NCBI GenBank assembly: GCA_004431415.1
Contig: QPMI01000005.1
Span: 124,001 to 188,000 of the forward strand
Origin: Cyanophora paradoxa CCMP329
Taxonomy: Eukaryota; Plantae; Glaucophyta
DNA length: 64,000 bases
Reading direction: 5' to 3'
This document shows, one piece after another, positions 1-64,000 of the stretch. The notes beneath the pieces are model-generated. The model ran no database searches. It was not told where the DNA came from and saw only the letters and a list, made by a program, of their open reading frames with translations. The translations under genes and the position numbers were made by a program. Each line of letters starts with the position of its first letter. Positions within the stretch are counted from its first letter, which is position 1.

Positions 1-3000
1 CCTCGGGGTAAGCCTCCGCGTCAAGGTCGAGCGTCATGACGAAGTAGAAGCGGGAGCCGCGGTTCAGCTCGGACTGCGCGGGGCGGCGCGGGGCGGGGTT
101 AGCGGCGGCCAAGGTCCGAGGAGGAAGAAGAAGCGGGCGGGCCGCGTCCCTTCCAGCCTAGCCCAGCATAGACTGGCCCAGCCCGGCCCAGCCCGGCCCG
201 GCCTAGCCGCGCCCCTTCCAGCCCCTCTGGACCTACTCCTGGCCCGGCCCGGCCCGGCCCAGCCCAGTCCGGCCCACCCCAGCCTAGTCTGGCCCCGCTG
301 ACTGACCTGGACGCCGATGCGGCCGCCCATGAGCTTGACGAGCTTCTTGGAGACGGCGAGGCCCATGCCCGTGCCCCCGTACAGCCGCGTGATCGACGAG
401 TCGGCCTGCGATCGACGAGTCGATCGACGAGTTTAGTGGGCGAGCGAGCGAGCCGCGGTTAGACGACCGGGACGGGCGGACCTGGACGTAGTCGGCGAAG
501 ATGCAGCCGAGGCCCTCCTGGTCGATCCCGATACCCTGCGCGCAGGAAAGAGTCGGGAGGGAAGGAACTAAGCTGAGCTAAGCTAAGCTAAGCTGAGTTG
601 AGCTGAGCTTGGGCTAAGCTAAGCTAAGCTACGCTAGAGCTCGAAGCTAAGCTAGGAGCTCGAAGCTAATGAGCTCCTCAGAGCTCACTCGGCTCAGAAG
701 GGGGCGGGCGGCGCCGGCGGCGGACCGTGTCCTGGACGTCGACGCGGAGACTCTTATAATTAGGTAGTTAGGCTAAGCTATTTAAGCAGCTAAGAATCGT
801 AAGCAATTTAATCTAATCTAATCTCACAGGCTTGAGCCGGCGAAGCGAAGCTAAGCATCTGTTAGGCACAAAGGCGAGCGAGCGGACCGTGTCCTGGACC
901 GTGAAGCTAAGCTATCTAAGCAGCTAAGAATTCTTAGCCCAGGGCTAAGCTAAGCTTAGCTCAGTTAAGCATCTCTTAGGCCTTAGGCACGAAGGAAGCG
1001 CAAGCAGGCGGGCGAGCGGACCGTGTCCTAAGGACATCGATGCTAGGGCCGCTCGCGATTTAGATTAAGATTAAGCTAGGCTGAGCTGAGCTCGAAGCTA
1101 AGCGCCTCTAGGCCGACTCGAATCAGAGAGGGGGCGGGGGGCGTGCGGGGCGGACCGTGTCCTGGACGTCGACGCGGAACGTGAGGCGGCCGGCGAGGGC
1201 CCGCAGCGCCGTCACGTGGACGACCACCGAGCCGCGCTGCGTGAACTTGACCCCGTTGAACGCGAAGTTCGTCCTAAGGGGCGAGGGCGAGAGGCGCGGC
1301 GATCGAGTGAGAGGGACGGGGCAGCGCAGGGGGAGGGGCGGCGCGCGGGCGGGCAGGCGATTATCGTGTCGTTGATTGTAAATAAACGTCATTTTAAGCC
1401 AGTTTCATGCGGGCGGACGCACAGGATCTGCTTGAGGCGGTGTGGGTCCCCGCGCAGGGCCGTCGGCATGGTGAGGGGCACCCGGCACGCGATCTCGATC
1501 GACTTGGCGAACGCCGTCGGAGCCACGACCTGCCGTGCGTAGCCCCGCCGTGTGAGGGGCGGGGCGTGGCGAAGGCACCGACGGCAGGCGACAGCAGCGT
1601 TTAGCTAGGCTAGGCTAGGCGAGGTTAGCTTAAGAGAGGGCCGGCGGTGGGCGGGCAGGGGACGTCAAGCTAAGCTCGAGAGGAAGCCAGAAGAGGCCCG
1701 AGCTATAAATAGCTGCAGGGGAGGGGGGTACGGGGCACCTCGAGGACCTCCTCGATGCAGTCGCGGAGGTCGAAGGGGATGGACTCGAGGACGACCTTCC
1801 CCGCCTCGATCTTGTGCAGGTCCAGCAGGTCTGGGGGGGGGAGGGGGGGGAGGGAGGAGGGTCAGGTGAGGCTCAGGTGGGGCCCGCGGTCAGAGGGCTG
1901 GGAGGGCTCTAGCTAGCCCAGCTAGTGCTTTCGACGGCTAGGTGCGTCTCGGTAGCGCTGGGGCGCGCAGCTATTGCTTCAGGCAGATAGGGAGGGGAAA
2001 GAGAGGGGAAGGGGGGGAAGGAGAGGGGGGGGGGGAGGGGGGCCTAGCTAGGAGGGCGCAGGGGCGCGGAGGGGTACAGCGCACCGTTGACGATGGCGAG
2101 GAGCTGCTCGCCGCACTGGTGGATCGACTGCGTCAGGTCCTGCTGCTCCCCCGTGAGCTCCGTCTCCCGCAGCACTGCGCGAAAAGAGGCCAAGGCCACA
2201 GTCAGAGCGAGCTCGCGGGCGTTCCGCTGGCTTCCTGTGTTGGAGGGGCGGCGCACGGTCGTTCATGCCGAGGATGCCGTTGAGGGGCGTGCGCAGCTCG
2301 TGGACCGTGTACGCCAGGAAGCGGCTGCGCGGAGTCGGGTAAGAACAGGGCGACTCGGAGGAACGCAGAAGAAGAGCGGGGCTCGCTTCTTGGTCTCGTT
2401 GGCGGTCTCGATCTCGATCATGCGGCGCTTCTCAGTGATGTCCTGCCCGACAACGACCACGCCGACCGTGGCCCCCGCAGAGTCGCGCTGCGCCGTCGCC
2501 GAGAGGAGCAGCCGCACGGGACGCCCGGCGCCCTTGCCGACCAGCGTGCACTCGTGCGCCGCGACCTCCTTGCCCTGCATCGCCTCCTCGAGCGCCCGGG
2601 TCGCCCGCTCAACGTCGTCGGGCAGCACGACCGAGGCGAAGGGCATGCCCAGCATCTCGCACTCCGCCCGCTCCGTCACGCGCTCGGCGGCGCGGTTCCA
2701 GCCCGTGACGCGCAGCTCCTCGTCGACCGAGAAGATGGGCGCGTTGGCCGACGTGATGATGCGGCGGAGGTCCTCCGCAAGCACGCGGGCCGCCGCCTCC
2801 GAGGCCTGGATAGCCGCCTCCATGGTCTTGCGCTGCGAGACGTCGCGCACGACGAGGACCTCGATCGTGTTGCCGCCGTACGCGGCGCGCCCGATGGAGA
2901 GCTCCACGGGAAACTCCCGATCCTGCCCGGCGTAACCCATGGTGTCAGAGGAGCCGCATGATGGATATGATCCGCGATAGATAGAGCCGCCGGTCTGTCT

Positions 3001-6000
3001 CATGATAGATGAAATGATATGCAAAATCCGTGATGTTAGAGGAGGCCTAATTGTACTTGTTTGATATGAGAGGAAATATATACTAGATAGTAGAGCGACT
3101 CGTTTGTTTGTCCGTTTGAATTCGCACCTGCGCCAGCGCCGTGCACTCGATGGTGCACCCCGAGACGGGCCCAGCATACTCGCCGCGCAGGAGCCGCTGG
3201 AAGAGGGGCCCGCCGTTGTCGGCGCCCAGCCGGAAGAGCTCGTGCACGGGCCGTTGGGCGAATCGGGCCGGCTCGCCGGTCACGCCGAACATGCGCCGGG
3301 CCGAGCTGTTCATCTGCACGACGGCCCCCGCCTCGTCCAACACGATGACGGCGTCTCCGATCGTAGCGACGACGGCCAGCGCGTGCTTCATGCGCGTGAA
3401 GGCTTCTCCGACCTAATCGAAGAGTTAGCGTAGAGTTATTAGGCGCGAGAGCACAGAATCAAGCTGCGAAGGCCTCGCGAGCCGCCGCCGGCTCACCTGG
3501 TCCAGCTCCTTCAGCACCGAGCGGAACTGCGTGCTCTTGTCGCTCCGGTGCGACGCGCCCGGCTCGTCGTGGTCGTCGTTGTGGTCGCCCGAGCCGCCGC
3601 GGGCGCGCCCGAGCCACCGGACGAGGAGGCCGCGGGTCCCGCGCGGCTTCTGGGGACCCACGGGCCCCAGCGAGGTCACGAGGCCCTCATCCCCCCCGGC
3701 CGCCGTCGGCGAGAGCTGCGAGTCGAAGAAGGAGAGGCGGCCGAGCTCCAGCTTGAGCTGCCGCATGTTCTTCGAGATCTCGAGCAGGACGAAGATGCCG
3801 ACGGACAGCGCCAGGAACGACGCGATGGAGCAGACGACGGCGTTGACGACGGTCAGGAGCCGGACCTCGCCCAGAATGTCCTTGGACGGCGCCGCGACGA
3901 CCATGGCGAGTGAGAGCTCGCTCGTCTGCCGCTCGGCGCCCATGATGCGCAGCAGCCGCCCGTCGAACTCGGTCCCGTCCGCCACGAACGGCAGCCGCAG
4001 CAGCTCGTACTTGCCGAGCGCCTGCGCGTTTTTTTTATCGTGGTCCATCTCAGCGAGCGAGCGAGCGGAACAGTCGCCGCGGCGCGCGCGGGGCGCACGT
4101 TGACGGCGATCGGGAGGTCGTGCACGTCTCCGGGCATCGCCTTTAAAGTCTCTCGGAGTTCCGGAACGGTCAGCTCGTCGGTCGGTACGAATCTGCGGCG
4201 TTTGTTTGGTGTTTAGACGGGGTAGAGGGTGCGGGCGGGGCGCAGGGCCGGCCGGGCGGCCGGGCGGGCGGCAGGCGCACTCCCAAGCGGTGCCCTGCGT
4301 CGGATTGAGCTTGACCGGACGCATGGCGAGCTGCCAGCTCTTGAAAGCGATCGCCCGGCGCTTGCCGTCCATATCGTCCGCGATCAGAGCCGCAAAGCCT
4401 GCCGCCCGCGTCAGATCAGACGGGCCCGGTCCCGGCCCCGCCGGCCCGCATCACCCTCCCCGTTCCGCCGCACCGTTCTGCGCCACCTCGATCTGCTGCA
4501 GGTAGTTCGACAGGGAGTCCGACTGGAAGCCGATCGTCTGCGGGAAGCGCGTCAGGGCCGGCCGGCGCCTCTGGGCGGCCGCCGCGGCTCACCACGACCG
4601 CCTTGAGCTCGTCGCTTTCGGATGTGTACACTGCGGAGGCGCGGGTCGGCGGCGGAGCGCGGCAGGCGCGGCGCGGCAGGACTCGGCGCCGCTCGCGCGC
4701 GCGAGCGCGCGAGAGCGCGCACCCGGCGTAGCGCAGAGGAATCCTGACAGGCCGAAGACGAACGGGATGACGGGGGTCCACACCTGCGGCGGCCGGCTCA
4801 GCGGGCCGCCCGACGGCACAGGCGGGCCCCGGGCGCGGGGCCGCGTGCCTGGCGGCGCGCGGCCTGCGGGATGGTGTAGAAAGGCCTCTTGCGGACGTCG
4901 AACTGGTCTGCGGGGCGGCGGCTCGGACGGCGGCTCGGGCGAGGGCGTCGCGCGCGGCGGGCCGCGCGGACCGTCGAACACGAGAGAGTAGAGCTTCCGC
5001 GTGCCGCCGGCGGTCACGTAGCTCGTGTAGCGGTCGATCTGCCCCGGGATCGTACCGTTGAGCCTGTACTCGACAACTGCGCGCGCGGGGCCCGCCTCCC
5101 GTCACGCCCGGGCGCGGCCCGTCACGCCCGGGCGCGGCGCGGCGCACTGGAGAAGTAAGGCTCCGCTGCGTCGGGGTACGTCTTCCCGAACGAGGCCTTC
5201 TCGCGCTGCGCGGCGGCGCGTCAGGCGCCGGGCGGGGGCGGAGGGCGCGGGGGCCGGGCGGGGCCGACCTTCACGAGCAAATTCTCGCGGTTCGGCAGGC
5301 CGAAGCCGAGGTACTCGAACGGCTCGTAGCCCCGAATGGAGAGCGACTGCAGGTAGAGCTGCGAGATAACGGGAAAGTGCTTGCTGGTGAATTCTTTAGG
5401 CACTCCGATCTGCTGGCTGTTGAAGAGACCCAGGGCCTCCTTTAAATAACTGTTCGGCGCTCCGACGGTATTCTTCAAAGGCGCTCCGACGATCCACAGG
5501 ACAAGCGACATCGCTGTTCGCTCGCCGGCCTGCTGCAGCCTGGGCACAACAGTCAGCGGCCTGGGCAGCATGAAGAAGCACGCGACGGCCGCACTCTTTG
5601 AAACGCTCGCTCACGCTGCGGCGCGGTGGGCCGTGAGCGCGGCATTCGAAGCAAAGCGGCGAGGATAGCGCGCACCGATGCGAGATCTGATCCAGAAAGT
5701 ACGTGCTAAGCCGGGACGTGGCGGCCTGCGACGATACATACGAGAATACTGTCACCACCACCTGAGGCGCACGGGTTAGGTGCGCTTGGCAGACTGCGAG
5801 GCGCTCAGAAATACCACAGCCGACACAAGCACCACGACGATCAGCGGAATCTGCGCGCTTCATGAGCTGGAGCGCGTCAAGCTCGGCGACGACGACGCAC
5901 AATGCAAAGGTTCAGAGAGACAGTCTTCCTCCGCTTGAGCGCAGCCTCCGCGGTCAGCGGAGATGAACGCAGGTACTTCTCCAGCGTCGGCGGCTCGTCA

Positions 6001-6272
6001 TTCTGCCCGAAGCCTACCCGGCGGAAGCTGGGGTCCTTTGAAGTATCTTCGCTCGTAAGAACGACCGACCCGCCGGAGGGCGAGACGATGGTGCTCGGCA
6101 GCCCGCTCGATAGCCCCGACGCAGACATCCTCAGATCCATCAACACGGGAACCCCTTGATCGCTCCCGCTGGACTCTGCAAGCACGGAATGATGAGGGCG
6201 ATACATGGGCTCCGAGCCAGAGGGCCCGCGCACCGCTGGGGTTCCTTTGCTTCCCGATATCCTCGGTGTCAT
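1..6272 (-). CDS. Membrane sensor histidine kinase (TM - Cache-like sensor - TM - PAS - PAS - HisKA - HATPase), multi-exon, 3' end outside window
   Basis: Spliced exons give FDVRKRPFY (Cache-like motif), a TM segment ([23 protein letters not shown]), two PAS domains (3130-3410, 2390-2935), H-box [20 protein letters not shown]-box [11 protein letters not shown]1 DVQDT|GIGI and G2 [20 protein letters not shown]. Start codon uncertain. Confidence 0.9.
555..1105. repeat. Intronic (GCTAA/AGCT)n filler with three echo copies of the upstream exon end
   Basis: cggaccgtgtcctggac (true junction ~1151-1178) recurs at ~721, ~882 and ~1017 among gctaa repeats. Confidence 0.85.
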
Positions 6273-7874
6273 CCATCGCAGGCGGGCGTCCCGTCCCAGC
6301 CTACGAGTGGACGACGGGATGCTAGCCAACGATATGCGCAGTCATCCGCCCCGCGAAGTTCGCAACAGATCCGCCGCTCCGAGGCCAATCTGCTCCGCTC
6401 AAAAGCCGCCGCCGAGTACGGCGGGCAGCTGGGACGTCGGAGCACGTCAACACTGTGAGAACGCCGAGTGGATGTTCCGTTCGCTGCCGCTGGCGTCTGC
6501 AGCTGGATGGTTTGGCTAGCTGGACTCCGACGCCCCACAACTTCGCAAGCTCGCTGGAAGAGCGGCCGCAGCCGGGGACGGGGCTAGGACCGCTAGGCTA
6601 CCGGTAGCAGATCGATATCCCTACTAGCGACGACCGAAACCTTAGACGAAGGCGGAGCGCCGCGCGCGCCGCGCTTGCGCCGCGCTAAAGCTTGCGCCGG
6701 CCAGAGCCTTGATCTGCTTAATTAAACGTGATGCAGTGGCGTACAGAATGAACTATTTTCCATGCAAATCCAAGGGGGTATATACGCGTTGCGGGTCAAT
6801 CTTTCAGCGTCCAATCAGGTTCCGAGCTTCCGGAGGGGGGGTGCTAGTGAAACTTTCTGGGTCGACGTCCGACAGCGCCAGCGCTAGCTCGAATTCGAAT
6901 CGATCGAATTCGCGATCGCGATCGCGCGCCGCCGTTGAAACGTTCGAATTCGCGATCACGCGTACGATCGCCGCCGCGCTCGAATTAATTCGAACCCTAG
7001 CTAGGCCTAGCTATAGGCCTCGAGATATCGATCATTCGGATCGAGCTCATATGCATGCAAGTTAACGTTAACGTTCGAATTCATGATCAGCTCAAACTGC
7101 CAGGCTGCGAACTTGGAATTCGAATGCGTTACGTATACGTATACATCGCGCAAGAATTAATATTCTTACGTGTACGTAAATATATATACATGTACAGCGC
7201 TAGCGCTATATATAGCTATTTGCAGTACGTGCAGTGCTCATTGCAATTGTAGTTTTGTTGTGTGCTATAGTGAATGCAATCTTAAGGGCTCTTTTAATTC
7301 AATGATTTGTGCACCATCCATCCATCTCATAACAAATTCATGATCATCTTGCTATTGATTTACCATTGAGATATATATATACAATTATGCATGAGCGAAG
7401 AAGAAGTGGCTGGCCATCACAAGTCAGTGCAATTGCTCAAATAGATCGTGCGATCGCAATCGCACTCAAATTAATATATTTGCGATCACGATCGCGATCG
7501 CCGCTCGCACCCTAAACCTCAAGATCGAGCTCATCTTGGCATATAGGTGCAGGCATATGCATGCAAGTTTAGCTCAAATTAAACGTTATAATTAACTGTA
7601 ATTAAATATAACTTGGGATGCCTGCATGGCAAGTCGCAAGGTTGAGTTAACAGTTCGAGGTTGAGTTAACAGTTCCAAGTTGAGCAGCATTGATTATGAG
7701 CTAGAAGCGACGTCGCCTTTATATATAGCTAGCTTAGTTGCGATTCTTGCGAGGCATTCCAAGTTCGCAGTTAACGACGTCAAGGCTGCAGCATTTGACA
7801 AAGGGCCCGCGGCAATGGCACTGCAGTGTACATCCCTCACTTGTAGCCCGGGCATTACGATTGTGTCCAAATAA

Positions 7875-9151
7875 TCATTCCTGAAGGTATTGGAACCATC
7901 TATCGGGAGCAGGGAGTTCAACATCGACCATGCCCTGCAGCTGGGAGCCACAGGGACCCGCATGTCCCGGTGGTAGCGGTGATGGGAAGCTGAGCTTAAA
8001 TGCCTGAACGCATACAAATGGTCAGAGCATAATGAGTTGATGACACCATGTCAAGTGCAATGCAAAGGGAGAGTTGCACCTGCAGTGCCATGGTGTGGCT
8101 CTGATCAAAGTGTACAATGTTTCCAGCTCCCCTGGCCACTTCCCTCTCCACGATGAAGCTGCGGTTGTACTGCTCGAACAATCAGATTTCAAATAGATAG
8201 GAGGCAGAATAAGAGTAAAATAGGACGTAGATAGGAGTACACGTGCATATGGGTCATGAAGAATCGGCAGCCCAGCACCAGCAAAATGAGTTCGAATCTG
8301 ATGTGTTCGCCCTGACACCGAAGCCCGATATCAATGGACACGAGGTGAGCAGATTCATTGCAGTTCCGACTAGGGACTGACCTGTTCTGAGCTCTACCTC
8401 ATACAGAGCTCTCCTCCTTGATGGGGACATGTGCACCAGCTGATACTCTGGGAGGAAGATGAATGGCTTGCAGCGAATAAGCATAAAAAGCAAGACAAAC
8501 GAACGCGTAATTGCCTTCTTTGCTGACGTTTTCTCCCCTGGCAGCGTCGGAGAGGGCGGCCGAACATTCTCCACCAGCATTCCAGGAGGGAGATAGGGGT
8601 GCGGGGCAGCTTGATCTCCGCAAAAGTGGCAACCGTCTGGCAGAGGATTTGAACAAGAGGTACAAACTCTAGCTTATTAGGCAGAGAGGACACGCACTGG
8701 AGCTGCATCGCCCATCGCGATCCGCGGTGCCGGGGGCAAGGTAAGAGGTGATGGTCCCAGAGGATCGAAGCGTCCCGTCTCGCGACACGGGCGATCCGAC
8801 GATGTGCGAGGGGGATCCGATTTTGCACCCCTCGCGACGCTCATGAGGACGCGCCACGCAAGCGGGGACCTCGGCGAGGAGACGATAGCGCTTGAGCCAG
8901 GTCGGAAGCGTACGGGAGAGCTCTGCACAGACGCTTCGGCTGAAAGCGAGTACCAGCAACCCGCTCGTGTGCGCATCGAGCCGGTGCGGCAACCAGACGC
9001 GCTTTCCGCCTAGCTCATCTTGGGCCCAGCGCTCGACGGACAGCGCGCGCGCGCCGGCCGCCTCCATGGGCATGCCCGGGGGCTTGCAGACCACCGCGAA
9101 GGATGCGCCGAGCTTGCCGTACACGACTCGCGGCACAGCCGAGAGCGCCAT
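7875..9151 (-). CDS. RluA-family pseudouridine synthase, multi-exon
   Basis: Motifs VVCKPPGM, HRLDAHTSGLL (catalytic Asp), GRTHQIRTHF..AGLPILHDPY and ALQAFELSF. Confidence 0.9.
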
Positions 9152-9419
9152 GTTGCTGGGCGGAAGCGCTCCTCCGATGCTGCTCACGGGCCGGTCCCGA
9201 AACCATGGGACGCTCCCGGGGACGGCAGAGCTAGCTAGCGGGCTGCGATTCGGCGGCTGCAGCTGCGAGTAGGGCGGCCACGGAGCGAGTTTGGCGCCGT
9301 ACCCGTAAAGCGCGCCAAAACTCTGCCCTCATCTCCGGAGCCCGCCCGACTTGGAGGCTGTCGGAGCTGCCTCTTGAATCGTCGTTCGAGCAGCGCAGCG
9401 CGCTCGAGCTCGATACCGA

Positions 9420-10936
9420 ATGGCGGTGCCGGACGACGCGCCCGCCGCTGCGAGCAGCAGCAAGGGAGCAAGCGCCGACGGCGGTGCGTACGGCGCTCTG
9501 CAAAGTCTCTTGGGAGCTATCTCCTCACCGCGCGCCGCGCTCGTCGCCAGGGTTCGAGCTGCCGTGGCTGGAGAAGTACAGGCCGCAGGTCGTCGACGAC
9601 ATTGTAGGCAACGAGGAGGCTGTCGCAAGACTGCGTGTCATCGCGAGCGAGGGCAACATCCCCAACTTGATCATTTCAGTGCGCCCGCGCGCCCGCGCCC
9701 GCTCCTCCCGCGCTCGCTGATTTTGAGCGCCGCGCAGGGTCCGCCCGGAACTGGCAAGACGACGAGCATATTGTGCCTGGCGCACGCGCTGCTCGGCGCA
9801 GCCTTCAAGGACGCTGTATTGGAGCTGAATGCCTCGGACGATCGGTGTGCACTTTGCCAGGGACGCTGCTGCTCAAACTGGGCCAGGCTCACGCGTGCCG
9901 CAGCGGAATCGATGTCGTCCGCAACAAGATCAAGATGTTCGCGCAGAAGAAAGTCACCCTCAAGCAGGGCCAGCACAAGATTATCATCCTGGACGAAGCA
10001 GACAGGTCTGCCAGCTCGACCCCACTTGCTCTTTCGTTGTCTGAGTGCATGTGTTTCGTGCATGTGTTCCATGTAGTATGACGGAAGGGGCACAACAAGC
10101 ACTCAGGCGAACAATGGAGTTATATTCAGCAACTACACGCTTTGCTCTCGCATGCAACCAGTCCAGCAAGATCATCGAGCCAATACAAAGTCGATGTGCA
10201 ATCGTTCGCTTTACGCGTCTCTCTGATGAGCAGCTTTACGCCCGCTTGGAGGAAGTCGCCAGGCTTGAGAACGTGCACAATTCACCTGATGACTGAGACA
10301 GTTTCAGCTTGATGTTGATCTCAGTCTTCCTGTTCAGGTGTCATTCACAAGTGAGGGCCTGCAGGCGATCGTCTTCACAGCCGATGGAGACATGCGGCAA
10401 GCGCTGAACAACCTGCAAGGTACACATGCAGGCTTTGGCCATGTTGATGCTGAGTCCGTCTTCAAGGTAATCAGTTGCCCTCTGCATTGTTTTTGCTTGC
10501 ATAAGTTTCCTGTTTGCTGTACAGGTCTGCGACATACCTCAGCCGAAAATTGTGCACGAGATGGTTGATGCCTGCATCCGCGCCGACATAAAAACGGCTC
10601 TCGAAAGGCTCCACGAGCTCTGGAGCAAGGTTCGTTGGAGATTGTGTTGTTGAGTCGGTTCTCTTAATGCTCGTCATGTAGGGATATGCTGCGGTGGACA
10701 TCGTTGGCACATTGTTCAAGGTTGTCAAAGGCTTCAACATGGATGAGTCACTAGCTTTGGAGTTCACAAAGGTGTGTCTGCAGCCCGTTGCGCACTTCCG
10801 TCATCGCACTCCGAAACCTTGTTTCCCGCAGGAGATTGGTATGACCCACATGCGTGTTGCTGAAGGTGTTGCCACTCAACTGCAGCTCGCTGGCCTTCTC
10901 GCCACTTTGTGTGCTGTCAGCCGCAACAAGAAGTGA
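9420..10936 (+). CDS. RFC2: Replication factor C small subunit (human RFC2 / yeast Rfc4 type), multi-exon
   Basis: [69 protein letters not shown]. Confidence 0.95.
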
Positions 10937-11137
10937 TAGCTTCCCGTCACTACATCATTACTGGCTGGCAGTCGGATCACTCCAAAGCATCATAAGCTGT
11001 GCATGCACATCTGCCAGCAAGCTCTTTGCGCAGCGAAAGTGAATACAAGCATATTGAAATAATCACAGGGACGCATGAAAAGAGAAATGCAAGGTTAGGG
11101 CTGTATAAAGGTGTGTGGAAAGGCGGGAATGATCACA

Positions 11138-12290
11138 CTACGCGATGCTGCAGCCACCGACACGCCGCAGCACTGAATTGACGATGTTCTTGTCTGCTAT
11201 CCGCAGTGCCACAGAGCAAACATCGGCAATACGCTGGTTCATTGTGGGATCTGTAAATGAAACCAAGCAATGATCAGTTTAGGGATCAAGATTGCGAAGC
11301 AAGGGGACTGACCGTCTTGGCTCGACGCGTAGGTGTAGTTCGCGATGCCGAAGACGGGGCAACGCGTTATACGCCGGATGTTGTCAAGCATGTCACGTGT
11401 GTGCTCCGGTGCGACCTTGTCGATCTTCGTCATGCACACCACTGGCCGCTCGCCTGCGAGCGCGCTCAAACACGCAAGAGCGCAACAAGCACGAGGCCTA
11501 CTGACCGGTGAGGTCGAAGAGAGCGTCGCAGAGCGGCCGCAGACGGTCGTAGTCGTCCGACTCCGCGTCCCAGAAAACAATGCAGCCGTGCAGGTTGAGC
11601 CGCACGCGCTTCCCCTTGACGGCATCCGCGAGCTTGTGAATTGACCTTGCGATCATGTCTGCGGGCTGCTCCTCCACCTCCTCCAGCACACCGCGAACCC
11701 ACTCGTCTCCCATGTTGAGCATGCCCTGCACGGCGCCGGGTGATGTCAGCACAGTAAAGAAAGCGAAAAAGGAAACGAGTTCATCCGCACGGGGTGATCA
11801 ACAAGGCAGAAGCAAGGGCTGATCTCTGCAACGTCGCGCTTCTGAGTGAAAGACTCGTCGCTCGGGCCGGAACGGAAGAACTGCGAGAAATCGAGATTCT
11901 TGAAGACGTGCAGTGCTGACTCCATGAACGACGACTTGCCGAAGCCACGGCGGCCGAACAGGCCGATGTAAACCATCTTTGGGAAAGCGACCGAGCGCTT
12001 CTCTGACGCAGCAAGCGTCACTCCTGGGTAGTACAGCTGGACCTTCTGCATGCTCGGGAGCGTGTTCCACTTCTCATGGTCCGCCTGGAGCTTCGCTCTG
12101 CGGTTGTTACCGTTGAGGTCAAGCTGGGTCGGGAGGCGCTTAGAACGGCGCTAGTGAGGAATGCAAGCGCTAGGTCAGGCGAAAGGGCCGTGTGCAAGTC
12201 GCCCGCAGCACGGGGGACGGCAGGGAGCGAAAACGGAGCGGCGCTCGCCGCCAGGCGGGCTGAGAATGCGTACCTGAACTCGTTATTCAT
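11138..12290 (-). CDS. IFI44-like P-loop GTPase-fold protein, multi-exon
   Basis: G1 IGLFGRRGFGKSSF, G2-like SFTQ, G3-like DHPG (spliced), LHGCIVFWDA, G4 TKID and GIANY. The motif order recalls the IFI44 P-loop domain. First exon uncertain. Confidence 0.65.
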
Positions 12291-12456
12291 ATTTGCGGCC
12301 GCGTGCACTCAAGGTCAGGGGCTAGAAGCTGCTACTGGAGTCAGTGTGGACCACTTCTTCCACGTATTTGTGCGAACGTGTACCCACGAGGCGCTTGAAA
12401 ATTCCGCCGCAGCGCCCGCTCAGATCATCCACCAGCGGCGACGAGCACCTGGGACG

Positions 12457-13490
12457 ATGCTGAAGTGGTTCAAGAAGCTAGGGAAGAAGGACAAACAGCA
12501 TGGCGAGGCAGGCAGCTCAGACGACGAACTCCCGCCGCCCGTGCCCGCGCCGGACATGTACCAGGTGTGCGAATGCCGCACCTGCCGGCGCGACCGGCTC
12601 GCCGCCCGCCGGGCCGCCGCTTGATGCCGTTGCGACGCCCAGTTCACTGAGGCGGACCGCGAGCTCATGAAGACCTTCCGCATGCAAGGGCTCTCCGTAG
12701 GCATCTTCGGAACGCGTACATCAGGTCCGTGCGCCGGGGACGGCAGCCCGACGGTCCCGGGGTTTCAGGTTGTTGACGCGTCTCTAGGCCTGGAGCGCAT
12801 CCACGCCCAGGTCGAGGACATGATGCGCAAGTCCAACGTCTCCAACGGGATGTGCGAATCCGTCTACCTGGACGAGGACAACATGCCCAGCTTCAGGATG
12901 CCTGACCGCTTCCGCGTCTGCATCCTCGTGTTCAGCGGTGCACGAGCGCGCTACGATGAGATCGCGAGCTACGAGCAGTTCTTTAAGTACGGACGGTCGA
13001 TCCCAGGTCAGCGCCCAGAGTGTTCTCACGCAGCCGCTGCGAGGAAGTGACGCCAACCCGCGCAGGGCTGCACAACATCGTCCTGATCACCACGAAGCTC
13101 TCGGCTCAGAAATTCGAGTCAAGGAACATCCGCTCTGGTTACCAGGTTCGGGACGGGCAGCTGGAGATCAGCCACCAGGCGGAAGAGCAGTTTCTGGCTG
13201 TTGCCCTGAAGCCGGGAAGCCAGCAGCTGCCGCTGGAAAGGCGGAACTGCTTCCTCTGCGAAACAGCGCTCAACAAGGACCAGGAGAACCGACTACTAGA
13301 CATCTTCCGGCTCGCCGCGGGATACAGGCAGTTCGCTGGTACGCGCAGCCTGCCGCCTCGCTGCGCACAAACGCCATGCGCTATCGCTCACTCGTGCGCT
13401 TTGGCAGCTCAAGCGCGGGGGATGCAGCGGTAGCCTCGCAGGCCCGACTCGTCTGCCCCCTCCGCCAGCGTGCCGTGCGGTCGCGTAGCG
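12457..13490 (+). CDS. Degenerate P-loop protein, probable inactive relative of the neighbouring GTPase
   Basis: VGIFGTRTSGPC (GxxxxG followed by PC instead of KS), VVDASLG, FRVCILVFSG, VLITTKL. Exons join in frame; last exon uncertain. Confidence 0.5.
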
Positions 13491-14052
13491 CTAGCCAGAC
13501 CGTCAGAGCGAGCTGTTCACAGGAAGGAGATTGCCATGGACTTTGCATCTTACGTTTGCGGTACATTTCAGGGCCGGGACCGCTTCGGGGTCCAGCCCTG
13601 AACCCGTTCTGGCGCTAGCGCTCGCGTGGGGCGGCACTGGGGCCTACTAAGATTCATGGTTAGGAATGCGCCTATGCCGTCTGGATAATCATTGAATATA
13701 CTGCAGCGCCGTCGACGTTCGTACGGAGGTGTGCCGTGCATGCGTGCGCATGCATGCGCCGGCGCGCAGCAGCCGGCCGCAAATTGTAAAGCTTGCGATA
13801 CACCGGAAATAAGCTGTGTATGCGAGTTTGAATTACGTCGCTCGTACGGATCGTGGCGCCGGCGGCTGTTCCACGGCTGGTAAGCTGCTGGCAGCTGGTT
13901 CGAGGCAGGGGTACGCGGTGAGCTAAAAGCGAAAAGCAGGCCAGCAGGCCAGCTGAGCACTAGCTAGCAGCACTCCGCAACTCAGTAGCTCGATTCGATA
14001 GCTCCGTTCACCAACCAGCCAGGTCGTACGCCCGACTCGCTCGGCAGCGGCG

Positions 14053-17000
14053 ATGCCGCCGGCGGCAGTCAAGGACATCCCGCTGACGCCCAAGTGCGGA
14101 GAAAGGGGCACGAAGTGCACGGTGCCGTACTGCACCAGGAAGACTGGCCGGACAGAGGCGAGCATCGTCGCACAGCTGAAAACCAAGACCGGCGAGCAGC
14201 GGAAGTTTACGGATACCGACTTCCCTCCTAAGGCTTCCAGTCTCTTCAAAGATGCCAGCAGGCCGACTCCCGGTGAGCTAGCTAAGCCCGCGGACGCTTT
14301 CTTATCTAACTCGCTGTTGCAGGGCACATCGCCGAGGAGCACATCAAATGTGCCTACGCTCTCCCGTTCGCTTCGCAGTGCCCAGCTGAGCGCCTCGCGC
14401 AGGGTGCCGTCCGTCGGAGTTCTGCGGGCCGAACGCGCAGCTGTTCAAAGGCGCGGAGGGCGGGAGCGCGGATGTGGTGGAGGAGGGTGATATCGAGGCG
14501 GGGGACGTGATCCAAGGCATGCTCGGCGATTGCTGGTTTCTGGGAGCGCTCAGCGGTTCGCGCGGCGCCGCTGTCGTCGTCACGCCATGTCCGACACGCG
14601 TCCGCAGTGTGCGCGACTCGTCCAGAGCTCATGAAGCGGCTCTGGGTCTCAATCAAGAACGGCAAGGAGCATGGCATTTACACGCTCGCGTTCTATAAGG
14701 ACGACTGCTGGCACGTATCCTTACGGGCCGCTCGCCGCGAGCCGACGCGCGCGCCTCGCGTTCTCGCTCTGCCCTTGACGCGAGCCAGGAAATCATCGTG
14801 GACGACCAGATTCCGTGTACGATGTCGAACAAGCCGCTGTACGCGCGCTGCAAGGACGACGAGGAGTTCTGGGTACCCATCTTCGAGAAGGCGTACGCGA
14901 AGCTGCACCAGTGCTACGAGAACTTGATCTCCGGCTTCGTCGACTACGGAATGAAGGACCTCACAGGGGGTACCCCCCAGATCGAGTGCGCCTTCCCCCG
15001 CCCGCGGTCGCCGGGCGGTGCTGACCGCGGCGGTGGGGGATCCCAGGAAGTGGAAGCCTGAGGAGTACGAGGACGAGGAGAAGCCTCTGAACGAGCGCGC
15101 CGTCGAACTCTGGGAGGACCTCCGCTCCTTCGTCGCGCAGGGGTACGTATGCCGGGTCCCGCTCCCACGTACCCCCCGGCCCACACCTCCTCCGGCAGGT
15201 GCCTGATGGGGTGCGCCTTCTCGTACTCGGGGGCGGCGGAGGCGCCCGGGGCGGACGGCATCCTCCGCGGGCACGCGTACGGCCTTCTGGCGCTCGAGGA
15301 GGTCCCGATCACGCGAGAGGGCCGCCGCGAGACGCTTCGGATGCTGCACGTCCGGAACCCGTGGGGCAAGAAGGAGTGGGAGGGCAAGTGGTCGGACAAG
15401 TCCGGCGAGTGGAGCGAGTTTCCGGCCGTCGCGGTGCGGCCGCTCGCCCCGCCCGTACCCCTCCCCCCCCGCCGGTTGCTGAGAGGGGTACGTGCGCACG
15501 GCCGCGCAGTCAGCGCTCGCGCACAAGGACGAGGAGGACGGCGCCTTCTGGATGGAGTACAGGGATTTCCTCCTGAACTACAACACCGTCTACGTCTGCC
15601 GCCTCTTCCCGTCCGACTGGTCCGGCATGCGCGTCATCGTGCGCCCGTACCCCCCTACCCGCCCCCTACCCCCCCACTACGCCGCCGACGCCCGTACCCC
15701 CCCTCCCCCGGTTCGGCGCGCAGGGCCGCTTTGAGAAGGACATGGCGGGCGGGTCGCCGGCCAAGGGCAACGCGGAGTGGGTGAAGAACAGGCAGTACCA
15801 CCTTTCGGTCAAGAGCAGGGGGCCCGTGAAGGCGGTGATCAACCTGTGCCAGCCGGACGTCCGCATCCTGGGGCAGGCCAAGTTCCCTCTCCCCTTCGCG
15901 TTCTTCATCTGCAAGCTGGCGCGGGCCGGCGAGCGCGTCTCCAACAAGGCGGCGCTGAACCAGGACATGTCGTCGGGCGTCTTCAAGGCCGGCCGGGAGG
16001 TCACGTGGGACGGCAAGCTGGACCCGGGCGACTACGCGGTCATCCCGATGACCTTCGAGAAGGGCACGGTGGGCGACTACGCGCTCATGATCTACGCCAA
16101 GGTAGGGCCGTGCCAGCGCGCTTTCCGGGGCGGCTAGTCTTAGAGGGGGGCGACCCCGCCTGCTTCTTCCACTGCACCGCCCGCATCCCCGCTGCCTTTC
16201 CCGTCTCGAATCCTGACCATCTACCTGCGCCCAGGCCCGCGACGAGGAGATCGACCTGGAGGGCGAGGAGGACATCCCGCGGGACCTCGACCTCTCCCAG
16301 GCGCGCCAAGCTTTGCTCTTCCTCGTCTTACCGACTTTTTCTTCCTCGTCTTACTGTCTGTCTTCTTCTTCTCCGCAGGCGGGCGCCTCGCAGGACGACG
16401 CCTCCCTGGGCGACATGTGCGCCGCCGCCGAGATCCCCGAGGCGGAGCCCGAGGTCCGATCCCTTCCTCCTCCTTCTTCGTCTCCCATCCTTCCTTCGAA
16501 GTAAGCCAACTCTTACGCTCCGCAGACGCACGCGAAGCAAGGGTCGGACGTGCTGGCCGAGGTCGTCTCGCAGCTGGCGCAGAATATGGCGAAGCTCTCG
16601 CAGCTCGTCGACTCGCTCCAGAAGGACAACGCGGCGCTCCGCGGCGAGGTCGACTCGCTCCGCTCCTCGGGGGGCGCGCTTCCCATGGGCCTCGGCGGCC
16701 GCCCCACGAGCGCCAAGCCCGTCGACCGCGCCGTCATGCAGAAGGCCATCGTCCAGGCCACCGTGCGCGCCCCCGCTCGGCTCGGCTCGGCTCGGCGTTC
16801 GCCGCCTCACTCGCTCGGTCTGTTTCGGGCGGCAGTCGGAGCGGGCGCGGCGGTACGTGCAGGCCTGCGACGCGCTGCAAGTGCGGCCCAACACCATGCT
16901 GGTCAAGGAGGCGCGCCCCGTCCCTCCCGTCCTCCCGCCCGCCCGTGGCTCACGCCCTCCCCCACCCCCGCGCAGTTCCCGGAGCCCGCGGGCGGCGTGC

Positions 17001-20000
17001 TGGACTTCACGAAGGGCGGGAACTACCTGGGGAGCCGCGGCGTGCTGCCGATCCTCGCCGTCATTCGCGGCGACGCCTTCGAGGAGCTCGTCCTCAAGGG
17101 CCAGGGCCTCCTGGACGACGCCGCCATCGCCGTCGCCGAGCAGCTCAAGGGCCACGCGACGGTGAAGCGGATCGACCTCAGCGACAACAAGATCGCCGTG
17201 CAGGGCGCCATCAAGCTGCGCGAGATGGCGATCGCGACTCCGAGCCTGACCGAGGTCAACGTGACCAACAACCTGATCGACACGTACACGGCCAACAAGC
17301 TCCGCTCGGCCCTCGAGCGCAACCTGCGCGGCGGCGGCGGCGGCGGCGGGGCGGTCGGCGCGACGCCGCCCAGCGTCTTCAGCAAGAAGCGGACGTCGGC
17401 GGACATGGGCAAGGAGAACGGCGGCGCGGCGAACGGCGGCGCCGGCGGCGGCGACGACGACGACCCGTCGCTCAACGCGCGCTACGACACGGCGGAGAAG
17501 GAGGCCAAGATGGCGCGCGTCGAGAAGGTCAGACGTTTTGATTAACGCGCTCTCGGCTAGTTTCGTGACGTTCCGCGTCGGAAAGATCCTGGAGGGCGAC
17601 GGCTTCGACGTGGACGAGGGCGAGGGCGAGCAGTTCGGCGCCGTGAAGCCGTGGCTCGGGACCGTCCAGAACATGGTGCCGACGGGCTTCAAGGAGTCCC
17701 GGGCGATGAAGGAGGCGTGCGACGACCAGCTCGAGCTCGAGTTCGTGCACGGCTACCGCGCCCACGACGCCCGCCGCAACCTCTTCTACCTCGGCTCGGG
17801 CGCCGGCGACATCGAGGAGATCGTCTACCACGCCGCCGCGCTCGGCATCGTGTACACGGGCTTCCGCGGCGAGTCCGACGACGACATGCGCAAGCGGAAG
17901 CAGCGCTTCTTCACGATGCACGACGACGACATCATCGCGCTGGCGATGCACCCCAAGGGCCAGCTCGTCGCCACGGGCCAGGTCGGCAAGGACGGCATCA
18001 TCCACGTCTGGGACGCCAAGTCCATGGCCGTCAAGGCGACCCTGAAGGGCTTCCACAAGCGCGGCGTCTGCGCGCTCGCCTTCTCCGCCAACGGCACGCG
18101 CCTCGTCTCCGTCGGCCTCGACGACGACCACACCGTCGCCGTGTGGGACTGGATGAAGTCCGGCGCCAAGCCGCTCGGCAGCGACAAGGGCGACAAGAAC
18201 AAGATCCTCCTCGCCGAGTTCAAGCCCGGCAGCGAGACCGAGTTCGTCACCGTCGGCGCGCAGCACATGAAGTTCTGGACGATCGACGGGAGCGGGCGGC
18301 CCTCGGGCAAGCTCGGCTCGGCCAAGGGCAAGGGCACCTCGGCCCAGAAGGCCTACCACGCCGTCGCCTGGGCGAAGGGTGCGCCCCGCTTTCTTTCCCT
18401 TCCGCCGATCCCACGAGCAAACGAGCCTGACGCCGGAGCAGACGTGTGCGTGTCGGGCACGACGGACGGCCCGCTGTACAAGTGGCAGGGCGGGTCGGCG
18501 ACGGAGGCGGTCGACGCGCACAAGGGCCCCGTCTTCGCGCTGGCGAACACGCCGGACGGCGGCCTCGTCTCGGGCGGCAAGGACGGCCTCGTCAAGTTCT
18601 GGACGCCGGAGCTCAAGTGCTCGCGCACCGTCGACGTGGGCAAGCTCCTCTCCGCGAACCCCATCGGCGCCTTCGTGGGCGCGGCGCCGGCGATCCGCGC
18701 GCTCCACGCGCGGGGCGGGACGGTGCTGGTCGGCACGCAGTCCAGCCAGATCCTCGAGATCGAGGGCAGCTCCGTCTCCGTCTTCATGGCGGCGCACGGC
18801 GCGTCGGGCACGTGGAAGGGCCAGGCGGCCGACTACCAGGGCGAGGTCTGGGGCCTCGACGTCAAGCCGTCGGTGGGCAAGACGAAGAAGCGCTACGTGA
18901 CGTGCAGCGACGACAAGACGGTCCGCGTCTGGTCCGTCCAGCGCAAGTCCTGCGTCGCCGTCGGGACGCTCTCGGCGCCGGCGAAGCGCGTGGCGTGGTC
19001 GCCGGACGGGCGCGACCTCGTGTGCGGCCTCCTCGCCGGCGAGGTCGAGGTGCTGGACGCGGAGACGATGCAGCGGCGCGCCAAGTTCAAGTGCGCGTCG
19101 CCCAACGTGGCGCCGGGCGACATCTCGGACATCAAGTTCAGCCCGGACGGCTCCGTCGTCGCCGTCGCCTCGCACGACTCGTTCATCTACCTCTTCGACG
19201 TCGCGGCGGGGTACAAGCCCAGGAGCGGCGCCTTCCGATGCCCGCCCAAGGGCAAGGCCCACTCGGGCACCGTCTGGCACATCGACTTCTCGGAGGACGG
19301 GCAGACCCTCCAGGCCTCGGACAACGCCGGCGAGATCCTCTTCTGTGCGTGCCGCCCGGCAGCGTTTGCCTCGCCTGCTGCGCCCGCTCGCTCCGCCCGG
19401 CGTCGACGTCGACGCCTCACCGCCCCGCTCCGCCCCGCAGGGTCCGTCTCGTCTGGGACGCAGATCACGAAGGTGTCGGGCCTGCGGGACGCCAAGTGGG
19501 CGTCGCAGACGTGCGTCCTCGGCTGGTCCGTCCAGGGCATCTACGCCCCGGGGCTCAAGCTCCCCGACATCAACGCCGTGGACCGCTCGAACAACGGGCA
19601 GTGCCTCGCCATCGGCGACGACTTCCGCAGCGTGCAGCTCGTCAAGTACCCCTGCATCGCCGACGACTGCGTCCGCCGCCGCTACAAGGGCCACAGCGAG
19701 CACGTCACGAACGTCAAGGTCCTTCCTTCCTTTCTCGTACCCCTCGGCCTCTCACCCCCCCCCCTTCTAACCCCGGCCTTCGTTTGCAGTTCACGAAGGA
19801 CGACTTCACCCTGATCTCGACGGGCGGCGCCGACCTGTGCGTGATGCAGTGGAAGCACACGTGGACGGGCATGCCGCGGGACGAGGAGGAGGAGGACGAC
19901 GCGGAGATGCGCGTCAACTACGACAAGAAGATGGAGACGGGGGCGCGCCGCGCCGCCGTCACGCGCGAGGCCGTCGGCGGCGACGACGACTTCGGCGTGG

Positions 20001-22405
20001 ACGACGGCGAGGGCGAGCAGTTCGGCGCGTGCAAGCCGTGGGTCGGGACCGTCAACGCGCTGGTGCCGGACGGCTGGGCGCCCGACCCGAAGCTCAAGCA
20101 GGAGCCGAAGGACAACCTCGTGCTCGAGTTCGTGCACGGGTACCGCGCCCACGACGCCCGCAACAACCTCTTCTACCTCGGGCCGCGGGAGGACGGCGCC
20201 ACGGACCAGATCGTGTACCACGCCGCGGCGCTCGGTATCGTGTACGACAAGGGCGGCCACTCGCAGCGGTTCTTCCAGGGCCACGACGACGACGTGCTGG
20301 CCCTCGCCGTGCACCCCGACGGGTACACCGTCGCGACGGGGCAGGTCGGCAAGAAGGCGCCGATCTGCGTCTGGGACGCGAGGAACCCGCAGGCGCCGCC
20401 GCTGGCGACGCTGACGGGCCACCAGCGGGGCGTGCCGTGCCTCTCGTTCAGCCGCGACGGGAAGACCCTCGTCTCGGTCGGCCTGGACGACAACCACATG
20501 GTCATCGTGTGGGACTGGAAGGCCAAGAAGAAGCTGGGCGAGAACAAGGGCGGGCCCGACCGCGTCTTCAACGTCGACTGCAGCCCGCACGCCGACGGCG
20601 AGTTCATCACGACGGGCGCCAAGCACATCAAGTTCTGGAGCGGCGGTCCCGCCAAGCCGGCCGGCAAGCTCGGCTCGGCCAAGGGCAAGGGCATGACAGA
20701 CCAGAAGGCCTACCACGCCGTCGCCTGGCTCGACGCCTGTGCGCCGACCCTCTCCCGCCTGTGCTGCGCGTGCGCGCGCCCCGACTGACCGACCGCCCGT
20801 CTCCGCGCGCGCCCCGCAGCGACGGTGGTGGCGGGCACGACGGACGGCGCGCTGTACAAGTTCGTGGGCGGCACGGCCACGGAGGCGATCCCCGCGCATC
20901 AGGGCCCCGTCTTCGCCCTGCACGTCACGCCCGACGGCTCCAAGGTCCGATTTCTGTTAGTTTCAGTGCAGTGCTTTCGCTTCCGTCGCTGAAAAAGGGG
21001 CGCGCAGCTGCTCTCGGGCGGCAAGGACGGCGCGATCTGCGTCTTCGCGACGCAGGGCCTGGGCTCCGGCTCGACCCCCGCGAAGCGCATCGACCTGAAC
21101 AAGCTGCTCTCGTCCGACCCGACGGCCTCCGTCACGGCGCTGGCGCCGGCCGTGCGGGCGCTCAACGTGAAGGGCGGCAAGTGCGTGGCGGGCCTCATGA
21201 GCTCGACGGTCGTCGAGGTGGACCTCGCGTCGGGCTCGGCGACGACGCTCATGGCGGCGCACGGCGCCTCGGGCACGTTCAAGGGCAAGGCGGCCGACTA
21301 CCAGGGCGAGCTCTGGGGCCTCGGCGTGGTGCGTGCCGTGTAGTGTAGTGTAGTGTACCCCCCACCAAGCTGCGCCTCTGTTCCGCGGCCGCTTGCTGAC
21401 TCGGCGCGTTGTTCGCTTGTTCTCTCCGCAGCACCCGAGCAAGAACGAGTACGTTACCTGCTCGGACGACTGCCTCCTCCGGTTCTGGGACGTGGCGAGC
21501 CGCAAGTGCACCAAGGTGATCAAGCTGGAGGCGCAGGGCCGCTCCGCGTGCTTCTCGCCGGACGGCGCGCACGTGGCCGTGGGACTCTACACCGGCGACG
21601 TCGAGATCTTCGACATGCGGCGGGGCGAGCGGATCTGCAAGCGGACGACGGGCGCCGGCAAGATCGCCAAGGAGGAGCTGGGCGAGCTGGACTACAGCCC
21701 GGATGGCAAGTACCTCGCCGTCGGCTCGCACGACAACGGCATCTACGTCTTCTCGGTCAACGAGGACTACAAGCTCGCCGGGCGCTGCAAGGGCCACTCG
21801 TCGTACATCCGGCACCTCGACTGGAACGAGAGCGGGACGGCCATCCAGAGCGACTGCGGCGCGTACGAGCTGCTCTTCTGGTCGGTGCCCTCCTGCAAGC
21901 AGAACTCGAAGGCCAGTTCCTTCAAGAACGAGAAGTGGGCGACGCAGTCCTGCGTCATCGGCTGGCCCGTCCAGGGTGCGTTTAGCGCTCGGCCCGCCCC
22001 TCGCGCCCTCCCTGCCTTAGCTAAGCGCGTGGGCCCGGCCGGCCTTTATTCGTTCGCAGGCGTCTTCGAGCCCGGGATGGACGGGCTCGACGTCAAGTCC
22101 GTGGACCGCTCGAAGGACGGGAGGCTGCTCGCCATCGGCACCAACTTCCGCTACGTGGCGCTGGCGCAGTACCCCTGCCTCACCGACGACGTGCGCCGCA
22201 GCCCTGGCCCGGGGGCCCCGCTTCCCCCAGCTCGCTCCCACCGCTTCTCCTCTGACGCCCTCTCGCTCGCGCGCAGAGCAAGCGGAAGAAGTACAAGGGC
22301 CACTCGGAGTTCGTCACGAACGTGCGCTGGACGCCGCGGGACGACTACCTCATCTCCGTCGGCGGCGCCGACCTCTGCGTCATGCAGTGGCGCCGCGAGA
22401 AGTAG
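14053..22405 (+). CDS. Calpain (CysPc + domain III) - coiled coil - LRR - two EML-type HELP/WD40 tandem propeller units, one multi-exon gene
   Basis: Catalytic triad QGMLGDCWFL / GHAY / RNPWG. LRR NYLGSRGV..IDLSDNKI. Two HELP motifs LEFVHGYRAHDARxNLFY with many WD40 repeats. Introns between the domains (16102-17585) all join in phase 0. Confidence 0.85.
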
Positions 22406-22646
22406 GCGGCCGTCTTATTCGGCATTCGTATCTAGGAGGTTTATGTTAGGCTCTAGTTGTACCGCTCACAAGACAGACTTTCCGAGGCGGGCTGCATTCG
22501 CGAGGGCGGACGCCAGGGTTGCAAATGGAAGGAGAAAGGGGGAGGGCGGACGCCAGGGAGGGGCCGAAGGGGGAGGGCGGAGGCGCTGACGGCGGGCGAG
22601 AGGAAGCGAGCGAGGCTCTCGAGAGGCGGGGCGGGCAGGCGGGCCC

Positions 22647-24039
22647 TCAGCGGCGGGCAGCCTCGTCGCAGGCCTCGAGCAGCATGTCGACGCTGACCCT
22701 GCGGAACCGCGCCTCGGCGTAGTACGGGATCGCCTTTACCGCGAAGACGTCACGCAGTTCATCCGGAATCTCCGCAGCTGGAGGGACGGTCAACTCATTC
22801 CGAAGTTCGGTTGGCAGGGCGGCCTGGGGCGGGGGCGCACGGGCGGGGAAGCGGCAGGACTTGTCGTCGTGGAGGAGGAGGATGTCCTTCCCCGCCCGCG
22901 CCGCGTGCCGCACCTCGCCCAGCACGTACTGCCTCGCCAGCACGTCTGCGCAGGGCCCCGGGAGATCAGACGCCACCAGGCACGAGAACAGCCGATCGGA
23001 CCCTGGGAGATGATGAGGACAACGATCGCGGAGGCGTCGATGATCTCCTTGATCCTGCGGGGCGGGGGGGGGGCGGCTCGGGCGAGGTGCGGTGAGTGCT
23101 CCAACTCGAGAGGGGCGCACTGGTGGAGCTCGAGGTGGGAGTCGTCGACGTCGAGGAAGACGCGGAGGCCGGGGCGGGCCTGCTCGAGCTGGAGCTTGAG
23201 GGCGAGGGCGAGGTGGCCGGCGGGGGCCTGCTAGTGCGAGAGGAAGACGTCGTACTGGGCCGCTGCGGTGGGGCGTGAGGGGAGGGCGGGACCGGCTGCT
23301 CCGGAGCGGTGCACGGACCGAGGGCCGGGGCGGCAGGGCGCGGGGCGGCGGGGGCGGGCTGCGGCGGGGGGTGAGGGGCGGGGCGCGCGGGCGAGGCGGC
23401 GGGGCGCACCGCGGCGGCGGGGGCGGGGAGGGAGCGGAGGTAGGGCACGACGGCGGCGCACTGGGCTTTCGCGGAAGCGATAGCGGCATCGTGTGAGCTG
23501 TACGGTCCTTTTTGGTCGTTGACGGCGCGGCGGACGGGCTCGGGCCACGAGTCCACGACGGGGTTGTTGTGCACATACAGCTTCTCCAGGGCGGCGAGGC
23601 GGCCGATCTCGGACGGCAGCGCCGTGAGCTGGTTGCCGCCCACATTCAGCCACTGCAGGGCGGCGAGGCGGCCGATCTCCGGCGGCAGCGCCGTCAGCTG
23701 GTTGTTCCACACGTACAGCTCCTCCAGGGCGGCGAGGCGGCCGATCTCCGGCGGCAGCGCCGCCAGCTGGTTGTTCCACACGTACAGCTCCTCCAGGGCG
23801 GCGAGGCGGCCGATCTCCGTCGGCAGCGCCGCCAGCTGGTTGCTGCTCACGTACAGCCTCTGCAGGTTCGTCAGCTTGGCAAGCTCGGCCCCCGGGATGC
23901 TTGTGAGCTTGTTCCCGTCGAGGTCGAGCACGCGGATGTTCGCCGGCCCCGCCGCCGCGATCTCCGCCGCCGGCCACTCCGTCCGCCCCTCCTTCTTCAG
24001 GTCCAGCTTCCCCTCCGCCGGTATCCACCCCCTGCCCAT
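22647..24039 (-). pseudogene. LRR-TIR copy 1 (6 LRR, TIR subtype A) with an in-frame TAG early in the TIR
   Basis: MGRGW..GKLDL cap, 23-aa LRRs, NPVVDSWPE..VPYLRSL cap, then YDVFLSH*QAPAGHLALALKLQLE..LRVFLDVDD..VLGEVRHA. The stop is at 23231-23233. Confidence 0.8.
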
Positions 24040-24464
24040 GCCTGCGGGGCGGTCAGCGGCAGAAGCGCGCCGAGGGGAGCGCGCCCCCGCCCCGCCCGGC
24101 GGGTCCCCAGCCATGCGCATGCCTGGAGGAGCGCACCGTCGAATGATCGCCTTGCCGCAGCAATGCCGATCGAGCTGCTGGCGGCTCGCCCGCTGCTCTG
24201 TGCAGGGAGCTGCGCGCCGGTACAAGCAAGCAGTACTAGTGAGCGAACGACAGGCGAGCGATGCCAGAAACACGTCGGCTTCGCACCTGCCGCGATGAAT
24301 TCGATTCACAGTAGCGACAGGGTATGGCCGCCGCCAGTCCCAGGTGGCCTTGTCGTCCTTCTTGGCAGGGTCGTGTGTCCTGTAGAAGTTATCGTGCTCT
24401 TCCGCCGTGAAGTCACGGAAGTCCGTCATTTCGCGCCGCGGGCGGCGCGGCGGCGGCGGCGGGG

Positions 24465-24595
24465 GGGGTTCTACCCTGCAGGGGTACCCAGGGTTGCCCG
24501 ACGACCCTGCCACCCTGCAGGGTTCCACCCTCAGGGTGCCAGGGTGCAGGGTAAAACGCGCAGGGGACAGGGTAAAGGGTGGAACACTATCCAGG
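24465..24595. repeat. Cluster of CAGGG/CCCTG direct and inverted repeats, possible transposon terminus
   Basis: accctgcaggg occurs twice plus several caggg units. The segment is absent from the homologous upstream region of copy 5. Confidence 0.35.
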
Positions 24596-25579
24596 CCGCG
24601 CCGCGCCGGGGTACAGTCGCGCCGTGGCCGCTGCTGCTTCCATGGCGCTGAGGGGCGGGCCTGTCAGCTGCATGTCCATTGCTGTACATATCCACTCCAA
24701 GCACTTCTCTCCTTCTGTACTCCGGCCAGAGCTGTCAAGCTGGCCGGATCGAAATCCAGCGTGCTAGCGCGCGATCGGGACACAATTGCAAGCGCGGCGC
24801 AGCCCGCAGCCGAGACAATGGCGAAGCATAGCGCCGGCCGCGCGCGGGTGGCGGGTCGATCCGCTCCTCCGCGAGCGCTCCGCGCACGGGCGCGCGCCTG
24901 CTCCGCCCCGCTGGCGGCCCCGCCCGGGGCTTGGCCATGGCTCGGGGGCCTTGCGCCGGCCGCGGCCCCACGCGCGCCGCGCTGCGCGTCCCGCCGCTGC
25001 AGCAGACCCGCAGCAGCAGCCGCCGCCGCCGACGCCCTCGGCGCCGCCACGCCCCCTCGGAAGCCTCGCCCCCGTGCACCCGCAGGCCCCGCGGGCCGGG
25101 CGCCGGCCCCCTTTCGAATTCGTGCGGGTCGGGCACCCTCGCGGCCGGCCCTTCGGACCCCCCGCCTTCCCCCCCGAGGCTCAAGGTAAGGCGGGCCGGC
25201 GCCCGCCCTCCGCTTCTTCTAGGAATCTGATCCCGGGTTCTTGGGCTTCTCCTCAGGTTTACTCGGATTGGGCCTGGTCCCGGGCCGCACCCTCGGGTCC
25301 AGCCGGCGCCCGACGCCGCAGCGCCCCCGGCACGCAGCCCGCCGCCTCCCCCTCCGGGCCCCGTGGAGAGAGGGCGCCCGCCCTGTGCCCCCCAGATCCC
25401 TCTCCTTCGCGGGCCCAGGGCCCGCCTAGCCCCCTTCCCCCGGACCTCGCGGTGGGCCCCCTCCCCCCGTACCCCTCCGTATCCAAACCCCGCTTACCCC
25501 CCCTGGCCTCGCCCCCGCGCCCAACGCCCCGCGGACCCTGAGCGTGCAGGTCGTGCGCTCCGCCTTCCGAAGTTCCCCG

Positions 25580-26240
25580 GCCCCGCCCCCGGCCCTGAGG
25601 CTCCTCCGGGGTGCGAGCGGCCTGCCGGCCCTCCCCGCGCCCCCCGCCCGACAGGACGCTCCCCCTCCCCGCCCTTTCAGTTCTGGTCCGGTACCCCCCG
25701 GGCCACCCGCCCCCCGCCCGCCCCTCCGCCGCCGCCGCCTGAGCCGCCTGGCCTCGAGCCCGCCGCCCAAGGCCGTCTGAGCCGTCTGAGCCCCGCCCCC
25801 GGCCCTGAGGCTCCTCCGGGGTGCGAGCGGCCTGCCTTCTTCCCCTCGGCGCCGGATCGCCGACAGCGCCTGCCCTCCTCTCCAGGTGCGCGCACTTGAG
25901 CGTAGGCGACAGAGCACGGGGGGGCGCCACGCCGCTGCTTCCTGGACGGGAGTCCCGCCCGGCGCCCCCGCCACACCGACCGCCGCGCCGCGGCGCCGGC
26001 GCTCCCCGGCCCAACCCGGCCGGCCGCCTCCCTCCCGGAGGGCCCCCCGCCCGCCCCTCCCCACGCCCTTCACCCTACAGGACGCTCTCCTTTCCCGCCC
26101 CTTCAGCTCTGGTCCGGTACCCGCGGGCCGCCCGCCCCCCGCCCGCCCCTCCGCCGCCGCCGCCGTCTGAGTAGCCCGGCCTCGAGACCGCCGATGAAGG
26201 CCGTCTGAGCCGTCCGAGCCGTACGCGTCTGAGCCCGCTC
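25580..26240. repeat. GC-rich local repeats
   Basis: ccccgcccccggccctgaggctcctccggggtgcgagcggcctgcc at 25581 and 25791. caggacgctc..ctggtccggtacc at ~25652 and ~26078. ccgtctgagccgtc at ~25773, ~26201 and ~38660. Confidence 0.75.
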
Positions 26241-26549
26241 CGCCCCGCGCCTCTGCCCTCCCACCCCAGCAGCAGGCAGCCGCCCGGCCCCGGCCCGCCC
26301 GGGCGCCCGCGGCCCCGCCCGCCCCTCCCGCGCCTCCCGCCCGGCCCTTCCTTCCCCTTCGAGTTTCCCCCCCCCCCCTCCCGTGTCCCCAGTCGCCCCC
26401 CCCCCCCCCCCCCCCCCCGTGGCCTCCGCCCGCCCGCCCTCCTCCAGGGCGCCGGGGCGCGCCGCGGTCGCCCCCTCCTGGAGCTCCGGGGCGCCGGGGC
26501 GCGTCGCCCGCCCTCTGCAGCTGCAGCTGCCTCTATGTTAGCTATAGCC

Positions 26550-27250
26550 TTATGTTAGCTATGTTGGCTCAGGTGTTCGCTTATGTTAGCTATAGGTGTA
26601 CCGCTCACAAGACAGACTTTCCGAGGCGGACTGAATTCGCGGAAGGCGGGGGGGGGGGGGGGGGGAAGATGGGGGAAGGGGGAGGGGAGGGGAGGCCTCC
26701 GTGCACGTGTACGAGCTGTGCATGGGCAAGCGAGGATGCGCCGGTCAGATGCTGGGCCGATGCTGCAGACGCGCATGCGCACCTTCAGCCGTTCGCTGCA
26801 CGTGCGGGGCCCTGCGCGGTCGGCGTGCGTGCGTAAGCGACTCGGCGAGCTGCGATCACGAGCGCCGCCCCGCGCGAGCTCGAACGAGTGCCGGGCCGGG
26901 CGCCTACCTCGACGATCCTTAGAAAGCCGGTCGCGTGATTCTAGGAGAGCGTAGTTCTAGAAAGCTTACGAAGCCGTCTCCAAGAAGCTAGGGGAGGCGC
27001 GGAGGGCCGGGGGCGCCAACCTCACTCGAAGACCCTCTTCCTCTGTGTGGGCCCCCCGGTCGCCCCGTCGGCCTCCTTCTCCTCCTCCTCCTTCTCCTGC
27101 GCTGCGTCAGCCCTCATTGCGGGCGCCGCGCCGCGGGCGGCGCCGGGCTGCCGCACCCGTTCCCGCTTCGAATTCGCTGAGCCGCCACCCGAGCTCGAGG
27201 CACCCTCGTCCTGCGGCCGGTTGAGAGGCGCGGCTGAGAGTCTGAGATTC
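26550..27250. repeat. Diverged segmental duplicate of ~39290-40020; its start also matches 22455-22500
   Basis: Shared gctcaggtgttcgcttatgttagct..gtaccgctcacaagacagactttccgaggcgg, gcatgggcaagcgaggatgcgccg and a (CCT)n tract. Confidence 0.8.
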
Positions 27251-27476
27251 ATGGCCCAGAAGAGCACAAGCATGATCTACAATTATAAAACGCTTCCGCG
27301 GGGCGAGGGGGGGGGGGGGAGGGGGGGGGGATTGCGAGGGCGCGAGCGGGGAGGCGCGGCTCACTGATCGCGAAGCGCCAGCGAGGCTGTGCTCGCGCAG
27401 CTGAGGAGGGGCGGCTCGGCTCAGATCTGAGCAGGGGGGAGGGGGGGGGGAGGTGGGAAGGGAGGAGGGGAGGAGG

Positions 27477-29587
27477 TCAGGCGTCGGCGCGAACCGCTGC
27501 GGCGCACTGCTCGAGCAGCGCTTCGATGCTGGCGGCCTTGCGCTTGTTCTGCAGGGGGTACAGGATGGCCGCGCGCGCGAGCGCCGGCCTCAGGTCCTCT
27601 GGTACCTCCCCCGCTGGAGGAACGGTCGTCTGCATGTCAGGGGGGTACAGGCAGGGGCCGTACCGGCGGGGAAGGGGCAGGAGGCCTCGTCGTGGAGGAG
27701 GACGATGTTCTTGCCCGCCCCAATCGCGTGCCGGACCTCGCTCAGCACGCTCGAGCTCTTCAGAACATCTGCGCGACGCAAGCGAGTCAGACATGGACAC
27801 GAGACCGCGCGTGCGAGACAGGGCAGCGAGGGGGCTGGCATGGGCGGCCGGACCCTTCGAGACGATGAGCACGACGCTCGCGGAGGCGTCGATGATCTCA
27901 TGGATCCTGCGGGACGGAGGACGAGACTTGGGGTCAGCGCGGATCGTTCCCGGAGCCTGGGCGGGGCCGGGGACCAGAGGGCGCACCGGTGCAGCTCGGG
28001 GCGGGGGCCGCCGGCATCGAGGAAGACGCGGAGGCCGGGGCGGGTCTGCTCCAGGTGCACCTTGAGGGCGCGGGCGAGCGGTCCCGCCGTGTCGCGCTCG
28101 TGCGAGAGGAACACGTCGTACTGGAACGACGCCGCCGGGAACACTGCGGCGCGGAGTGAGCGCTCGTGCGCGAGAAATGGAGCGAAGGCGGTGCACGGAC
28201 CGGAGGCAGGCACGGCGGGGCGCGGGGGGGCGGCATGGGGCGGCGGGGGCGACGGTTCGGGGGCGGCGGCAGCGGGCTGCGACGCGAAGCGGTGAGGGGC
28301 GGGGCGCGAAGCGGAGAGCTCCGCGGAGGGGCGCACCGCGGCGGAGGGGGCGGTGAGGGAGCGGAGGTAGGGCACGACGGCGGCGCACTGGGCTCCGCCA
28401 TCGTCACGGTTGGCGTTGACGGCGCGGCGGACGGACTTGGGCCACGAGTCCACGACGGGGTTGTGATCGACGTAAAGCGTTTGAAGGGCGGGGAGGCGGC
28501 CGACCTCCGGCGGCAGCGCCGTCAGCCGGTTGCTGTTCGCCCACAGCGTGTGCAGGGCCTCGAGGCATCCGATCTCGGGCGGCAGCGCCGTCAGCCGGTT
28601 GTAGCCCACGCCCAGCGCCTGCAGCGCGGCGAGGCAGCCGATCTCCGGAGGCAGCGCCGTCAGCCGGTTATTCGTCAACCCCAGCCCCGTCAGGTTCGTG
28701 AGCTTGGCGAGCTCAGCCCCCGGAATGCTCGTGAGCTCGTTGTTGCCGAGGTCGAGCACGCGGATGTTCTCGGGCCCCAGCCGCGCGATCTCCGCCGTCG
28801 GCCATTCCGTTCGCCCCTCCGCCCCCAGGTCAAGCCTCCCCTCCCACGGGAACCACCCGTCTATGTCTGCGGGGCGGTCAGCGTCACTGGGTCACTAGCG
28901 CCTGTTGCGTCGGGAGTCAGGAACGCAGGGGCGGGATGTGCACGGACCGAGGGTCGGCGCCGGCGGAGCTGATGGTGCGGCAGCGACGGGCTGCGGAGGG
29001 AGGTGAGGAGCGACCAAGCACCGACCAAGGGAAGGGGCGCGGGGGCGGCGCAGCGGGCGCACCGCGGCGGCGGGGGCGGTGAGGGAGCGAAGGTAGGGCA
29101 TGACGGCGGCGCACTGGGCCCCGCCATCGTCACGGTTGGCGTGGACTGCGAGGCGGACGGGCTCGGGCCACGAGTCCACGACTGGGTTGTTGTGCACGGA
29201 CAGCGTGACCAGGGCATCGAGGCGGCCGATCTCCAGCGGCAGCGCCGCCAGCCCGTTGTTGTCCACAAACAGCGTATGCAGGGCCTTGAGGCAGCCGATC
29301 TCGGGTGGAAGGGCCGTCAGCCGGTTGTGGCCCACGCCAAGCGCCTGCAGCGCGGTGAGGCGGCCGATCTCCGGCGGCAGCGTCGTCAGCCGAGTATACG
29401 TCAATCCCAGCGCCTCCAGTTTTGTCAGCTTGGCGAGCTCGGCGCCCGGGATGCTCCTCAGTTTGTTGTTGCCGAGGTCGAGCACGCGGATGTTCTCCGG
29501 CCCCACCCGCGCGATCGCCGCTGCCGGCCACTCCGTCCACCCCTCCGCCTCTAGGTCCAGCTTCCCTTGCTCCGGGTCCCACCTCAT
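27477..29587 (-). CDS. LRR-TIR copy 2: two LRR modules (5+5 repeats) plus TIR subtype B
   Basis: Module A 29587-28948, intron 28947-28867, module B 28866-28201. TIR exons start at 28143: YDVFLSHERDTAGPLARALKVHLE..VLSEVRHAIGAGKNIV..PEDL..ASIEALL. Junctions are in frame. Confidence 0.88.
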
Positions 29588-30879
29588 GGCCTGGGGGGAG
29601 CCGCAGGGCGTAGCGTGACGCAGGAAGCCGCTGAGCGCGCCCGCCGACAGCCGCCAGCGTCCGTCAGCTGCAACGGAGCCGGTCACGCGGTCTCCGCTGG
29701 CTGCTCGCGCTGTGCTGAACTGCAGCGAACTCGCTGCGAACGAAGCACTGGGGTACAGTCGCAGCGCCCGGCGCAGCGCCAGCAAGCCAGAGTTGAATAG
29801 CGTCCGGCAAGCACTCGGACCGTGTCGGACGATCATTTGGATCGCTACAGGGTGCGTGGTGCGGCTTGTCAAGTTGCTCTCCGTAGCCTCCATCTCTTGA
29901 CCGCGAGCCGCCGACCCGCCAGGCCGCAACCGATCGGCCCGCGCGGCGCGCATATTGCATGCCGCGGCAGGACGCCTTCTCCCATTGCGCCAGCCCGCTC
30001 GTAATTCCGATCCGCTCATTCAGATGCAACGCCAGCCGCCCAGCCGCTCATTCAATCCGATCTGATCTGTCCGAGCCGCCTGGCCCGAGCACCTCTCGGG
30101 CGGCCACGTCTCGTTGCGGCGCTGCCAAGTCTTCTCCGAGGCTCGCTCACGGCCGCGCCTCACGCGCCTCACGGCCGCCGCGGGGTGCGTTTGGAGCGCT
30201 TCTGATGCGGTTCGGTCGGCGGCAGGGCGTGCCCTTTGTCAGCCGGAGCGGACTCTTCCATTCTCTCGCCCTCGGGCGCGTTCGGTCCAGCGGAACGGGC
30301 TCCATGCGACCCCGCACGATCGGAGCGGACTCTCGATCTCATCTTTCCTGCATTAGGGTGCGCTTCGGGCCCGCGCCGCCCACCTTGGGCCGCCCCGCGT
30401 CCTTATCTCGCCCTCAGGCCTGGCCGAACAGTTTTTTCGCTGTACCCCTCCACCACGGCGGCGCCGAGCCCCGAAGGGCGCACCGATGGAATCTCCTTGT
30501 CATTCCCGATCGAACGGTGTGCGGCACGTCGTGGCGGTGCGTTCTAAGTACCTGTACCCCCATATCCCTCCGGACCCGACCTTCGCCCCAGGACCCCGTT
30601 GGACTTTTGTCCGCCCCTCTCGAGCACGGCGAATCGAATGGTGCGCACCACGCCGGCCGTATCCACATGCCCGAAGCGCTAGAGCCGCCCCGACCCCTTG
30701 ATCTTGCCAGTGATTGGGTACCCGGACGCTCGACCCCTTGATCAGGTACCCGGGCGCTTCTGGGGCCGATCCCGCGGGCAAAAGGCTGTTCTCACGCCTC
30801 GGGCGACCTCAGAGACCTTGTAGGACCGCAGAGGGGTCGGCGACGGTGCTGGCGGCCCTGCGCTCAGTCCAAGGTCGAG
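29285..30879. repeat. Near-identical direct segmental duplication, copy 1 (copy 2 at ~36975-38570)
   Basis: Sequence matches at an offset of 7690-7691 bp, and the ORF translations are identical in the track. Confidence 0.95.
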
Positions 30880-31004
30880 AGTACGCACGGTGCTGCGGGC
30901 CGCCGCCGGGCCGGGCGGGCGCCCCGATGCCAGCCGCCCCGCTTGCTCGCCCCCCCGCGGCCGATTGCTTGCTCGCTCCCCCTCGGCCCGGGCCGGGGGA
31001 GCGA

Positions 31005-31400
31005 GCAATCGATATCGGCACGGCGCAGGCGTGCGCAATTGATATATACATCGCTTGTAAGTATATCAATTTGTACGTATACGGCGGTGATCATGAGCTC
31101 GAGGGTGGCGATGTGCATACATATGGAAGGTCCTAGGTTTGGAGCAATCGATATCGATATCGATATCGATATCGCGATCGCGATCGATATCGGCTGCGCA
31201 TATCGGGCGCGCATGCGCATGCGGCCGCGGGCCGGCGCCGCCCGGCGCGCGGCCGCGCGCGCGCGGCCGGCGCTGCCGCGGGCTCCGGCGCCGGCCGCAG
31301 TGCATACGCACTGCAGCTGCCGAATTCGAATGCACGTACAGCTGCGCGTCTAAAGCTCTCCAGATCCTACTAGCTATAGGCAGCAAGATCTAGGTAGATC
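31005..31400. repeat. Palindrome-rich low-complexity tract including (ATCGAT)n
   Basis: atcgatatcgatatcgatatcgatatcgcgatcgcgatcgatatcg, gcgcatgcgcatgc, tctaggtagatctaga. Confidence 0.8.
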
Positions 31401-31866
31401 TAGACCGGTACCAGTCTGACCAAGTTTAGACCAACGAGCTGGGGGGTACCGTTGCAACCGGTGCCCATCGAAGTGCAGCTGCAGCTGACTCAGGCCGTTC
31501 ATCGAAGCTGCAACGCGTTCCGCAGCAGCGGATGCGAAGCCGCAACGCGTTCCGCAACAGCGTTTCCAAGCACCGGGCGAGCAGCCAGCGACACGTCCGA
31601 GCGGGCGGGGGCGAGCACGAGAACTTCTGACCAGTCGCTTCGAAAGTTTGTTTTGCTGCCGACCAATTGCAAGGGAATCCGTCGAAGGTGCGCGACTCGG
31701 GACGGCGCATAGCATACGAGGCTAGAAACTACGCTTCGCTTTCGGTCGGACGGTGTGCCGAGAAGCGTTAATTGCCGCTTCGAAATCCCACCAAGCCACG
31801 CGGTGGGCAGGCGGAGCGGGGGCGCGCTCCCCGCAGCGCGCCTCTGCCGCTGACCGCCCCGCAGGC

Positions 31867-34800
31867 ATGGGCTGTGGGTGGGAACCGAAGGAGGGGAAGC
31901 TGGACTTGAAGGGAGAGCTGCGAACGGAATGGCCGGCGGCGGAGATCGCGCGGGTTGGGCCTGAGAACATCTTTGTGCTCGACCTCAGCAAGAACAGGCT
32001 GACGGGCATCCCGGGCGCCGAGCTCGCCAAGCTGACAAACCTGGAGAGGCTGTTTTTGAGCGGTAATTTGCTGACGGCGCTGCCGTTGGAGATCGGCCGC
32101 CTCGCCGCCCTGTCGTGGCTGGACGTGAGCAACAACCAGCTGACGGCACTGCCTCCGGAGATCGGCTGCCTCGCCACCCTGCATCAGCTGGTAGCGAGCC
32201 GCAACCATCTGATGTCGCTGCCGTCGGAGACAGGCGCCCTCGCCGCCCTGGAGGTGCTGAACGTGAGCCACAACCGGCTGACGTCGCTGCCGCCGGAGAT
32301 CGGCCGCCTCGACGCCCTTCAGTCGCTGGGCGTGACCGACAACCAGCTTACGTCCCTGCCGCCGGAGATCGGCCGCCTCGCCGCCCTGCGGTTGCTATAC
32401 GCTCACGGCAACCCCGTCGTGGACTCCTGGCCCGAGCCCGTCCGCTGCGCCGTCAACGATAATTCCGACGTCAGCTGCCGCGATGCCTCTGCCGTTTCCG
32501 GGAAAGCCCAGCTCGCTGCCGTCGTGCCCTACCTCCGCTCCCTCCTCGCCCCCGAGGCCGCGGTGCGCCCCGCCGCGCCGCCCCCGTGCCCCACCTCTCA
32601 CCCGCCGTCGCAGCCGGCGACTGACGCCCCGCACGCCCCAAGCCCTCCCGCGCCGACCTCAGGTCCGTGCAACGCTGCCCGGGCCGCCCCAATCGGGACC
32701 TCACCCGTGCGCGACCGAATCGCGCAGGCGAGCCCTCGCGCGGGACGTGGAACCAGAGGAACGGGAAGTTGGACCTGCAGAAGACGGGGCAGACGAACTG
32801 GCCCTCGGGGAGAATCGCGCGGTTCGGCTCCAAGAACATACAGGAGCTCGACCTCGGAGGGAACAAGCTCGCGCGCATCCCGGGGGCGGAGCTCGCCAAG
32901 CTGACGAACCTGAAGAAGCTGTGGTTGAGCGGCAACCAGCTGACGTCGCTGCCGTCGGAGATCGGCGCCCTCGCCGCCCTGCAGGAGCTGCACGTGGAGG
33001 GCAATCAGCTCACGGCTCTGCCGCCGGAGATCGGCCTGCTTTGCCTGCAGAAACTGGATGCGAGCAACAACCAGCTGACGGCGCTGCCGCCGGATATCAA
33101 CCGCCTCTTCGCCCTGCAGCAGCTGAACGCAAGCAGGAACCAGTTAACGACGCTGCCTTCGGAGATCGGCCACCTCGCCGTCCTGCGGGGGCTGGACGTT
33201 AGCGGCAACCAGCTGACGGCGCTGCCATCGGAGATCGGCCGCCTCGATGCCCTGGTGACGCTGTCCGTGCACAACAACCCCGTTGTGGACTCGTGGCCCG
33301 AGCTCATCCGCCGCGCCGTCAACGACAATGAGGGTGACGGTCAAGCCCAGCTCGCCGCCGTCGTGCCCTACCTCCGCTCCCTCCCCGCCCCCACCGCCGC
33401 GGTGAGCCCCGCCGCGCCGTCCCTGCGCCCCACTCCTCACCCGCCGTTGCAGCCCGCCACCAACGCCCCGCACGCCCCAATCCCTCCCGCGCCGGCCTCC
33501 GGTCCGTGCACATCAAAACGACCCAGTTATAACCTCGCCTGAGCTTTACGCCGCCCTGCAGGCACGGACAGGAGGTGGAAAGCGGAGCAGGGGATACTTT
33601 ACCTGCGGAGAGAGGGGCGGACGGAGTGGCCGGCGGTGGAGATCGCGCGGGCGGGGCCCGAGAACATACGCGAGCTCGACCTCGGAGGAAACAAGCTCAC
33701 GCGCATCCCAGGGGCGGAGCTCGCAAAGCTCACGAACCTGGAGAAGCTGGAGTTAAGCGGCAACCAGCTGACATCGCTGCCGCCGGAGATCGGCCACCTT
33801 GCCGCCCTGAAGTTTCTGAACGTGACCAACAACCAGCTGGCGGCGCTGCCGCCGGAGATCGCCCGCCTCGCCACCCTACAGACGCTGAACTTGAGTTGGA
33901 ACAAGTTGACGGCGTTGCCGCCGGAGATCGGCCACCTCGCCGCCTTGCGGAAGCTGGATTCCACGTTCAACCAGCTGACAACGCTGCCGCCGGAGATCGG
34001 TCTCCTCGCCGCCCTGGAGGAGCTGCAGTTGCGGTGCAATAAGCTGACGTCGCTGCCGCCGGAGATCGGCCGCCTTGCCGCCCTGAAGTCTCTGTACGTG
34101 GATGGCAACCAGCTGGCGGTGGTGCCGCCGGAGATTGGCCGCCTTCCCGCCCTGCAGTGCCTGTTAGTGCACAGCAACCCCGTCGTGGACTTGAGCACGA
34201 GCTCGTGGCCGGACTCTATCCGTAACTTCGTCAGCTTAGATTGTAACAGCAATTCCTACGATGACCAGACCGCCTACGATTCCGGGAAAGTCCAATGCGC
34301 CGCTGTCGTGCCCTACCTCCGCTCCCTCCTCGCCCCTGAGGCCGCGGTGAGCCCCCCCCCCCACCCCCCCACCCTCCCCCCCCGAGCCCCCCCCCCCCCC
34401 CCCCCCCCGAGCCCCCGCCCCGCGCCCCCCCCCCCCCCCCACCCCCTGACCCGCTGCCGCAGCCCGCCGCCCGCGCCGCCGAACCTCCTCCGCCCCTGCC
34501 GCCCCATGCCGCCCTGCGCCCTGCCGCGCCTGCCTCTGGTCCGTGCACTGCTTCCGGTCCGTGCACTGCTTCAGCTCCAGCCTCCGCACGCGAGCTCTAA
34601 CGCCGCGCCGCAGTGTTCCCGGCGGCCTCGGCGCCGGCCAAGTTCGACGTGTTCCTCTCCCACGAGCGCGACACGGCGGGCCCCCTCGCCCGCGCCCTCA
34701 CGGTGCACCTGGAACAGGCCCGCCCCGGCCTCCGCGTCTTCCTCGATGCCGGCGAGCCCCGCCCCGAGCTGCACCGGTGCGCCCTCTGGTCCCCGGCCCC

Positions 34801-35324
34801 GCCCAGGCTCCGGGAAGGATCCGCGCTGACCCCAAGTCTCGTCCTCCGTCCCGCAGGATCCATGAGATCATCGACGCCTCCGCGAGCGTCGTGCTCATCA
34901 TCTCGAAGGGTCCGGCCGCCCAGCTCCCCTCGCTGCCCTGTCTCGCACGCGCGGTCTCGTGCCCATGTCTGACCCGCCTGCGTCGCGCAGATGTTCTGAA
35001 GAGCTCGAGCGTGCTGGGCGAGGTTCGGCACGCAATTGGGGCGGGCAAGAACATCGTCCTCCTCCACGACGAGGCCTCCTGCCCCTTCCCCGCCGGTACG
35101 GCCCCTGCCTGTACCCCCCTGACATGCAGCCGACCGTTCCTCCAGCGGCGGAGATCCCGGAGGACCTGAAGCCGGCGCTCTCTCGCGCGGCTATCCCGTA
35201 CCCCCTGCAGAACAAGCGCAAGGCGGCCAGCATCGAAGCGCTGCTCGAGCAGTGCGCCGCAGCGGTTCGCGCCGACGCCGTACCCCCTTTCATCCCCCCT
35301 CCCCCCCGAGAGGCTCAGATCTGA
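31867..35324 (+). CDS. LRR-TIR copy 3: three LRR modules (7+7+8 repeats) plus TIR subtype B
   Basis: Modules 31867-32662, 32728-33501 and 33562-34538, each with an internal linker intron (e.g. 34347-34462). TIR starts at 34614: FDVFLSH..VLGEVRHA. All junctions are in frame. Confidence 0.88.
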
Positions 35325-36500
35325 GCCGCCGCCTCTCCGGCGCCTCGCGACCGGTCAGCTGCGCCTCTTCGCCCGCGTCCTCTCGTCCCACCCATTCATA
35401 TTCATCATGCGGTGGGTGCGCAGGGCCAGCTGCCGGCCGGCCGGCCGGGGCAGGAGGAGGGCGCCTCGTGATCGGGCGGCGGGGCGGAGCTCTGGGAAGG
35501 AAAAGGCCCAGACAAGGACCGTCGAGGTGGGCCCTCGCGATCGAGCTCGTGCCGGGCGGCGCGATCCCCCTCAGGCCTGAGCGGGGCGGGCGCCGCAGGG
35601 CTTCGCCCAGGACGGGGTCCGGATGCTCTAGAAGAAGGTGTGCGCGCGCCTGTACCCCCGTCTCAACTCCAGCTCGCATGAACGCCCTCCGGATCCTCAG
35701 GTCATCGTCGATTCGGAGAGGTCCTGCACGATCGCTGTACCCCAGGGGCGGCCTTCGAAACGCCGTACCCCGCGGGCAGCTGCCGGTGGCGGGGGGCATG
35801 GGGGACTACCGCTGGCTCCGGGGCGAGATCGAGCAGGCCGTGGGGCGAGGCAGGGCGGCCCTGGGCGGCTTCAGCATGGAGGGTGCCCGGCTCCGGACTC
35901 CCGTGCCCCTCGCCCCCGCCCGCGCCTGACACGGCGCCTCAGCTGCAGGCAAGAGCTTCGGCGAGACGAGGAGGGCCGCGAGGGCGCCCCCGGCGACGGC
36001 GACCCCGATCATTGTTAGCACTATAGCTATAGCTAGCCGCGTCTGCATCGCTCCTGTCCCAGCGGGCGTGGGTCCCCTCGTCGCAGACCTCGAGCAGCAG
36101 CCAGGAAAAACAAACTTTGTGGAAACAAGTACCAACTCGAGTCAACAAGTGAACATTCTGATGCTAGCTATAGTAGCGGCCAGGGCAGGACTGGGAGCCC
36201 GGGGGGCCGGGCCGGGCCGGGGGAGAGGGAGGGGGGAAGGCGCCCGAGGCCTCCTCGAGGACAAAGAGAGGGGGGCGAGAGGGGCGGGGGAGGGGAGAGG
36301 GGAGGAAGGGCCCCTCCAGGGCCAGGGGAGGCGGGGGCGCTGACGGCAGGCGAGAGGAAGCGAGCGACCGCCTCGGACGACGGGGGCGAGGCGGGAGGCC
36401 GAGCGGAGGCGGGCGGAGGCGGGGCGGAGGCGCGGGACGGCCCGGGGCCGACGGGGACGAGGCGAGAGGCGGGCGGGGCCCTCAGCGGCGGGCGGGGCCC

Positions 36501-37277
36501 TCAGCGGCGGGCGCCCTCGTCGCAGGCCTCGAGCAGCATCTCGACGCTGACCTTGCGGAACCGCGCCTCGGCGTAGTACGGGATCGCCTTGCGCGCGAAC
36601 ACGAGCCGCAGGTCCTCCGGGATCTCCGCAGCTGTGGGGCGATCAAATTCCGAAGTTCGGTTGGCTGGTGGTTCTGGGGCGGGGGCGCACGGGCGGGGAA
36701 GCGGCAGGACTTCTCGTCGTGGAGGAGAACGACGTTCTTCCCCGCCCGCGCCGCGTGCCGCACCTCGCCCAGCACGTACTGGCTCGCCACGACGTCGACG
36801 TCCCCCTCGAGGGGCGGGCCGGGTCGTGTACATGTGTGTTTATCAGATATCACAATAGCGCTCGGCTAGCTTACAATAGCGTTGTGCACGGACAGCGTCA
36901 CCAGGGCATCGAGGCGGCCGTCTCCGACGGCAGCGCCGTCAGCTGGTTGTTGCCCACCCACAGCTCCTGCAGGGCCTTGAGGCAGCCGATCTCGGGTGGA
37001 AGCGCCGTCAGGCGGTTGTGGCCAACGCCCAGCGCCTGCAGCGCGGTGAGGCGGCCGATCTCCGGCGGCAGCGTCGTCATCGAGTAAACGTCAATCCCAG
37101 CGCCTCCAGTTTTGTCAGCTTGGCGAGCTCGGCGCCCGGGATGCTCCTCAGTTTGTTGTTGCCGAGGTCGAGCACGCGGATGTTCTCCGGCCCCACCCGC
37201 GCGATCGCCGCTGCCGGCCACTCCGTCCACCCCTCCGCCTCTAGGTCCAGCTTCCCTTGCTCCGGGTCCCACCTCAT
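36501..37277 (-). pseudogene. LRR-TIR copy 4: chimeric, deleted and frameshifted
   Basis: The 5' part duplicates module A of copy 2 with 1-bp deletions (~37080, ~36920). It is joined through AT-rich filler (36830-36880) to the C-terminal half of a subtype A TIR (QYVLGEVRHAARAGK..IPYYAEARFR). Confidence 0.85.
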
Positions 37278-38570
37278 GGCCTGGGGGGAGCCGCAGGGCG
37301 TAGCGTGACGCAGGAAGCCGCTGAGCGCGCCCGCCGACAGCCGCCAGCGTCCGTCAGCTGCAACGGAGCCGGTCACGCGGTCTCCGCTGGCTGCTCGCGC
37401 TGTGCTGAACTGCAGCGAACTCGCTGCGAACGAAGCACTGGGGTACAGTCGCAGCGCCCGGCGCAGCGCCAGCAAGCCAGAGTTGAATAGCGTCCGGCAA
37501 GCACTCGGACCGTGTCGGACGATCATTTGGATCGCTACAGGGTGCGTGGTGCGGCTTGTCAAGTTGCTCTCCGTAGCCTCCATCTCTTGACCGCGAGCCG
37601 CCGACCCGCCAGGCCGCAACCGATCGGCCCGCGCGGCGCGCATATTGCATGCCGCGGCAGGACGCCTTCTCCCATTGCGCCAGCCCGCTCGTAATTCCGA
37701 TCCGCTCATTCAGATGCAACGCCAGCCGCCCAGCCGCTCATTCAATCCGATCTGATCTGTCCGAGCCGCCTGGCCCCGAGCACCTCTCGGGCGGCCACGT
37801 CTCGTTGCGGCGCTGCCAAGTCTTCTCCGAGGCTCGCTCACGGCCGCGCCTCACGCGCCTCACGGCCGCCGCGGGGTGCGTTTGGAGCGCTTCTGATGCG
37901 GTTCGGTCGGCGGCAGGGCGTGCCCTTTGTCAGCCGGAGCGGACTCTTCCATTCTCTCGCCCTCGGGCGCGTTCGGTCCAGCGGAACGGGCTCCATGCGA
38001 CCCCGCACGATCGGAGCGGACTCTCGATCTCATCTTTCCTGCATTAGGGTGCGCTTCGGGCCCGCGCCGCCCACCTTGGGCCGCCCCGCGTCCTTATCTC
38101 GCCCTCAGGCCTGGCCGAACAGTTTTTTCGCTGTACCCCTCCACCACGGCGGCGCCGAGCCCCGAAGGGCGCACCGATGGAATCTCCTTGTCATTCCCGA
38201 TCGAACGGTGTGCGGCACGTCGTGGCGGTGCGTTCTAAGTACCTGTACCCCCATATCCCTCCGGACCCGACCTTCGCCCCAGGACCCCGTTGGACTTTTG
38301 TCCGCCCCTCTCGAGCACGGCGAATCGAATGGTGCGCACCACGCCGGCCGTATCCACATGCCCGAAGCGCTAGAGCCGCCCCGACCCCTTGATCTTGCCA
38401 GTGATTGGGTACCCGGACGCTCGACCCCTTGATCAGGTACCCGGGCGCTTCTGGGGCCGATCCCGCGGGCAAAAGGCTGTTCTCACGCCTCGGGCGACCT
38501 CAGAGACCTTGTAGGACCGCAGAGGGGTCGGCGACGGTGCTGGCGGCCCTGCGCTCAGTCCAAGGTCGAG
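36975..38570. repeat. Segmental duplication, copy 2 of 29285-30879
   Basis: Direct sequence match. Confidence 0.95.
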
Positions 38571-39157
38571 TCCAAGCGAAGTCCAAGCCTGGCAGGGTTC
38601 CGCCCTCGAGTACCCCTCTCGGGCCGGCCGCCCCTCTGCCTCCGCCGGGTCGCCTGAGTCCGTCTGAGCCGTCCGAGCCGTCTGAGGCCGCCCCGCCCCG
38701 GGCCTCTGCCCTCCCCGTGCTATCCCTGCACCCCGCCATCCCATTCCCGCCCTTCGTTCGGCCGCTCACCGTAGTACCCATCTCTCCCCTCTCTGCCCCT
38801 TGTCTTCTACTCCACCCCCCCACCCCCCCCCCCCCCCCCCCCCCCCAGAGCCGTCCTCTGGAGCCGCCGGCCCCACGCTCTAGCTCCCCGGCGCGGCCTC
38901 CCGGCCTCCGAGCCTCGGCGATCAATCTTCGCGGCTCCTTCAATCGTCCGCGGCGCGGGGCCCGCTCGGGCTCGGGCCCCCGCCCGCCGGCGCTCCCCTC
39001 CCTCCCCCCCGCCCTCCGCCGGTCGCGAGGCGCGCCGCGGGTTGCAGCGGCGCTGCGAGGACCCGAGGACTCGGAGCCGAGCGGCTGAGCAGGGGGCCGC
39101 CTTCCTCCCCCCAGCTCCCAGCCTGCCGGCCGTCCTGACCATCGTCGCGGACGCACA

Positions 39158-39236
39158 CTGGACGCCGCGGGACGACTACCTCATCTCCGTCGGCGGCGCC
39201 GACCTCTGCGTCATGCAGTGGCGCCGCGAGAAGTAG
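39158..39236 (+). pseudogene. Orphan duplicate of the terminal exon end of the calpain-EML gene
   Basis: WTPRDDYLISVGGADLCVMQWRREK* is identical to 22327-22405 and is followed by similar 3' flank. Confidence 0.92.
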
Positions 39237-39916
39237 CTATAGGCGGCCGCTATGTTTGTTCGGAGCTCGTATCTCTTATCTAGAAGGTTCATGTTAGCTC
39301 AGGTGTTCGCTTATGTTAGCTCTAGGTGTACCGCTCACAAGACAGACTTTCCGAGGCGGACTGCATTTGCAAAGGCGGGGGGGAGGGGGGGCGCAGGAGG
39401 AAGAAGGTGGGGGGGGGGGGGGGGGGGGGCTGCGTTCGCGAGGGCGGGCGCCCGGGCTGCAGATGTGGGGAAAGGGAGGGGAAGGGGAAGGGGGGAAGGG
39501 GTGGAGTGGGGGCGGGCGGGGGGGGCCGCGGGCGGGAAATCGCGGCTCGCGCCGGGGCCCTCCGTGAACGAGCTGCGCATGGGCAAGCGAGGATGCGCCG
39601 ATCAGTGAACGAGGCTCGGCCGAGGCTGCAGCCGCGCATGCGCACCGTGGCATCTTCAGCCGGTCGCAGCTGTGCGATCCGCTCCCCGACTCGCTCCGAG
39701 GCTCAGCTCTTCGGTTAGTCCTCTAGCCCTTTGCGTGCGGGGCCCTGCGCGGCCGGTGTGCGTGCGTGAGCGACTCGGCGGGCTGCGATCGCGAGCGTCG
39801 CCCCGCGCGGGCTCGACCGAGTGCCCACCTCGACGACCCTCTTCTTTTGTGTGGGCCCCTCCTTCGCGCCGTCGGCCTCCTTTTCCTCCTCCTCCTCCTC
39901 CTCCTCCTGCGCTGCG

Positions 39917-41718
39917 TCAGCACTTTTTAGGAGCGCCGCGCGGCGTGGTGCGGCGCCAGGCGGCCGCACCCGTTCCCGCTTGGCTGCGCCGCCCGAGTTC
40001 GAGGCGCCCTCGTCCTGTGCCGGGCGCCCCTCCTCGCGGAGCTGAGGGGCGGCTTGGCTCTGAGCTTCTCGGGGGGAAGGGGGGTACGGCGTCGGTGCGA
40101 ACCGCTGCGGCGCACTCCTCCAGCAGCGCTTCGATGCTGGCCGCCTTGCGCTTGTTCGCCACGGGGTACAAGATAACCCTGCGCGCGAGCGCCGGCCTCA
40201 TGTCCTCGGGTACCTCATCCGCTGGAGTGGAGGAACGGTCAGCTGCATGTCGAGGGGTACAGGGACGTGCACGTACCGGCGGGGAAGGGGCAGGAGACCT
40301 CGTCGTGGAGGAGCACGACGCTCTTGCCCGCCCCGATCGCGTGCCGGACCTCGCCCAGCACGCTCGAGCTCTTCAGGACGTCTGCGCGACGCAAACAAGC
40401 AAGTCAGACCGAAGCATTATACAGGGCAGCGAGGGGGCTGGCATGGGCGGCCGGACCCTTCGAGATGATGAGCACGACGCTCGCGGAGGCGTCGATCATC
40501 TCCTTGATCCTGCGGGGCGGGAGACGAGACTTGGGGTCAGCGCGGATCCTTCCCGGAGCCTGGGCGGGGGACCAGAGGGCGCACCGGTGCAGCTCGGGGC
40601 GGGGCTCGTCGGCCTCGAGGAAGACGCGGAGGCCGGGGCGGGCCTGTTCCAGGTGCACCTTGAGGGCGCGGGCGAGGGGGCCCGCCGTGTCGCGCTCGTG
40701 CGAGAGGAATACATCGTACTGGGACGACGCCGCCGGGATCGCTGCGGAGGGGCGTGAGCGCTCGCGTGCGGAGGCTGGAGCGGAGGCGGTGCAAGGACCA
40801 GAGGCAGGCGCGGCAGGGCTTGCAGCGGGCGGTGAGGCGGGGCCGGGCTGCGGTAGCGGCGAGTGAGGGGCGCGATGCAGCGCGGCGTGGCGGTGTGGCG
40901 GGGCGTACCTCGGCAGCGGCGTTGGGGAGGGAGCGGAGGTAGGGCACGATGGCGGCGCACTGGGCTTGACCGCCAAACATGCTGGTGTTGTTGTTGACGG
41001 CGCGGCGGACGGGCTCGGGCCACGAGTCCACGACGGGGTTGTTGTGCACGGACAGCGTCGCCAGGGCATCGAGGTGGCCGATCTCCGGCGGCAGCGCCGT
41101 CAGCTTGTTGCCGCTCACGTCCAACCACTGCAGGGCGGCGAGGCGGCCGATCTCCGGCGGCAGCGCCGTCAGCTGGTTGTTGCTGACGTCCAGCGTCTGC
41201 AGGTTGGCGAGGCGGCCGATCTCCGGCGGCAGCGACTTCAGCTGGTTGCTGTTCACGTCCAGCCACTGCAGTGCGCCGAGACGACCGATCTCCGGCGGCA
41301 GCGCCGTCAGCCGGTTGTTTTTTGCGTTCAGCCAAAGCAGGGCTGCAAGGCGGCCGATCTCCGGGGGCAGCGCCGTCAGCTGATTGTTGCTCACGTACAG
41401 CCCCTGCAGGGCAGCGAGGCGGCCGATCTCCGGCGGCAGCGCCGTCAGCTTGTTATTGCTCAAGTCAAGCGACTGCAAAGCGGCGAGGCCGAAGAGCTCC
41501 GGTGGAAGCGCCGTCAGCTGGTTGCCATCCAAAAACAGCACCTCCAGGTTCGTCAGCTTGGCGAGCTCGGTCCCCGGGATGCTCGTGAGATCGTTTTGCC
41601 GGAGCTCGAGCCAGCGGATGTTCTCGGGCCCCGCCGCCGCGATCTCCGCCGCCGGCCACTCCGTCCGCCCCTCCCCCCCCAGCTCCAGCACACCCCTCTC
41701 TATCCACCCCCTGCCCAT
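39917..41718 (-). CDS. LRR-TIR copy 5: one LRR module (9 repeats) plus TIR subtype B
   Basis: Exon 41718-40909 (810 nt), linker exon 40847-40799, then YDVFLSH..LKVHLE..VLGEVRHA..VPEDMRPAL..ASIEALL. C-terminal end uncertain. Confidence 0.87.
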
Positions 41719-42354
41719 GCCTGCGGGGCAGTCAGCGGCAGAAGCGCGCCGCGGCGGCGGGGAGCGCGCCCCCGCCCCGCCCGGCGGGTCCCCAGCAAGC
41801 GACGCCAGAGCGTGGGCCATGGGGGCCCGGCCGGCGCCCCGTCAACTCGTCTCGCATCTTCCAGGCTATCCAGGCTATGCACCCGCCCGGAGGAGCGCAC
41901 CTTCAACGGATCGCCTTGACGCAGCAGAGCCGAGCTTTCGGAAGCGACGGAGCTCGCCCGCTCAGAGATTCCTCTCCGGTCACGCGCTGCCTGCTGGCCG
42001 CTCTGCGCTCGCGCCGGTACAAGCAAGCAGCCTGGCAGTGAGCGAGCGACATGCGAGCGATGCCAGAAACCCGTCGGCTTCGCACCTCCCGCCAGCGCCC
42101 GCCAGCGCACTGTAACGGAGCTGGTCGCACGCTCTCCGCTGGCCGCTCGCGCGCAGAGCTGACCGAGCACACCTTAACCACCTGACGCGGCCGTGATCCT
42201 GCTGGACCATTGCTGCGAACGAAGCTCTCCGGGGTACGGTCGCACCGCCGCGGCTCGCCCACAGGCCGCGCCCAGCAGCGCTTAACCTAGCACCAGCGCT
42301 TAACAAAAGAGCCCGGCGATTTCAGCCAGGAGACGAACAGGGCGAGCGCTGCCG

Positions 42355-43900
42355 ATGGCGTCCCACGACGAGGCGCTGGCCCACAGCAAGGTGCGGCGAC
42401 GCGCGTGGCGCTCCCGGTTGACGGGCCGATGGGCCGACGCGCGGCGCTCGCAGCGCGCCGAGGAGCAGGAGATGTTCGACGTGCTGAACGAGGACGGCTC
42501 GCCGATGGTCGACCCGGCGACGGCGCAGCAGGTGCGGGCGGTCTGCTCAAGCGCGATGCGCCGTGCGCCGCGCGACGGCCCGCAGGTGAGGAAGAAGCGG
42601 AAGGAGTGCCACCGCGACGGCAGCTGGCACACGTGCGCGCGCTGACTGCGCCAGAGACCACCGAGCGCTTCTCTGACGGCGCTTCTCGTCCGCGCAGCTC
42701 CGTGCACACGTGGGTCATCAACAAGGTGCCGCCGGCCCATCCCAGGCCATGGCCATCGCCGCCTCGCGCGGCGCGCGGCCGAGCGCCGCGGCGCAGGACG
42801 GCGAGCTGCTGCTGCAGCGGAGGCACCCGACTAAGCAGTCCTACCCAGGTCCCCGCCGGCGCCCGCCGCCATGCAGCGGAGGCGCCGTCCCTCCAAGGCT
42901 CGCCTGACTTGCGCATCTCGTCCCTCTCTGCGCCAGACATGTGGGACATCAGCTCGTGCGCCCGCGGCGCGCCCAACGCCCGCGCCCCGCCTCACGCGCC
43001 CCGCAGCGCCGGGCACGTCTCCGCCGGCGAGGACAGCCTCGGCACGGGTACAGCCACCGGCAGCGCCCGCCTGCCGCGGCGCTGCGCGCCTCTGAGGCGG
43101 CGGCAGCGGTGCGGGAGCTGGAGGAGGAGATGGGTATAGCGCGGCCGGCGTCGGCCTTCCTGCACCTCTTCCGCTTCCCCAATCCCCGGGTACACCACGG
43201 CGGTCCGCGCTCGTACCCCCGGCCCGCCTCTGCACGCGTTCCGCTTATCTCTGTACCCCACCTCGCAGGCTCGCCTTTCCCGCCTGTGCAACTTCTTTTT
43301 CCCTCTGAGCAGCGTACCCCGCAGACGTGCACCTGGTCGAGACCGACGTGCCCTCGCTCCGACTCCCCTCTCCGACTCCGACGTGCCTCGTGACGTCATT
43401 CCATTCCCCCCTTCCCTTCGCCAGACAACGAGTGGAGCGGCGCGCACCCCCCCCCCCCCTCCCCCTACCCCCGCCGCCTGTACCTCCCTTTCCCGCGCCT
43501 AAGCGACGTACCCCGCAGACGTATACCTTGTCGAGACCGAGGCGCCCATCCCCTTGCTCCGACTCCAGGCCACCGAGGTCACGGACGCCAGGCGCGCCTG
43601 TACCCCCTTTATTATGATTTGACAGAGAAGGGAAGTGACCGCGTACCCCCCGCAGGTACGGTAAGTGGTGCGCGGCGGAGAAGCGCTGGCTGGAGAACGA
43701 CCCCACCATGGTACCCCAAGATTCCGCCAACCCGAAGGGGTACAAGATCTTCTTCGACGAGCTGCGGCGGCGGTACCCCCAGGGCGCCTTTGTCCTTACG
43801 GGTCCGCAACCCCCCCCCCCCCCCCCCCGCCCGCCCCCCCGGGTCCTCAGGTGAGCGCCGGCCCGGTGGACCCAGAGAGGCCCTCAGGTGAGCGCCGCGA
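42355..43900 (+). CDS. Nudix hydrolase (IDI/NUDX3-like subfamily), micro-exon rich
   Basis: Spliced CHRDGSWH.SVHTW, GELLLQRR, DMWDISSAGHVSAGEDSLGTAVRELEEEMGI, which matches the Nudix box Gx5Ex7REUxEExGU. 3' end uncertain. Confidence 0.85.
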
Positions 43901-44759
43901 GTCCGGTCTGCTGCGCCGGCCCCGCCCCATCGGCTTCCGAGCCCGGCCCTGCGCGCCGCTCCGCTTCCCGCGTATCCCCAGCCCTCACCGCCGCCGCCGC
44001 CCTCCCCTTGGCCCCGCGGGCCCTGGGGCCATATGCATCGCCGCGTCGTACCCGACCCCCCTCCCCCCCCCCCCCCCTCCCATCTCCCTCCGGCAGGGCG
44101 AGGCGGCCCCCGGCGGGCCGCAGCTGGTGCGCAGCCGCGCCTGCGCTGCGCGCCGCGCGCGTCTAAATCTCGCCCCGGCGGCCCCGGGCCCGAACCGCCC
44201 CGGCCGCCGGGCCGGGCCTACGACCGGCGCCGTCGCACTAGTACTAAATTTACGCCATGAATTTAAGTTAGATTCTATAAACGTTAACGATTTATCGTCT
44301 CTTCTCGCTATCGATCTGTCTCGAGCTCTGTGTCTTTCCTTTTTTATTGTCGATTTTGGCTCTTTGTCTTATCTTTCTTCGTGCTCTTGTCTTAGTTGTT
44401 TTGCTTTTTTGTCTTTATGCCCCCTGGGCAGCCCCCGCAGTGCTGGTGTCTAGAGACTGTGGCCGGTAATTCACCAAAAACAAATAACGTTATCTATAAT
44501 TCCGAGCCACCGATCGCGACGGACCGGTGACGATCGCGATTCAATGATTACGATTCGGTGACTGGTTTATGCACAAGTTCGCCGGTTGCCTCCTAGCTGG
44601 CCGCGGCCCCAGCTGCAGGGGAAACTTGAAAGAGCCCAACTTGGCAAGTTCCCGCCTAATTATACTACGGGGTCCGGACTCGGGACCGTCCGGGCCCCGG
44701 GCCCCGGCGGGAGGACTCCCGGAGTCCGGGATCCGCCGGCCGGCGCGCGTCACTCCGCG

Positions 44760-45042
44760 GATCCGCAAAGATCTAGATCTAATTATAAGAAGATCTAGCC
44801 GCTGAGCGCTGAACCGACATTAATCGCGATCGCCACCTCATGATCAGATCATGATGAAATCTCATTTTCAGGATTCACTCGGATCCGATCCGATGATCGA
44901 TACCTAGATCTATAGCTATAAGCTAGCTATATAGATTCGATGATCTAGATCCGCAGAGATCTAGAGCTGAACCGACATCAATTGCCGCCTCAGATCATGA
45001 TGAAGTCTCATTTTCGAATTCCGGATCCGGATTCACTCGGAG
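44760..45042. repeat. Diverged tandem duplication in a palindrome-rich intergenic region
   Basis: ctgaaccgacat..cagatcatgatgaa.tctcattttc..ggattcactcgga at ~44809-44883 and ~44967-45041. Confidence 0.75.
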
Positions 45043-45488
45043 CTCGCCGAGTCGCAAGCTGCGCATGCGCAGTGCGCACTGCGCGTGCGCAGGCTGCGCA
45101 GCCTTTTCAAAGTTTCGCCCGGCGCGACGTTTCGGTTCAGAGATAACGTACCCCCCGCGGCCTCCAGCTTGCTATGGCGCAAGTGCAGCTGCAGCGCGAC
45201 GGTACAGTTTTCCGGTATGCTGCGGTACCTGCCTCAGAGTCGAAGCACCGCCGGCTGCAGCGCGAGCTGGTACATGCGCTCTTAGCTGGGCCGGCGCCGC
45301 GAACTCGCGCCCAACGAGCTAGCTGCAGCGGAAGCCGCACACGCGCACGTGCTTGGTCTGTGCCTTCGATCGCCCATCCCGTCGAGCCTGCAGCAACGCA
45401 GCGCAGTGCACGTGCTTGCGTTCCAAGCAGCCGCATCGCTGGAGCGCGAGCGCAGCCCCGCCACCGAGTGAAAGCCCGACCTTGAGCG

Positions 45489-48400
45489 ATGGGCACGCCA
45501 CGGAACCTGGCGTGCAGCGAGATCGTCCACATCGCGCCCAAGCCTGCAGCCGAGTCCAATTCCAAATCGCACCCGAGGTCCGCGCGCGCCCCGAGCGGCA
45601 CGCCCGACGCGTTCGCTTCGCCGACGCTCCATTACACGCAGACGTTCGCCGAAGGGAAGGAGATCAGCGCCGTCGCTGAGCCTCTCGCCGCCGAGGCCGC
45701 CGCAGGCGCCAACGTCCTTCTGCCTCTCCTGCTGCGCGCCCTCGTTCCTCGGGCAGGCGGCCGCGGCCAGCACGCCATCGACGTCGCCAGGCCGGTCGTC
45801 GTCGTCCAAAATGGACTTCGGAAGCGGCGCGATGGGCGCGGGGAGCTCGAGCCGCAGGGGCGATGAGAGCGCCTCGAGCCCGGGATCCGGGCCCGCGAGC
45901 TCCTCGCGGGCCCGGGCCTTGAGCTTCTCGGCCTCGGCCTCGTCCGAATCCCGCGGCGGGGCCGACGCGTCGGAGCGCGACCGCGACCTGGCGTGGGTCC
46001 TGCGGACCACGGGCCACCTCATCGCCCGCGCCCTCGACTCGCCCCGCGTGATCATCCGGCGCCTCTCCTCCGCAGCCAGCCCCAGGTTCACTTCGCTTCG
46101 CTGGCGCCTAGCCTTCTCTGACCCGAGTTCCTCAGCCATCAGTCTCGGACGGCCCGGGCCGGTTTAAATTTCTCGAACCCGGCAGCGGAATCCGACGTCT
46201 TCGAGGTCAGTCAGCCGGCCGGCCCGACCCGCCCCGCCCCGCCCGAATCGCTTCTCACTCAAAAACTCGTCCCTTCCTTCGTTCGTTTTCCTTCCCTTAG
46301 TACGTGGCGGAGGGGAAGGGCCTCGTACCCATCGCCGAGGCGCCCCTCCCCGCGCTCCTCCAGCGGCGCCTACGGTCCCTCCTCGACTGCCGGTTCGAAT
46401 CCCCTCGGCTCGAATTAAATTCAAATTCAAACTTCAAACAGCGAGGCGGGCGCGGTCCGAGCGGCGGGCACGCTGGGCGAGCTCCTAGGACCCGGCGAGG
46501 GCTCCACCGGCGAGGAGTACTCCGAGGTGCCGTACCCCCCGTACTCCCCGCCCCGCCCGTCCCGCCTGGATCGGAACCCGATCGGAGAGATAGCCTGAGG
46601 TGGCTTAGGTAGTCTTAACTCTGCCGCCACACCTAAGTCACCTTAGGCTATCTCTCGGCCCGCCCCGATCCAAACCCGATCTCTCCATTTCCTCAATTTC
46701 CGGACAGGCGCTGCGGTTCTGCGAGGCGCACCGGATCGCTTCGGCCGCCGAGGTCGTCTGCGCCGCCGGCGGGCGGCCGGTGGGCCTCCTCACCGTCTAC
46801 TCGGACGGGTGCGCCGAAAGGGAGGGTACCCTCCCTCGAAACTGATTTCCCGTACTCCCCGCAGGCCGCGGGCGCTGCAGGCGGAGGACCGCGCGCTGCT
46901 GGCGCAGGTCGCCGAGTGCGTACCCCCTCCCCCCTCCCTCCCCCCACCTCCCCCGCCCCTCCTCTCTACCTATCTTCGATCTTACGCTTGCGCTATCTAT
47001 CTTACGCTCCGCTCTGCTCGCCTCTATCTATCTATCTATCTATCTCCTTTCTATCCATCTATCTGTTTCCTACGCTCTGCTCGCCTCTGCTGACCGCTTT
47101 CTATTCTTCTTTAGGTACGTGGGCGCCTCGCTGTCGAACGGGACCCTCGTGCACGACATGCAGCTCCAGGCGCGCCCGCCCCGCCCCGCCCCGCCCCGCC
47201 CCAATCTCGAGGACCGCCCGGCGGCCTCCCCGCCCCCCCGGCCCGCCTTTCGTCTCCCGCCCTCCCGCCCCGCCCCGCCCCGCCCAGCCCTCCGCCCTAG
47301 TCTCTTTGCGCATTCTTCTGGTCATCGAGCCGTGCTGCGCAGCAAGCTCTTCCGTCGACATTACCGTCCATTAACTAAATACCAATCAGCTGCAGCAACT
47401 CCAACAACTAAACAACAACCCCCGTGCCGCGCAGCGGGCGGGCCTGGCGCGGCAGCTGCAGGTCGCCTCCGCCAAGCGCGCCATCGTCCGGTCCGCCCCC
47501 TTCCCCTCCTTCCTTCCTTCCTTCCTTCTAGGGAAATCAGTATAGGTTTAGTAATCATCTCTAATTTCTATTATTCTGTGTGTCGGTTGCTTCCTTGCGC
47601 TCTCTCCCCTCAGTTTCCTCCCGCCCGACTTGACGCGAGCCTCTTCTTCCTCCCGGTTCCGTGCTGCAGGGACATACGGAAGAATTTGGACGCCTCCTCG
47701 GTCATCCGCGCCGCCGCCGAGGCCATCGGCAGGGCCGTGCGCCTCTGATCTGATCTCCCCGCCTCCCCACTAGTGCATTTAGGAGCCGGTCCGGCCCTCT
47801 AGCCATAGATCCGAGCCCTTCTCTAGCCTTCTCTCTAGCGGAGCCGAGCGCCCGCCTCGAGCTCTGATTCGATCTCGAGCTGGAGCTCGAGGTCTGGCCC
47901 CGGGCCCAAATCATTTCTGAGGACGGGGCGGCCCGCGGTCGCGCAGGTCGGGGCCGACCGCTGCCTCGTCCAGCAGGTCAGATCCGATCCGATCTGATCT
48001 CATCTGACCTGACCTGACCTGAGCTGACTGACCTTCCGCAGATCTGCCCGCAGCAGGCCCGGGCGGGGAACCCACTTCTCGGGGCGGAGCAGCGGCCGTG
48101 CCCGCCGACTCCGAACCCGTGCTGCCCGCTGGGTGAGGCGGCCGCGGAGTGGGCGGCGGCGGCCTCCTCCTCTGCTTCCTCTGCCGGCGAGGGCGGCTCG
48201 GGATCGCGGGCGGGGGCGGGGGCGGCTGCGCCGCCCGAGTTCCACCAGCGCCGCGTCGCCAGGCTCCTCGAGGTTCGCCTGCCGCTCCACGCCCGCCCAA
48301 GCTCTATAGTCGGCTAGCTTCCTCACCTGGCTCCTCCTGCGCCCCTTCTAAGGAACCGCCCCTGCCCCGCGGCGTCGCTCACGCCCCCGCGCCCCCGGCG

Positions 48401-51400
48401 TGCGCAGAGCGGCGGGGAGCTGCTGGAGGTGCCGGAGGCGGGCGAGGCTCTCCCCGGGGAGGACCCCGCCGACCCCGCCCTCCCCGCCGGTCCGCCCCGC
48501 CGAGGCCCTCGAATTCCTAAGCTAGGCTAGGGCTAGCCTCCTTGTGCTATCGTTGCAGTTTCCCCTCTGCCCTTCTGATCGACCCCTCGTCCTCAGCGCG
48601 GGCGTACTACGCGTCGCTGGGGGCGCGGAGCCTCCTCCTGGTGCCCACGCGGGGCTCGGACGGCCCCAACGGCCTCATCACCGTCGCCAGGCCCGCCCCG
48701 CCCCAGCCCTCCCGCCCCGCGCCTCCCCTTTGCCCCCTTGCTCGCTCTTACTCTCCCCCTCGTTTGCGCAGCGGGCAGGGCGGCCGGGAGTGGACGGCGG
48801 AGGACCAGGATCTCGTCCTCTCCGTCGCCCAGGTGGGGCCTTATATTTAGAGAACCTTATAATAAGAACCTTCAAGCTTAAAACCTTAGAACCTTAGAAC
48901 CTTAGAACCGTAGAACCTTAGAGCCTTAGAGCCTTAGAACCTTAGAACCTTAGAACCTTAGAGACCAGGACCTCGTCCTCTCCGTCGCCCAGGTGGGGCC
49001 TTAGAGAACCTTATAATAAGAACCTTAGAACCTTAGAACATAATTAGAACCGTCGCCCAGGTGGGAAACCCGCAGAAGAATCTTAGCCTTAGAGAACCAC
49101 CTTCAAAAAACTCGTCCCTCCCTCGATCTCTCCCCTCGCCCTCGCTTCTCCCGCGGAGCCTGCAGCTGATCACGAGCCTCCGCTCCCCTCCCCGCAGCAT
49201 GTGGGGATCGCGCTGACGCACGCGCGCTTCCTCGAGCGCCTCGACGCCCAGCACCGCCAGGTCCGCCCCCGCTCTTTAGAACCTTAGAACCTTAAAAGAG
49301 CAGGAGCCTCGCCCTTAGGAACTAGATCCTTAGCGATTCGCCCAGCGCCGCCAGGCACGGCCCCGGCCCACCCCAGAGCCGGAGCCTCGGAGCCTAGCCC
49401 TTAGGAACTAGATCCTTAGCACCGCCAGGCCCGCCCTCGGCCCCCCGCCCCGCCCTGCAAACGCTCACTTCTCCCTCGCCAACTCGATTGCCCCGCTGAT
49501 GCCCCTTTGGCAGCTGCGGGCGCAGAACGAGGCGCTGGTCGTGCAGCTCGAGTCCTCCCGCCTCTCCCGCTCCATCGTCCACGAGGTAAGAAGCCCAACG
49601 GAAGGACCAGAAGAAGAACGCTAAGAGATAGAAAAGGCTTCTAGAGGCTTCGCGGGCTCGGGCCTGATCATGACCGCACCCCTCGCCGCGCCCCTCGCCG
49701 CCCCTCCCCTCCGCCTCCCCTCCCCTGAAGGAGCCTTAAAGACGATAGAAACGGCCTCGCGCGCGCCCTTCAAGCCCCTCACCGCGCCCGCCCCCTCACC
49801 CCTCCTCAGATCCGGAGCAACCTGGAGACGCCGGGGATCCTGGAGACCTCTGCGCGCCTCCTCCGCGAGGCCCTCCGCGCCGACCGCTGCCTGTGCGTCC
49901 GTTGCTTGACTCTCATCAACCAAGCCCGACCCTGTAGTCTAGAGCGTCGACCAGATTGAACTGAAGCTTGCTTTATGCACGCGCAGGCTGCTGCAGCGGC
50001 GGGGCGGACCCGGGGCGCCCTACGAGACCCTCACGGAGTCGGTGGGCGAGGGGGAGGCCGGGGGCGTTGGGCGGCTCGAGGGGCACGCCCTCCCCGCCGG
50101 CCTCCGCGCCCGCCTGGACCGCGTTCTCTCCTCCGCCTCCGCCTCCGCCTCCTCCGCCGCCTCGACCGCCGTCGGCGGCAGGGACGATCGCGACGCGCAC
50201 GTCTGCTGGCCCGAGCCCGCGGGCGCCGACGGCTCGGGTCCATCGGAAGAGGAAGAGGAAGAAGCGGCGGCCTTTGAGCGGGCCGTGGGCGTCGCCTCGT
50301 CCGTCGCGGTCCCGGCGGGGGCCCCGCCCTCGCCCAGGCCCTCGCCCTCGTCCCCGGAGACGCCCCGCGTGAGCGGCGAGGCGGCCGGCGCCGGCCCCGC
50401 CTGCGTGCTCCTCTGCTGGCGCCGCCGCTTCGTCCCCTCCGAGGCGCAGCTCGCCCTCCTGCGCTCCGTCGCCGACCAGGCGCGTTTGCACCTTCACTCT
50501 TGTTAAGATCCTAGTCGTTTTTAAACCTTCGCTCTCATAACCCTTTAGCTGTAGCTGCTCTTATCATTGCTACTCTGCTGCAATTTTCATGCCTCTAGCT
50601 GCTCCACATTGTCCCCATTCAACTTGCCTTTCCCACTACATTCATTCTTTCATCTAGAGCTCTATTAAGACCCTGGTCGCTCCTAACGTTCTCCTCCTCT
50701 CGACAGGTCGGGGTGGCGCTGGTGCACGCGCGGCTCTTCGAGCGGCTGCGGGACTCGCAGGCGACGCTCCAGCGCGAGCTCCTCGTCTCCAACCTCGGCC
50801 GCTCCATCGTCCGGTGCGGAGCTATTAGCTATTAGCTATTAAAGCTATTAGCCTTTGCTATTAGCCTATAAGCTACTATAAACTACTACTATAAGCTACT
50901 ATATAGGGCGCTCCATCGTCCGGTGCGGAGGCCGGAGCCGGCAGCGCAGCCCATCCCGCCGCTGCGCCTTCCCGCTCCATTAGTCTCGCCGCTCCAACTA
51001 AAGCTATTAGCCTTTGCTATTAGCCTATAAGCTACTATAAACGTTCGGGGACACGCCGGGAGCATCCTCATCCTCGGCCCCGGCCTCGGCCCACGCCTTT
51101 CCTGAGGTTGCTGCGCATGGCTGCGCATGTGGCGGCGCCGGCGGCGCCGCAACCCCCCAAATCAGCCTCTTCGATCTCATAAGCCTGTCTTTGCTTTGGT
51201 TTCACGGCTCTAGCTATAGTCTATAGCCAATCCTGCTCACGCCTCGGCCTCATCGATCTCACACGCCTGCATGCGCAGGGACGTGCGCTCGTGCCTGGAC
51301 GCCGTCTCCGTCATGCGCATCGCCGCCGAGTCTGTCGGAAAGGCCGTGCGCCCCTCTCTGAATTTCTTGGACTTCCCCGGCTTGTCCGTTTAGGAGCCGG

Positions 51401-54400
51401 CCCGGCCCTAGCCTTCTCTCTAGCGGGGCCGCGCGCCCGCCCTCCCTTCCCGATCTGATCCCATCCGATCCACTCCGATCTGATCTGACCAACCGCCCTC
51501 GCCCGCTCAGGTGGGGGCCTACCGCTGCGTCCTCATGCGCCTCAACGCCGAGGGTCCCGTCGGCGAGGTCAGATCTGAGTCTAATCTGATCTGATCCGAT
51601 CCGATCCGATCCGATCCGATCCGGTCCGATCCTCGTCCTCGCGCAGTGGGCCCGGGACGGGGCGCTGCGCCTGCCGCGGGACTTCTCGGAGCGGGACCTC
51701 CCCGCCGTCCTCCGCATCCGCGTCCAGTGCGCCCCGCCCCAGATCCAACCCTTCGATTCTTAGAAGCCTTCTCGAAATTAAAGCCTTCAGTAATCACGGG
51801 TGGAATCCGTGTCGCGCGCGCCAGCTCCAACCAGCTCCGACCCTTTAGATTCCGCCTAGCTTCTCCTCCTAGCTTTTCTTACAGAGGTCCATTCCTTTCT
51901 ACTCCGTTATCCAATCTCCCGTTATCCAATCCTCGACTGGGTTCCCCCGCCCGCCTGATCGTGGCCCGGCAGGCGGCACCTGACGTCGGTGTCGGACGTG
52001 CTGGAGCTGCCGGACCTGAGGGCCCCGGTGGGGTACAACCCCGACGAGGTCACCCCCGAGATGCTCGCCGAGGGTCCGACCCCGCCCGGCCCCCGCCCCG
52101 CATCCTCCTTTAAATTCTATTAACAAGCAATAGCAAGATTAGATCTACAAGCTCATTGCTTAGATCCAGATCCGCCCATATACCTACCCGCCCGCCCGCC
52201 CGCGCGTCTGCCCGCCTTATTCTCGGGGCCGGGGCGCAGCGCACGCCTTCTGGAGCTGGCTGAACGTCGTCTCCGCCTTCACCATCTGCCTCCACCACGA
52301 GGTCCCTCCCCCCCCCCCCCCCCCCCCCCTCCCTCTCTCCCTTTCTGAGATCTTAGATCCTTAAGATTAGATCTAGATACTAGTACTTAATCTCATAGCT
52401 CTTTGCCTTCACCATCTGCCTCCACCACGAGGCGAGCCCGCGGGCTGCTCGACTGAGGATCCAGGGCTGAGGGCGGGGGGCGGCGGTTCCTAGGGCGCCT
52501 AACCTAACTAGCCATAGCTTGGTTCTGAATCCGGAGCCGAAGGTCTTGATTGACCATAGCCCTTTAAGCTCCCCATCCGCCTTCCTCTACCACAAAATCT
52601 CTTTTCCCCTCCCTCTCTCTCTCTCTATCTATCTATCTGGAGCAGAGCTGTGGGCGCCTCTCTCCCTCCCCCTCACCCACTCCTTCCTTCTCGGTCAGCT
52701 GGGGGTCCAGAGCTGAAGGCGCCTCTGCGTGCAGGGGACGGCAGAGAGCCGAGAGCGCCCCTCTCCCTCCCTCTCACCCGCTCCTTCCCTCGCAGGGGAC
52801 GGCGGTGGGGGTGCTGTGGGTGGCGTCGGACGTGCGGCGGGAGTGGACGGACCTCGACCGCGCCCTCATCAACTCCATCCGGGACCACCTCGCCATCGCC
52901 GTGCGCCATACTTTGTTGGTTCCTTAGGTATTAATTAGCCAGAGGAGCCAAAGCTTTTAAGGTCTTAATCCGTCGTAGCTTGAGCCCACTCTCCATCCGC
53001 GACCACCTCGATCGCCATCGCCGTGCGCCATACTTTACAACTTGATAGCCAAATTAGCCGTATACGTAGCCTGGTTCTGGATCCGGAGCCAAAGCTCACA
53101 GACTTAATAAGCCATAGCTTTTGAAACTCTCCGTATGCATCCGCGACCGCCTCGCCATCGCCGTGCGCCGTGCTTCAAGCCCGACGCGCGCCCTTGGAGC
53201 CGGCTTGAAGCCTAAAGCTGAACGAAAGCCTGAGCTTGCTTGCTTAAGCTTCCGGCCTTCTGGCAAATTAAAGCAAACAGAGCGCGGATTCCTCTCGAGC
53301 CCGCCTCACCCCGCTCGGCGCCGGCGCGCAGCTGGCGCACGCGCGGGTGCTGGAGACGATGGCGGCCTCCAACGAGACCCTCTCCCGCCAGGCCCGCCCC
53401 CGCCCCCGCCAGACGCCCGTTCCTGGGACGGCTAGCGGGGACGCCGGCCCCTTCTGCCCTCTCCTCCGCACCCGCCACGGGCCCTCCGGGACGGCTAGAG
53501 GGGACCCCCCCCCCCCCCCCCCCCCCCCCGCCTCCAACGAGACCCTCTCCCGTCAGGCCCGCCCCTTCCACCCCTTCCCCCTCTCCCGCCCCCGCCTCCG
53601 CCCCTTAGAGGGGACACCACCTTAAATACCCCCCACCAGCCCGCCCCCGCCCCCGCCCTCCCGCCCCGGCCGCTTCCCCCGGCCGCTTCCCCTCCCCGCC
53701 CCCGTCCCTTCCTGGACGGCTAGAGGGGATGCCGGTCCTTAGACCCTCCCCCGCCAGGCCCGCCCACCCCTCCCGCCCCCGCCCCGCCCCCGGCCCCTCC
53801 CCCGCCCCCCGCCTGGAAGGGGACACCGGCCCTGCGCCGGACGTCCCTTTTTCTGCCTTGCTCCCCCGCCGCCATTGATATCGCCCGGCTCCCCCCCCCC
53901 TCCCCCCTCCCGCGCCTCCGCCTCGCTGCTTTCTCACTCGCTTCCTCACTCTCCCCCGCAGGTGGAGCGGGACCGTGTGCTGAGCGGGATGGTGCAGGCG
54001 GTGCGGGACTCCCTCGACGCCGACGCCATGCTCGACACCGTCCGCCCCCGCCCCGCCCCGCCCCCGCCCCGCCCCGCTTCCGCCCCCGCCCCGCCTTGAT
54101 CTTAGCGAAATCATCCTAGATCCTTCGGGACTCCCTCCTAATTATTTTAGATCTTAGACGCCATGCTCGACACCGTCCGCCCCCGCCCTGCCCTCAGCTA
54201 GATCTTGCATCTGAGATCTTGGATCTAAGATCTGAAGTGGATCTAAGATCTCATTTTAGATTCATCTAAGAGCGCGCTCTTAGACGCCGACGCCATGCTC
54301 GACACCGTCCGCCCCGCCCCGCCCCGCCCCGCCCGCGTCGCCGCCCTTGCTTTTCATGCTTAGATCCTAGGATAAGGCCTTCGTCTTAAATCTTAGAGCG

Positions 54401-57400
54401 CTAGCGCGCTTCTAGCGCTAAAATCTCGTATCTATCCCAAGATATCTTTGCCTTATTCTGATCTTCTGATCCCGCCGGCGTGCAGGCGGCGCGGCTCCTG
54501 GCGGCGAACCTCTCCGCCGACCGATGCCTGACCGCCGCGCTCGCGCCGGCCCCCGGCGGCCCCGCCCCCCTCTCCAGCTCCGCCGGCCCAGCGGACGCCT
54601 CAGACGTCTCCGTCGCGGCGGAGCGCATCGCGGCCAACCTCCGCTCGACGCCGGCGGACCCCGCCGCCGCCGCCCCCGACGCCTCGGAGCTGCAGCTGCA
54701 GCTACAGCTCCCCGCGTTCCTGCGGCGGCGCCTCGCGGCCGCGTGCCTCGGCTCCGACCGCACCGTACGCATGGACGACCTGTCCGCCCTCCTCCCGGGT
54801 GCGTTAGCTCTGCTTAAACTTCAGCTTGAATCAACGGCCCTTTCCGTTTAGCTGAAGGGCCTCCTAGATAATCCTTAAAAGTTAATTGAATGTGTGCGAA
54901 TTCGAATTCGTCCGCTCAATTCTCCCTCAGGCGAGGACCCGGGGGACCCCGAGCTGCCGGAGTTCCGGGCGTGGGCGGAGGGGACGGGGACGCGGGCCGC
55001 CCTCTGGCGCCGCGTCTCCTACCACGGCCTCCTCAAGGCACGCCCGCCCGCCCGCCCGCCCGCCCCGCGCTCTTCTTAGCTACATCGTAACATCTTAAGC
55101 TTATAGCTACATCTTAAGATATTATATCTTAGGACGGGGACGCGCGCCGCCCTCTGGCGCCGCGTCTCCTACCACGGCGTCCTCAAGGCACGCCCCTCTC
55201 GCCCGCCCGCCCGCCCCGCGCTCTTCTGAGCTACATCTTAACATCTTAACATCTTAAGCTTATAGCTACATCTTAACATCTTATATCTTAGGCGTCCTCA
55301 AGGCGCGCCCCCTCGCCCGCCCACCGTGTACACAGCCACATCTTAAGCCGATCTCTCCTCCGCTCCGCTCCCTCCCTCCCTCCCCCTCCTCCACCGCCTC
55401 CCTCCCCCCCTCCTCCTCTTGACTCGCCCCCCGCCCCGCCTCCCCGCAGGGCTTCGTGGGGCTGCACTCGCGCCGGCCGCGGCGCTGGACGGACACGGAG
55501 GCCGACCTCCTCTCCGCCGTCGCCGACCAGCTGTGCGCAGCACTGGGCCCCCCGGATCCTAGGTCCAAGGCTCTCCTAGCTTCTTAGTCGCCGACCAGCT
55601 GTGCGCTTGGCTCAAGTCTTCCTAGACTCTCCTAGCATCTCCTAGCTTCCTAGCCTCTGGGGCCCCCCGATCCTGGGTCCTAAACCCTAGACGGTCCTAG
55701 GCTCCTCCTAAATGGTCGGTCCTTAGACGGACACGGAGGCCGACCTGCTCTCCGCCGTCGCCGACCAGCTGTGCGCTGAAGTTTAACTTATAATTAAGCG
55801 AATTATATTATATCTAGCTAGAGCTTGATTGCTGGAGCCGTCTTCCCGGCGGTCTTTCCTAGGCTCTCCTAGGTTCTTAGAAAGACTCCGAACTCATCCC
55901 CCGCTTCGGCCGAGCTTATAAGAATAATTCCTTAAGAGATGCTGAGTGAGCTCTGGTCCTGATCCCGCGCCGCAGGGGGATCGGGCTGGCGCACTCGCAG
56001 GCGTACGCGGCGGAGCAGGAGCAGCGCCGCCTCCTCGCCCGCCAGAACGACGGTCCGATCCTCGTATCGTATCGTATCGTATCCTACCAGATGCTCAGAC
56101 GTAGCTTCTTCTTTTTCTTCACTCTGCAGAGCTGCGGGGGGCGCGTGCGGAGGCGGAGGCGGCATCGCGCGCCAAGGGCGACTTCCTCTCCGTCGTGACC
56201 CACGAGCTCCGCACCCCCATGCAGGCACGTGCGAATATATATAGCAGGCCCTGTCCACTTAGATGGGCGCGATTCTTAGATGGGCGCGCATCGTTCTCAT
56301 ATATTCTCCCGACCCCACGAGCTCCGCACCCCCAGGCAGGCGCGTGCGAATACAGCAGGCCCGGCCCACTTAGATGGGCGCGCATCGTTCTCATATATCT
56401 AGATGGAGAAGCGGTTAGCTCCGCACCCCCATGCAGGCCCGTTGGCCCGCCGGCCCGGCCATGGCAGCTTTCAGAGAATAGAAAACTAGGCAGGCCGCCC
56501 CATGCGATCGGGCTCCTCCCTCTAAGACCGCTCGGCCTTTTTTCTCTTCTGACCCGCGGGGCCCCGCAGGCGGTCCTCGGGATCTCGCGGCTGCTGCTGG
56601 ACACGGGACTCACGCGCCAGCAAGAGGACTTCGTCCGCATCGTCCTCCAGTCCGGTCCGCGCGCTCCGCGTACCCCCCGGCATCCTCTTCCCCCTCCCCA
56701 TCTCACACCTTCTTTCGCTCGCAGGGAACGCGCTGGTGGACCTTATCGGCGAGATCCTCGACTGCGGCAAGATCGAGCGCGGCACCCTCGGTCCGTCCGT
56801 ACCCTCCACTAGTTCTCGATCCCTTCCAACGCGTACCCCCGACTCAACCCCCCCCTCCCCCCCAAGAGCTGGAAGAGGCGCCGTTCAGCGCGCGCTGCGT
56901 CGTCGAGTCGGTGCTGGACCTGCTCGCACCCTCCGCCGCCATCAAGGCACGCCCCGCCCCGCCCCCGCCCCGAGGAGATAAGGGTTTAGGCTGGAGCTAT
57001 AGAGCTGAAGCCTAGCCCTTCAGCAACGCCAGGCCCCCCCCCCGCCCCCGCCCCGTCCCGCCCCGCTTCTCCTCGCCCCCGCCCCGCCCGATCCTTATAA
57101 TTAGCTGGATCGTTAGGATCTAGATCCTAAGGAGCTAGCTGGATCCTTAGGAACTAGGCTAGACACGCCCCTCCCTAGGCTAGACCCTGCTCGCCCCCTC
57201 CGCAGCCATAAAGGCTCGCCCCTCCGGGCTCTTCCCCGACCCGCCCCGCCCCCGCCTCGCACCGCCCCGGCCCTATGGGGGTAAGCTCCTCCGTCCGAAA
57301 AAGTAACCCCGCACCCCCCGCAGGGCCTGGACCTCGCGCTCTACGTGGACCCGCGCCTCCCGCGCTCCTTCCACTCCGACGCCCGCCGCCTCCGCCAGGT

Positions 57401-60400
57401 ACCCCCCCTCCGTCTTTTCCCCCCCCCCCGCCCCCCGAAAAAAAGAACGTTCTCTCAACCCCTGCCCCAGATCCTCATCAACCTCGTCGGCAACGTGCGA
57501 GGCTCCCCCCCGCTTCTCCCCGCCCCCTTCTCCCCCCCTCCGAGCCTGTACCCCCCGCAGGCGATCAAGTTCACGGACCGCGGCGAGGTATCCATCCGAG
57601 TGGAGGCGGCGCCCCTTCAGATTCAGAGCGACGGCGGCTGCGGCGACGTACCCCCCCGCTCCGAGCTCCGCATCCTCGTCCGCGGTCCGTCGTCCCCTCG
57701 CTTCTCTGTCTTGCGCCCGCCCTCTCTTCTTTTCCTGACGCTCGTGCAGACACGGGCGCCGGCATCCGTAAGGAGGAGCAGGCGCGCCTCTTCGGATTCT
57801 TCGCCCAGGTACCCCCACACACACACTCCTCCCCCCACCCCTCTCTTCATCTGAGCCTCCTCCTTCCCTCTCCTCTCCCCAGGTGGACTCGAGCAAGACG
57901 CGCCGCTTCTGCGGCTCGGGCATCGGTCTTTTCCTCTCTAAGGTCAGCCTCTCGGCACCCAAGACGCACATTCAAACCGTCCAACTCACTCTTCGCTCGC
58001 ACTCCCAGGCGCTTTCGTCGCTGCTGGGCGGGCAGCTGACGTTTTTCTCGGCTGGCCCGGGCCACGGCTCCACCTTCACGCTCGCCCTACCCCTCCGCGT
58101 CGTCGTACCCCCCGATCCCCCGGTCATCCTCGGCCCCCCCCTCTCCTTCTTCCCCCCCTCGAACTTCGCCTCCGCCTCGGCCTCCGCCTCCGCCGCGGCG
58201 CCGACGGTTCACATCGCGCTGGCGAACGGGACGAACCGCGAAATGGTGGCTGCCCACGCCGCCGGCTGCGGCCTGGCGGTCGACCCGAGGCCGTACCCCT
58301 CCCGCCGGGCCCTCCTCGAGGCCCTCGCCGCCCGCCCGGAGCCCCGCGCCCCCGCGCTCGCCTTCCTCGACATCGAGGTACCCCGGCCCCTCTTCTTCCC
58401 CCACCCCCATCCGCCCCCGTACCCCTCTGAAGGCGAGGCGCGGCATGCAGGCGGCGCGCGGGGACAGCGACACTGAGGGCGAATCGGCGCCCGAGGATGG
58501 GGGGGTACCGAGCCCACGATCCCTGTGGCGCCCGAGCGACCCGCCGCGGGGCGCCTGCGAGGCGGCTCTCGAGGGGGTACGCTGGGTCTACCTGGCCCCG
58601 TCCATCCCGGAGCCGGCGCTCTCCGTCCCGGCGCCGGACCTGCCCCGCGCGCCGGCCTCGGGCGCGCCCTCACCCATCCTCGGCGTGTCAGCGGCGGCAG
58701 CGGCGCGGGCGCCGGCGCGGTGCGACTCGCCCGTCGCGATCATCGGATGCGCCGCCCGCCGCGGGGGTGCCTTCAAGCGCCTCCGGGGCGCGCCCGACGC
58801 GGACGAAGGCGACGAGAGCCCGCCCCGCCCGCGGGCGCGCCAGCGGACGGGTACGGCGGAGGGATCCGAAGCCATCGCGCGCCACTCGCGCCCCGCGGTG
58901 CTGCAGAAGCCGTTGCGGGTGCGGCCGCTGGTCCGGGCGCTCCGGGGCGAGTGTGAGCCCCAAAGCGACGACGAGGAGGAGGAGGAGGAGGGAGGCCGCC
59001 GCCGGCCCCGCGGGGGCTTCGCCACTCTAATGACCCGGCGCCTGGCTCCACCCTCGGGCGCCGCGGCGGGGCCGGGGCGCGGCGGGTGCCCCGCCCCGCT
59101 GGACGGCTCGTGCGCGGGCAGCGACTCCGGGGCCGATCGGAGCGACTCGGCCGAGGAGCGCGAGCGGCCGCCCTCGCGGGGGGGTACCGAGTGCGCGAGC
59201 CCGAGCCCGGCGGCAAGCCTCGCCGGATCCGGATCCGGAGCCGGGTCCGGATCCGGGCAGCTGCGCGTGCTGCTTGCGGAGGACAACCCAATCAACGCGA
59301 AGATCGTTCTCCTCATGCTCCGCAAGGTGAGTTTCTATAAGCGTTTTATAATTAGGCTTTAGAGAGCTTTTAGAGCTAGCGCTCTCGTTCCGGGGATCCT
59401 CTTTAAAGCTTTCATAATAAGGCCGCCTGCCGGCGCTAAAGATCGTTCTCCTCATGCTCCGGAAGGTGAGCGGCGCTCAAGCTTTCTATAATTAGGCCGC
59501 CCCACCCAGGGCTCTCGCCCCAACGTCAACTCAGAACCCCGCACGAAACCTAGACGAGATTAGATAATTCCCCCTCCCCTTCTCCCTTCCCCTTCTCCTC
59601 ATCCCCTTCCCCCCCCCCCCCCCCCCCCCCCCCCCCTTCCCCCACGCCCCCGCCCCTCCCCCCCGGTGCTGATTCCGTTGCCCCGGAAGCTGGGGTACGC
59701 GCTCTCGCCCGGCGACGTCGTGGGCAACGGGGAGCTGGCTCTCGCCGCCGTCGAGAGGGCCGCCGCCGCCGGTACCCCCTACCACGTCCTCCTCCTCGAC
59801 TGGCAGATGTGCGCCCGTACCCCCTCTTCTCTTCTCCCCCTCCTTCCTTTCCTCTAGATCACTGCGGCTGCGGCTTCTTCCCTATCACCTTCGATCTAAT
59901 CCTATCGCGAGCGTGTTCTTCTTGCATTTTGGATCTAATCTCTGATCTATTTATAGGCCGGTACTGGACGGGCTCTCGGCGGCGCGGGCGCTCGTCGCGC
60001 GGCACCCGAAGGCCGACCCCCGCCGGCCCCTGATCGCCATGCTCACCGCCAACGGTACGAATTTCGATTTTCAAATTTTTGACTTCAAATTCGAATTCTA
60101 ACGGCCGGCGCCTTTCAGCGGCGCGCTCGGACCGGGACCTGTGCCTTTCCTCGGGCATAGACGCCTACCTATCCGTGCGCCTTATATAAAGCTTAACTAG
60201 CTTAACGCTCTTCTAGATTTACGTCCTCTGACTTCCTTTCTCTTAATAGAAGCCGATCCGGATGGAGGACCTGGCGGCGACGCTCGGGGACTTTGCGCGG
60301 CGCGCGCAGCGGCGGCGCGCCCGCCAGCGGCGCTCCCTCTCCTCGTCCCCGGCGCCGGCTTCTCCTCCCCCGGGGGCGGCCCCCGAAGTCGTTTTCTCCG

Positions 60401-60411
60401 CCTCCGACTGA
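45489..60411 (+). CDS. Multi-GAF (about five) hybrid histidine kinase with HATPase, degenerate receiver and C-terminal receiver; roughly 40 exons
   Basis: Repeated IRxxLD..ADRC..RxWTxxExxLLxxVADQ..AL.HA GAF motifs. H-box FLSVVTHELRTPMQ, NLVGNAIKFT, DTGAGI, GSGIGL. Receiver LLAEDNPIN..LLDWQMP..LTAN..KP. Start uncertain (45489 or 45811). Confidence 0.9.
48880..48961. repeat. Intronic 8-bp tandem repeat (ACCTTAGA)n
   Basis: About ten consecutive units, with more scattered copies up to ~49290. Confidence 0.9.
51570..51632. repeat. Intronic (GATCC/GATCT)n pentamer microsatellite; similar tract at ~47980-48020
   Basis: Directly visible. Confidence 0.85.
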
Positions 60412-62534
60412 CTGACCGCGTCGCTGAGTGTCTGAGCCTGGCCGACCCGCGGCCGACGGGCCGCCCCCTCCGATCCCGCGATCCCTCTCCTCGTCCCCGG
60501 CCCCGGCGCCGGCATCTTCGCAGCCTCCGACTGATCATATGATCCTGACTGGCCATGGGTCGACCACGGCCCCGGGCCCCCTTCTCCGATCCGATCCCGC
60601 GCGCTCTCCGCTTTCGATCCGATAGAGATTGTAATATAAGACCTCCTCTATTCTTGGCCGCAGCCGCGGTCTTTCAGCTGCTCAAGATCTGTATTCTCGG
60701 CCCCGGCTCCTCCCTGCTCTGTTGTATTTGTCGATCGCGGATTAGGTATCAGTACTAGTTCATCGCATTGCGTTGCATCCAGTTGCATGTAGGGATCATT
60801 TCCGCTTGCCAGTTAGCTTCGCTTGTGTGGGCCCGGGGTTCAGCAGTCATTTCCTTGACGCAGTTTTCGCCGTCTTGAGTTTCAGGCTTGTAGATTTCGG
60901 CATTGAAGTAGCTTTTAATGTACGTGTTGCGAACAGGCATTGAAGTTTCAGGCTTGTCGGCAAGTGTTGCCGTCGTCGTTTGCAGCTGCACGTCGCAGTA
61001 GGTATTCGTATTACTTTATCGCATCGCTTTGCAAGTCAAGTTCGTACGTGTAAGACGGTGTAACTTCGAATACGTAAGGCTTTAATACTGTTGAAACGCA
61101 TGTACACCCAACTTCTTCACATCTATAGTCGTCGGCAGTGCCCATGCTTTTATAAAAAACTTTTGAACATTTTCGCGTTTCGCATTTGCATTTGTTAGCG
61201 ATTATTTATTTTTCGTATGCTTTCGGACGTTTGGTATTGAATATTCCGGGCTGCAGCCTTGCAGCGTGCATTTCGACTTCACTCTCAGTGACTGGACCGC
61301 TGATCATTAACTGCACTCTATCCCTAGGCCTGCAGATCTAAACCTATTAGCCTAGATTTTCGGATCCCCGGATCGGATTCCCGACGACTCGGCGAGAGCC
61401 GCTGAGCCGCAGTATATTTGTAGGCTCGCGATCGTGTTGGGTGATAGGGTGATATATACAGTGCAGGCAATAGTTCAGTCAAAGCGATTTTTATCGCTCG
61501 GAAGTCGACTCGGTGATCGCATTCCACGTTACAACAAACGTGAAAGGCACCTGCAGCTAGCGTCAAAAATGACCATTCATTGGTCATGCATGTGCTTCGA
61601 CTTCGAATTCGGAAGCATGCACTGCTGCTGAGGCTGAGGCGCACTGCGGCGTGCGCAAAGGCCATATATAGCTATGTATAGGCCTAGGATTGCAAGTGCC
61701 CGTGATCTTCCCTCGAGCTCCAATATTAATTGCGATCGCGACCGTCGGACCCCTTCCCCCGCTCCTGGGGAAGGGGAAGGGGACTGGAGATATAGATTAA
61801 TATGAAGCAAGCCGGACTTCAGCTTAGTTTCAGTGATAAGCAAATGGATGTCGACGTCGCAGCAACTTCCAGCACATCGTGTGTTGCAGTAGAGATTAGT
61901 ACTCTGTACCAAGCTTAAGTACACCCTAGTACTAGTATTTAGCCTAGTAGTACTCCTACCGGCCGCGGGGTTCGCCTGTACTCAGTCCTGTAACCAGACA
62001 CACTACCAGCAGGAACTGCACTGCAGCTCACCTGCCTAGCATGCCAACCCAGCCTACCACACATGGCATGCTGTATACGTAATACTACTAGCCTATGCTA
62101 TAGCTAGCCGCATTACGTCACACTGTGCGAGAGTCTATTTTCAAACAAAATTTGAAACCTTGCGGAAAAACTAGATTTAGATCTAGATGAGATGCCAAGC
62201 AAACTGACTAAAGTGGCCGTAGTAAGCGAACTGTCAGCGATGTGCTCCATGTCATAAGTACGCGTACGATTGGTTTGATTCGTCGAGAAGTAGATATATA
62301 ATCATTGATGTATTATGTATTTATACTTCTACGTATACTCGCTGAGTCATGATCAGATTCCTACTCAGACACGATGCAGATGACCTACAGAGATGACTAT
62401 TCCAATTCCTGCGGTTTGCGATCGAGCTCGCACTGCGGCACGTCCAAGGCCTCCTAGTTGAAAGATACATACATATGCATACCGATCGGTCAAGTCGTCG
62501 ATCTAAAATGTGCCTATCGAAGGCTGGCATTGGG

Positions 62535-64000
62535 TTAAAGGCTAACGGCTATCTGGACGTCGACTGAATTTGGTTTGCCACTACTAGGGCTATCTGGATG
62601 ATCATGAAGAATCGAGCCGCTCTCCACGCCCGAGCCCTGCAGCTGCGGCTGTTGCCAGGGAGCAGCTGCTGCACCGGCGGCAGCGTCGACGTCTGCCAAT
62701 GGATTGCGCTCGTGCGCCGGGGTCGGGTTCCCATGGCCATCGATGCTCACGAGACATTCGACGGGCGGGGAGCCAGTGCTCGCACGGCGACGGAGAAGGT
62801 CCATTGCCAAGCTCGTTCCAAAAGTTCGGAAGATATTGTAACCTCGCCCTCGGAAAACGTTCGGGGGTGTGCTCGGAACAGCTGCAGGTATCGGTGACGT
62901 CTGGGCTTGGTCCTGACTGGCCGAATCCTGGCCCCACAGCGGAGGGGCTCGTGCCTGGGGAGTGCTGCAGCGCCGAATAGGCTGCCAGAGAGCTTTAGCG
63001 GATCGGCCAAGGGCGCTGGCGCAAGCCCCATCCGAATGGCGAGAGCCGTCGGCTGCGATCTCGAGCTCTGTGTCTCTGTCGGGCTCTACGTGGATTGAGA
63101 TATCGTCAGGATCCAACAGCGCTTCTGACGCCGGCGTCAAGGAACAGGAGCGGCTGCGAGCTGCAGCTGGTGTGACAGGGCTCTCGATCTTCCAGAGCAG
63201 AGGCACGCTGCAAGGGCGCTCTGTTGCGCTAGCGCTGTGCGCAGGCGCGCTTTCGCCCCCCCACTCGATAGAGTGACGGCGGCCGGTAGCCGATGCCTGC
63301 GTATGCCACTCGGAGGATGCTGGCTCGAGAAACTCCGCAGTTTCCAACTCCTGCTTGGCATCGCTGGTCTCCTTTGCATCGCCTGGCTCCGAAGAAGCTT
63401 CGCCGGCACTGGCGTCCGCCGGCCGAGGTCGAGCAGCTTGGATCCACGGCATGATTATCTTTAGCTTGTCCAAGACCTTCAAAAATTCGAAAGAGAAAAC
63501 AGTTTGAGAAGACGCCCACTGAAGACAAGAGTTGATTTTCTGCGCACCCGTTCCTCGCCGAACAGGTACAGAAGGAGACATATGAGAACCACAGCGGCAT
63601 TAGAGACCAGACCGAGTGCGGCGATTGCATTCTTCTGGTTATCGGTAAGGCTCGCATCCGGGAATAGGAATATGCCCCTGAAAAATAACAAATTAAGCGA
63701 ACTAAAGCACAGGAAGCGCTAGCTCAATAAATTCTCGCACAGCCAAATGGTACTCAGAGCAGCGACTTGGCAAATAATGTCGATTGCGGAGATGCGCGGG
63801 TTGGAGCGCGGCTCCAGTCTCATGTGCAGAGCAACGCCTGCGTATACGTATGCGCGAACGATTCCACAGTCAAATGTAGAAGCACAGCTGGGGCCCACGG
63901 GACAAAACTCGGACCGAAGAACAATACAAAAGCTCCCATCAGAGCCTGCACCAACGGCCTGCGGCAGATGTTTAGGAACTCGGAACCAGAACGGCGGCGG
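62535..64000 (-). CDS. 3' part of a multi-pass membrane protein with a long low-complexity C-tail; 5' end outside window
   Basis: Spliced exons give PLVQALMGAFVLFFGVALHMRLEP..IDIICQVAALSTIWLGIFLF..AIAALGLVSNAAVVLICLLLYLF (about 3 TM helices), then a >300 aa Ser/Ala/Pro-rich exon. Confidence 0.7.

Follow-up and report, generated by a model that had tools for sequence, protein, structure and literature searches.

TIR domains with catalytic activity are a common thread of immunity in bacteria, plants, and animals, and an aromatic residue four positions before the catalytic Glu (W638 in SARM1, W204 in AbTir, and W96 in RUN1) is counted as a mark of such domains. LRRs of the SHOC2 type also serve as ordinary signaling scaffolds. 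Among protists, genes for cytosolic SARM1-like TIRs are a marker of virus resistance in Gephyrocapsa huxleyi (PMC12489294), and some protist TIRs make cADPR; the conserved Glu predicts activity poorly, a detectable product having appeared in E. coli for 4 of 29 protist TIRs picked by that residue (bioRxiv 10.64898/2026.04.20.719644). In the searchable literature we found no report of TIR proteins from glaucophytes, and searches combining Cyanophora with TIR or LRR likewise gave nothing relevant. Two matters touched on here are the way in which TIRs of the SARM1 type spread and the nature of the danger sensors that served them before animals.

On tig00000042 of the glaucophyte alga Cyanophora paradoxa, within the window (the whole 64,000-nucleotide stretch of DNA that was analyzed), about 19 kb hold five intron-bearing LRR–TIR loci, A to E. 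Motif scanning, Pfam searches, and gene models recover all five where the original prediction had placed them, and the limits of the cluster are exact: the locus A stop codon has its final base at 22647, and locus E has its ATG (MGRGW) at 41718. The public gene models (EukProt EP00741 Cyanophora paradoxa, tig00000042_g15426, g15427, g15428, and g15431) place one capped LRR module before the C-terminal TIR in A (g15426) and E (g15431), two in B (g15427), and three in C (g15428), in agreement with the proposed architecture of one to three cap-LRRn-cap-linker units followed by a TIR. We give a probability of about 0.45 to the reading that these genes form a lineage-specific, tandem-duplicating family in which one to three SHOC2/Roco-type capped LRRs, a Pro-rich linker, and a C-terminal SARM1-type TIR would mount a ligand-gated NADase defense response. 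A ligand (protein or other) would be bound by the hypervariable concave LRR face; binding would relieve a restraint on the TIR, or cluster the TIRs; and the assembled TIRs would cleave NAD+, leading to depletion or to ADPR/cADPR-type signals, as a response to infection or stress that might end in cell death. The NADase activity, the ligand sensing, and the immune role are thus what we infer for the LRR–TIR proteins, and a candidate innate-immune-type receptor family is a plausible description of the cluster. The features on which the analysis draws are as follows (positions in the window).

22648..24429, minus strand: locus A (g15426, P0007), one capped LRR module and a type-2 TIR, placed by tblastn mapping
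23395-24042, minus strand: LRR module of A, probable ATG at 24039
About 23120-23257, 23003-23056, 22827-22946, and 22650-22784, minus strand: TIR exons of A, by tblastn mapping
23231..23233, minus strand: in-frame TAG in TIR exon 1 of A, directly 3' of DVFLSH, where paralogue P0003 has Lys
27148..29587, minus strand: locus B (g15427, P0001), 590 aa, by mapping
29063-29587 and 28322-28867, minus strand: LRR modules 1 and 2 of B
28949-28990 and about 28202-28285, minus strand: linker exons of B, a mini-exon and a second exon
27986-28150, 27854-27905, 27664-27768, and about 27489-27613, minus strand: TIR exons of B
About 27365-27400, and 27148-27209, minus strand: acidic/basic tail exons of B
31863..35270, plus strand: locus C (g15428, P0005), by mapping
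31867 to 32561, 32613-32659, 32725 to about 33443, and about 33558-34427, plus strand: LRR region of C, comprising module 1 from the ATG (MGCGW), a mini-exon, module 2, and module 3
About 34646-34774, 34858-34905, 34990-35094, and 35139-35270, plus strand: TIR exons of C
36485..37277, minus strand: locus D, a gene fragment in which a copy of LRR module 1 of B is followed by the 3' half alone of a type-2 TIR
36881..38570, no strand assigned: segmental duplicate of 29189-30879, 98.8% identical
39718..41820, minus strand: locus E (g15431, P0002), 524 aa, by mapping
41718 to about 40846, minus strand: LRR region of E from the probable ATG (MGRGW), one module of nine LRRs
40587-40715, 40461-40508, 40281-40382, and 40082-40222, minus strand: TIR exons of E
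About 39970-40056, and 39718-39747, minus strand: tail exons of E
22914-22916 (A), 27737-27739 (B), 35020-35022 (C), 36764-36766 (D), and 40350-40352 (E): Glu codons aligned with SARM1 E642

Because the TIR domain is spread over four exons, we applied Pfam to the public spliced models, in which TIR_2 (PF13676) scores 31.0 bits in P0001 (B), 33.6 in P0002 (E), and 31.7 in P0005 (C), where 28 is the cut-off; when stop-free ORFs of single exons were searched, no TIR was matched (best TIR_2 E 0.2). The AlphaFold model of the TIR (pLDDT 90.6) has five strands with flanking helices, and Foldseek against the PDB returned 130 matches at E<=0.001, the best 50 of the 130 all being TIR structures. The domain is thus a TIR, as had been proposed, by score in B, C, and E and by its match in predicted fold to solved TIRs. 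SARM1/TIR-1 was the sole match of phmmer against the PDB (E 1.3e-5) and took Foldseek ranks 1-32 (query-normalized TM-score 0.65-0.79), with the TIRs of plant RUN1, SNC1, RPS4, RPP1, and RPV1, of MAL, and of AbTir below rank 32 among the matches listed. A profile from 47 relatives reached SARM1 at 3.7e-21, AbTir (the next TIR) at 7.7e-6, and plant TIRs at E 1e-4 to 2e-3. Judged by sequence, profile, and predicted structure, then, the window TIR is of the SARM1 type, with SARM1 as its closest solved relative. Among the SARM1-like motifs originally listed, GKN[IV]V and PED[LM] are present on motif scanning, DVFLSH was found in A, B, and E (23251, 28117, and 40715, minus strand) and in C (34646, plus strand), and [G/S]EVRHA occurs five times in the window; ASIE occurs in B, C, and E only, and locus E reads VFLE where the other loci read VFLD.

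In a phylogenetic tree the window TIRs group in a clade that contains Cyanophora sequences only (SH-aLRT 97-99). Comparison of the TIRs of B, C, and E gives dN/dS values of 0.30-0.53, with 10-23 changes per class and the upper values, up to 0.5, in pairs with E, which shows that the domain is under purifying selection. The Glu that HMMER aligns with SARM1 E642 is the sole invariant column among the 47 relatives and is present in all five loci, so that both earlier claims about it, that the alphaC Glu is kept throughout and that it occupies the catalytic position, are sustained. Four residues before it, at the position of SARM1 W638, loci B, C, and E have Ser, loci A and D have Tyr, and the family consensus has Phe. 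The SARM1-specific loop ahead of the catalytic helix is missing, both HMMER alignments having an 8-residue gap opposite 'CMQDHDCK'. Structure prediction for a complex of two TIR copies, run without controls, gave no answer (score 0.00) and speaks neither for nor against self-association.

LRR_8, LRR_4, and LRR_14 are matched in every LRR ORF, and the Pfam search of the window models and ORFs found no NB-ARC, NACHT, SAM, or domain besides the LRR families and TIR_2. In a crude hydropathy check there was no hydrophobic N-terminus and no 19-residue stretch over 1.71, the peak being the TIR beta-C strand. The original prediction of proteins with neither signal peptide, TM helix, NB-ARC, nor NACHT, and hence neither TLRs nor NLRs, agrees with these results; the proteins may be soluble, possibly with a membrane tether. 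Against the NADase reading stands the lack of any SAM, NB-ARC, or other oligomerization domain that would account for activation. The nearest LRR matches are Leptospira LIC proteins, SHOC2, RSU1, and LRRC8, the eukaryotic ones being cytosolic LRR types. The concave face is hypervariable: repeat positions 2, 3, 5, 7, and 8 have entropies of 2.5-3.4 bits, and 12 of 18 positions have at most 1.4 bits. For full-length E, AlphaFold predicts an N-cap, nine LRR strands, and a three-helix C-cap (pLDDT above 94), then a disordered Pro-rich linker (the LRR–TIR linker is Pro/Ala-rich and predicted to be disordered); the TIR is placed with low confidence (pLDDT 50-70, pTM 0.61), and the model is uninformative on LRR–TIR docking or autoinhibition.

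These same features could be read as those of non-enzymatic scaffolds or adaptors, with TIRs interacting homotypically as in MyD88, MAL, and TLRs and a SHOC2-type LRR recruiting partners, not necessarily in immunity. The likeness of the LRR to the scaffolds SHOC2, RSU1, and LRRC8 and the Ser at the W638-equivalent position fit such a role, as does the exchange of the TIR for RING, SAM, or WD40 in sister genes, reminiscent of modular signaling families; moreover, most Glu-bearing protist TIRs yielded no product in the screen (bioRxiv 10.64898/2026.04.20.719644). We nonetheless consider it somewhat unlikely, because a scaffold would hardly explain why Glu is the single invariant residue of 47 relatives whose mean column identity is 36%, because an enzyme leads the solved relatives by 15 orders of magnitude, and because tandem expansion with decay is typical of defense genes.

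That decay bears in turn on how much of the proposed NADase receptor family is functional. Only B, C, and E look intact, with frames open through all exons and canonical splice sites, and are candidates for function; A and D look like pseudogenes or fragments. The public model of A splices around the in-frame TAG, thereby losing strand beta-A, and its TIR_2 score of 22.4 bits is under the Pfam cut-off of 28; locus A is probably a pseudogene. Locus D is a frameshifted fragment arising from the 98.8%-identical duplication. Its LRR carries two 1-nt deletions (36921 and 37080), and an abrupt junction near 36880 leads to a TIR remnant (36485-36865) without TIR exons 1-2; the 37080 deletion and adjacent D-specific letters are also seen in a contig of the DNA-like run X14. 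The duplicate covers the 5' part of an LRR–TIR gene together with the initial exons of the divergent gene next to it, and its differences are concentrated in a single LRR unit (36899-37087). Birth-and-death evolution, as claimed at the outset, fits this recent duplicate, the two decayed copies, and the varying module number. At locus C, RNA-like joints lie at 31685/31863, 32561/32613, and 32659/32725, and the 5' exon 31458-31685 contains a stop in frame and offers no ATG ahead of MGCGW; the public model has an uncertain 3' tail and conflicts with the RNA-like data at its 5' end.

One might take the cluster as mostly non-functional, the relics of a duplicating family transcribed at a low level without a current role, given that two of the five loci are broken, that dN/dS reaches 0.5 in pairs with E, and that models and RNA-like data disagree at the C 5' end. 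We regard this as quite improbable: B, C, and E combine open frames and canonical splice sites with spliced RNA-like contigs, dN/dS stays below 1, the Glu at the catalytic position and the core motifs are preserved, and at least three other clusters hold paralogues of like architecture.

Whether LRR and TIR exons share a transcript, as the prediction of LRR–TIR receptors supposes, can be followed best at locus B. Spliced RNA-like contigs contain CT..AC joints at 27209/27364, 27613/27664, 27768/27854, 27905/27986, 28866/28948, and 28990/29063, all absent from the DNA-like run X14. GT-AG splicing of both TIR and LRR exons is thus seen in B, most of whose introns are spliced, in runs that are guessed to be RNA. 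A common transcript accords with the single gene model, with these introns on one strand, and with one stop-free frame (27593-28891) that holds both LRR module 2 and TIR exon 1; for the two small linker introns at the LRR2–TIR junction there is no joint among the RNA joints listed. It is very improbable that gene prediction or assembly created the fusion artificially, or that it stems from bacterial contamination, for although no listed RNA joint spans the LRR2–TIR linker and bacterial or metagenomic LRR-Roc-COR and LRR–TIR proteins are 40-50% identical to the LRR, the GT-AG introns are spliced in RNA-like runs from three studies and unspliced in the DNA-like run, LRR2 and TIR exon 1 of B share a frame, the architecture recurs in several contigs, the TIRs belong to a eukaryotic clade in which SAM, Ank, and kinase domains are the partners, and GC is about 70%, as in the remaining window. 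Contamination and HGT were rejected on introns, RNA-like data, and composition.

Elsewhere in the Cyanophora genome, this capped LRR also comes joined to SAM-TIR, TLR-like TIR, RING, SAM, and WD40, and at least 12 models, spread over several contigs, show the LRR–TIR architecture, with paralogues in at least three other clusters keeping it. In paralogues P0206 and P0240, on other contigs, a SAM-TIR follows the LRR, which there occupies the place of the SARM1 ARM domain; a SAM-TIR paralogue matches SARM1 at 5.6e-23 and reads DWVRKE where SARM1 reads DWVHKE. Outside Cyanophora, the nearest TIR relatives are protist TIR_2 proteins from metagenomes and Phalansterium solitarium (35-39% identity, E 1e-14 to 5e-21), and LRRs are rare among the TIR relatives (5 of 123 representatives, two of these five from Cyanophora). 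A bolder and rather doubtful extension would make this a receptor system of Cyanophora's own: one capped cytosolic LRR cassette, copied as entire exons, varied along its concave face, and perhaps lipid-anchored, would carry interchangeable effectors (SARM1-type TIR, SAM-TIR, TLR-like TIR, RING, SAM, and WD40), the window genes being ligand-activated NADases without an NB-ARC or SAM oligomerizer. If so, SARM1-type NAD+ cleavage joined to a repeat sensor would be an ancient eukaryotic defense module at the base of Archaeplastida. With this LRR–TIR family, glaucophytes would have their first candidate immune receptor family in the searchable literature, and a SARM1-type TIR joined directly to variable cytosolic LRRs offers a simple test case for the gating of a TIR enzyme by nothing more than an LRR.

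Set against the named systems, the family resembles each in part. The parallel drawn originally with SARM1/TIR-1 stands in that this is the closest solved TIR: the motifs DVF(L/I)S, LKVHL, VF(L/I)D, GKNIV, PED(L/M), and A(S/T)IE are shared, a repeat-type sensor precedes a C-terminal TIR, the conserved Glu lines up with catalytic E642, and Cyanophora paralogues outside the window have SAM-TIR behind LRR. It ends with the ARM-SAM-SAM-TIR architecture expected of a SARM1 orthologue: the window genes have LRR modules instead of ARM and no SAM, and hence no octamer ring; their TIR lacks the 8-residue SARM1-specific loop, has Ser for W638 in B, C, and E, has a BB loop three residues shorter, and is only 25-28% identical. 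SARM1 is also single-copy, whereas the window family has multiple, clustered members. The protist TIR_2 proteins, in which the partner is SAM, Ank, Roc-COR, ZZ, or WD40-kinase, share the invariant Glu and differ in their N-terminal domains. Bacterial and metagenomic soluble LRR-TIR and LRR-Roc-COR-TIR proteins (P0184, P0203, P0228, and P0224) likewise have 23-residue 'LPPEIG' LRRs followed by TIR_2, without TM or NB-ARC, and share the C-terminal YLRxL motif of the Cyanophora LRR; however, they lack its N-cap and C-cap motifs and its introns, and are not among the relatives found for the window TIR. Toll-like receptors also place LRR and then TIR in one chain, but the window proteins lack a signal peptide and TM helix (by the crude check), their TIR falls outside the TLR clade, and their LRR is of the cytosolic SHOC2/Roco type with its own caps rather than LRRNT/LRRCT. 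With plant TNL receptors and TIR-only proteins the family shares an LRR sensor with a catalytic-type TIR, tandem birth-and-death clusters, a hypervariable concave LRR face, and a cytosolic location, yet its order is LRR-TIR rather than TIR-NB-LRR, the NB-ARC switch and oligomerizer is absent, and plant TIRs are only remote relatives of its own.

The window (~70% G+C) contains GT..AG-bounded gaps of 50–90 nt that shift the frame inside conserved protein motifs, and is therefore the DNA of an intron-bearing eukaryote. Four public gene models of contig tig00000042 in EukProt EP00741 (Cyanophora paradoxa), g15426 (protein P0007), g15427 (P0001), g15428 (P0005) and g15431 (P0002), map to it exon by exon at ~100% identity, and the domain, PDB and fold analyses of spliced proteins described here are based on such public models. 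A six-frame scan recovered the motifs of the original prediction at five places, and the predicted order of one to three LRR modules followed by a TIR is borne out in the models of loci A, B, C and E:

22648–24429, minus strand: locus A, one LRR module, type 2 TIR
27148–29587, minus strand: locus B, two LRR modules, type 1 TIR
31863–35270, plus strand: locus C, three LRR modules, type 1 TIR
36485–37277, minus strand: locus D, a fragment whose type 2 TIR is reduced to its last two exons
39718–41820, minus strand: locus E, one LRR module, type 1 TIR

The Pfam families LRR_8, LRR_4 and LRR_14 score strongly in every LRR open reading frame. Single TIR exons, too short alone, give no Pfam TIR score; the spliced models of B, C and E contain LRRs together with TIR_2 at 31.0–33.6 bits (cut-off 28), in agreement with the claim that the domain is a TIR, and Pfam shows no other domain in these three. 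Each LRR module is enclosed by an N-terminal cap (GKLDL..EGRTEWPAAEIA..GPENIR) and a C-terminal cap (HNNPVVDSWPEPVRRAVN...AQCAAVVPYLRSL), and the modules are followed by a Pro/Ala-rich linker and then the TIR. In the AlphaFold model of locus E, nine LRR strands lie between the N-cap and a three-helix C-cap, all at pLDDT >94; the linker is disordered and the TIR poorly placed. The proteins had also been described as lacking signal peptides and membrane helices; by a crude test, hydropathy over every 19-residue window stays too low for a membrane helix, and none of the N-termini resembles a signal peptide.

In loci B, C and E all exons are open and the splice sites canonical. Locus A carries an in-frame TAG (23231–23233) directly after DVFLSH, at a codon that reads Lys in its type 2 paralogue P0003; the public model gets past this stop by splicing out strand beta-A, and its TIR_2 score consequently falls below threshold, at 22.4 bits. 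Locus D has two 1-nt deletions in its LRR part and an abrupt junction near 36880; 36881–38570 is a 98.8% copy (1.69 kb) of 29189–30879, comprising the first LRR module of B and the 5' exons of its divergently transcribed neighbour. The deletion at 37080, together with the letters peculiar to D, recurs in one contig from an independent DNA-like sequencing run, so this frameshift, at least, did not arise in the assembly. Over ~1.5 kb of the duplicate the sole difference is a single 1-nt indel, and some 20 differences are bunched in one LRR unit (36899–37087), a pattern that suggests recent duplication and then a gene-conversion patch from another paralogue. An extra C after 30083 appears in all four runs examined and is present at 37774 in the duplicate copy; either the window contains a 1-nt assembly error or the contigs stem from the duplicate.

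Three RNA-like runs from two studies, whose RNA nature is our guess, yielded contigs with joints in B and C; those in B have CT..AC ends, which read GT..AG on the minus strand:

27209/27364, 27613/27664, 27768/27854, 27905/27986, 28866/28948 and 28990/29063, minus strand: locus B, three TIR introns, a tail intron and two introns flanking the linker mini-exon of LRR modules 1/2
31685/31863, 32561/32613 and 32659/32725, plus strand: locus C, confirming the first intron and the mini-exon

At the locus B joints, the DNA-like run X14 follows the genome without a break. The contigs are short, and the joints listed do not cover the two small introns of the linker that separates LRR2 from the TIR in B. 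Because LRR2 and TIR exon 1 of B, ~200 nt apart, share one stop-free frame (27593–28891) amid spliced exons of the same strand, the joining of LRR and TIR in a single transcript is an indirect but nearly forced conclusion. The RNA-supported 5' exon of C (31458–31685) contains an in-frame stop and offers no ATG before MGCGW, so the first 72 residues of P0005 are probably wrong; the proteins probably begin at MG(C/R/K)GW, as in many paralogous models. The probable true starts are the ATGs at 31867 (MGCGW), 41718 (MGRGW) and 24039, with MGCGW, MGRGW and MGKGW as the N-termini. Two paralogues, P0202 and P0240, begin MGGCRSK and MGGGSSR, which look like candidate N-myristoylation/palmitoylation sites, so that receptors described as cytosolic may be tethered to a membrane on its inner side.

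Several further features lie nearby. An EML-like gene (16505–21340, plus strand) with a HELP motif and two EML beta-propellers stands just upstream of locus A, and a relic of the last 27 positions of the second propeller (38775–39233, plus strand; E 1e-5) lies between D and E; capped-LRR–EML fusions (P0162, P0225) occur on other Cyanophora contigs. The divergent neighbour of B (29850–31100, plus strand) has RNA-supported GT..AG introns at 29850/29922, 30356/30417 and 30535/30591 and gave no Pfam match; the g15428 model fuses its exons to locus C, a fusion without support from the RNA contigs. A PAS-domain open reading frame (2266–3279, minus strand; PAS_4 E 4e-17) is probably part of a kinase gene.

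To place the TIR, we compared P0001:392–540 by phmmer with all PDB sequences, and below E 0.1 only SARM1 and C. elegans TIR-1 matched (best 1.3e-5, residues 10–125). In this alignment VLSEVRHA lies opposite SARM1 WVHKEIVTA, and the alphaC Glu falls on the catalytic E642, as had been proposed. HMMER, run in full over 1.84 billion representatives, returned 175 relatives at E<=0.001; across an alignment of 47 of them, the sole invariant column is the Glu aligned to E642. A profile of this alignment matches SARM1 along the full length of the domain (E 3.7e-21), followed by AbTir (7.7e-6), TLR2 (~5e-5) and plant TIRs (1e-4 to 2e-3), with ThsB absent from its results. The TIR AlphaFold model (pLDDT 90.6) finds SARM1/TIR-1 at Foldseek ranks 1–32 (query-normalised TM-score 0.65–0.79, identity 22–28%) and then plant TIRs. 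The claim of a SARM1-like TIR thus stands in that sequence, profile and predicted fold are all closest to SARM1, but four differences limit the parallel: the 8-residue SARM1-specific loop is missing; the BB-loop region is shorter; the position of SARM1 W638, four before the catalytic Glu, holds Ser in B, C and E, Tyr in A, in D and among the type 2 paralogues, and Phe in the family consensus; and the VFLD of the other loci is VFLE in locus E.

Type 1 TIRs (B, C, E) have ASIE and a spliced-on acidic/basic tail, and type 2 TIRs (A, D and the paralogues P0003 and P0004) end in ..EACDEGARR. The maximum-likelihood tree groups the two types and one TIR-only gene in a clade confined to Cyanophora (SH-aLRT 97–99), placed among protist TIRs with SAM, ankyrin, Roc-COR, ZZ or WD40-kinase partners. 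Nei–Gojobori dN/dS over 132 TIR codons is 0.30 for B–C, 0.47 for B–E and 0.53 for C–E, values that rest on small counts and indicate moderate constraint on these three TIRs. The type 1 tail (27148–27400 and 39718–40056, minus strand) is conserved but of low complexity, DEGAS.SGG..KRERE(E)nKEADGA..GPTQ(R/K)KRV; one of its introns (27209/27364) is RNA-supported, Pfam finds no domain in it, and its two basic clusters could be a putative bipartite nuclear-localisation signal.

Beyond domain identity, we infer a mechanism in which the variable LRR face would bind a ligand, binding would cluster the TIR domains or release their restraint, and the TIRs would then cleave NAD+, as SARM1, plant TIRs and Thoeris do. 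This is the most likely reading, held tentatively at a probability of about 0.45. Circumstantial support comes from a haptophyte in which virus-resistant cells are marked by cytosolic SARM1-like TIR genes, there without LRRs (PMC12489294). Against NAD+ cleavage count the absence of an oligomerisation domain and the missing aromatic at position −4 in the intact genes; the main rival, a non-enzymatic scaffold role, seems to us somewhat less likely. In a recent screen, only 4 of 29 protist TIRs picked for the conserved Glu yielded a product that could be detected in E. coli (bioRxiv 10.64898/2026.04.20.719644). SARM1 homologues have been reported in choanoflagellates (PMC6040629), one TIR survey placed SARM1-group TIRs in metazoans only (PMC7075850), and plant-lineage TIR surveys do not cover glaucophytes. 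Our literature search turned up no publication on TIR or LRR-TIR genes of Cyanophora; the genes are already public as unnamed models. The LRR-TIR finding is real and coherent, and the function putative.

The LRR is of the 23-residue LxxLxVxxNQLTALPPEIGRLAA type, closest to Leptospira LIC proteins, SHOC2, RSU1 and the cytosolic LRRs of LRRC8. Among 40 window repeats, positions 2, 3, 5, 7 and 8 reach 2.5–3.4 bits of entropy and 12 of the remaining 18 stay at <=1.4 bits; to judge from these repeats, this is the usual concave-face pattern, unusually sharp here. Searching with the first module reveals that the capped LRR is a Cyanophora cassette with varied fusion ends:

with the TIR types of the window: further clusters on tig00000841, tig00000532 and tig00000600
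with a different, TLR-like TIR: the P0169 group
with SAM-TIR: P0206 and P0240
with SAM alone
with RING: including g15459, on the same contig as the window
with EML-type WD40

None of the non-Cyanophora matches showed the cap motifs. The P0169 group (P0169, P0170, P0178, P0197 and P0274; tig00000841, 532 and 600) joins the capped LRR to a quite different TIR (TIR_2 71 bits), which in the PDB is best matched by TLR15/TLR2 and bacterial TIRs rather than by SARM1; TIR domains have therefore been joined to the cassette on at least three occasions. Bacterial and metagenomic data contain soluble LRR-TIR and LRR-Roc-COR-TIR proteins, so Cyanophora is not alone in having the bare architecture. A SAM-TIR paralogue matches the human SARM1 TIR at 5.6e-23 and has the motifs TYRR, LQGGVFDSK and DWVRKE; by this likeness it amounts to the effector half of SARM1 placed behind an LRR.

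Follow-up and report, generated by a model that had tools for sequence, protein, structure and literature searches.

Organisation of the cluster

Within the 64,000-nucleotide stretch of Cyanophora paradoxa DNA analysed here (the window), a region of about 19 kb comprises four genes that are inherited as such, plus a gene remnant, encoding what are predicted to be soluble LRR proteins with SARM1-type TIR tails (Table 1). LRR arrays are present on both strands from 23572 to 41619, as recovered by a six-frame motif scan, stop-to-stop reading and Tandem Repeats Finder, the 69-bp arrays scoring up to 590 in the latter, and eight LRR modules with 35 canonical 23-aa (69-bp) units were delineated in 23590-41619. 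One module equals one exon, from N-cap to C-cap, in all seven intact modules according to exon maps and gene models, each opening with an N-cap peculiar to the family, continuing with 3-7 repeats of 23 residues that stay close to the consensus, and closing with a helical C-cap. Between one and three modules per gene precede the C-terminal TIR, and in the exon maps a Pro-rich mini-exon of 14-31 aa links LRR to TIR. Gene B contains such a mini-exon after each of its two LRR-module exons (M3, M2), followed by the TIR exons.

Table 1. Genes, gene remnant and repeat arrays of the cluster, in window coordinates.
Feature	Position	Strand	Content	Basis
Gene A (tig00000042_g15426, P0019)	22650..24429	-	one LRR module (M1) and A-type TIR	exon mapping; Pfam LRR_8/LRR_4
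M1 repeats	23590..23937	-	first unit 23869-23937; four canonical 69-bp units 23590-23865	
Gene B (tig00000042 g15427, P0004)	27025..29587	-	LRR-module exons M3 29063-29587, M2 28337-28867; TIR exons 27495-28144	
M2 repeats	28487..28765	-	first unit and three canonical units	
M3 repeats	29213..29491	-	first unit and three canonical units	
Gene C (tig00000042 g15428, P0124, 1115 aa)	30486..36149	+	three LRR-module exons; TIR exons 34613-35264	
Gene C LRR-module exons	M4 31864-32562; M5 32730-33401; M6 33564-34346	+		
M4, M5, M6 repeats	31969..34151	+	16 canonical units and three first units	
M7 gene remnant	36650..37709	-		
Gene D (tig00000042 g15431, P0001)	39718..41820	-	M8 exon 40909-41820; TIR exons 40103-40742	
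M8 repeats	41065..41619	-	first unit 41551-41619; seven canonical units 41065-41547	

Variable positions on the repeat

The initial annotation had quoted ten variable heptads, all of which were located in modules: QRLYVSS, EELYVWN and QWLNVGG in M1, HTLWANS in M2, QALGVGH in M3, SWLDVSN and HQLVASR in M4, RKLDSTF and EELQLRC in M6, and LWLNAKN in M8. Its range of five to nine repeats per module is also reproduced, with counts of 6, 5, 5, 7, 7, 8 and 9 when the first unit of 24 aa and the unit in the C-cap are included. One unit of M5 measures 22 aa.

Across the 35 canonical units, amino-acid entropy is highest at positions 2, 3, 5, 7 and 8 of the unit (2.29, 3.34, 2.95, 2.54 and 2.70 bits), lies at 1.5-2.0 bits at positions 6, 10, 20 and 22 and does not exceed 1.3 bits at any other, with L1, L4, L11 and P15 showing no variation. 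Thus, variation is concentrated at positions 2, 3, 5, 7 and 8; the even spread over the repeat that had been named beforehand as speaking against a hypervariable face is not what is seen. A matching entropy profile was obtained for 35 units from seven paralogs on other contigs. The variable residues are the solvent-exposed x of LxxLxLxxN, and the AlphaFold model, with beta-strands at unit positions 3-5, would place them on a ligand-binding-type face, congruent with what had been proposed.

The scaffold had been described as invariant, and is indeed near-constant in the 35 window units, but its x-positions reach 1.8-2.7 bits over 157 family units. Moreover, NQLTxLPPEIGxL is the consensus of unrelated LRR matches too, and what was called an invariant scaffold is the consensus that LRRs of this class have in general. 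A variable binding face is the classic hallmark of LRR receptors of the immune type. Since many unrelated 23-residue LRR proteins, mostly bacterial, likewise combine a constant scaffold with variable exposed positions, exposed-face variation alone does not identify an immune protein.

Residue composition at positions 3 and 5 is distinctive, with 26% aromatic or His residues against a background of 5%, and only 20% A/G/P/R against 38%, and these positions are therefore not simply drifting towards GC-rich codons. The GC content is approximately 70%, and charged residues are also enriched at the exposed positions.

Fold, TIR tail and distribution of the family

The LRR part scores 49.6-158.7 bits with Pfam LRR_8 (cut-off 27), and the repeats belong to the 23-residue 'typical' (SHOC2-like) class by their LxxLxLxxNxLxxLPxxIGxLxx periodicity, Pfam LRR_8/LRR_4 matches and solenoid, which the AlphaFold model renders at pLDDT 95-99, a strand recurring every 23 residues. 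Among solved folds, Foldseek ranks Leptospira LRR proteins (LIC11098 etc.) first, with SHOC2 and RSU1 also among the best (E = 1e-14 to 1e-17, 33-49% identity, 207-245 columns); all share the 23-residue repeat type but are devoid of the cluster family's N-cap, C-cap and TIR tail. A hydropathy scan of the cluster proteins detected no signal peptide, no signal-like or hydrophobic N-terminus and no membrane segment, the maximum KD(19) being 1.75, within the TIR or C-terminal region. Cys-rich caps are absent, the first 60 residues holding 0-1 Cys, and the proteins are predicted to be soluble.

The TIR of gene D matches PF13676 (TIR_2) with 34.7 bits (cut-off 28), and the tail is modelled by AlphaFold as a beta-alpha-beta fold. 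Its best solved relative is the TIR of SARM1 (E = 2.6e-5), with the catalytic Glu aligned, and the C-terminal domain is classified by this homology as a SARM1-type TIR keeping the putative catalytic glutamate. The paralogs P0023 and P0079 are of LRR-SAM-TIR type, while neither NB-ARC nor NACHT is present in the Pfam lists of the family, which hold LRR, TIR and SAM families only.

Full N-cap matches were recovered from C. paradoxa only (25 of 25 named matches, EukProt EP00741), forming about 29 clusters at 50% identity, and the LRR-TIR family hence seems confined to this glaucophyte alga. A full-text search of the literature found no description of the family.

The presence of SHOC2 and RSU1 among the best structural matches, even if ranked below the Leptospira LRR proteins, and the solubility indicated by hydropathy are compatible with a non-immune adaptor family, where the LRR part would bring cellular partners together as a SHOC2-/RSU1-like scaffold and the TIR would serve signalling or NAD metabolism outside defence. 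We consider this improbable, as the expansion within a single lineage to some 30 or more clusters, the pseudogenes, the copy-number change, the variable repeat number and the swapped TIR or SAM-TIR tails are traits of defence-type proteins rather than of conserved adaptors.

Probable birth and death of cluster genes

The 5' part of the M7 remnant is a 98.8% copy of the 5' part of gene B that lacks one nucleotide each opposite positions 29389 and 29229 of that gene. The remnant is truncated in the C-cap unit and joined to an A-type TIR exon, and for its divergent third unit no donor was found within the window. The frameshifts look like decay. In gene A, an in-frame TAG at 23231-23233 interrupts the TIR frame directly after YDVFLSH, and judging from these lesions M7 and gene A have probably both lost their function. 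Furthermore, identity among the TIR introns of genes B, C and D is 93-95% and their TIR exons are near-identical; the history of the TIR part is thus younger than that of the LRR part, which it cannot calibrate. Because of the M7 remnant, the stop in gene A and the near-identical TIR exons and introns, the cluster appears to be shaped by birth and death, that is by duplication, unequal recombination and decay.

The initial annotation had instead characterized the locus as VLR-like. The uniform LRR scaffold, the diversity of the concave beta-sheet and the variable repeat number are indeed shared with the VLRs of lamprey and hagfish, and the abundance of similar 69-bp units, which occupy both strands of the 19 kb, the truncated copy M7 and the genes with two or three modules could be taken as donor cassettes from which single cells would copy sequence into the gene they express. 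VLRs however arise by somatic assembly, in which cap-less LRR cassettes complete the germline gene that they flank, whereas here all intact modules are full capped exons in complete, TIR-ended gene models. No orphan LRR units were detected outside the eight modules by six-frame motif scan and stop-to-stop reading of the window, and ten intergenic ORFs gave no Pfam match. VLRs are also secreted or GPI-anchored, their LRRNT/LRRCT caps are Cys-rich and their LRRV units 24 aa long, while the cluster proteins have no signal peptide, stalk or such caps, use 23-aa units and end in a TIR. Considering in addition the frameshifted, decay-like state of M7, we abandon the VLR-like designation and regard somatic diversification as extremely unlikely.

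Evolutionary rates at exposed positions

The repeat units are nearly equidistant, both within and between modules, and near star-like in a column-shuffle test (P = 0.09 for the scaffold, 0.06 for exposed sites), and trees of the 69-bp units are consequently weak. Each scaffold position keeps to its own codon (Leu21 to CTC, Leu1/4/11/14 to CTG, Gly19 to GGC), with a codon heterozygosity of 0.1-0.38 against 0.55-0.66 in the caps. Silent divergence of the scaffold is equal within and between modules (0.229 versus 0.220).

Maximum-likelihood (ML) codon models with one synonymous rate common to all site classes yielded an omega of 1.25-1.27 at exposed positions (LRT 1.8), 0.5-0.7 at the intermediate positions 6, 10, 20 and 22, 0.25-0.39 at the scaffold x and 0.05-0.07 in the core. 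At the level of modules, omega is 1.07-1.42 for exposed positions (p = 0.044-0.58) compared with 0.17-0.30 elsewhere, and per-site point estimates at positions 5 and 8 are 1.36-1.64, the value of 1.64 being obtained under GY only. The nonsynonymous rate at exposed positions is 5-25 times that of the scaffold. Hence, the pace of change at the exposed residues is close to neutral or a little above it. Of the diversifying selection postulated at the outset, the faster nonsynonymous change relative to the scaffold holds, but omega exceeds 1 at p<0.05 in only one of six ML tests; with the other five non-significant, positive selection at exposed positions is not established. The claim is thus weaker than first proposed: the pattern is generic to the repeat type, it is germline, and positive selection is not yet established.

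Several other contrasts were set aside. Nei-Gojobori counting gave a dN of 0.90 at exposed positions and a dS of 0.27 for the scaffold or 0.56 for silent sites within the exposed codons themselves, corresponding to ratios of 3.2 and 1.6. Simulation at a true omega of 1 however returned a mean counting ratio of 2.24 (5-95% range 1.65-3.08), placing the observed 3.2 just above the 95th percentile, and the ratio was rejected as proof of selection, as it averages about 2.2 at neutrality under this codon bias. Contrasts along a minimum-spanning tree (binomial p 1e-27) were discarded since neighbour choice by scaffold distance lowers dS. IQ-TREE runs on the five exposed codons alone returned an omega of 0.52-0.89 with codon-bias models and 2.35 under F1X4, and were rejected as a basis because omega varies with the frequency model and the codons are too few and saturated. 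Taken over all these approaches, the estimates fall on both sides of the dN/dS of 1 at exposed positions, at or below which diversifying selection was to count as refuted. Cap codons were also tried as synonymous baseline (dS 0.33-0.37) and set aside.

A rival explanation is neutral drift of the surface, with unconstrained exposed side chains (omega of about 1) on a scaffold kept uniform by purifying selection and by homology-dependent gene conversion that stops at the 21-nt x-block, where the units have already diverged; it requires no selection for new specificities. The mostly non-significant exposed omega values, the neutral simulation, the position-fixed scaffold codons of low heterozygosity, the equality of silent divergence within and between modules as predicted for a homogenisation plateau, and the recurrence of the pattern in unrelated LRR proteins are all in agreement with such drift. 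It is less easily reconciled with the surplus of aromatic residues, His and charged residues and the shortage of A/G/P/R at exposed positions despite the GC content, with the point estimates at positions 5 and 8, and with a counting ratio at or just above the upper simulated bound. We rate neutral drift as a serious possibility, somewhat short of an even chance.

A more far-reaching reading, which we find tentative and on balance rather unlikely, is that diversifying selection acts on the exposed positions together with homology-guided conversion of the scaffold, and that about 30 or more LRR-TIR and LRR-SAM-TIR genes constitute a germline recognition repertoire without an NB domain. If true, an LRR sensor would feed a SARM1-type TIR directly, representing an immune-receptor system in a deep-branching archaeplastid. 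Should the surface variation be adaptive, a lineage close to the base of the plant kingdom would possess an immune design of great simplicity, made up of a sensor and an NADase, with bearing on how TIR immunity and LRR sensors first joined.

Proposed mode of action and relation to known systems

Aggregated, we consider it fairly likely that the locus is a germline tandem cluster of a C. paradoxa-specific soluble LRR-TIR family that evolves by birth and death, with exposed positions under little constraint on a surface that we infer to bind ligand. The leucines, Asn9, Pro15 and the helix side would be held by strong purifying selection, while positions 2, 3, 5, 7 and 8 would be subject to little or no constraint on residue choice, changing at approximately the pace of silent sites or somewhat faster. 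As these positions are little constrained, each module may expose a different concave surface, rich in aromatic and charged residues. By analogy to other LRR-plus-TIR immune proteins, this surface may bind a ligand, possibly pathogen-derived, and binding may turn on the TIR for NAD+ cleavage or signalling.

Clusters of plant NLRs and receptor-like proteins (Cf-4/9, TNL) are germline tandem arrays with variation at exposed x residues, variable repeat number, pseudogenes and unequal recombination. The cluster resembles these in its germline tandem arrangement, in variation at the exposed x of LxxLxLxx, in variable repeat number, in pseudogenes and unequal recombination, and in the combination of LRR and TIR. 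In contrast to plant NLRs and TNLs, the cluster genes are devoid of NB-ARC and their TIR is C-terminal and SARM1-like instead of N-terminal and plant-type; the repeats are of the 23-residue SHOC2-type rather than plant-specific 24-residue units, and the number of entire LRR modules per gene is between one and three.

SARM1, an ARM-SAM-SAM-TIR NADase, is related through the TIR with its aligned catalytic Glu, and some Cyanophora paralogs are of LRR-SAM-TIR architecture. The window genes however possess neither SAM nor ARM, an LRR sensor replacing the ARM part, and NADase activity of the cluster TIRs is putative. Toll-like receptors likewise join an LRR recognition domain to a TIR output domain, but the cluster proteins have no signal peptide or transmembrane helix, and the linker is instead the Pro-rich mini-exon.

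Architecture of the cluster

The window, with a G+C content of about 70%, contains fragmented open reading frames typical of an intron-bearing eukaryote. Combining a six-frame motif scan with stop-to-stop reading, we recovered eight LRR modules (M1-M8) on both strands, and Tandem Repeats Finder placed 69-bp arrays at every module (scores up to 590). Each module opens with a family-specific N-cap (G-K-L-D-L ... T-E-W-P ... G-P-E-N-I-R) that ends in a 24-residue first repeat, continues with three to seven canonical 23-residue repeats, then a C-cap repeat with helices behind it (N-P-V-V-D-S-W-P ... Y-L-R-S-L), and closes with a proline-rich linker. TIR starts (Y/F-D-V-F-L-S-H) follow M1, M2, M6 and M8. 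Protein searches yielded existing gene models from contig tig00000042 of Cyanophora paradoxa (EukProt EP00741) that could be placed on the window; a Cyanophora paper names its contigs in the same way. One exon of about 525-912 nt encodes each LRR module and is followed by a Pro-rich mini-exon of 42-93 nt.

Features of the LRR-TIR cluster, in window coordinates
Feature	Position	Strand	Remarks
LRR modules M1-M8	22969-41841	both	
Gene A	22650-24429	-	model g15426; M1 + TIR
In-frame TAG, gene A	23231-23233	-	directly behind Y-D-V-F-L-S-H, the TIR beta-A motif
Gene B	27025-29587	-	model g15427; M3 + M2 + TIR
Gene C	30486-36149	+	model g15428, 1115 aa; M4 + M5 + M6 + TIR
M7	36650-37709	-	gene remnant
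Gene D	39718-41820	-	model g15431; M8 + TIR
Direct duplication, copy 1	29189-30879		5' part of gene B
Direct duplication, copy 2	36881-38570		contains 5' part of M7
Similar TIR exons and introns	27452-28134		gene B
	34629-35307		gene C, inverted
	40228-40819		gene D
Met-Gly starts	24039; 31864		
Poly-C tracts	26369-26447		
	34352-34446		between M6 exon and next mini-exon, gene C
	38815-38846		
C-caps	23440-41040		variable interhelix loop

A Met-Gly start (M-G-R/K/C-G-W) is kept at the front of first modules here and in paralogs, in several of which it is the annotated start; paralogs also share in-frame sequence upstream of it (…R-S-P-R-R-A-S-A-A-D-R-P-A-G). In the paralog P0079 the start reads M-G-G-G-S-S, which matches an N-myristoylation-like pattern. 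Introns or linkers of the cluster also contain long poly-C tracts, one of them about 95 nt in length.

Variability of the repeat face

The anatomy described by the initial annotation is real: all ten heptads it quoted are present in the window, and its count of five to nine repeats per module holds if the first and cap repeats are included. Variation is mostly confined to the x-segment, with uneven entropy over the 35 canonical units: the exposed positions 2, 3, 5, 7 and 8 carry 2.3-3.3 bits, an intermediate group (6, 10, 20 and 22) 1.5-2.0 bits, and the remainder at most 1.3 bits, four columns being invariant. The same profile was recovered from 35 units of seven paralogs on other contigs. 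The scaffold, proposed to be invariant, is nearly so among the window's units but not family-wide: in 157 unique units from 30 family proteins, entropy is 2.65-3.63 bits at the exposed positions and climbs to 1.8-2.7 bits at the scaffold x positions as well. The near-invariance is a property of this young subfamily.

The contrast in entropy between exposed and scaffold positions also recurs in many unrelated, mostly metagenomic or bacterial LRR proteins, among 94 with at least seven units; a caveat is that this set was collected with a query that itself resembles the consensus. The gene D protein (P0001) and its paralog P0002 are not extreme in this set, and the scaffold string is the consensus of the entire hit set.

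Tests for selection at the exposed positions

Diversifying selection had been proposed for the exposed residues. By Nei-Gojobori counting, the five exposed codons yielded a pN of 0.52 and a dN of 0.90, with dS values of 0.27 for scaffold codons, 0.56 for the exposed codons themselves and 0.33-0.37 for the caps, corresponding to apparent ratios of 1.6-3.2; positionally matched repeats of different modules left these values unchanged. Scaffold silent sites are unsaturated, with each position keeping its own codon: CTC for Leu21 (29 of 34 units), CTG for Leu1, 4, 11 and 14, and GGC for Gly19 even though the caps mostly use GGG. Codon heterozygosity in the scaffold is 0.1-0.38, whereas cap usage would predict 0.55-0.66. 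Silent divergence of the scaffold is 0.229 within and 0.220 between modules, and the units are near-equidistant, a plateau that fits continuing homogenisation and renders scaffold dS a doubtful clock. In simulations run with the tree and codon frequencies of the data, the ratio of exposed dN to scaffold dS averaged 2.24 (5-95% range 1.65-3.08) at a true omega of 1 and 3.20 at a true omega of 2; the observed ratio is 3.2.

For likelihood estimates, codon models with fixed effects per site class (GY and MG, F3x4) were fitted to trees from IQ-TREE. With a shared synonymous rate, exposed omega was 1.25-1.27 (LRT 1.8, not significant), against 0.5-0.7 at positions 6, 10, 20 and 22, 0.25-0.39 at scaffold x positions and 0.05-0.07 in the core. 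A 157-codon alignment of the caps and matched repeats of seven modules gave 1.07-1.42 (p = 0.044, 0.105, 0.146 and 0.58) versus 0.17-0.30 elsewhere. Of the single positions, 5 and 8 reached nominal significance under GY (1.64) but not under MG (1.36), and position 2 ranged from 0.74 to 1.26. When the exposed class was assigned a separate synonymous rate, beta/alpha was 0.43; the exposed partition alone gave 0.52-0.89 in IQ-TREE, or 2.35 with F1X4. Omega at the exposed positions is therefore about 1, plausibly 1-2, congruent with residues that are unconstrained or mildly positively selected; the proposed diversifying selection is a hypothesis, omega not exceeding 1 significantly in most of the tests. 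Composition provides an independent hint of function: positions 3 and 5 are rich in aromatic residues or His (26%, background 5%) and poor in A/G/P/R (20%, background 38%) despite a gene G+C of 70%, so they are not merely drifting with mutation bias.

Predicted structure and comparison with VLRs

The AlphaFold2 model of the gene D protein, built from a 40-sequence alignment, has a mean pLDDT of 81 (95-99 in the LRR part), with one three-residue strand per 23 residues; within the unit the strand occupies positions 3-5, and positions 16-20 form a short helix. As the output was secondary structure only, exposure on the concave face was taken from established LRR geometry, which places positions 2, 3, 5, 7 and 8 there. 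Foldseek matched Leptospira LRR proteins (49% identity), SHOC2, RSU1 and LRRC8, all members of the ordinary 23-residue class and not VLRs. The tail exceeds the Pfam TIR_2 threshold; among solved structures the SARM1 TIR is closest to it in sequence (E = 2.6e-5), and the catalytic Glu lines up. The C-cap interhelix loop varies between modules in sequence and length (5-19 residues).

Unlike VLRs, the caps are devoid of cysteine clusters, and a hydropathy scan detected neither a membrane segment nor a signal-like N-terminus; the proteins are hence predicted to be soluble. None of the testable defining VLR features was found, and the label VLR-like, as a mechanism, is very probably wrong.

Probable birth, decay and exchange within the cluster

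A direct duplication of 1.69 kb (98.8% identity) links gene B and M7. Its 18 mismatches fall nearly all in the final ~200 bp (LRR units 2-3), the N-cap and upstream DNA (~1.5 kb) being almost identical. M7 is frameshifted, carries two 1-nt deletions and stops within the C-cap unit, followed by an A-type TIR exon; it is a chimeric remnant, suggestive of unequal recombination between paralogs. The published model of gene A splices past the in-frame TAG and thereby loses the beta-A strand; in all likelihood this is a pseudogene or a gene for a crippled TIR. In genes B, C and D the TIR exons, together with their introns, share 85-95% identity over the intervals tabulated above, whereas the LRR modules of these genes are much more diverged (dS ~0.3); the effector half may thus have been converted or exchanged recently. 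The presence of tandem paralogs on both strands, variable numbers of repeats and modules, the M7 remnant together with the gene A stop codon, and TIR exons and introns at 93-95% identity next to the diverged LRR modules all point to germline birth-and-death evolution, in the manner of plant R-gene clusters.

Searches with the C-cap and TIR region matched only C. paradoxa models. An N-cap HMM run against 1.84 billion representative proteins returned whole-profile matches in about 29 clusters, all 25 named ones being C. paradoxa; five partial matches, starting at profile positions 5-6, were metagenomic LRR proteins. Paralog tails comprise two TIR types plus SAM-TIR. A full-text literature search found no paper on this LRR-TIR family; a survey from 2019 on the origins of NLR domains, with one glaucophyte in its sample, reports nothing comparable in that species. 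The variable face is an expected property of an interesting, lineage-specific and apparently undescribed family.

Elsewhere in the window, GC skew is strongly and steadily negative at 44000-60000 (-0.13 to -0.27), and G+C is lower at 6-8, 10-12 and 60-64 kb.

Follow-up and report, generated by a model that had tools for sequence, protein, structure and literature searches.

The window analysed here, a 64-kb (64,000-nt) stretch of the Cyanophora paradoxa genome, carries on its forward strand a large gene for a GAF / histidine-kinase / receiver protein, the curated part of which (46301..60411) comprises 44 exons and 43 introns. The gene model was produced with our own exon-chain script and manual curation, and the 5′ end of the gene (about 45489-46300) was left out of it. 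The H-, N-, G1- and G2-boxes and the receiver motifs are all readable in the translation, and single exons give weak Pfam matches to HisKA and GAF. The curated introns fall into 35 of the GT-AG and 8 of the GC-AG class, and 9 are confirmed by spliced RNA contigs. The mean intron length genome-wide is 86 bp (PMC6704402).

Introns of this gene were found to contain echoes, that is, copies of the last 11-56 nt of the upstream exon together with its GT or GC donor. These were detected by a local-alignment scan, in which a query made up of the exon end (≤60 nt) and the adjoining 12 nt of intron was compared, exon by exon, with the remainder of the same intron. A score of at least 17 is reached by 12 of the 43 introns with their own exon end, giving 20 echoes, while with non-cognate introns the exon-end queries attain this score in only 1 of 1806 tests (0.06%; maximum 17.5). 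Each of the 20 copies spans the exon/intron junction, with an intron part of up to 94 nt, and all are in direct orientation, 68-267 nt (median about 131) from the preceding junction. The first-pass annotation had listed 19 such places as re-copied exon 3′ ends with their donors; the scan recovers every one of them plus one more at 49339, and the non-cognate control bears the description out. Among the kinase-gene introns, no acceptor-side echoes were found (maximum score 12), nor any copy of an intron's last 12 nt with the start of the next exon; inverted copies (maximum score 10) and exon-end copies in the upstream intron (maximum score 15) were not found either.

For five of the echo-bearing introns, all of which lie on the forward strand, the evidence comes from the alignment scan, with splicing assigned from reading frame and domain logic. 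Intron 12 (48833..49197, 365 nt) holds echoes at 48963-49003 and 49050-49065, in which the exon end is copied from 48803 and from 48822, respectively, to 48832, plus the donor. Intron 13 (49261..49513, 253 nt) has a GT donor that reads GC in each of its two echoes (49339-49365 and 49418-49439), and the filler at 49303-49334 recurs at 49389-49420. Intron 17 (50814..51278, 465 nt) has one echo, at 50906-50930, and its filler at 50840-50883 recurs exactly at 50999-51042. The single echo of intron 22 (52302..52795, 494 nt), at 52405-52432, consists of 27 nt of exon and only the first G of the donor, which is thus lost; a contig from DNA run X1 covers 52348-53494 with 0 differences. Intron 40 (59327..59689, 363 nt) has its echo at 59439-59497.

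The other seven introns are RNA-confirmed. Intron 23 (52901..53331, 431 nt) has echoes at 52991-53036 and 53138-53175, which have in common one synonymous difference from the exon; those of intron 24 (53392..53961, 570 nt, GC-AG) are at 53530-53565 and 53741-53777. Intron 25 (54040..54485, 446 nt) has echoes at 54157-54186 and 54283-54334, and an extra 12-nt patch of further-upstream exon sequence at 54126-54137. In intron 27 (55038..55449, 412 nt, GC-AG), a 150-nt unit at 54982-55131 is repeated at 55132-55290 (142/150 identical), and the head of this repeat at 55132 is followed by a third, shorter head at 55291-55325. The echoes of intron 28 (55533..55975, 443 nt) are at 55587-55606 and 55726-55776 (50/51 identical), and an X1 DNA contig covers 55509-55777 with 0 differences. 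Intron 30 (56225..56569, 345 nt, GC-AG) has echoes at 56314-56382 and 56417-56442, and intron 33 (56947..57323, 377 nt, GC-AG) has the most diverged echo of all (57179-57243, 51/60), together with a palindromic filler at 57103-57157. In the assembled RNA contigs, all seven are spliced from the first donor to the true acceptor. Neither echo exonlets nor echo donors occur in the spliced RNA contigs, although assembled contigs are unable to show intermediates. Outside this gene, a 620-nt intron (536..1155, predicted exon bounds) in a second gene for a histidine kinase, which lies on the reverse strand, contains three copies of its own exon end plus donor (1043-1016, 899-882 and 748-719).

The echoes are the heads of tandem units, each made up of exon end, donor and 5′ intron. 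Given that homology extends into the intron and that the fillers of successive units are homologous with each other, they are not isolated scraps of exon. At the first echo of intron 12, whose filler is an 8-nt short tandem repeat, homology runs 79 nt into the intron (30+79 nt, period 160); other cases measure 56+94 nt (period 150) and 26+47 nt. The exon part of a copy is always short (56 nt at most, an 894-nt exon included), and its share of the unit is ≤0.4 in 12/12 first-order events. Echoes are also closely tied to intron length: they are present in 11/11 introns of at least 345 nt and in 1/32 shorter ones (Fisher 2e-9). In the echo introns, the median length from the last echo junction to the acceptor is 174 nt, versus 421 nt from the real donor.

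We therefore consider it probable, at about three chances in four, that the echoes are serial local DNA duplications across the 5′ splice junction, kept since the upstream donor stays in use. Two readings had been offered in the first-pass annotation, namely intron growth by re-copying of the donor junction, and ratchet points or cryptic micro-exons. The former fits our results: the units are arranged in tandem, echoes go with long introns, the RNA contigs show the first donor in use and the echo donors have decayed at +2/+3. The latter finds no support in the RNA contigs. The same pattern in the second kinase gene, on the opposite strand, also counts for the duplication reading.

Under this reading, a segment from 11-56 nt inside the exon to some tens of nt inside the intron would undergo tandem copying, in some cases along with extra filler. 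A possible source is the fill-in or end-joining of staggered breaks, and an alternative one is template switching during replication at 1-4 nt of microhomology; later rounds would often copy an existing echo and not the exon. The spliceosome would still pair the first, upstream donor with the true acceptor, leaving the mRNA unchanged, and the copied exon end, the spare donor and the filler would turn into intron, which may in this way have grown from roughly 85-360 nt to 250-570 nt. A duplication on the acceptor side would leave a complete upstream 3′ splice site and break the mRNA, and selection would presumably remove it; hence only donor-side copies would be expected.

The state of the echo donors bears on this reading in both directions. 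In their exon part, echoes diverge from their source by 4.2%. At donor positions +2/+3, 7/38 are changed (GT to GC twice, and loss of the +3 A in 4/5 GCACG-type echoes; Fisher 0.002), which fits pressure against echo-donor use. When the frame is read on past the real donor, a stop codon is reached within the intron in 11/12 echo introns, and use of an echo donor would thus yield a decay-prone mRNA. At positions -2, -1, +1, +4 and +5, there are 0 changes in 98 cells versus about 4 expected, which may be a sign of some constraint on these donors, although the count is biased by local alignment stopping at mismatches. Furthermore, 13/20 echo donors are identical to the real donor over +1..+6 yet lose to it, which weighs against the duplication reading. 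So does the shortness of the exon part, which uniform random breakpoints do not predict, and which needs either selection against long exon copies or a donor-anchored process.

The left edge of the echoes is less distinctive than it first appeared. It had been claimed that (t)tag precedes most echoes, and TAG is indeed enriched, abutting or spanning the left edge in 11/20 against an expected 1.6 at random intron positions or 3.0 in AT-rich filler (P<5e-5). However, in 10 of these 11 cases the copied exon sequence itself supplies the G or AG, and the excess shrinks: conditioned on the shared G, it stands at 7/11 versus an expected fraction of 0.29 (P=0.019, with echo pairs of the same intron being non-independent). 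Filler composition explains much of the excess. At many left edges there are 1-4 shared nt (G or AG; CCGT at 49050), as read from decayed copies and non-independent pairs. The TTA|G excess left after allowing for filler (P about 0.02) weighs against plain duplication.

The first-pass annotation knew of no named feature like this, which is too strong, since internal or tandem duplication across splice junctions and intron repeats from staggered breaks have both been described (PMC3443670, PMC4202315). As outlined in a review (PMC3443670), the Rogers model derives new introns from duplication of an AGGT-bearing segment, and Gao and Lynch (2009) surveyed internal gene duplications. The echoes resemble the splice-site duplications outlined there, in that a local copy carries a splice site, one site stays in use, the exon copy becomes intronic and the protein is unchanged; internal echo units ending in AG|GY have the exact form of a Rogers-type intron. 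Unlike in Rogers-type gain as the review presents it, an existing intron is lengthened and none is newly made, the true 3′ end of the intron is no exon copy, the echoes being internal. Relative to the Rogers and Gao-Lynch cases covered by that review, the present duplications come in series (2-3 units), occur on the donor side alone and are found in all long introns of the gene. In Daphnia, 61% of new introns have direct repeats, which are read as scars of staggered double-strand-break repair (PMC4202315). The kinase gene shares with these the internal direct repeats, the adjacent exon-end repeats and a probable passive lengthening of introns, but its copies are 16-150 nt long, carry the donor with them, are internal to the intron and are recurrent. 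The absence of the spare donors from the assembled mRNA points to a known route of intron growth, here at unusual density and on the donor side only.

A rather improbable alternative is that the duplications make AG|GT or AG|GC sites which splicing then exploits for stepwise (recursive) removal, whereby splicing from the first donor to the echo AG would drop one 70-270-nt unit, recreate the exon-end/donor junction and repeat. An intact AG|GY junction is present in 13/20 echoes and absent in 7/20, and as acceptors these junctions score a median of 5.3 (12/13 scored), compared with 8.0 for real acceptors and -3.4 for other intronic AGs, with six inside the interquartile range of real acceptors. 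Unit lengths match those of ordinary introns in this gene, and AG-ending exons, which would give a correct mRNA under any order of splicing, are somewhat over-represented among echo introns (8/12 versus 11/31 for the others, P=0.09). As acceptors, the AGs of real exon ends reach fairly high scores too (median 2.2, several at 7-10), so that the resemblance of the echoes to acceptors is largely inherited from the exon. Moreover, the 7 echoes in introns 17, 23, 25 and 28 derive from exons ending in CG, CC or CT and hence cannot be zero-length ratchet sites, yet they look like the others; echo donors also tend to be weaker at +2/+3. The juxtaposed acceptor and donor, at which splicing would recreate a 5′ splice site, recall the zero-nucleotide recursive sites of Drosophila. 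The ratchet points of that organism, however, are conserved, lie in very long introns and combine a strong pyrimidine tract with a GTAAGT-like donor (10.1101/006163; PMC8605326), whereas the candidate sites here are in introns of 253-570 nt and a third of the echoes have no AG. No splicing intermediate was seen in the RNA contigs, which, being assembled, could not show one. There is nevertheless a slim chance that junction duplication makes introns that are spliced in steps, a 400-600-nt intron being two or three ordinary-sized introns with zero-length exons between them. In this view every added unit would open with a donor and, for exons ending in AG, close with an acceptor-like exon-end copy placed right before the following donor. 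If so, donor-side duplication would be intrinsically harmless, and it would be explained why a genome with such a short mean intron tolerates long introns only of this build.

We regard it as highly unlikely that the echoes are selected decoys, in which spare donors and stop-rich filler bind U1, tune splicing or divert transcripts to nonsense-mediated decay. The unchanged cells at the invariant donor positions and the presence of TAG and stop-rich filler directly after real donors would suit such a role. The substitutions, however, cluster at +2/+3 in the weakening direction, the echo at 52405 has no donor, the number and position of echoes vary freely among introns, and the RNA contigs contain no echo-donor product; a neutral scar model covers the same facts with fewer assumptions.

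Equally hard to credit is the insertion of mobile elements near the donor (an introner, a small non-autonomous transposon or a retroposon), with the echoes as long target-site duplications and the TTA|G edge as a target or tail preference. The copy-filler-copy layout does resemble a target duplication round an insert, the short-repeat tails of intron 12 adjoin the downstream copy and TTA|G edges are enriched. Introners, which are intron-generating transposable elements and a genome-wide process in some algae, likewise give introns with direct repeats involving the splice site, but their target duplications measure a fixed 3-9 bp (PMC9860276), compared with 16-150 nt here. Several events, such as that at 54982-55290, are pure tandem duplications with no insert, and what is repeated is the gene's own junction. 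Fillers differ between introns. When the introns of at least 150 nt, among them all 12 with echoes, were searched by BLAST against the 64-kb window, which samples little of the genome, only neighbouring or paralogous introns matched, with no dispersed family; no terminal inverted repeats bounding the fillers were found.

Assembly error or chance similarity is a negligible concern: assemblers can collapse or expand short near-identical repeats, and the region is GC-rich and of low complexity, but 16 DNA runs contain 93-96% of its sampled 31-mers, contigs of run X1 span 8 echoes and their flanks without any difference, and the non-cognate control rate is only 0.06%. As the DNA runs are possibly of the same strain, they exclude assembly error and not strain-specific variation.

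The lengthening of introns and the origin of new splice sites have mostly been inferred from rare isolated cases. Here, 20 copies that have diverged by about 4% are spread over 12 independent introns of one gene, with a strict donor-side bias, a short exon part and a clear link to intron size. If the pattern holds in many genes, it would provide a natural system for the rate and mechanism of junction duplication, could reveal the rules by which the spliceosome chooses between identical tandem donors, and could show whether echo sites serve stepwise splicing.

It should also be noted that our exon-chain script at first called the echo at 55727-55770, in intron 28, an exon. Given that echo units resemble small exons, automatic gene models of this genome may hold false exons or misplaced donors.

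The many-intron gene on the + strand (approximately 45.5 to 60.4 kb of the window) was modelled with our own exon-chain script, followed by hand correction and the use of spliced RNA contigs. Starting at 46301 and ending with the stop codon at 60411, the model comprises 44 exons and 43 introns, 35 of them GT-AG and 8 GC-AG. The 5' end of the gene (45489-46300, the first 0.8 kb) has no consistent model and is excluded from every count. The translated gene shows repeated GAF-type modules, a histidine-kinase core with H, N, G1 and G2 boxes, and a receiver domain, and it is referred to here as the GAF kinase gene. Pfam searches with single exons returned HisKA and GAF matches, all of them weak; the joined spliced protein was assembled inside the scripts solely for checking the reading frame. 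The window's GC content of 65-72% and its richness in introns are consistent with the values published for the Cyanophora paradoxa genome, namely 67.6% GC and 9.2 introns per gene, with introns averaging 86 bp (PMC6704402).

For each exon, up to 60 nt of its 3' end plus 12 nt of intron were aligned against the remainder of the same intron. Twenty copies were found in 12 of the 43 introns, and all of them span the exon/intron junction, each carrying the donor and, ahead of it, 11-56 nt of exon; we call these copies echoes. The 19 places listed by the first-pass annotation, which had been made by reading the sequence, were all recovered, together with one extra echo at 49339. When exon ends were used as queries against the other 42 introns, the threshold was met in 1 of 1806 tests. 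Within the GAF kinase gene, no inverted echoes were detected (reverse-complement queries score 10 or less), no exon-end copy reached the threshold in the upstream intron (best score 15), and acceptor-side queries, consisting of 12 nt of intron and 60 nt of exon, gave no echo in their own intron (best score 12). The difference between donor-side echoes in 12 introns and acceptor-side echoes in none corresponds to P of about 5e-4 in a two-sided sign test. These controls, whether non-cognate, inverted or wrong-side, rule out chance and low complexity. Assembly error is ruled out by word shares across DNA runs, with sampled words of the region present at 93-96% in 16 of them, and by the exact contigs of one DNA run, which span eight echoes and their flanks with zero differences from the window. 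For practical purposes, both explanations are excluded; the echoes are real, far above chance, and strictly donor-side in this gene.

With longer queries, the homology of most echoes extends into the intron. On the + strand, it covers 30 nt of exon and 79 nt of intron for the pair 48803/48963, 26 and 47 nt for 56199/56314, 24 and 30 nt for 54016/54283, and 27 and 31 nt for 59300/59439, while 54982/55132 (56 and 94 nt) forms a clean 150-nt tandem unit with 142 of 150 positions identical. Furthermore, the filler sequences that lie between echoes are homologous in consecutive units, as alignment shows for introns 12, 27 and 30 and visual inspection for introns 23 and 28. Given that the homology runs into the intron and that successive fillers are themselves homologous, the echoes mark the heads of tandem units (two or three), each composed of exon end, donor and 5' intron. 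The repeat array thus starts within the exon, and its junction-to-junction steps, calculated from the coordinates, range from 68 to 267 nt (median about 131). Duplications confined to filler are also present, one of them exact (50840-50883 and 50999-51042). In intron 23, and likewise in intron 27, the two echoes share a departure from the exon sequence; either an existing echo was the source for later rounds, or the exon itself underwent a single change afterwards. The long introns of this gene owe their length to echo units. Echoes occur in all 11 introns of at least 345 nt and in 1 of the 32 below that length (Fisher P=2e-9). Echo-bearing introns have a median of 421 nt, those without echoes 81 nt; the stretch between the last echo junction and the acceptor has a median of 174 nt.

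Spliced contigs over 51750-57700, from three runs presumed to be RNA, confirm the + strand introns 52901-53331, 53392-53961 (GC-AG), 54040-54485, 54799-54930, 55038-55449 (GC-AG), 55533-55975, 56053-56129, 56225-56569 (GC-AG) and 56947-57323 (GC-AG), whose bounds were set after joint ambiguities of one to four bases had been resolved. Echoes are present in seven of these nine, and in all seven the contig joins the first donor to the true acceptor. No echo sequence occurs in the spliced contigs covering the seven echo-bearing introns; such contigs reveal the dominant stable product only, and are blind to minor or decay-prone products of echo donors. Read-through past the real donor would meet an in-frame stop within the intron in 11 of the 12 echo-bearing introns. 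The exon-chain script mistook the echo at 55727-55770 for an in-frame exon, which the RNA contigs contradict; automatic gene prediction in the Cyanophora paradoxa genome may be misled by echo units. GC-AG introns are very common in this gene (8 of 43), and four of them are RNA-confirmed.

It had also been proposed that (t)tag precedes most echoes. The enrichment is genuine: TAG adjoins or spans the left edge in 11 of the 20, where 1.6 would be expected for positions drawn at random from these introns and 3.0 for those in AT-rich filler (P<5e-5), although echo pairs within one intron have a common joint, so that these counts are not independent. The G or AG, however, is part of the copied exon sequence in 10 of the 11, the preceding bases being TTA or TT rather than a separate acceptor AG. 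Of the filler G's, 29% follow TA, and 7 of 11 copies starting with G do so (P=0.019). Much of the TAG pattern is due to filler composition together with one or two bases shared at the joint, and a modest true TTA/G joint preference may remain. TAG as a designed acceptor for an "exonlet" was rejected: its G or AG is copied, the exonlet lengths (by arithmetic on echo coordinates) fit no frame, and none is found in the RNA contigs. On the sense strand, CTTAG outnumbers CTAAG by 42 to 9, in 12 introns versus 3 (P=0.035). A reading of CTTAG as a transcription-oriented motif was nevertheless dropped, because the excess fits the general pyrimidine richness of the introns (C 3499 vs G 1767).

Our results support serial local duplication across the 5' splice junction. 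Of the two interpretations offered in the first-pass annotation, the mutational re-copying of the donor junction is supported; as for micro-exons, the RNA contigs contain no exonlet. Local duplications would be repeated serially across the junction and would be tolerated because the upstream donor remains the one used. A duplication on the acceptor side, in contrast, would leave a complete upstream 3' splice site, disrupt the mRNA and be purged by selection, which would account for the donor-only pattern. At the DNA level, the process may be the repair of staggered breaks by fill-in or end-joining, a switch of template where forks stall, or snap-back synthesis. The joints show short runs of bases in common, and a 12-nt patch of further-upstream exon sequence lies within filler at 54126-54137. 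The filler of intron 33 (57103-57157) consists of alternating inverted units of about 20 nt, with arms 84-86% complementary, a pattern compatible with what snap-back synthesis would give. Palindromic hexamers are in moderate excess in the long introns (174 vs 116 expected). All four features are compatible with the candidate processes without choosing among them. Polymerase-theta tandem duplications as seen in TONSL mutants were rejected for their size, as these span 25-300 kb (PMC13031629). The exon part of an echo is at most 56 nt, even with an 894-nt exon, and at most 0.4 of the unit; this shortness is left unexplained by the duplication model. The echoes represent a known mode of intron growth in a variant that is dense and confined to the donor side. 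They are not mentioned in the Cyanophora paradoxa genome paper (PMC6704402), and literature text searches gave no description of donor echoes for this species.

In their exon part, echoes diverge from the source by 4.2% (18 of 425 positions). At donor positions -2, -1, +1, +4 and +5, there are 0 changes in 98, a count biased by local alignment halting at mismatches, whereas +2 and +3 show 7 changes in 38 cells (Fisher P=0.002). Positions +2 and +3 modulate donor strength. In intron 13, the two echoes have changed GT to GC, four of five echoes of GCACG-type donors have lost the +3 A, and the echo at 52405 has lost its donor wholly; 13 echo donors equal the real donor over +1 to +6. Given that the changes pile up at the strength-modulating positions, this pattern points to pressure against, rather than for, echo-donor use. 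Echo donors selected as decoys are a conceivable alternative, but one that needs added assumptions. Stepwise splicing is improbable. Thirteen echoes derived from AG-ending exons do make AG/GY junctions, which would yield a correct mRNA whatever the splicing order, and six echo junctions score like real acceptors; yet ratchet points so far known occur in very long introns (10.1101/006163; PMC8605326), stepwise splicing is impossible for the other seven echoes, the acceptor-likeness of the AG/GY junctions is mostly inherited from C-rich exon ends, and echo donors tend towards weakening. A mobile-element origin is rejected, as no dispersed filler copies are found within the 64-kb window and the fillers have neither bounding inverted repeats nor a fixed-length target duplication (cf. 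PMC9860276). The donor consensus in the GAF kinase gene is approximately G-Y-N-C-G, and donors of the GCACG type have A at +3. PIF/Harbinger elements prefer CTTAG as a target and duplicate TTA; no element in the window supports such targeting.

Outside the GAF kinase gene, non-coding local repeats are far rarer in the window. Another histidine-kinase gene, on the - strand, contains an intron of 620 nt (1155 to 536, from predicted exon bounds) in which the gene's own exon end and donor are echoed three times (1043-1016, 899-882 and 748-719); a TT inserted within the copy at 1043-1016 creates TTAG. In a gene of the LRR-TIR cluster, a 25-nt direct repeat (36075-36099 and 36514-36538, 96% identical) reads on the minus strand as an exon end with a possible GC donor (starting at 36538) and a copy about 440 nt downstream (starting at 36099), and is likely a donor echo. 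The sole acceptor-type case seen in the window lies in a neighbouring + strand gene, where the intron 3' end CGTACCCCGCAG and about 30 nt of exon start are duplicated 194 nt apart (43313-43353 and 43507-43547); this is an echo on the acceptor side or else an exon duplicated in tandem. At 25580-26220, inside the LRR-TIR cluster, there are G-rich direct repeats whose periods are about 210 and 426 nt, among them an exact 47-nt pair at 25580/25790.

Several intron 3' ends (46850-46864, 57305-57323, 57545-57560, 43297-43318, 43500-43518 and 43640-43656) carry a compact motif made of CGTACCCC and then (C)GCAG, which may combine branch point, C-tract and acceptor; other introns of the GAF kinase gene have CTSAY-type branch motifs. 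GTACCCC also serves as donor at 57399, 57809 and 58378. Finally, introns 7 and 18 (47778-47856 and 51389-51441), both without echoes, have stretches in common that are 94-95% identical, and each comes after one of a pair of paralogous GAF-module exons; their likeness is left from an internal duplication in which a module was copied together with its intron.
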